From Psammoneis japonica (lineage: Eukaryota): a stretch of 20,000 nt of DNA. How positions within the stretch are numbered: the first letter of the stretch is position 1; each line of letters begins with the position of its first letter. A program made the position numbers and the translations under genes. The stretch is from positions 354,903 to 374,902 of the forward strand of contig QPGO01000076.1 of NCBI GenBank assembly GCA_008632985.1. The letters are read 5' to 3'. This document shows, piece after piece, positions 1 to 20,000 of the stretch. The notes beneath the pieces were generated by a model, which worked only from the letters and a program-made list of their open reading frames with translations, was not told where the DNA came from and searched no databases.

Positions 1-2641
1 GGCGTGCTTTTCGTGTCGTCCTTAGCCACGCAATAAATCGAGAGCCAATAATGTGCCTTTTGCAGTGGGTTCTTATTCAAAGGTTCGCTTTCAGATGACT
101 TGTACTTGTCGGCTACTTCAACCTCGAGTACAAGACCCGCATCCCAACCAACGCTGTCAAATCGGCTGACCTCTCCGAGCGACCGATGCTTACGCTTGTT
201 TCTGATGTTGTCACTCTTTACGTGCCCCAAAGTCCGCCGAGTCTTGTACACGACATTGGCAGCATCAACAGAATCTCGGGGATCCGGAAGATACGCAGCA
301 TTGCTCGTAGACACCCCTACAAAATCACGAGGTAGTTGTGTCCAGCCAGCATAGTCATGAGACCTTATAGAGACGTTTTGAATGTAGTTTGGAAGATTGG
401 ACACATCGGTACCATTGTCAAAGCCAAAAAGCACATAGCCGTCGAACCATGGTGGAATAGACCATCACCGTGACTCTCACGATCTACTCTGGTTGTAGCA
501 GGATAATGAGGGATGGGGAATGGAGGGATGTGAGGATTCCGGACATAGCTGCACTGTTTGCGCTTACTCTATCGCTCCCTTCAGATGTGGTGCTGCAGTT
601 ACCGATAATGCAGCCGTAACAGTGAATCGTCCACCTATTGCAATGCGAAGAAACGAAAGCAGATGACATGGTCGAGACAAAATGCTTCCAAAGGCCAGCG
701 AACCAGCCTCGTCGGGATCTGATGCGTTGGAAACATCTTCAGCGCTTGCAGTTGTTGTCCGCATTCCGTCAACCGAGATAGTTTCACTATCAATGACGCA
801 TCCCGGTGTGATTTGCTTGCGGATTCCGATAAACCCTGGGACATCCGCTTCAATCGTGATGACTAAAGATCTTCTTCGCTTTCGTTCATCCGAGAGCACA
901 GCATTCACGGCAATGGAACCGGCTGGAGTGGGCACCGTGGCGCGAACTGAAGGATTCCGAGCTGAAACAAGGGCGTAGCAACGTACTCGGCATATCCAGG
1001 AAGCAGGGACTCTATGCCACCTAATACGTTCGATAGCCACGCTGTAACTCCGGAACTCCAGGGGTGCAGTACGATGGTCTAGTCGGACCCTCATCACCTT
1101 CCGACATGAATGAAGCCCATTCTGGTGAAAACAACTCCCAGAAACAACCCCGTCCAAGCTCGAGCATGGGCTCCCAACACAACTTGATAGAAGCAATGGC
1201 GTGATCCATCATATCAGCGTTCCCAAGCGCTTGAAGGATCCAGTATTGGTTAAAAGGAGAATGGGAACATATGTTGACAGAATCGTTTAGCGCATTGTGA
1301 AAGAAAACCTTGACATCTTCATCTGTTACGATCCGGCATTGATAGCGTTTGCAGCAGAATGAACTCCGAATCCCTAGGCCACTCTGGAACTTGCCTCAGG
1401 CGGTTTCCTAAATGAAGAGTGATTGCCTCATACTTCTTTGCTTCCGGCTCCATACCTGCGAGATGTAGGGATCGCGCAAGATCTCGACACGCCCTCACAA
1501 CAAGACCTGCAAATGCAAGATGAGCCTCTCGGTTGCACTCGTCGTGAACGGCATGGCCACACCACCCATTTCCTATTCGATCGTCCCACCCAAACCAGAA
1601 AATATCCAAATTTGGTTCAAGAAAGTCCTGTATTCTCTTGTTGAGAATCGACATGCAGTCTGGAGCAAACGTTCGAAAGCCAGCAACGTCACCAGATGCC
1701 ATGAACCAATCATTTACACTCATGGTCCAATAGATTGGATAAGCCATAATTTGTTGGTCTACCACATCATGCCCATGCACATCACCACTGTTGGTTTGAT
1801 TCAGCTCGTCTCTAATGAGCTCGTAAGAGCAAACGCCACCAGTGCCGCTGCCATTGTCGGATGACCGTCTCCTTGAATCGCATCACGATCCCCTCTGTCT
1901 ATTAGAATGGAATTGAAATCATTCTCCTCAATGTTGAGCCGAACACCATACGCACCAGTGTACCATACTCGGGAAAGGGCGTCATCGGACGCGTTAAAAG
2001 ATCCCGTGTATGGATGGCTTGACTTTGGCAACTAGAGTAATCTTTGTGATGTGCCATGGCTCTTGATTTAGGGGAGCATCAAAGCAAATCCAGGTGTATC
2101 GGACGCCCTCATAGAGTTCCTTATTCGTCTCGAGTCTGTAGGTTGAACGACCATACTTTGTGAGAGCTTGTGTCTTGCCGGATAAGGTCTTCTGAATTCT
2201 GAAATGGCTGCTGATACATTTCCAGTGAGATCGGGACTCTCAAATTCCAACCATGCGGCACGTTCGACACCCCAGTCGAGAAACAAACAACCCCTGCCCT
2301 TAATCGACATGTTTGATCTCGCCCATCACCAAGGAGTGACTCTGCACCCAAGACAAAATTTTGCTGGCCGTCTTCTAGTACTTGTAGCTTGCAGGGCGAT
2401 GAACTCTATAAATCTGCGGTGGCGCGTTATAGACCGAATTGTTCCATGTGTAGCGTACAAGCGGATCCCCACTGAACGGCTGCGGTGTCCCACACGAAGA
2501 ACAAAATCCATGCAAGTCCTCAAACGGTTCTGGTGCTTCACTACTTGCAGCTCCACAAAATGACCAATTTACGCATGAAAAGAGCACGACTGCTGAACAG
2601 ACGATTAACTCGAAACAGCGACTGGACCGCGACGATGCCAT
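1..2641 (-). pseudogene. GH78 alpha-L-rhamnosidase-like secreted glycoside hydrolase; frameshifted (pseudogene or uncorrected indels), 3' end beyond the left edge
   Basis: Minus-strand ORF fragments are collinear. Signal peptide (MASSRSSRCFELIVCSAVVLFSC), then LFLDWGVERAAWLEFES, YRLETNKELYEGVRY, YTGSFNASDDALSRVWYTGAYGVRLN..ILIDRGDR, GWDDR, SPFNQYWILQALG, CFWELFSPEW, SYC/HPWSSGVTAWLS and VPTPAGSIAV. A C-terminal DGYVLFGF frame stays open to base 1. Roughly ten or more frame changes are needed to join them. Confidence 0.75.
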
Positions 2642-2989
2642 TTCGCTTTATGTTTGTTTTTCCATCATAATTCCCTTGTGGCAACGGAGAAGCATGGAAC
2701 TGGATACACTGCGATGGATCATGCTGAGTTAGAAACTCGATCGCACTTGCCGACCGACAGACGAATTATTGCGTTCGTCCACCGTCCATCCGCGTGAGGA
2801 GGTCGCCTCTTTTCGCGCTCTTGCCTTTCTTCGCCACGACAACATTCAATGGCGGCAAGTGCATGTAGGTTTTCCCAACTAGCAGCGCCCGTGATGGACA
2901 ACACAAAACATACAGTGTAGGAGTACAAAGCAAAAAAAAGTGAGCGCTGATGAATCTGATGACCACATTTTCCCCAATTTGTCAAGGAT

Positions 2990-3130
2990 GTGAATAAATA
3001 AATACAAATTTGAATATATTGTTAATTTCACATCAATTAAAGGTTTATCAGGTAATAATAATTATTATTTATAGACGTTCCCGCCATTAACATAAATACT
3101 TTCTAAAAGCTGGATATGTATTATGAAATT
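2990..3130. promoter_or_regulatory. AT-rich island between divergently oriented genes (possible shared promoter region)
   Basis: Abrupt very AT-rich stretch (gaataaataaatacaaatttgaatatatt...ataataattattatttatag) between the GH78 start (2641, minus) and the glycosyltransferase start (3238, plus). Function is inferred from position only. Confidence 0.3.
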
Positions 3131-3237
3131 CAAAAAGCAAACAGTGGAGACAAAAACAACTTCACAAAAACAACAAAAATACCGATCAACCTCACAACAT
3201 ATCTTGATCTCATTCCATTTCAAAAGAGCCAAGCACC

Positions 3238-4619
3238 ATGGATCATTTGGGCTTACGCATGCTTATTGCTGCGGTGTGTTCCTTTCTTGTATTTACAAAC
3301 GCCATGTATTTCCTTGCCGGGACAGCAGCGGTTGAACGTGATGGTGAAGTGTCAAAACAAGATAAAACCGCCGCCAAGAAAACCAAAGGAACAAGAAGCG
3401 AGTCTTCTGACAATGACTTGAAACTCGTTATCTGTGCTCGTGTGCGGTACGTCAAAGAGCTACACGTAAATATAGCTGCGGCGCTAATTTGCTACGCTTT
3501 CAGAGTCCGATGTTCCTCACGTATATTTGTCCCGTTCTCGTCTATTTTATAAACAGAAACGAGGCCCCATATCTTGAAGAGTGGATCGAACATCACCGAA
3601 TGATTGGCTTTGACTCTTTTTTGCTGCTCAATCACGAAAGCTCGGATTCGACACAGTGTGTTTTAGACTCGTATGCAGAGCAAGGCATTGTGACTCGGCT
3701 TCCCGACGACATTGACAAGGACAGCTACCACAGTGGTGGAGAAAGCGCCGTCTTTACCTCATGTGCCAATCATTTGTTGAAACAAAAAGAGGCGAATCGG
3801 ACGTGGATGTTGACTCAAGATCCGGACGAATTTGTTTGGTTTAACGTAAGGTTTGGTGTTCCAACCATCAAGCATGCTGTGTGGTTGATGCTAAAATCCA
3901 ACAGTTTGACAAGGAGCGTGCGTATTCCTAGACTTACGTTTGGCGCTTCTGGTCAAGAGAAGTATGAAAATGAAATGGTGATGAAACGCTTTACTCGTCG
4001 TTTCGAGGTTAAGAATTGCCCTCGTGGTGGCAAGCACCAACAGCATCGACGATTGTTTAACAAAACCGCACCGAATTCGTACTGCGAAACGCACCATACT
4101 CGACATTCCTTTGACAATACCAAGAGTATGACTTTGGTGACAGAAATGGCACTGAAATGCCGTCGTCTTGAGACCAAGCGAAAAAAGACGAAAATGAGCA
4201 GAGCCAAGTGCCACAATCCTCACAGACACAAACTGGCCGATGATGTATCGACCAAAATCGCAACCTTTACCGACGGCAAACAAGAGGCTTCCGATCCAAG
4301 GTATCTTGATGAAAAGGTTGTTGGAGACGATATACAGATATTTCATTATAGGACCAAGAGTCGACAAGAATTTTATGAACGAACCTGTGCATCCGAATTC
4401 GTGGACAAGTTTCGTCGATGCAAGGGCTGCTCACCGGCGAGCTACTTTGACTTGTTCCAAACCTACGCCAACAACTACCAAGATGATCGAATGCTTCACT
4501 TTGCCCAAGCCCTTGAACAACAAATGGCATCTGAACCGAGTATCGTGTCTCATTGTGATACAAGGCCACGAAAAGTGTCTCGTCAATTCATAAAAAAGTG
4601 CTTGAAGCCGCAGAAATAG
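3238..4619 (+). CDS. Type II membrane glycosyltransferase, GT2-like/GT92 (DUF23) family; exons 3238-3446 and 3557-4619, about 423 aa
   Basis: N-terminal hydrophobic anchor (LRMLIAAVCSFLVFTNAMYFLAG). The GT..AG intron 3447-3556 joins CG+A to give ICARVRNEAPYLEEWIEHH..GFD.F, the typical GT2_4/GT92 start. DxD motif DPDEF and the late IFHYRTKSRQEF motif are present. Confidence 0.8.
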
Positions 4620-4790
4620 CGCGCCACGAGTAGTAGCATGATCGTCATTCCCTTTAGTTAGTAAGCTTGCTGTCCTTCGTCTTGGAGTACTATTTCTAAA
4701 GCAAGCAAGATGACACATTTTAGTATAAATTAAACTAAACCACGTTACGCCCTGCCATGTTTATGATACACCCGAAGTGAGAGGGGAGCC

Positions 4791-4960
4791 TCGCTCTACT
4801 CTACTCTCTACCGTACCGTAGCTAGTAGAGTAAAGGGTAGAGAATACCTTTAGCTACTAGCTAGTAGGATGGCCTAATAAGTACTAGCTAGAGTAGCTAG
4901 CTCTACTCTAGCTAGAGTAGAGACTAGCTAGCTAGGCTCTAGAGTAGATAGAGAGTTCTC
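4791..4960. repeat. TAG/CTA-rich low-complexity patch containing a 22-bp perfect palindrome (4901-4922)
   Basis: Built from ctag/agtag/ctact units. CTCTACTCTAGCTAGAGTAGAG is self-complementary, and 13-bp arms at 4884-4896 and 4903-4915 also pair. Confidence 0.8.
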
Positions 4961-5507
4961 GTTAGATGAGCTCATATCCTGAATTCGATTCGGGTTGGTC
5001 GGATAGATCGGGGTGATGTGTGAACGTTCCCATCCAAGCGCCGACAGACTTCAACTTGGCGTAGATTCTACGTGGAACCAATACTGACGCAAGTTGATGG
5101 AGCAGTGACGCGTGGAGCCGCACAAATTCGTAGAGTAGAAAAAACGACAAACGAAAAAAGCAACGAGTGATTGCTGCTGTTGTTCTTGAATCTCCTTTAT
5201 TTCTTCGAGAGAGCGCAACAACAAGTGTGACGTGAGCATCAAACTCTATTGCTGCTCCTTTGACCATTTAGTTTTAGATCTTGAATTAATTTTGTGGGTT
5301 AAATTACCGTGAATCCCCGACGTCTTTCATCTTTCGACGGTATGTACAGAAAACGGGTGTTTTTGTTTGATGGCTCGAGAAAGACGAGTGAAGCAGGAGA
5401 AAAAATCGGAGGCTGCTGAACTGAACGTGTTGAAACTCACTAGTTCTTTGTTCACTCATTTACGTTGTTGATGCTTGCAGTACGAAAGTAAATAATCACA
5501 TTACAAA

Positions 5508-8500
5508 ATGAAGTTTCACTCGGCAGCCCTCGCTACGTTGGTGGCCGCAACAGCTTCGAATGAAGTGGCTAGTTTCGCCATGCTACCGTCTCCTACAAAA
5601 ATGGGCAGTGCGTTTGTTCCACGCACAGTCCTTTCCGCTACAGTTTCGTCTACGCCTCCTCCTACTCGAGGATCCATGAGCATGTTTTCACTCGCGGGTG
5701 GTGGTATCGAAGAGCTTCAGACACTGGTCGACGCATCTCCCAAGGTGACAAAGCAAATTGTTGTGAAATCTCCAAAAATGTGGAAAATTGCAGGCCTGGC
5801 CACGATTCCAGTGTCTGCCGCCTTGGGCTTTGGATTGGTCCCCGCCTCGGGGATTGCAGCCAACACGGTAGGTGCCATGGTATCGGGTATTGCGGGCGCC
5901 GTGGGCAAGTCGAAAATGGATGAAATGGCAGAGACGGCTGCGAAACCGGCACTTGCGCAAGTTTTGATTGACAATGGTGTCGATGAGCCATCTGTTACAC
6001 ACGAGGCTGTCCTACAAGTCCAACAAGACTATGGAGTCTTGGAGGAAGACTTTACGGCCTTGTGCACAGACATTTACGCAAAATACCTATTGGGCATGGT
6101 GAAACACAATATGGAACCTAGCACACGGGAACTCAAGGAACTGGATAAGCTCAAGCAGTGTCTTGGCTTGGAGAATCTTGCCGTCGGTGAGGCCCATGCC
6201 GCTGCTGCGGCTGAATGGTACAGAACCACCACTCTTGTAACTCCCGAGGAAGAGTTGGACGACCCAGAGCATCCTGATCGTGTTGCCATGGACAAGATGC
6301 TGTTCCTCACGGAAGGAGTTTTGCGACAGGGAGGCGAGACACAAGAAGCGTTTACGTATGAAATGACTAGAGTGGCCAAGGCAATGAATCTTTCTCTGTT
6401 GACTGCAATGGATCATGTTTCGGACGTGACTGAACCGTTTTACATGAAGGCCCTCAAGTCTGTTCGGGCAAAGCTGGACAGCGACAAGGTTTCGCCAGAA
6501 ATGCTACAGCGTGCCCGCAACACCTTGGGCTTGTCGGAAAGTACAGCAAAAGACCTGCACATTAGTGCTCTCAACGACGATGTCAGAGAACTTTTAGGAA
6601 AAGTCGACAAGGATGGAAACGAGGTCAAGACCGAGGATATGGATGACTTGAAATTCTCACAAGATGCGATTGAGCGCGTAAGTTTGGTGCCTTGCATGTT
6701 CTTCGTTTCATACGTTGTGTATTGATATGTCCTTATTCTTTCGCCGTTTGGACTACTCTTTCTCTTACAGCTTGCAAGACTCTCCCAAGTTTTCGGATTG
6801 TCTGAAGCTGACGTTGAGTACGAAGTCACGGTTGAAGCGACGCCTCTATTCCAACAGACTGCTCTGGCTGCCATGAAGGACGTCCTGGCCGGAAGCAAGA
6901 CCCCCGATGAAGCCTGGACTCTATTGGAAAAACGCCGCGAGGAACTCTTGTTGATGGAGAGCAGCTCAAAGGATTTGTTGAGCTCCATGGTAATGCAGGC
7001 TCTTGGTGGTCCTCTCGAGGAAACCAACAAGTTTGCCAAGGTCAACAACGAGGCCGCGACCTATGAACACTTGTTGGAAGCGCTCGAGGCAAAGGAAGCT
7101 CTTATTGCTGTCTTGTCGAAAAGTGGCTTTGACGAGTTTGAAAAGTTTGACGAGACCTTTTGTGATCCCCGGAACAAAAATTCTGCTTGTGGATTCCTGG
7201 AAGACACGGAACGTCTCAAAATGTATAAGATCTTTTTGATCAGGACCGTACGTAAGAGCGAGGATGGTAAGCTCACCAAGGAAATGTACGATAAGGTCAT
7301 GGAGGTGAAGGGCTTGCTGGGAATTACCGATGCCGAAGCTGAGAATGAAGCCAGAACCTCCTTTGGACCTGAATTGCAAAAGGCGATGAAGACGGCCATG
7401 GCTGAGATTCTAGATGATTACACTCCAGAGCTTGCCAAAAACCTCAAGAAGAACATTGAGGAAGTAATGGACAGCTACAAGCTATCGACCCAGTTTTTGG
7501 AAGAAATTGGTAGTGGTTTGTACGCAAAGGCTGTTGCTATTGTTAGCGAGAAGGTACGTGCACAAGATTTCCTGGAGAGCACATACATTTTTTCTGAGTT
7601 GTCGTTGGGTTTTGCTCACATGCGCTCATGTTCGAATATATAGACCCCGGCTGGGGTTCCAACGGAAGAGCAGAACGCTGCTCTTGATGCCTTGCGATCG
7701 TTGTTTCAGTTGGAGAAGGAGGACACCTACGCCGCTCACATTAATTCCTTCGCCCCGGTATACAAAAAGAGCGTTTTGGAATCCATGGGCAGCACGGGCG
7801 TGATTCTCCCTGAGTTCAGAAAGCCGTTGGAAGAGCTCCGTGACAGACTTGGTGTTTCAGAAGAATCGACAAAGAGTATTTTCTTGGATGCAGTCCGAGA
7901 AAAGATGGTGCCAATGGTTGAATGGATTGCAAGTGAGCTGGAGCGAACTATGCTTACGCAACAACAACTCTCACATCGACGCAAGAAGGATATGGGCGAA
8001 GATCTCTTCCAAACTGGCAAGGGCGCAACGGTAAGGATGTTGAAGCGTTCACTTGCAGAGATTTTACGACTGTTAGATATACCCATTAACGTTCGTCGCC
8101 CTTTATTCTTTCTTCTTCTTGACAGGGGGTTCTTGGTCTTGGCGCGGAGGCAAACATTATGAGTGATATTATGAATCTTGTTGACTTCTACTTGGAGAAT
8201 GATATTTGCGAGCAAAAGGAGGTTGGAACAAAGACTTTCGAAAAGAGAATCCCTGCCGAGGAGGAGGACGGCGAGGACGAAATTGTCGAGGAAGAAGTGC
8301 CCGTGTTTGAAACGACTTATCCTGTGACGGCTCTCGGCGAAGATTGCATTGACAATGAGATTGCCGAATTGCTTTATCGTCAGTTTGTAGTAGGAGGCTT
8401 CACAACGCAGGGTCCACAGGGAGAGCGATACGAGGGTGCCAAGGCCACCTTTGGTGGAATCTTGGGATTGACGAGCGAAAAGATGGAAGAGATTGGCAGC

Positions 8501-9190
8501 AACATTGGAAGCACGGTTTACGACAACTTTGTAACCAACGCCATGAAGACCAAGGGTGAAATGGACCAACAGGACTTGATGTTCTTGGCCAATATCCAGT
8601 CCAAACTCGGTCTCTCGTCAGAGCAGGGCGAGAAAATGTTGATGGCTTCTCAACGAAAGGTTCTGAGCGAAGAAGTCGATGCGCTCATGGACGAGCCTAC
8701 CCCACAAGGCGTCAAGGCCTTCCGTGAAAAGTGCAATTCCATTGGCATGAGTCTTTCGGAGGACGTTGGTATTTCCAAGACGCGCTTGTCCCGCATGTTC
8801 GAAGCCGAAGTCATTCCTCCACTCAAGTCGGGTGAGGTTTCTACCGAGAATGGCGGTGAGTTGGTGCGAGAAGTCCAAGAGAGTCTTGGACTAGAGCAAG
8901 AAGAAACAGAGCGATTGTTTGAAGGCATGTTGATGAAACTCTCCAGCACGGCGTATGACTTGATCAAGGGTGAATTGATGCGTGGCCGTCAAGACACAGC
9001 GGTTGAACCAATCAAAGAATTGGTCCGCTATGCCGCCTTTGTGGAGGGCGATCTTGACTTGGACGTGCCGGAAGCACTTGCGAACCAAATTTACAACGTA
9101 TACGATGCACTGGACTTTAGTGACCAAGACAGCGAAACCGTAGAAGCAAACAAGGAGTTGCTCAAAACCACGCTGGGACTGTCATCATGA
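5508..9190 (+). CDS. TIC110: Tic110-like plastid inner-envelope protein-import component; exons 5508-6677, 6771-7553, 7644-8030, 8126-9190, about 1134 aa
   Basis: Three phase-0 GT-AG introns (93, 90, 95 bp) join the four ORFs in frame. The bipartite presequence has a signal peptide ending VAS-FAM (ASAFAP-like) and a Ser/Thr-rich transit peptide. Two N-proximal hydrophobic helices are followed by a long acidic helical region with repeated 'L...LGL' units, matching Tic110 architecture. Confidence 0.75.
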
Positions 9191-9818
9191 AACTAAGGGG
9201 GAGAACAGTACTTTATTTTGTAGAGAGATTAGCAAGAGTTTTAATAGCTTATATCTGTGATTTATATAGTTTACTAGGCCTGTACACTGCAGTTTTAGGG
9301 CTATTCTTGCCCGTCCGCGCCCATGTGAAACCTTACCATTTTTACCAATGATGTGGTTTAGTAAGAGCAAAAGATTGACTCGGACGACTGAAACTGCGAC
9401 ATGCGCGACCGCCGATTGATAATGTACGGCAAACTACGTAGATTTCTACGGTGGACGATCAAGTCTGAGCTTTTCGTTCTCATTTCTCATTCTGCAAACG
9501 TCTTATTGTTTCTTGTTGTTGGTTGTTACCTTCGTTGAGCATCCCCATAAGCGCAACGATACACTTATTCTATCGCCATTGATAACATAAGCCTTTTTGG
9601 GTGATACGCGGGGTCTGCTTTTTGTTTACTTTTGTGAATGCGAAAATTACCGAAAGCTTGGGAATACCGGTACAGCTATCACGGACAAGAACTCACGTAA
9701 AAGTCTGAGTTAAAGAAGATCGGATCAAACACCTCGGTTTCTTACGTGCAGAGAGAGCGCTTTATTGAACGATTCTGTCTTTATCTGATATAGAGACAGA
9801 GACGCGGAGAGTACTAAA

Positions 9819-10268
9819 ATGAGTTTTTCCAATCATCCTCTGCAACCACCCGCGAAAAGACCTCGAAGCACGCACTCTTTTCATCCCAACAAGAACAACA
9901 CGTCCAAGCGCCCTCGAGATTCCGCTGCCGTCGAAGACGACCCGAGCCACTCATTCAAGAGAATGCGTATCGAAGAATATGCTTCTGTTACAGCAGTACG
10001 AGATGATGAACACAACATGATGATTGACGAAAACGAAGAGCAGCACCACCGACAACAAGTTCCGGGACAAGACACGAGCTCGGATCATAGCAAGCCTGCA
10101 TCAACAAAGGTAGAAGAACCCAATAAAACGCCCGTAAAGGATTACTCCCAAGTCAATCACGTGTTGGGTAGTTTGCACCAAGAACGAATGCGACGACAAG
10201 AGCGAGGAGATGCGAAAACAAAGAAGCGTCACGTCAAGAAGCTGCCCAGTAATTCTCAATTGTATTGA
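9819..10268 (+). CDS. Small hypothetical, probably nuclear, low-complexity protein (149 aa)
   Basis: Single ATG-TGA ORF with NLS-like clusters (PAKRPR, KRPR, FKRMRI, KTKKRHVKK) and a helical motif DYSQVNHVLGSLHQERMRR. Confidence 0.6.
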   Translation: MSFSNHPLQPPAKRPRSTHSFHPNKNNTSKRPRDSAAVEDDPSHSFKRMRIEEYASVTAVRDDEHNMMIDENEEQHHRQQVPGQDTSSDHSKPASTKVEEPNKTPVKDYSQVNHVLGSLHQERMRRQERGDAKTKKRHVKKLPSNSQLY

Positions 10269-10801
10269 ACGCCATTACGGAAGAACGCGCAAGCACGCCG
10301 CTTTGAATACGGTAGCTATAGTCTAGAGACATCTTCAAACTGTACGTAGCGACTACCTGATAGGCCTAGAGTCAGATATGTAGTTTCAGATCTGCCAGAA
10401 AAAGGTTTTGCGAAAGGATATGCCAGCTGTTGCGGATGAACTTTCCGGAGGATACTGATCACAGCACGCTCTCTAGTTGCGGTGACTCTTGAGAGACTTG
10501 CATTTAGGCCGGCTTTTATTTACCAAGAAGCACGTTTGAGCGCTCGAATGATGTCTCTCTAGTCAGCACGCATAAGTAGCCCGGTGTTGAGTGACATGGT
10601 CGTGCGCAACTTCGAATGCCAGGGCCAGCGAAATGTTATAAGGATACAGCTTGAGAACGCAAGAAGAAATGATCTTTGCTTTTATGTATTGTGTTTCTGT
10701 GTATAACATGACTAGCATTGTTCTTGCGCAGTGTTTATTCATTTTCTCATTCTCCCTTTCACCATGCAGTGATGGCCTTTGCAATCACACATGGCAATCT
10801 C

Positions 10802-11985
10802 TCAAAAGTCCTCAGTGACTGTAATGCAGCGAGTGTTCACAGCATCCTTTAAGTAGAAGAGGAAGTCGTCACACTCGTTCTCTGCAACATTCTCAGTCCC
10901 ATCATTGGAGCACAGCGATAAATCCAAGGTGTTGATGTCGTCGTACAGAAAAGTGCCCGCTGCGCCCCCCTCAAACGCCATGTTCTGCTCAAACACACTC
11001 TCCGCAATAGTCAATCGAGGCATTTGCCCTATCGTAGTCGCCAAATACCCACCGCCGAAACTCGCAGTGTTCTCTTCAAAGGATGTTTTGTATATGGAAA
11101 TACGCTGTCCCGCCGTGAGAGATGTCGGTGAGGTAAGGGTTGTCAGGAGACCTCCTCCGCCAGTGCCAGAAGCGTTGTTACCAAAAAACTCACTAGACGT
11201 AATGACAACATCCAAGGCATCCTCCACATACACACCTCCACCTCCTGGAGCATCGCCTTCGGCAAACCTGCTCTTGTCTACCAAAACACCGCCGGTTGTC
11301 CGAATAAACAAGTTTCCACCACTTAATTGGTGTTGGCCTCTTTCAAATCTACATTCTAAAATACGATGCGTACCGCTGGAGATGATTTCGACATTTCCTC
11401 CGCCTCGTCCTTCCCCAGTGCTACCTCCTCGAATGTCCATCTTGGCCATTGTAAAGTCTTGACCCGTTACGACAAGATTCCGATCCGAAGACGTTGTGCT
11501 GCTCTCTATGATGCAATTCTCCGATTCGCAGCACAAGTAAATGCCAGACTGAGTAACACGGACGGCGAAAGGAGTAGTGATTGTGTTTGATCCGCAGAGA
11601 GAAACAACCGAATTTGGGCCTGCTCTATCCAGCTCCGTCTGAAGGCTCGCGAAGTTCGAGACACAAGCTCCCGTTGTTGGCGTGCAGGCCGGGACAGGAG
11701 TTGGAGCGGCGGAGGTCCACAATTTGGGACTGATACACTCATCATTCCAACATTCTCTAAGAGTCTTTGCCAAAAGACATCGTTTTCGTCATGGTTGATA
11801 TCCCTCTCGTCATCCTGTTCGAAAGTGTTACGGAGCATGGAAGAAACAGCTTTCTTTCCACTGTTCCGCCTTGAAGGGATGTTGTTTTGTCGCATGTCAC
11901 CATCACTGAGCGCCAAGATCATCCCCAGGAGAAGCCTTACCGGTAAGCAAAGAGCAAACCCCGTCATTGTAGCGGAATGTTGCAT
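10802..11985 (-). CDS. Secreted right-handed beta-helix (pectin-lyase-like/POMP-type GG..FxxN repeat) protein; one frameshift near 11715-11725
   Basis: Signal peptide and pro-region (FWQRLLENVGMMS) lie in ORF 11506-12027. The frame then switches to ORF 10802-11773: SAAPTPVP linker, Cys-rich cap, and repeats GGGNV, GGNLF, GGGGVY, FFGNNA..GGGGL, FEENTASFGGG, FEQNMAFEGGA. Start is ATG 11985 or 11967. Confidence 0.65.
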
Positions 11986-12304
11986 GTGATGTTGCGATCT
12001 GGATTGTTCGCAGAAAAATGTGAGCAAGCGATACCTTTTCAGTTGAAATTCAAAATATCGTTGTTAAGTACACATTTTATATGTACCGTATATTAGCAAT
12101 TTCTATTTCAATTTAATAAAGAATTAATAATTATATTAACGGTTGATAATCATACAGTCATGACCATTGATCCTCGCACCACTTTAGAGCGAGGATGGTT
12201 GCAGTAAACGACGAGGGATGGAGGCGGGGGCATCCCTCCTTCTTCCTTCTCAGTTGGTAAGCTCATGCACTTGGAAACCACATGCAGTGAGAAAGTGGTG
12301 CATA

Positions 12305-13051
12305 CGTGTGAGTTCATGTTGGGAAATCCTCTCTCAGGTTTGTGGGGTGAGAAAAAAGTGGCGCAGAGCAGGAGACAGCAGCAAGAGCACACACACCACC
12401 ACCACCACAACAGGAGCACACTTCCAAAGTGTTGTGTGTGTGGGCAGTTGTGTCATCCAAGAAGTGCATCACAACCAACAAAATCTTTTTGGATGGTGGT
12501 GTGCACCACACCTTGCAGTGCTGCACAAAATGCCACCAAAAATTCTTGCCTTGTTGTTTGAAGTGCTCATCATCATTCCTTCATCTGACTCAGCCCACTC
12601 TCTGTGGTCAAAATCCTTTGACAACTTGAGGCCCTGCCCTTTTGGCTTGGTCAGTCTTGCAAGGGACAATTGTGCTGGTGGCCTCACAGAGTCACATGGA
12701 GCAAAAGATCATGGGGGGAGGGGGGGGCGGGCAGGCTGCTCCTGGTTGTGGGAAGCGTTGGTCGTGGGGGGGAAGGAGGGCTCATCAACGGCCACCACTG
12801 CTGCCGTGTGTGCTGCGGCATCCTGCAAAAAACACTTTCCTTCCAGTTTGTGATGCACTCTGGTCCCCCCCCCAACCCACTGACAGGGTGAATCCTTTGA
12901 CGACATCGTGGGTGACTTGCTCCTCATGTGCCACAGAGCTTCTGTGTGTGTGTGTGTTGGAACCTTCCAGCAGTGCAGCAAAAGGCAGCATCTGCAGTGG
13001 CCAAAAATCCCCCCCCCCCCCTCTTTTCCCTCTTCTCTTTCTTCTTGTCTT
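12305..13051. other. TpA-free, CpG-poor, CA/TG-rich non-coding flank immediately upstream of the 5' LTR
   Basis: No TA dinucleotide found from 12305 to 13389. Only about 9 CpG in this 750 bp. Runs of cacacac/gtgtgtg and G/C homopolymers. No credible ORF. Confidence 0.8.
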
Positions 13052-13249
13052 TGTCAGCCTGTCTGTCTGCATGTCACGTGATGGACAGACTGGATGTGGA
13101 TGATGGCTGGACCATTCAGACAGACGAGAGCAGATCTCTCTGAGATCTGCTTCTCACTTTCTCATCTGCTGGTGCTCGTGTCATCACAGTCCTGGCACTT
13201 CAGGGAGTCTTTCATGCCTCTGTCACCATTGACCTTCGGCATTCTGTCA
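13052..13249 (+). repeat. 5' LTR (about 198 bp, TG...CA)
   Basis: 13052-13097 matches 19955-20000 at 41 of 46 nt. The right end is inferred from ...CTGTCA followed by a PBS-like sequence, because the full 3' LTR is outside the window. Confidence 0.75.
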
Positions 13250-13261
13250 GGTCATGGCCGC
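13250..13261 (+). promoter_or_regulatory. Putative primer-binding site (degenerate)
   Basis: GGTCATGGCC directly after the inferred LTR end resembles the GGTTATGGGCCC half-tRNAi-Met PBS type of copia, allowing for a TA->CA change. The match is imperfect. Confidence 0.35.
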
Positions 13262-13427
13262 GTGCTGTGCCACAGACCTGTGCGCCAAGCTTTCTGTTTC
13301 GATTCATTTCTTTTGTGAGCCGATCGAGCGAGCCTCATCGTCTGATCTGACAACTTTTTGTCTCGCTTTCCCGGCATTTTTCATGACCGTAGAAACACAC
13401 CAGATTTCTGCGCGTGCATGACCAAAA

Positions 13428-15387
13428 ATGGCTCCACCAACTAAAACCATGGTGTCTTCCGACCCCACAAAGCCCACTCTTCCGTCCATTGCAGAGATCT
13501 GCTGTGAGTTCGAGGCACACACAACGATGCCACATCTACATGGCTGCCTGGGTGCGATTTGTGCGGACTCCACAACTGATCTCGACCCGTTCTTTGACGA
13601 TCCAGAGCGCGTGCAACCCAAGAAAGATTTTGCGGACATGCTTCGTGATCACTTCATCCACGAACGGAAAAGTTGCTCTTCAGAGCTCCCTCGTCCCTTG
13701 CAACCATGGATTCCGTCACTGTGTTGATGCATCCAATTGCATCATCCTCAACGATGGCACCCTTTTCATCATGAGCTTGACTCCTGACCAGAAAATGTTG
13801 TTCAGGGAACCTCCTGCATGTCACGACGACTCTCCCCCTGGGATGCGAGCATGGTGCCAAAATTTCCAACGTCATGCCTTTGATTCAGGATGCCACATGC
13901 ATCCATTGTGGTGTTTTGCTGAGGACCACGGTGGTGTGAAAGGTTTCGAGATCGGAAACGGCAAGGATGATGACTTGCCTCAATGCATGTGCGTCCACTG
14001 CAAGGAAGCTGAGAGCTCTCTCCACAAAATCTCATCCAAGTCGGGTGTGTTCCCCAAGAACAGCAAATGTCATCGGATTGTTGCATCATGCTGCGGCAAT
14101 GGACACAAGGCTCTCAAGCAGATTGTCTGTGAGAATCATCCTGCTTTCGACCACGATGCTGCTGGACTGGTTGACTCCCATCCTGTCCAAGGCAATCGAT
14201 CATTGACAGACTGCCACATGATCTTCAATGATTTCCCACAGCTGCATGCCTGCATTTTTGATGCGGACTCTACGTTGAACGATCCACGGGAGATGACTGT
14301 CTTTGTCAAGAACACCAAGCACTCCAAGTTCTCATCTCGTGCCACCAGAGATGAGACGCGTTCCAGCCCTAGGTGGGAGCTCGTAGCACTGACGTGTGAC
14401 AACAATAATTTTTATCATCCGTCGTATGTTTCGTACGTAGATTTCTACGTGTGATATTTAAAAAAAAATTGTCCAGACTCGCTGTTTTGCGAAGCCCCAG
14501 ACGTTTTATATAACAAATTTATAGAAACAATAATGCGCCAGTTACATTCTTCAATGTCTGAAGAATGTAACTGGCTAAGTAAAAAATGATGTACTTCAAT
14601 CATGTGCGAGTTTGTGCGTTCGCAAAATTGCCTCATTTTCTGTTGGCGATCATTGACATTTTAATTACCGTATAATTTTACTACGGAGCTCGCACGTAGA
14701 AGTCTGCGGGCCCAATGTCACACGGATTCCCACCTACGTCTGGAACGCGTCATGAACGGAAGTCTCCAGCTGTGCAGAAGAAGTGCACAGATGCACAGAT
14801 TGTCGAGACTCTCTCTGATTTCCTCTGCCAACCGGACAGTCCATCCTTTGCCACTCGTGCGACGCAATCCAATCCCCGCCGCACATGGAATCGAGCAGCT
14901 GAGGATGCGCGACGCACGGCTGTCAATGTCAGTGCTCTCCAGATCCCTGAGACATCTCTTCCTGAACCAGTCGATGACTCCACCACTGAAGACACTGGTG
15001 CGGAATCTCCACCTCTGGACACCTTTGATGCTTTTTGTGACGAATTGCATGAACTCGAGATCCCTTCTACGGACGAAGATCGACTTCTGCACCATGCATG
15101 TTTGGCTTCAGTTTGCAAACTGAAAGTTGCTCCGAATGAAGCCTCCAAGAAACCATGTCTTGTCTGCTCCGGAGAGCATTTGTTTGATGACTGTCCGGCC
15201 CTGAAGAACAACCCACACATCAAGGGATTTCACATCCATTTTTGTCAATTCTTAAAGAGGGAAGCAGCTGTGCGTGCTTCTGAGTTCCAAGGATCCAAGG
15301 TCTGCTCCCACCTCATCATGAAAACCTGAAAATCCGCCCAGATCTGGTGCTCCGCCCTCGGATTTTCAATCGGGCCGTCGCAGCTAG
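13428..15387 (+). pseudogene. gag: gag of the copia element, interrupted by a MITE and frameshifts
   Basis: ORF pieces 13428-, 13414- and 14715- are collinear. Removing the MITE plus one TSD restores an in-frame ..SRATRDERKSPAVQKK... Zinc knuckle CLVCSGEHLFDDC at about 15156-15194. A plausible end is ..SDFQSGRRS-TAG at 15387. Confidence 0.75.
14355..14751. mobile_element. Non-autonomous TIR DNA transposon (MITE), 397 bp, 24-bp TIRs, 4-bp ATGA target-site duplication
   Basis: Left TIR GACGCGTTCCAGCCCTAGGTGGGA (14355-14378) matches the reverse complement of 14728-14751 (GACGCGTTCCAGACGTAGGTGGGA) at 22 of 24. ATGA sits at 14351-14354 and 14752-14755. The interior is AT-rich and non-coding, and excision restores the gag frame. 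Confidence 0.92.
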
Positions 15388-15447
15388 TTTCGGATCTCCG
15401 ACACTGCCCGTTTTTCTCCTCACCGAGACAAGACTGATGTCAGCGGG

Positions 15448-18400
15448 ATGACCTTGAAAGAGGGACCAACCGTCTCGTCATCTGCCACTGAAGTGCCTCT
15501 TTCTTCACAGATTGACATGGATGCCACCCCTTCCACTGCCACGAAGGTGTCATTTGATGCCAGCAAGTTACCAGATGATGACCCTGCTCCCATGGAAGAC
15601 ACCGTCGATGCTGCTTGTGCTCCGGATCCTTTGGAACAGGGGAGGGAAGACCCAGAAACACCGGATTTTGAGGAACACATTGACCTCACCTGCAATGACA
15701 TGGCTGTTGAAGATGGTTTTGCTGCCATCAATTCTGTTCGTGTCACTCCGATCGATCCACACCAAGCGAGTCACTCTCCTGAGCCGGAACTGTTGCGCTC
15801 AACTTGTTCTGTCAATGGGGCAAATTTTGCTCCGAATGAGTGTTGTGCTCAGTTGGATGCTGGTGCTGATGTTGCATGTGCAGCGACCGTGACCTTCTCC
15901 ACCGACACCAAGAATTCACTCCGTCCCATCCCTGTCCCCTTGCTGTCAATCCGGCCCTTGGCCATCAAGCTGTCCCAGTTGGGTTCGGATGTCTTCGCAT
16001 CCCTGCAGAGAACTCTGATGGATGTGTTGAGGTTCGTGCCTGCTGCCACCCACAGATCCAATCTACGTTGGTTGATGAGCGACTCCTCCTTCGTCAAAAT
16101 GGCCCTCGTCGTGCAGACCACAATGTTGATTGTGTCCTCAAGTTCCATGATCTCGGCACCTGCAAGTTTGTTGCACGACACCGATTGCACAAGAATCAGG
16201 ACATCATCATTCATGGGAAATTGATCAATGGCAAATGCTTTGCTCACCCTCTCATCCTCCCAGAATCTAATGATGAATTGGGTGCATCTGTTGAGCGCCT
16301 CAAGACCAGTGACCCTTCCTTTGCTGATGAGTGTGAAGCAGTCTCTGTGCACATGATTGAAACATGTGACACCTGCCAACATGACGCTCTTCGTGCTGAA
16401 TGCAAGTTGATCCCCCGAGTGCATCAAGATGTTCCTTTTGAAGAGCATGCAGAGAAGAATGTCCCTGTCCAATCTCTCAAGGCTGACACGGAATGCCTTT
16501 CATGGCATCAGCGACTTGGTCATCCGAGTGATCACTGCCTTTGTCATGCCCATGAACACGGTGTCCCCAAGTTTGCCCACGGAACTTCTCCTCTCGACAC
16601 TTGTCCCACATGCACACAAGCAAAGCAGACAAAGGAACCTGCTGGTCCGAACACTGCTCTTGCTGCCACCCAACCCTGCCAAGGTCTTGCGGTTGATTTT
16701 TCTTTCTCTGGCCTGCGGTCCAAGAACTCGGAGCGCACCAAAGACTGTGTTGGATTGAATGGCGAGACTTGTTGGATCACCATCTACGATCATAAAACGA
16801 AGCATCTCCACCGTCCAAGGCAACCCCTCTGAATTGGCTTCGCCACTTTCTGGAAGAGCACTCACCAAAATGTCCAGACAAATGTGTGTTTGTGGATCAA
16901 GGAGGTGAATTGCATCAAAACCCAGAGGTTCGGTGACTTTTCGAGGATGACTTTCACCGCGCAATTTGTCCTGCGGGAAAAGATGCTTCAAACCAGAGGT
17001 GGCCCAGTGGAACGCAGTCATTTGACTGTTGCTGATGCCATCCGGGCGATGCTCATTGGTGCCAATTTGCCCACAAAATTCTGGCCCTGTGCTTTTCATC
17101 ATTTCACTCGAATCAACAACGCTGTGCCATCCCGCGGACAACCTGCTGCTCCGATTGCTCTTGCTGAGCTGGTCGAAAGGATGATTTCAAGAACTTTCGC
17201 ATGTTTGGTTGCCAAGTGTGGGTGCGTGCGTCGAATCACCGCCCAGCAAAATTTCGGTCTGTCTCTTGCAAGGGTGTTTTCTTGGGCCATCTTCCAGACA
17301 CCACCAAGAACATCCTTTGGTGTGACACCGAGACGTCGCGTGTCAAGCTTGCCAAGCACATTCATCATGATGAGGGCATGAATGATCTACCCCACGACTC
17401 TCTTCCCCTGAATGTGGTTCACTTGGAGCATGCTCAAGATGGCAAGGCTTCACCTGCCAAGACTGAAGAATCTACGATGGACGAGCTCCACTTTCATGGG
17501 AATCCTTTTGCCAAGACCATTGCGCATACGATGAAGGGGCCGTTTGCTGATCCGACATTTGGAATTTCATTGACTGCGGATGATCTCCATCAGCAAGTGT
17601 TTGTCTCTGATGTCAAGCATGGTTCTCCTGCTGCGCGTCTTTTCTGTTCTTTGAAGGCAACCTGCAACAAGATCAAGGGTGCGTGTGTCGCATTGATTGA
17701 TGATCACCCTGTCTTTGTGGCAGAGGAGGCCATCAAACGTTTTCGACAAGTCTGTGATTCTGGCAAGACTCACTTTGAAATCGAGTTTGCGCCGGAACGT
17801 CAACTGGACTCCCAGGCTCTACAACGTGCCCTGATGGAACACAATGTCTGTGCACCGACTCCTGACCCTGATGACGAACATGTCCCGGAAATTGCCAATG
17901 CTGACATGCATGCTGTTGCTGCCATCCGTCACCCTGATGTTGATTTTTCCGATGTGGACGATGATGACATCCCTCCGTTGATCCATGTCGACTGCGACAA
18001 TGGTGTGGTCAACATCTGCACCATTTCATCTCATGCCATTGCTCCGGAGGAACAAGCGTCAGGTGCTTTCACTCGCCATTGTCTCAAGAAGCTGGGCACC
18101 TGGCCCGAATGGCATGTGGGTGAATTCAAACAACTTGACCAATTCCATGAGTTGGGGATGTTTGGTGCACCGATTGAATGTCCAAAGGATGCCACAGTCC
18201 TTTGTCCACATTGGCAACATGATCTCAAGCATGATGGCACGCGACGATCTTGACAATGCTGCGATGGATCTCCTTGTGCTGCGTCAATCCTCCATTGTCT
18301 TCACTCAACCCACTCCTCTTGTGTGGAACAACCTGTCCAACGCATGTTTTTTGCCCTTGCTGCGACTGTGAGCTACCCTGTGTTTGGTGGTGATGCTCAT

Positions 18401-19780
18401 GATGCCTGTGCACACTCTCCACGACCGTCACACCCCGTCTGTGTTGCTGTTGACGAAGCATGCGCGACTTGGCACAAGGCTCGGTTTGGCATTGATTTGG
18501 ATGGGACCATGGTGCTTCCGATGCAACATGCACTTCAGGGACACCCAGAAGCCAGCGTGCTCTGGGAGATGCACATCAACGGCATTTTGTCGATGTGAAT
18601 CCACTTTTTCGCAACACCGCTCATGACAAATGCATCTGTTCTGCTGCTTTTGAGGGACACAAGATCTTGCTCCTCCATCAGGTTGATGACTTCTCCCTTG
18701 CGTGTCCTGAAGAGTCCCTTGCGATCAAGACACACGACAAGATTGGCAAAGCTCTTGAATTGGAATCGGAAACCTCCCTGCCTTTCAAGTGTCTTGGCGT
18801 GATTGAAGAGTTCAATGGTGTGGATGTTCATCAACATGATGACTCTGTTGGCATTGCTGTTCACAGCCATGTTGATCGGGTTTGCACCTCGCATGGATGG
18901 TCGACACCGACGGAAGAGGAACTCGACGATGACTGCAAGGCTGCGCCAATCCCGGTTGACTCTTTCGTGAACTGTGCACTGCTGTTGGTCCAGCTGAAGG
19001 AACCCCGGAACATGCAGAGTTACAACAAGCTGCTGGTTTTGGGTGCCGCACTCCACTTGGTGAATTGTTGTGTGCGCATGTTGTCTGTCGATTGGATGTT
19101 GGACATGCCATCACTGCTCTCTCCAAGTTCTCTGCCTGTCCTGCTTTGGTTCACTGTGATGCACTCAAGGGAGCATGCAAGTGCCTTCGACGCACCAAGC
19201 ATTGGGAACTGAACTGCAAGAAGCCCACCCGAGACTCAAGACTGCCCGCCTGCCCCTTCGAACGTCTCACTCCGGACCCGACCCTACCATCGTTCCCTTT
19301 CCCGGAACATGATCATCAACTTGTTGCCTTTTTGGATGCTGCATGTGGCAATGACCTCCGTAACCGTCGCTCTGTGACTGGCTGTGCTTGCATGTTAGCC
19401 GGTGCTGCACATCCTTTTGATGCAAGACCCAATCGGCGACTGCTGCGAGTTCTGCGGAAGCTGAATTCTGCGCTGCTGGCACCACTGCCAAGCATGTCCT
19501 TTACCTTCGTCACATCCCACATGAACCAGGCTTCTCTCAGACGGAGCCAACCCCATTGCACATTGACAACGAATCGGCAATCAAGATCGTCAATCATTTG
19601 ATCCCGACCGAGCGATCCCGTCACGTTGAGGTCCAGTTTTTTGCGATCCAAAAATGGAAGGAAGTGGGCAAATTGTCACAAGACATGTCCCTGGCATTGT
19701 CAACCCTGCAATGACCTTGCCAAGGCCCTTGGCTGGGTGCCACATGCCCGCCACGCTCGACGCATGATGGGACTGCTGTT
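15448..19780 (+). pseudogene. pol: pol (protease, GAG-pre-integrase, integrase, RT, RNase H), inactivated by transitions, stops and frameshifts
   Basis: Protease AQLDAGA (~15850); WHQRLGHPS..CPTC (~16500-16615); integrase VER..IRAML..KFWPCAF; FGCQVWV..GVFLGH; RT region SCVEQP, ALQGHPEA..WE, HQVDDF, FNGVDV, RLDVGHAI..LSKF; RNase H FLDAACGND..RRSVTG and NDLAKALGW. Boundaries are approximate. Confidence 0.9.
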
Positions 19781-19945
19781 GATGTTTTTTCCGCGGTGGC
19801 CTCCCTGCTGCACATTGCCCCCTTGTTTGATGGCGCATTGGGCATGGACACTTGTCGTGTCCTGTGTCTGGTCTCTCTGTTTCCTTACATCATCCCTGTT
19901 CTTTGGTTTGATCTGCCCATTCTCTATGTTGAGACATTGCAGATC

Positions 19946-19954
19946 AGGGGAGGG
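19946..19954 (+). promoter_or_regulatory. Polypurine tract
   Basis: AGGGGAGGG immediately precedes the TG of the 3' LTR. Confidence 0.85.
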
Positions 19955-20000
19955 TGTCAGCCTGTCTGTCTGCATGTCGTACGATGGACAGACTGGATGC
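19955..20000 (+). repeat. 3' LTR (first 46 bp; truncated by the window)
   Basis: TGTCAGCCTGTCTGTCTGCATGTC... is a direct repeat of 13052 onward. Confidence 0.9.

Follow-up and report, generated by a model that had tools for sequence, protein, structure and literature searches.

A 747-nt flank without a single TA step, located directly upstream of a copia element in a diatom genome, was identified as the left end of an erased block of about 4.2 kb, in which TA and CG were converted to TG and CA and in which host DNA was altered as well. The block was probably a silent region that was mutated mostly before the copia arrived and that later absorbed the element. The underlying mutation process is little known; it is of the kind recently described in Bigelowiella natans and is encountered here with near-complete erasure, CpG decay and action on host DNA. 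The analysed window is the whole stretch of 20,000 nt (G000:C77:354903-374902), the end of which is also the end of contig C77. Contig C64 is a 99.1% identical allele of C77 and runs further past the end of the window. The coordinates of the features are presented in Table 1.

Table 1. Features of the window and of the erased block, in window positions
Feature	Position	Strand	Basis or remark
Tic110 gene, context	5496..9190	+	related proteins with a named organism come from diatoms
Un-erased reference copy of the host segment; tandem duplicate inside the right block end at C64:397010-396670	10148..10470	.	polarises the changes
Beta-helix (PF13229) gene, approximate extent	10802..11990	-	not erased
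Left block edge, adjoining the beta-helix gene's upstream region	12154..12304	.	TA thins over ~150 bp
TA-free, CG-poor flank, left end of the ~4.2-kb erased block	12305..13051	.	composition, allelic contig C64
Old low-copy repeated piece within the flank	12496..12735	.	two further copies, both likewise erased
TSD, left copy, GTCTT, 5 bp	13047..13051	+	right copy directly after the 3' LTR on C64
5' LTR of the copia, 198 bp, 0 TA, 4 CG	13052..13249	+
Internal region, broken Ty1/copia-type element	13250..19954	+	gag_pre-integrase and retroviral SH3-like Pfam matches
MITE-like insert in the copia, 397 bp, 24-bp terminal inverted repeats	14355..14751	.	very high copy number
3' LTR start, truncated where contig C77 ends	19955..20000	+	complete on C64

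Composition, extent and copy number of the erased block

The flank (53% GC) contained 0 TA and 10 CG (o/e 0.19), together with 78 CA (o/e 1.79) and 83 TG (o/e 1.68). By the o/e values of window positions 1-12150, 24.5 TA (Poisson P ~2e-11) and 52 CG (P ~1e-12) would be expected in it. The closest TA steps were found at 12303 and 13390, thus the TA-free run spans the entire 5' LTR. The internal region of the copia, which belongs to a multi-copy family, has also lost nearly all of its TA: 24 TA (o/e 0.07) and 270 CG (o/e 0.65) were counted in the 6309 nt of the interior outside the MITE-like insert. The first-pass annotation had described the flank as free of TA, poor in CpG and rich in CA/TG, more extremely so than the element, with the 5' LTR beginning at 13052. 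This description was borne out, the difference from the element being greatest for CG, and the LTR start agrees with the 5-bp TSD.

On C64, the low-TA zone to the right of the 3' LTR extends over 3385 bp, with 11 TA and 18 CG in 3431 nt. With the copia removed, the block consists of 747 bp on the left and ~3.4 kb on the right and occupies the whole interval between two tandem beta-helix genes. The gene in the window and its tandem paralogue on C64 form the left and right bounds of the block, respectively, and neither of them is erased. At the left edge, the last dense TA was located at 12153, followed by TA at 12185, 12205, 12258 and 12303. A (CT)n run of ~40 bp at C64 ~396700-396655 lies exactly at the right edge and is missing from the un-erased duplicate. 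Many further low-TA blocks were detected on C64 and C24, each with normal DNA alongside. A TA-free block likewise accompanies the second beta-helix copy (C64 ~394700-393400), beginning ~150 bp upstream of the promoter-side sequence that the two copies have in common; no homology between this block and 12305-13051 was found.

The read depth was 42-49 in the flank and 59-70 in the right part of the block, comparable with ~60 for single-copy DNA, while the depths of the copia interior and the MITE-like insert were 1300-3100 and ~80,000, respectively. The block is therefore not a high-copy repeat. A genome search for copies of the flank, as had been proposed, recovered a piece of ~200 bp at C64:381494-381673 (82%) and C24:427820-427913 (79%), whereas the rest of the flank is low-copy. 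The earlier suggestion that the copia had inserted into an older repeat is accordingly ruled out for a high-copy repeat, both by the single-copy depth and by the three known copies of this piece. Much of the block has a collinear older copy 25-40 kb away on C64, which is interrupted by other insertions and is erased too; the transversion divergence between the block and its main paralogues was 4-5%. This second block copy is interrupted at C64:381372-372802 by an insert of ~8.5 kb that carries very long inverted repeats (1005 + 1407 bp, 95%).

Transition-tolerant DNA searches with tiles of the flank against the surrounding contig sequence recovered only the known piece, and the tile at the left block edge scored weakly (150 versus 94 for the shuffled control). 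No Pfam family was detected above the cut-off in the 3 + 22 ORFs of the flank and block. A protein search of the genome with the flank gave one extra weak match, which was the copia LTR in another frame. The sole match among 1.84 billion representative proteins was rejected, being a tandem-repeat ORF that scored 24 bits in the pairwise comparison.

Several further features lie in the vicinity of the block. The divergence between the alleles falls sharply near 10500, from ~28 substitutions in 9430-10502 to 12 in the remaining 9.5 kb. Between window 9318-9414 and C64 417516-410828, C64 has ~6.7 kb that is absent from C77 and comprises a 3.9-kb TA/CG-free block as well as a repeat-rich stretch (internal spacing of ~144 bp). 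As both ends carry similar short sequences, C77 may have undergone a deletion here. At the other extreme of composition from the erased block, window 4790-4960 is rich in TA and of low complexity, with palindromes and a tandem unit of 31 bp.

Direction and rates of change in paralogues and LTRs

No empty allele for 12305-13051 was found: the allelic contig C64 carries the copia as well, and none of 15 of the 36 contig joints in run X1 skips the copia, although contigs cannot show absence. The direction of change was read from a tandem duplicate of window 10148-12148 that begins within the right-hand end of the block at a distance of 3.1 kb from the copia and whose erased part lies 3.1-3.4 kb away. 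Within the initial ~320 nt of this duplicate, 1 of 15 TA was kept (7 CA, 5 TG, 2 other), and all 20 CG were lost (9 CA, 7 TG, 4 other). The gene region of the same duplication outside the block kept 33 of 43 TA and 52 of 67 CG, and the intergenic controls 21 of 30 TA and 10 of 14 CG. The difference between the block (filtered counts of 1/14 TA and 0/17 CG) and the intergenic controls was significant by the Fisher test for both TA (P 2e-4) and CG (P 2e-5). With a second un-erased paralogue, C64:365690-365230, as the reference, the block keeps 0/8 TA and 2/15 CG. In the two right-part stretches together, 1/22 TA and 2/32 CG survive, and most of the lost ones became CA/TG. Going outward across the right edge, TA was kept at 1/15, then 5/12 and then 4/4 sites, thus the edge fades over ~200 bp.

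A genome search with the right part of the block found the host segment only at the tandem twin. The segment duplicated into the block corresponds to the 3' part of ORF 9819-10268 (149 aa); as this ORF has no homologue at E <= 0.001, the segment is referred to as host DNA and not as a proven gene.

The copia family was sampled with 20 copies fetched from 41 listed LTR matches among 164 candidates. The counts were made on 16 copies having both LTRs and a matching TSD (one TSD with a single mismatch), while L073, L074, L087 and L089 were left out due to the missing complete 3' LTR or matching TSD. In the 16 LTR pairs (3113 nt), 268 transitions were found along with 9 transversions, some of which may be end-alignment errors. 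TA/CG/CA/TG steps accounted for 256 of the 268 transitions, with 12 located elsewhere, which indicates that dating by LTR divergence overstates age in this genome. At 91 sites, one LTR reads CA and the other TG.

In the comparison of 33 LTRs with a TA-retaining LTR, 41/553 TA (the rest including 196 CA and 307 TG) and 151/196 CG were kept, the counts not being independent owing to shared ancestry. Of the lost TA, 503/512 now read CA or TG. The TA-retaining state is seen in L082 (G000:C59:205381-198177), whose 5' LTR has 17 TA and adjoins normal DNA, the remainder of the copy being erased, thus the edge of the domain runs inside this copy. In its 3' LTR, 14 of the 17 TA were lost (6 CA, 8 TG), with 6 CG present in each LTR. 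The loss of TA is about 10 times faster than that of CG. At 13076-13078 in the 5' LTR of the studied element, the alleles differ at two adjacent positions, and one allele has CG where the 3' LTR has TA; such TA>CG differences are rare elsewhere (4/553 in the family LTRs).

In pairs of erased paralogues, including those of the flank itself, double transitions were observed at 38/340 YpR steps compared with 8/336, 6/353 and 2/404 in the other classes. The excess at YpR points to independent erasure of shared ancestral TA/CG sites. The first-pass claim that the process had hit chromosomal DNA is thereby upheld, with the LTR pairs giving independent CA and TG outcomes and only the block-internal copy of the duplicated host segment being erased. 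The proposed decay of both TA and CG to TG/CA was likewise confirmed by the host duplicate and the paralogues, though TA decays ~10 times faster.

Age of the block relative to the copia element

The survival of CG was 2/32 in the block versus 6/11 in the element's own LTRs (Fisher P 0.0017), and 151/196 in the family LTRs. If CpG decays at the same rate in the flank as in the element, the CpG exposure of the block would be roughly 5-10 times that of the copia. By this CpG clock, the block was probably mutated long before the copia arrived. The CG content at this locus was 1.3 per 100 nt on the left, 0.5 on the right and 4.4 inside the copia; the corresponding values for the 16 copies were 4.1-5.1 inside and 0.3-4.8 in the low-TA flanks (median 2.7, n=29). 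The left flank was dated by its composition and its contiguity with the right part, since both alleles carry the copia and the paralogues are erased, leaving no ancestral state to read.

The following course of events is proposed. Parts of the block were demonstrably duplicated while still rich in TA and CG, and each copy was erased separately. The TA and CG of the block went to TG/CA on both strands, including the host DNA 3.1-3.4 kb from the copia, as evidenced by the polarised duplicate. The copia inserted at this site, as marked by the 5-bp TSD, and then evidently lost its own TA in place while most of its CG was kept. The block itself would have been under mutation long before the insertion, with ~5-10 times the exposure of the copia. 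Taken jointly, the separate erasure of the duplicates, the TA/CG loss, the insertion and the older exposure form an account that we regard as likely. The first silencing of the block might have been caused by an old repeat that is now unrecognisable, or by the duplication itself.

The MITE-like insert, which is bordered by a 4-bp ATGA repeat and has copies at C64:384241-384635 (98%) and C64:375213-375607 (90%), retains 29 TA and 26 CG. It is a recent insert that has so far escaped erasure, which indicates only that the erasure is not instant. In the copia interior, 4 of the 7 allele differences are CpG transitions, thus the CpG decay is still running.

The opposite order of events is unlikely. 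In that case, the copia would have entered normal intergenic DNA and nucleated silencing, with the erasure spreading 0.75 kb to the left and 3.4 kb to the right; such spreading would also have to stop at the two beta-helix genes and to involve a faster CpG decay in the flanks than inside the element. Consistent with this, every one of the 16 family copies lacks normal DNA on at least one side, and a low-TA zone of at least 363 bp was present in 28 of the 32 flanks (193 bp in one and <50 bp in three). This pattern fits the targeting of old blocks or persistence within them, but also a certain amount of halo formation. The host DNA inside the block is demonstrably altered, the flank is low-copy, and fungal RIP is described to leak at least 930 bp into single-copy DNA (PMC2973834).

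The CG survival in the block (2/32) compared with the family LTRs and with the element's own LTRs speaks against spreading, as does the complete CG loss 3.1-3.4 kb away from the copia. The two LTRs of this element differ by 0 transversions in 196 nt, which indicates that it is young. The TA-erased LTRs L075 5' and L079 3' meet normal DNA within 26 and 46 bp, respectively, so that two of the three halo-free flanks adjoin LTRs that are themselves erased; an erased copia thus need not make a halo. Moreover, the collinear second block copy on C64, which other insertions interrupt, has likewise been erased. The ~750-bp spread from the LTR put forward in the first-pass annotation is therefore probably not correct, considering the 3.4 kb on the other side, the much greater CpG loss than in the copia and the LTRs adjoining normal DNA. 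Of the two alternatives raised there, action on older DNA is favoured, while spreading from the element is not supported as the main cause. Searches with the flanks of L034, L010, L028, L082 and L017/L099 yielded neither an empty allele nor an un-erased paralogue of the part next to the LTR; the LTR-adjacent flank of L082 and the outer ~860 bp of the L017 flank proved to be other repeats.

A very improbable alternative is that the flank derives from an older mobile element whose RNA or cDNA was edited prior to integration, or from foreign DNA with an originally low TA content. Such an origin would be compatible with the recurrence of a piece of the flank at two other sites and with the ancestral state of the flank not being readable. 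However, CA and TG are equally enriched in the flank (78 and 83), which indicates that both strands were hit, the paralogues resolved the same sites independently, and host DNA within the block was erased. The ORFs of the flank and block lacked Pfam matches above the cut-off. Given the polarised host duplicate, this origin is largely refuted.

An origin of the TA-free flank in chance, low complexity or assembly error has practically no probability and is already refuted: G-runs, C-runs and short (CA)/(GT) runs do occur in it, but no tandem array was found in 12305-13051, zero TA has P ~2e-11, the second haplotype on C64 has zero substitutions across the flank, and one read-derived contig of run X1, possibly the source sample and hence not independent, spans the flank with 0 other letters and 1 gap.

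Candidate mechanism and known systems

In the favoured reading of an older silent block, the loss of CG would be due to the deamination of methylated CpG in silenced chromatin. The loss of CpG via the deamination of 5mC is established chemistry. In the host duplicate, 16 of the 20 lost CG read TG or CA, and the genome gave 27 profile matches to C5-methylase (PF00145). Several of the C5-methylase matches cluster on G000:C297 and C10, some of them with internal stops.

The loss of TA may, more tentatively, be attributed to a TadA/ADAT-type deaminase that would convert adenine to inosine in DNA, be recruited to silent chromatin and prefer T-A-pyrimidine on the edited strand. The effect of the neighbouring bases on TA outside the copia family was determined from 237 low-TA and 186 normal 500-nt windows. 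The relative survival was 0 for ATAT (0/1359 sites), 0.01 for ATAC, 0.22 for CTAA and 0.36 for TTAA. At single LTR sites, the changed strand usually reads T-A-pyrimidine, best with A in front; for example, ATAC became TG in 30/33 LTRs and GTAT became CA in 30/33. The motif of N6-methyladenine is ApT, and N6-methyladenine at ApT was rejected as the cause since the non-ApT A was changed at ATAC in 30/33 LTRs. Three TadA-like deaminase loci (G000 C38:7368-7679, C79:88506-88676 and C26:119851-120054) were detected among the 7 of 9 PF00383 matches that were scanned, their presence alone being uninformative as to the erasure process. To our knowledge, TadA-like genes are expected in any eukaryote.

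Error-prone repair synthesis, such as Pol eta-like gap filling during T:G mismatch repair at methylated CpG, is an unlikely source of the TA loss, although it is compatible with all the other steps, including CpG deamination. Pol eta has an A>G bias at WA motifs. The common boundaries of TA and CG loss and the C5-methylase genes in the genome are in agreement with such repair synthesis. In contrast, AA is hardly touched, with at most 12/268 LTR-pair transitions outside the TA/CG/CA/TG steps, and the strand choice tracks T-A-pyrimidine. The ~10-fold faster loss of TA than of CG, illustrated by the LTR pair with 14/17 TA lost and 6 CG in each LTR, does not favour it either.

With the deaminase as the cause of the TA loss, it is possible that diatoms carry a natural DNA adenine editor guided by silent chromatin and not by sequence or foreign origin. 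Such an editor would rewrite T-A-pyrimidine on both strands throughout a domain, host DNA included, up to the nearest working gene, and would strip new transposons of ~90% of their TpA before a quarter of the CpG decays. The locus provides before/after pairs for a regional process in a diatom, where host DNA was changed kilobases from a transposon and the change stops within ~200 bp. Used together, the rates of TA and CG loss allow the relative ages of nested insertions to be ranked. An enzyme, if one lies behind the process, would amount to a natural DNA adenine editor.

Fungal RIP is tied to the sexual cycle and depends on a RID-type methyltransferase. As described for RIP, the transitions observed here are dinucleotide-specific, affect both strands and occur in repeat-rich blocks with a gradient into single-copy DNA (PMC2973834). 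The outward gradient of kept TA at the right edge (1/15, 5/12, 4/4) resembles the reported leakage of RIP (PMC2973834). The direction is the opposite: RIP converts CpA/TpG to TpA (PMC2973834), whereas here TpA was lost and CA and TG were gained. RIP acts on duplicated DNA, while at this locus 10148-10470 is intact versus its erased duplicate, and both beta-helix copies are intact. Duplication alone therefore does not look sufficient, although the intact copies may be too diverged or under selection.

In Phaeodactylum tricornutum, DNMT5-dependent CG methylation has been described with 75 of 85 long LTR-copia elements as targets, and spreading or proximity effects are mentioned (PMC9998398). This methylation is a known basis for the CpG>TpG/CpA decay in silenced diatom DNA (PMC9998398) but leaves the TpA loss unaccounted for. 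TadA and TadA-derived adenine base editors are described to convert A>G in the U/T-A-C context, with the UACG motif (PMC8052359). This context resembles the T-A-pyrimidine strand preference found here, the likeness of the motif being a lead and not a test. TadA is a tRNA enzyme and the base editors are engineered (PMC8052359).

A literature search with few subscription papers in reach gave no diatom report of such TpA loss, and a TpA-specific A>G chromosomal mutator was found only in a preprint on B. natans, which is the closest published case. According to this preprint, TpA hypermutation of integrated NCLDV and virophage DNA was measured in mutation-accumulation lines, with a rate ~1000-fold above background in some lines only (Mettrop et al., 2026, bioRxiv 10.64898/2026.01.13.699255). 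TpA-depleted clusters were linked to transposon and virus domains, and an ADAT2-like DNA adenosine deaminase was proposed, but not shown, as the cause (bioRxiv 10.64898/2026.01.13.699255).

Similarly to the description of B. natans, A:T>G:C changes are confined to TpA, giving TpG/CpA (503/512 in the LTRs and 12/14 in the host duplicate). As there, integrated chromosomal DNA was affected on both strands, as seen here from the 91 CA/TG double sites and the host duplicate erased in one copy. In both cases the effect is regional with normal DNA adjoining; here, the block edges fade over ~150-200 bp. Unlike B. natans, a chlorarachniophyte of the Rhizaria, the host here is a diatom, i.e., a stramenopile. 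The described targets in B. natans are viral DNA, and those found here are a copia family (foreign-type) and duplicated host DNA. The TpA o/e reported for the NCLDV region of B. natans is 0.45, while the erasure here is nearly complete, with o/e of 0-0.07. The B. natans rate was measured in living lines, and the footprint alone is seen here. Here, the TpA loss comes with CpG decay, has a sharp edge, extends to host DNA and depends on the neighbouring bases; in the main text of the preprint, the words diatom, spread, flank and CpG are absent. If the editor is indeed guided by chromatin, the B. natans phenomenon would extend to a second eukaryotic supergroup and would represent a general genome defence with a direction opposite to that of RIP.

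What the first reader, a model, noticed from the sequence alone, without database searches (positions are those of the whole stretch)
13052..20000. Candidate undescribed genome-defence system: strand-symmetric TpA->TpG/CpA hypermutation of a retrotransposon ('reverse RIP')
Seen: about 25 TA in about 6550 bp of element excluding the MITE (about 0.4%, versus about 3% in a Tic110 exon sample), and the 350-aa pol ORF 17201-18253 has no Tyr. Against well-known copia motifs, changes sit at ancestral TA and go both ways on one strand. TA->TG: FWPY->FWPC (17088), DAAY->DAAC (19344), VTGY->VTGC, KYL->KCL, DLTK->DLAK, protease DTG->DAG (15859). TA->CA: FLGY->FLGH (17288), LLWH->LSWH (16500), VGYA->VGHA. 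This is A->G 3' of T on both strands. CpG decay is also evident (Arg->His/Cys; CGA->TGA at 18251). Established: fungal RIP and 5mC deamination are C->T and do not remove TpA; ADAR/APOBEC editing of retroelements is strand-biased. Inference: a chromosomal, repeat-targeted adenine mutator, for example a TadA/ADAT-like DNA adenine deaminase, or Pol-eta-type error-prone repair (TA hotspot, WA->WG) coupled to methylated DNA. Ancestral residues are inferred from family consensus. I know of no description of this in diatoms but cannot check the literature.
Basis: partly seen in the sequence, partly recalled or inferred. Interest (0 to 1): 0.95.

Follow-up and report, generated by a model that had tools for sequence, protein, structure and literature searches.

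The report
TpA-to-TpG/CpA hypermutated diatom copia retrotransposon
A dead copia-type retrotransposon in a pennate diatom has had almost every TA dinucleotide turned into TG or CA, the same odd mutation pattern reported in 2026 for viral DNA integrated in a distantly related alga, which suggests a wider algal way of wrecking foreign DNA.

Summary
The element minus a later insert has 25 TA in 6552 bp (O/E 0.07; shuffles give 383±15), with TG and CA in excess.

At 33 codons where at least 2 of 3 intact homologues have Tyr, the window has 13 TGY, 14 CAY, 1 CGC, 5 TTT and no TAY. The TGY and CAY codons are interspersed along the element.

The host is a pennate diatom.

A related copia family from metagenomes lies, in at least one contig, beside diatom genes. 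In 52 non-duplicate copies it shows the process directly:
- The hypermutation is copy-specific. In L080, TpA sites changed at 51/97 and 17/93, against 3–5% at other A/T sites.
- 74 of 100 TA sites show both outcomes among copies.
- In one element, 9 of 11 sites that differ between its two LTRs are TA/TG/CA. Much of the mutation therefore followed LTR formation.

The system is not undescribed. A 2026 bioRxiv preprint measured exactly this TpA-only A→G/T→C hypermutation in Bigelowiella natans. I found no diatom report.

The "repeat-induced" reading is not supported. The enzyme is unknown.

Verdict: a new member of a just-described kind, extended to diatoms and to LTR retrotransposons.

The parts
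12305..13051 (.). TA-free, CpG-poor stretch directly upstream of the 5' LTR. It is not part of the element and is single-copy at 80% likeness in the run.
   Evidence: 0 TA in 747 bp, CG O/E 0.19, TG 1.68, CA 1.79. One 1021-nt contig covers 12005-13021 with 0 differences, and summed depth is 47-60 against about 3000 in the element. No Pfam family for ORF 12218-12853.
13052..20000 (+). Degenerate Ty1/copia-type LTR retrotransposon that runs off the window end. TpA is nearly exhausted.
   Evidence: The LTR start is repeated at 13052 and 19955. tblastn to intact polyproteins P0001, P0003 and P0004 covers 15891-19772 in three frames, with at least 3 frame changes and in-frame stops. Pfam finds gag_pre-integrs and SH3_retrovirus. 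25 TA in 6552 bp.
13052..13334 (+). 5' LTR. The start is firm. The end is approximate, taken from a step in contig depth.
   Evidence: A 45-nt direct repeat links 13052-13096 and 19955-19999 at 91%. Depth in bin 13068-13334 is 9468, against about 3500 further in. No PBS was found.
14355..14751 (.). Later insertion of a short TIR element (MITE-like) with normal TA content.
   Evidence: 24-nt inverted repeats at 14355-14378 and 14728-14751, 92% complementary. ATGA lies on both sides. 29 TA in 397 bp, O/E 0.86. Summed contig depth is about 1e5.
15891..17210 (+). Region of the pol frame holding the gag-pre-integrase and integrase parts.
   Evidence: tblastn HSPs to P0001, P0003 and P0004 in frame 3. 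PF13976 in ORF 15876-16832.
17201..18253 (+). 350-aa ORF without Tyr, covering the integrase C-terminus to the start of RT. It ends at a TGA where homologues have Arg.
   Evidence: 697 library proteins match at E<=0.001, the best at 49% identity.
18607..19772 (+). RT and RNase H region, split over frames 1 and 3.
   Evidence: tblastn HSPs 18607-18960 (frame 1) and 18972-19772 (frame 3) to P0001 and P0004.
16500..16502 (+). TCA codon that is TTA in most other copies of the same genome: a private TA->CA change of this copy.
   Evidence: At 16501 the window has C and other contigs read T, depth 1955 of 2103 in 13 contigs.
19955..20000 (+). First 45 nt of the 3' LTR. It keeps CGTACG where the 5' LTR has CACGTG.
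   Evidence: The four differences read as TA->CG plus two CpG decays in the 5' LTR (my reading of the two rows). TA at 19980 is one of the 25 survivors.

Best explanation
The window holds a dead Ty1/copia LTR retrotransposon in the nuclear genome of a pennate diatom. The element, together with 747 bp of neighbouring DNA, has undergone near-saturating A:T->G:C transitions confined to the palindromic dinucleotide TpA. A hit on one strand gives TpG and a hit on the other gives CpA. This comes on top of ordinary CpG decay.

It is the same mutational signature that a 2026 mutation-accumulation study measured in integrated viral DNA of the chlorarachniophyte Bigelowiella natans.

Shown here:
- the signature and its TpA specificity;
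- its two-strand, site-by-site (not run-wise) pattern;
- in a related copia family, of which at least one contig carries diatom host genes, its independence between copies and between the two LTRs of one element. This means it acts on integrated chromosomal DNA.

Inferred:
- A host activity directed at silenced or foreign chromatin domains, not at repeats as such, converts adenine 3' of T to hypoxanthine, which pairs with C. The most likely agent is a TadA/ADAT-type deaminase working on DNA, with a preference for R-T-A-Y.
- The result destroys Tyr codons and conserved motifs. It removes TAA and TAG stops while leaving the frame dead through frameshifts and TGA.
- The role as a genome defence is inference.
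For: 1. TpA loss with TG/CA gain: 25 TA in 6552 bp, O/E 0.07, TG 1.73, CA 1.44.

2. Ancestral Tyr. At 33 codons where at least 2 of 3 homologues have Tyr, the window has 13 TGY, 14 CAY, 1 CGC, 5 TTT and 0 TAY. Over all 94 Tyr-aligned codons it has 30 TGY and 22 CAY, with 29 runs against 26.4 expected.

3. Same genome. The family is multi-copy in run X1: 5389 contig pieces laid, and summed depth about 3000 against 40-80 in the flank. Diverged snippets of other copies are also TA-poor, with 1 TA in about 195 nt of tables 5c and 7 (my count). At 16501 the other copies keep the TA.

4. Related family, 52 non-duplicate copies of a 2.5-kb segment:
- A->G at TpA and T->C at TpA are 48/83 and 24/80 in L027, 51/97 and 17/93 in L080, and 37/100 and 27/95 in L059. 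Other A/T sites in the same copies change at 3-8%. Most copies show 0-8% at TpA.
- By the -1 base in the three most mutated copies: T 208/559, A 51/823, C 74/1055, G 35/983.
- 74 of 100 TA sites show both TG and CA among copies. The runs tests give z from -0.67 to 1.25 in 8 copies.

5. L059 LTR pair (201 nt): 11 differing sites, of which 9 are TA/TG/CA (5 TA-CA, 2 TA-TG, 2 TG-CA), 1 is CpG and 1 is other.

6. The depletion reaches beyond element ends: window 12305-13051, and the 1101-bp flank of L027 with TA O/E 0.13, which matches none of the other 79 loci.

7. Hosts are diatoms:
- The Tic110 ORF has its best named hits in Nitzschia, Mayamaea, Seminavis, Pseudo-nitzschia and Phaeodactylum at 51-59%.
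- The carrier gene beside the L036 element is 74% identical to Seminavis.

8. The same signature was measured experimentally in B. natans: 230 of 231 mutations in two viral regions are A->G or T->C, and all of those fall on TpA.

9. Extended motif: RTAY sites mutated 149/194 against YTAR 38/94, Fisher p=3e-9. Window survivors are enriched in CTA, 14/25 against 108/494 in the flank, p=3e-4.
Against: 1. For the window's own family I could not see per-copy spectra. Only 40 of 1607 variable places were listed. Among those 40 near-private differences, only 2 are TA->CA, 12 are CpG decay and 17 are A:T->G:C outside TpA. The bulk of the window's TA loss may therefore be inherited from a progenitor copy and not have arisen in place.

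2. Only 45 nt of the 3' LTR are in the window, so the LTR test rests on one TA site here.

3. Run X1 may be the sample the window was assembled from, so it is not independent of the assembly.

4. The abundant TIR insert inside the element is unmutated. This fits a process that has stopped, or a process before integration, as well as it fits a recent insertion.

5. Two hypermutated copies show strand bias: L080 50:19 (p=0.0002) and L027 47:23 (p=0.006).

6. No enzyme, DNA modification or chromatin mark was examined. No genome is held for this window.

7. The TA-depleted flanks could be old debris of other elements and not evidence of spreading.

8. The host of the metagenome family is shown to be a diatom for one contig only (L036).
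Confidence: 0.8

Rival explanations
1. Timing rival for this window: the hypermutation hit one progenitor copy, and that already TA-free dead sequence was then multiplied (mobilised in trans, or by segmental duplication). The window copy would have inherited the pattern and was not mutated where it now lies.
For: Among the 40 best-supported places where nearly all other contigs differ from the window, only 2 are TA->CA. Diverged snippets of other copies are equally TA-poor.
Against: The 40 rows shown are the near-unanimous ones. Independent TG-or-CA choices would appear at about 50% share, among the 1567 rows not shown. The 5' and 3' LTR starts differ at a TA site. In the related family the hits are demonstrably independent per copy and per LTR. 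A pol without Tyr and with frameshifts cannot copy itself.
Confidence: 0.25
2. Editing before integration: an RNA or cDNA adenosine deaminase (ADAR- or ADAT-like) edits the element's genomic RNA and/or minus-strand cDNA during retrotransposition, as APOBEC3 does for C in retroviruses. Each new insertion would then arrive already mutated.
For: Hypermutation is copy-specific and graded. The TIR insert inside the element is untouched. Two copies show strand bias.
Against: Both strands are hit in similar numbers and fully interspersed in the window and in 6 of 8 copies. The two LTRs of L059 differ at 9 TpA sites, including 2 sites resolved as TG in one LTR and CA in the other. DNA outside the element is equally depleted in the window and in L027. 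In B. natans the process was seen in resident chromosomal DNA of DNA viruses.
Confidence: 0.08
3. Same signature, different chemistry: the primary lesion is on thymine 5' of A, not on adenine. For example, oxidation or other modification of T by a TET/JBP-type enzyme could lead to T->C. Alternatively the lesion could be a modified adenine (6mA-type) that miscodes.
For: TpA is palindromic, so A->G after T and T->C before A cannot be told apart from sequence. The idea of TET/JBP-type thymine modification at TpA is recalled, not tested.
Against: No positive evidence here. The mild preference for pyrimidine at +1 of the A (C 128/332, T 122/368, against A 39/174 and G 66/303) resembles the U-A-C context of tRNA adenosine deaminases (recalled).
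Confidence: 0.12
4. Not a targeted mutator. The pattern would come from GC-biased gene conversion among repeats, from Pol-eta-type WA->WG repair errors, or from selection against UpA in RNA.
For: A:T->G:C bias is what gBGC gives. 17 of the 40 listed window-private differences are A:T->G:C outside TpA. TA is generally under-represented in the flank, O/E 0.60.
Against: The specificity is for TpA only: 37% against 3.6-7% for the other -1 bases, and ApA is not raised. Conserved Tyr codons are destroyed, so selection for function is excluded. A single-copy stretch is depleted too.
Confidence: 0.03
5. Sequencing or assembly artefact.
For: None found.
Against: Contigs of run X1 reproduce 12005-13021 with 0 differences and cover the element, though that run may be the source. 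The same signature occurs in unrelated metagenome assemblies: 10 of 80 loci have TA O/E below 0.45.
Confidence: 0.01

Closest known systems
TpA-targeted hypermutation of integrated viral DNA in Bigelowiella natans (Mettrop et al., bioRxiv 2026, doi 10.64898/2026.01.13.699255; abstract, Results and Discussion read; supplements not seen)
   Same: Almost only A->G and T->C. Only at TpA, giving TpG or CpA according to strand. Local to foreign DNA. Long-term footprint of low TpA with high CpA+TpG. Not dependent on repetition. An ADAT-type deaminase is proposed in both cases without proof.
   Different: The host is a diatom (stramenopile), not a rhizarian. The target here is an LTR retrotransposon family. 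Depletion is near saturation (O/E 0.07, against Rho 0.45 for their NCLDV region). Here it is a fossil footprint, not a measured rate.
Repeat-induced point mutation (RIP) of fungi
   Same: Heavy transition mutation that kills transposons in the genome, with a dinucleotide preference, and that can reach neighbouring DNA.
   Different: RIP is C->T, mainly at CpA, and creates TpA. Here TpA is destroyed by A:T->G:C. Dependence on repeats is not supported: the abundant TIR insert is unmutated and a single-copy stretch is mutated.
ADAR hyperediting and APOBEC3 editing of retroelements (animals)
   Same: Deaminase-type hypermutation of retroelements. ADAR disfavours G and favours U 5' of the edited A (as cited in the preprint).
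   Different: Those act on RNA or on single-stranded cDNA and leave a strand-specific pattern fixed at integration. Here both strands are hit and the LTRs of one element diverged afterwards.
CoDi-type Ty1/copia elements of diatoms (Maumus et al. 2009, PMC2806351; searched for six terms only)
   Same: Copia-type LTR retrotransposon of a diatom. Relatives are abundant in marine and mat metagenomes.
   Different: That paper's text holds none of 'TpA', 'dinucleotide', 'RIP' or 'mutated'. Membership of a particular CoDi group was not tested.

Membership tests
B. natans-type TpA hypermutation of foreign DNA | Changes are almost exclusively A->G / T->C | tested here: met
   At Tyr-aligned codons: 52 TGY/CAY, against 2 TAC kept. 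In L080, TpA changes are 68 A->G/T->C among 97 sites, with transversions at 1.4% of positions overall.
B. natans-type TpA hypermutation of foreign DNA | Restricted to the TpA dinucleotide | tested here: met
   A->G by -1 base in the three most mutated related copies: T 37%, A 6.2%, C 7.0%, G 3.6%. In the window this is shown only indirectly, by TA O/E 0.07 and Tyr loss.
B. natans-type TpA hypermutation of foreign DNA | Both strands affected (TpG and CpA products) | tested here: met
   30 TGY: 22 CAY in the window. 74 of 100 TA sites show both products among copies.
B. natans-type TpA hypermutation of foreign DNA | Low TpA together with high CpA+TpG (their cut-offs: Rho TpA <=0.43, Rho CpA+TpG >=1.52) | tested here: met
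   Thirteen of the 16 500-bp windows from 12001 to 20000 have TA O/E of at most 0.16 and mean TG/CA O/E of 1.47-1.83. Window 15001-15500 (TA O/E 0.10, TG/CA 1.25) and the two windows that hold the insert (TA O/E 0.33 and 0.55) do not. My O/E is computed in the same spirit but not with their script.
B. natans-type TpA hypermutation of foreign DNA | Acts on resident chromosomal DNA at a measurably raised rate | not testable with these tools
   Indirect evidence only: LTR-pair divergence in L059 and depleted flanks. No mutation-accumulation data exist for this diatom.
Fungal RIP | C:G->T:A transitions (CpA->TpA) that raise TpA | tested here: not met
   TpA is removed, not made.
Fungal RIP | Triggered by sequence duplication | tested here: not met
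   The TIR insert with the highest contig depth keeps TA O/E 0.86. The stretch 12305-13051, single-copy at 80% likeness, has 0 TA. The insert may simply be young, so this is weak evidence.
ADAR/APOBEC-type editing before integration | Strand-specific changes fixed at integration, with identical LTRs | tested here: not met
   Two-strand interspersed pattern. 9 TpA differences between the LTRs of L059.
Pol-eta WA hotspot mutagenesis | A->G at both ApA and TpA | tested here: not met
   ApA 51/823 against TpA 208/559 (related family).
Ty1/copia LTR retrotransposon | LTRs, and pol order integrase before RT and RNase H | tested here: met
   LTR start repeated 6903 bp apart. PF13976 and PF25597 matched. 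HSPs are colinear with 1280-1513-aa polyproteins. PBS, PPT and TSD were not found or lie outside the window.

The most novel reading that the evidence does not exclude
Diatoms and chlorarachniophytes share an old, chromatin-directed mutator that works on double-stranded chromosomal DNA. It hits either strand of the palindrome TpA, best at R-T-A-Y, one site at a time and without strand-coordinated runs, and it permanently erases retrotransposons and integrated viruses. This would be a RIP-like defence of opposite chemistry, run by an enzyme class not yet known in eukaryotes (a DNA adenine deaminase or a thymine modifier). That enzyme could now be found by comparing genomes with and without the footprint.
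Probability: 0.3. Interest if true: 0.85.

Novelty: new member of a known kind. Interest (0 to 1): 0.68.

Why it matters
TpA-specific hypermutation was reported only in 2026, in one rhizarian alga and for integrated DNA viruses.

Finding the same footprint at saturation in LTR retrotransposons of at least one pennate diatom, and in a related family of another uncultured diatom, suggests a widespread algal genome defence and not a curiosity of one species.

It offers a comparative route to the unknown enzyme: look for which deaminase or TET/JBP paralogues co-occur with the footprint.

It adds mechanistic constraints:
- both strands are hit;
- there are no runs of same-strand hits;
- RTAY is preferred over YTAR;
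- the process does not depend on repeats;
- it acts after integration.

It also warns annotators that long ORFs without TAA or TAG in such regions are artefacts of the mutation, and that TE ages from LTR divergence will be overestimated.

Tried and rejected
- Whole-genome copy collection was not possible, because no genome is held for this window.
- Earlier notes of this scan: nothing on this genome and nothing for the words searched.
- Close copies through protein searches: the best library hit to ORF 17201-18253 is 49% identical and 41-44% in the 90% clusters. Other copies of this genome are therefore not in those collections.
- Read laying listed only 40 of 1607 variable places.
- Run X2 laid one contig, on the insert only. 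This says nothing either way.
- PBS search with a tRNA-Met-type 12-mer: 5 matches against 6.3 expected, none at the LTR end.
- Atlas search for the taxon of the L036 carrier gene was uninformative, returning animal and fungal clusters. Named hits replaced it.
- Pfam on the flanking ORFs of L062, L053, L052 and L060 found no families.
- ORF 12218-12853 in the TA-free flank has no Pfam family.
- Adjacency of surviving TAs to CpG is raised in the window (9/25 against 78/494, p=0.02). In the related family it does not protect (43/72 against 321/530 mutated), so I do not claim it.
- Native composition, gBGC, Pol-eta and artefact readings were rejected, as set out under the rival explanations.

Full report
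**What is in the window**

Bases 1-12000 carry ordinary genes: a GT2/GT92-type glycosyltransferase, a Tic110 gene in several exons and a beta-helix protein. Their TA O/E is about 0.6.

An LTR retrotransposon of the Ty1/copia type begins at 13052 and runs off the window end.
- Its first 45 nt recur at 19955, the start of the 3' LTR.
- Pfam finds a gag-pre-integrase domain and a retroviral SH3-like domain.
- Three intact polyproteins of 957-1513 aa from the protein library align colinearly over 15891-19772. The alignment needs three reading frames and passes several in-frame stops. The copy is dead.

A 397-bp element with 24-nt terminal inverted repeats sits inside it at 14355-14751.

- Without that insert the element has 25 TA in 6552 bp (0.38%, O/E 0.07). 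1000 shuffles give 383±15 and never fewer than 331.
- TG O/E is 1.73, CA 1.44 and CG 0.64.
- TAA and TAG have almost vanished from all six frames: 11 and 17 against 324 TGA. In the flank the counts are 217, 227 and 440. This explains the many long overlapping ORFs on both strands.
- The 350-aa ORF 17201-18253 has no Tyr.
It starts at about 12305, and the 747 bp before the LTR have no TA and CG O/E 0.19.

**It is mutation, not native composition**
- Where homologue P0001 has Tyr the window has Cys 15 times, His 15 times and Tyr once, of 39 positions. For P0004 the counts are 20 C and 12 H of 59. For P0003 they are 9 C and 8 H of 23.
- At the 33 codons where at least two of the three homologues have Tyr, the window reads TGY 13, CAY 14, CGC 1, TTT 5 and TAY 0.
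- TGY and CAY are about equally frequent (30:22 over all 94 Tyr-aligned codons, p=0.33). They are interspersed along the element, with 29 runs against 26.4 expected. Both strands were therefore hit, site by site.

**The same genome**

No assembly is held. Two runs of one sample hold the flanking genes, and they may be the source of the window, so they are not independent.

Laying their contigs at 80% likeness gave 5389 pieces on the element. Summed depth was about 3000, against 40-80 in the flank, so the family is multi-copy.
- The stretch 12005-13021 is covered by one contig with no difference and little else, so at this likeness it is single-copy.
- The insert region has a summed depth of about 1e5.

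Only 40 of 1607 variable places were listed, namely those where nearly all other contigs differ from the window. They break down as follows:

| Class | Count |
|---|---|
| CpG decay in the window | 12 |
| Window keeps TA | 1 |
| A:T->G:C outside TpA | 17 |
| Other (3 C:G->T:A outside CpG, 5 transversions) | 8 |

Short diverged snippets of other copies are TA-poor too, with 1 TA in about 195 nt (my count).

The whole family is therefore depleted. I could not tell how much of the window's loss arose in place and how much was inherited. This is the main weakness of the report.

The two LTR starts differ at four adjacent bases (CACGTG against CGTACG). These read as one TpA hit on both strands plus two CpG decays in the 5' LTR. 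That is only one TpA site.

**A related family shows the process directly**

A scan of metagenome contigs with an alignment of the ORF and its homologues returned 80 loci.
- Their TA O/E runs from 0.11 to 0.73, and 10 of 80 are below 0.45.
- Sixty-four of them, from microbial-mat assemblies, belong to one family with 80-93% nucleotide identity. After dropping 12 near-identical duplicates, 52 copies of a 2.5-kb segment were aligned.

Against the majority base, a few copies are hypermutated at TpA only:

| Copy | A->G at TpA | T->C at TpA | Other A/T sites in the same copy |
|---|---|---|---|
| L027 | 48/83 | 24/80 | 7-8% |
| L080 | 51/97 | 17/93 | 3-5% |
| L059 | 37/100 | 27/95 | 5-6% |

Most copies show 0-8% at TpA.

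Further results on this family:
- By the base before the A, pooled over the three copies: T 208/559, A 51/823, C 74/1055, G 35/983.
- 74 of 100 TA sites carry TG in some copies and CA in others. TG and CA are not arranged in runs, with z from -0.67 to 1.25 in eight copies.
- Two copies do show an overall strand bias: L080 50:19 and L027 47:23.
- Flanking bases matter. RTAY sites are mutated in 149/194 cases and YTAR sites in 38/94. The base after the A is preferably a pyrimidine.
- The 25 TAs that survive in the window are enriched in CTA, 14/25 against 108/494 in the flank. This agrees with the slow class.

**After integration**

Locus L059 holds both LTRs of a partly hypermutated element. 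Over 201 aligned nt they differ at 11 sites. Nine of these are TA in one LTR against TG or CA in the other, or TG against CA. One is a CpG site and one is a transversion. LTRs are copied from one template at retrotransposition, so these hits came later.

The most mutated copy, L027, lies beside 1101 bp of unrelated DNA with TA O/E 0.13. In L078 the depletion ends at the element's end, with a flank O/E of 0.59.

**Hosts**
- The window's Tic110 exon is most like pennate diatom proteins: Nitzschia inconspicua, Mayamaea, Seminavis, Pseudo-nitzschia and Phaeodactylum at 51-59%. The best unnamed hit is 65%. The window is therefore from a diatom, and it is neither B. natans nor a species in that collection.
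- In L036 an element of the mat family lies next to a carrier gene 74% identical to that of Seminavis robusta.

**What is known**

Searches for diatom, retrotransposon, hypermutation, TpA and RIP-like terms found no diatom report. The founding paper on diatom copia elements does not contain the terms TpA, dinucleotide, RIP or mutated (term search only).

One search turned up a bioRxiv preprint of 2026 on Bigelowiella natans. I read its abstract, Results and Discussion and searched it for further terms. It reports:
- In mutation-accumulation lines, 231 of 302 nuclear mutations fall in two integrated viral regions.
- 230 of those are A->G or T->C, and all of these lie on TpA.
- The rate is about 1000-fold above background, and only some lines are affected.
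- The genome holds 124 clusters of low-TpA, high-CpA+TpG windows.
- Low-TpA genes are enriched in reverse transcriptase and DDE domains.
- The authors propose an ADAT2-like adenine deaminase.
- The text does not mention diatoms or retrotransposons by name.

**Reading**

The window shows the fossil footprint of the same kind of process, in another algal lineage and on an LTR retrotransposon, carried nearly to completion.

The 'reverse RIP' label fits the outcome but not the trigger. The abundant insert is untouched, while a single-copy neighbour and, in B. natans, a single-copy virus are hit.

Adenine deamination at 5'-TA is the most economical chemistry. Sequence alone cannot exclude a thymine-directed lesion.

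The defence role, the targeting by chromatin or small RNA, and the enzyme are all inference.

Noticed in passing
window 14355-14751: A short TIR element (24-nt inverted ends, ATGA on both sides) is inserted in the retrotransposon. Its contigs have by far the highest summed depth in run X1 (about 1e5), and its TA and CG content are normal. It is probably a very abundant, recently active MITE family.
   Followed up: partly
window 13052-20000 (25 surviving TA): The TAs that survive are mostly in CTA/TAC contexts (14 CTA, 16 TAC, 10 CTAC of 25). Nine adjoin a CpG. The CTA bias fits the slow YTA class seen in the related family, but the CpG adjacency is not reproduced there.
   Followed up: partly
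window 13310-19886 (40 listed places): Among changes private to this copy, A:T->G:C outside TpA (17) outnumber G:C->A:T outside CpG (3; a fourth C->T is the retained TA at 19886).
   Followed up: no
window 12032-12153: A TA-rich short tandem repeat lies directly before the TA-free domain. Contigs show length variation there (table 5c). The switch from TA-rich to TA-free at about 12305 is abrupt.
   Followed up: no
window 13076-13079 vs 19979-19982: Four adjacent transitions between the two LTR starts (ACGT against GTAC). This looks like a TpA hit on both strands (TA->CG) flanked by two CpG decays. Tyr->Arg (CGC) codons, 2 of 94, suggest such double hits are rare but real.
   Followed up: partly
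L080/L078 and L027: Two hypermutated copies show a 2-3:1 excess of TG over CA on the sense strand (50:19 and 47:23), while six others do not. This may be an effect of transcription or replication direction.
   Followed up: no
L062:2513-3524; L060:3601-4800: L062 carries a 1-kb insertion absent from the other family members. The flank of L060 has a stretch almost free of CpG (O/E 0.06-0.30) with normal TA, so CpG decay and TpA loss are separable.
   Followed up: no
P0007, P0095, P0112, P0109, P0146, P0151, P0153: Several library proteins related to the ORF have little or no Tyr and raised Cys/His. In the alignment they show Y->C/H at conserved sites (for example HWQY -> HWQH/HWQC). Hypermutated copies have therefore been called as genes in public data.
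   Followed up: partly

Follow-up and report, generated by a model that had tools for sequence, protein, structure and literature searches.

Composition of the window

The window, i.e. the whole stretch of 20,000 nt that was analyzed, is composed of two parts. In the first part (1-12303) the observed/expected ratio was 0.60 for the dinucleotide TA and 0.98 for CpG. From 12304 on, outside of a single insert of 397 nt, the ratio for TA fell to 0.00-0.07. This TA-poor domain (12304-14354 and 14752-20000) carried 25 TA in 7300 nt. The following features were found in the first part and at the start of the domain:

Within 1-12303: gene for a glycosyltransferase of family 2/92
Within 1-12303: gene for a Tic110-like plastid envelope protein
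Within 1-12303: gene for a beta-helix protein
12304-13051, no strand: TA-free stretch, strongly depleted in CpG, that separates the host genes from the LTR of a copia element, with 0 TA where 40.8 were expected

The loss of TA was confined to the mobile-element domain and the neighbouring genes (1-12303) were spared. In the flanks of the insert the depletion of TA (0.05-0.07) was coupled with an enrichment of TG (1.68-1.74) and CA (1.41-1.55); across the whole domain the values for CA ranged from 1.41 to 1.78.

The TA that survived in the domain were not randomly placed. A CTAC or GTAG context was found for 11 of the 25, compared to 77 of 518 in the genic part. Read on the + strand, 10 of them were CTAC and one was GTAG, and five sat in TCTACG. 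This suggests that CTAC/GTAG is a context disfavoured by the mutator, possibly with a strand bias.

The erased domain sets in 748 nt to the left of the copia LTR; the preceding TA is located at 12303. Within 12304-13051 the ratios were 0.19 for CpG, 1.69 for TG and 1.78 for CA. The stretch contains long runs of C and of G, and its CpG value is far below that of the copia element itself (0.63-0.66). It may represent an older eroded layer that received the copia element, or a spill-over of the erosion into host DNA.

A separate observation concerns the intergenic region 4801-5200 between the glycosyltransferase and the Tic110-like gene. Here the TA ratio reached 1.35, and a CTAG-rich overlapping palindrome is located at 4906-4953.

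A degenerate copia retrotransposon and its mutated gag

The element that hosts the insert is a dead copy of a Ty1/copia retrotransposon, from which about nine tenths of the TA have disappeared. Its components are:

13052-13096, + strand: start of the 5' LTR (the only part with a partner inside the window), direct repeat of 19955-19999 at a spacing of 6903 nt
13729-14354, + strand: gag upstream of the insertion, frame 1, aligning to residues 238-444 of the library protein P0003
14754-15326, + strand: gag downstream of the insertion, frame 0, with an alignment that starts at residue 445 of P0003 and at residue 434 of P0002
15156-15194: gag zinc knuckle, in the downstream gag part
15388-19954, + strand: degenerate pol in several shifted frames, with 20 TA compared to 302 expected
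16476-16628: gag_pre-integrase domain (PF13976), in pol
17171-17374: retroviral SH3-like domain (PF25597), in pol
19955-20000, + strand: start of the 3' LTR, truncated where the window ends, repeat of the 5' LTR start

Open frames of pol alternated among all three phases. The two LTR starts were identical at 41 of the 45 overlapping positions, and the four differences were all located in one hexamer, which reads CACGTG in the 5' LTR (13075-13080) and CGTACG in the 3' LTR (19978-19983). Since these are transitions at TA and CG that separate the two LTRs, at least some of the change postdates integration. The hexamer is palindromic, and the four transitions, which affect one TA and two CG, are symmetric with respect to the two strands.

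When the full library was searched by HMMER for relatives of the upstream part of gag (13729-14352), 243 proteins were obtained at E<=1e-3, and the lowest E-value was 9e-54. Longer homologous proteins were not found at E<=1e-10. The start of gag (MAPPTK..., 13422-13730) lies in frame 0, which stays open as far as 13727, and frame 1 carries the continuation of the conserved part. This indicates a frameshift near 13700 besides the interruption by the insert.

The amino acid composition of gag was unusual. The upstream part contained no Tyr at all, but 6.7% Cys and 7.2% His; taking the gag fragments of the window together, values of 0% Tyr, 5-7% Cys and 4-7% His were found. Among the 60 first-listed gag matches of the library, 57 had 2.5-5.9% Tyr. 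An alignment was built from 32 of these 60, namely the homologues with at least 600 aa and more than 2.5% Tyr, leaving aside the other 28 and the remaining 90 listed matches. In ten columns at least half of the 32 homologues carried Tyr. The window reads Cys in four of these, His in five and Phe in one, and Tyr in none. The gag around the insert is thus mutated, as originally predicted. The conserved tyrosines that are now Cys or His are the coding trace of a change from TAY to TGY or CAY.

The near-equal numbers of Cys and His (4:5), together with the excess of both TG and CA, indicate that both strands were hit. This argues against the editing of one RNA strand. Editing at the RNA level before integration was rejected as the main cause, since both strands are affected and the two LTRs differ.

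Three close relatives of this gag in the library, P0003, P0008 and P0009, had 0.0-0.6% Tyr and 3.5-4.1% Cys as well. These proteins are therefore likely to be eroded copies that were predicted as proteins elsewhere.

Anatomy of the insertion

The insert that separates the two halves of gag is made up as follows:

14351-14354, no strand: left copy of the target-site duplication ATGA; only the removal of 401 nt restores the frame
14355-14751, no strand: MITE-type non-autonomous DNA transposon of 397 nt with intact TA and CpG
14355-14378, + strand: left terminal inverted repeat of 24 nt, 92% complementary to 14728-14751
14537-14575, no strand: central perfect hairpin (inverted repeat I2) with arms of 17 nt, 100% complementary, and a loop of 5 nt
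14728-14751, - strand: right terminal inverted repeat of 24 nt, 92% complementary to 14355-14378
14752-14755, no strand: right copy of the target-site duplication ATGA

The flanks of the insertion site read AGAGATGA / element / ATGAACGG. When the element was removed together with one copy of ATGA (401 nt), a frame of 399 codons without any stop was obtained. Removal of the 397 nt alone left 14 stops in gag. The claim that excision restores the gag frame therefore holds for the pre-insertion state and fails for a removal of the bare element.

The two halves of gag abut exactly. In the alignment to P0003 residue 444 is followed by 445, and in that to P0002 residue 433 by 434. In the alignment of the 32 homologues the halves end and start in the adjacent columns 755 and 756, reading TRD/ERK as the homologues do, and no residue was lost or gained. 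The longest stop-free stretch of the insert in any frame was 71 codons, in keeping with a small element that lacks a transposase gene. The inverted ends, the target duplication, the colinearity of gag and many copies with different flanks (see below) support the assignment of 14355-14751 to a MITE-type insertion, in agreement with what had been predicted. Considered by itself, this is a nested MITE insertion of an ordinary kind. A second copy of the MITE was not found within the window.

The element resembles Sola-type MITEs in its terminal inverted repeats, the 4-bp duplication, the length below 500 bp and the many copies, as far as these are described in the available part of the source (PMC10741241). 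An assignment to Ginger is unlikely, as the ends of Ginger are given there as TG...CA (PMC10741241), whereas the element starts with GA and ends with TC.

Folded as DNA, the MITE forms one long hairpin with a minimum free energy of -82 kcal/mol (z -9.3); none of 100 shuffled sequences folded as well. A search of 14200-14900 against Rfam resulted in two sub-threshold, miRNA-like matches on the central hairpin, with 19 bits compared to gathering scores of 97-245. A shield of the tRNA type was not supported, since ARAGORN predicted no tRNA in the window and the Rfam matches were sub-threshold only.

Two parts of the insertion are uninformative with regard to its age. The duplicated ATGA lies in GAT-GAA (Asp-Glu) and was never able to hold a TA; it can therefore not serve as a clock. 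Likewise, the mismatches between the inverted ends are transversions and TA is kept in both arms.

The change of composition at both ends of the insert

Within 14355-14751 there were 29 TA in 397 nt (observed/expected 0.86). The preceding 1303 nt (13052-14354) and the following 1303 nt (14752-16054) contained four TA each (0.05 in both cases). The counts given originally for the insert and for the stretch before it were exact. The rate of the domain predicts 1.36 TA for a stretch of this length; the probability of 29 or more was 2e-28 (Poisson), and the Fisher test resulted in P = 9e-24. The number of CpG in the MITE was 26 (1.52), compared to ratios of 0.63-0.66 in the copia element.

The positions of the switch can be narrowed down. 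The terminal-most TA of the MITE are located at 14370 and 14735, 15 and 16 nt inside its ends. In the flanks, the nearest codons of Tyr columns are CAC at 14320-14322 and TGC at 14784-14786, which lie 34 nt to the left and 33 nt to the right of the MITE. Taken together, these sites confine the switch to two intervals of 49 nt, each of which holds one end of the element. The change thus coincides with the terminal inverted repeats, as had been proposed. Since mutated sites are present at a distance of 34 nt or less from both ends, no protected halo surrounds the MITE.

The context of the TA does not account for their preservation. A CTAC or GTAG context applies to only six of the MITE's 29 TA, compared to 11 of the 25 that survived in the flanks, so that the resistant context is not the explanation.

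One contiguous sequence therefore contains both compositions, and the switch is found at the ends of the element. The insert serves as the internal control that it was proposed to be: with an unmutated insert present in an eroded element, the loss of TA cannot have been caused by a bias of sequencing or assembly in this region.

Copies of the MITE and of the copia element in sample contigs

For comparison we used contigs from four runs of one public sample, which is possibly the source of the window itself, so that the comparison is not independent. It rests on 40 of 246 variant rows, 37 of them in the flanks and three in the MITE.

The summed contig depth was 49,630-456,305 in the bins of 14384-14735 and 491-5,530 in the bins of the flanks, where depth does not equal copy number. 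A single position was supported by up to 105 contigs for one letter (the majority letter at 14702). Past the right end of the MITE, 45 contigs run into unlike DNA, 32 of them behind 14751 and 13 behind 14752, and the agreement with the consensus was 0.36-0.41. This low agreement points to many different insertion sites, and hence the MITE belongs to a multi-copy family. Furthermore, the loose ends of the contigs fix the right end of the MITE at 14751.

Among the 40 of 246 rows, the copy in the window differed from the family majority at three of its 397 positions. At 14434 the window carries T and 65% of the depth C, giving a TA where most copies read CA. At 14702 the window carries G and 87% of the depth T. 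At 14706 the window carries G and 59% of the depth A, giving a TG where most copies read TA. Position 14705/6 is hence the sole TA, among these rows, that was lost with respect to the family majority. At all three sites the letter of the window was present in other contigs as well (13-41% of the summed depth), so that none of the substitutions is private. The original prediction regarded the loss of many TA relative to the family as evidence against it; what was found is a loss of at most one in the rows compared.

Variant right ends were also present in the family. Ten contigs depart at 14722; they carry TG at the position of the inverted-repeat TA and CCCATC at that of the terminal CGCGTC. 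A further fifteen contigs diverge at 14746 and end likewise in CCATC. The contigs with the variant right end belong either to a subfamily of the MITE or to relatives of it that have been eroded.

In the flanks, the differences between the window and other copia contigs were of several kinds. Among the 37 flank rows, the other contigs carried TG opposite a CA of the window at four sites (8 rows), TA opposite a TG at two sites, CG opposite a TG or CA at eight sites, and TG or CA opposite a CG at four sites; the remaining 15 rows were differences of other kinds. A change at TA in the direction from A:T to G:C was thus observed in nine of the ten Tyr columns (Cys or His), in the LTR hexamer and at the two sites where TA was kept elsewhere.

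Near the insertion site one contig showed a joint of 14355 to 15104, which is not an empty site. The listed contig pieces were all short; none of them ran across the stretch, and a joint of 14354 to 14756 was not among them. A blastn search with the MITE against at least 120 metagenome stretches, selected by a loose degenerate pattern of the ends, gave a single pattern match of 21 nt, attributable to chance; each of the 80 stretches listed held the pattern just once. In a scan of viral contigs the MITE had 0 matches.

Order of the insertion and the erosion

When one transposon interrupts another, the inserted element is the younger of the two, and the unequal decay of the layers provides a relative time scale. 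At this locus the marker is targeted erosion of TA and not neutral divergence, and the contrast between the layers is almost all-or-none.

This contrast can be expressed as exposure (rate x time). With none of 29 or one of 30 TA lost in the MITE, the 95% upper bound of its exposure is 0.10-0.16. For the copia flanks, with 24 TA kept of an estimated 228-327 original ones, the exposure was 2.25-2.61. The MITE has accordingly taken at most about 4-7% of the dose of its flanks. A dose below about 7% shows that erosion is no constant feature of the locus by which any sequence present would be rewritten quickly.

The reading that we favour, at a probability of roughly 0.7, is that the MITE landed after the TA erosion of the copia element. 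The original prediction had offered a later arrival and an exemption of the MITE side by side. The former is the more probable on our data. The structure of the insertion, the mutated gag, the sharp switch and the similarity of this copy to its family are direct results; from these and from the evidence discussed below we infer the order of events, and also that MITEs are not intrinsically refractory.

According to this reading, the eroding process would have acted on DNA in place, changing TA on either strand to TG or CA while CpG decayed as well. It would have been essentially complete when a copy of the abundant hairpin-type MITE transposed into the Asp-Glu codons of the dead and already TA-eroded Ty1/copia gag, a step that would have duplicated the four bases ATGA. 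Less than about 7% of the earlier dose would have been delivered since, and the TA and CpG of the MITE would have been kept because of the little time spent in the domain.

Alternatively, the MITE was present during the erosion and was exempt from it, being refractory by its shortness, by shielding through the hairpin or a bound protein, or by the lack of a methylation or small-RNA mark. All 29 TA and 26 CpG were kept inside a domain with a TA ratio of 0.05-0.07, and the MITE forms a strong hairpin (z -9.3), which is what an exemption would lead one to expect. There is also a precedent in fungi, where RIP is weaker below about 500 bp and short MITEs are said to escape it, according to the part of the source available to us (PMC9970103). 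However, the sharp switch without a halo would require a protection that stops at 34 nt or less from both ends of the MITE, which favours a later arrival. Additionally, the erased domain exceeds the retroelement, beginning 748 nt before the LTR. This suggests an action on the whole domain, which a nested insert should have shared. The CpG ratios (1.52 in the MITE, 0.63-0.66 in copia and 0.19 to the left of the LTR) also favour a later arrival, even though the intact CpG could result from a general protection rather than from youth. Finally, the MITE copy carries no private substitution among the rows listed, which likewise speaks for a later arrival and against an exemption.

The last of these points depends on the speed of the process. 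If the erosion was as fast as in Bigelowiella natans (see below), the lack of private substitutions over 397 nt says little about age, and an element that arrived early but was protected could not be told apart from a late one. Altogether, we consider an exemption unlikely. That a hairpin MITE is truly refractory inside a targeted domain, with a protection ending at its own termini, appears decidedly doubtful. Such a refractory MITE would show what the mutator reads, e.g. a minimum length, a guide RNA derived from the retroelement or a chromatin mark that was not acquired, and it would explain the abundance of the family in a genome where the other transposons are destroyed.

It is quite improbable that the copia element was already TA-poor before it reached the locus, either from a mutated source or by pre-integration editing, in which case the MITE would date no burst in place and would postdate the mutation only trivially. 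Most of the former TA sites in the 904 flank bases do match the majority of the other copia contigs, with only four doublets and two TA-retaining sites among the rows listed, and the depletion of Tyr in P0003, P0008 and P0009 indicates that mutation of this kind is widely shared among members of the family. On the other hand, the LTR hexamer shows changes at TA and CG after integration, both strands are affected about equally, and the TA-free zone extends past the LTR. The doublets, with CA in one copy and TG in another, furthermore represent independent hits in different copies.

An assembly artefact or a gene-conversion patch that joined the TA-rich 397 nt can be dismissed as extremely improbable: the MITE family is highly repeated, a setting prone to assembler error, but neither a misjoin nor a conversion would yield a 4-bp duplication, complete inverted ends and gag halves that are adjacent to the exact residue.

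The locus provides a clean natural control and, with a MITE that most likely arrived after the erosion, a relative date for a rare and barely described mutation process.

Comparison with known mutation systems

The only description of this TA-erasing process that we found in print is a preprint of 2026 on Bigelowiella natans (Mettrop et al., bioRxiv 10.64898/2026.01.13.699255). A literature search for the TA erosion of diatom transposons yielded no paper on this subject. In the part of the preprint that was available to us, a TpA-specific hypermutation of integrated giant-virus and virophage DNA is reported, with changes from TA to TG or CA only. It was found in 11 of 15 mutation-accumulation lines, and the mutation in hypermutable regions was about 1000x that of the rest of the genome. 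An adenosine deaminase is the agent proposed by its authors (10.64898/2026.01.13.699255).

As far as the same part of the preprint goes, both systems share the change from TA to TG or CA on either strand, with TpA depleted and CpA and TpG enriched. In both, foreign or mobile DNA is targeted and ordinary genes keep their TA. Moreover, the activity in only a subset of the B. natans lines is what an episodic reading needs.

There are differences as well. The host studied here looks like a plastid-bearing alga of another lineage, and the targets are a retrotransposon and its surroundings, whereas viral inserts are the targets described for B. natans in the available text. The erosion is near-complete here (TA 0.05-0.07), compared to a Rho of 0.45 given there for the NCLDV region. 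CpG is lowered too at our locus, where the process is known from the sequence and not from rates in real time. Unmutated nested inserts are not described in the part of the preprint at hand.

RIP of ascomycetes is similar in that transposons are inactivated by dinucleotide-specific mutation and, according to the part of the source available, short MITEs remain unmutated and still proliferate (PMC9970103). The direction of the change is different: RIP makes TpA from CpA, whereas TpA is destroyed here. RIP itself (C:G to T:A, creating TpA) was therefore rejected as the process at this locus. Additionally, the MITE described here is located within the mutated tract and not elsewhere. In this abundant family, the retention of TA in relation to the age of the copies would distinguish a continuous process from an episodic or a selective one.
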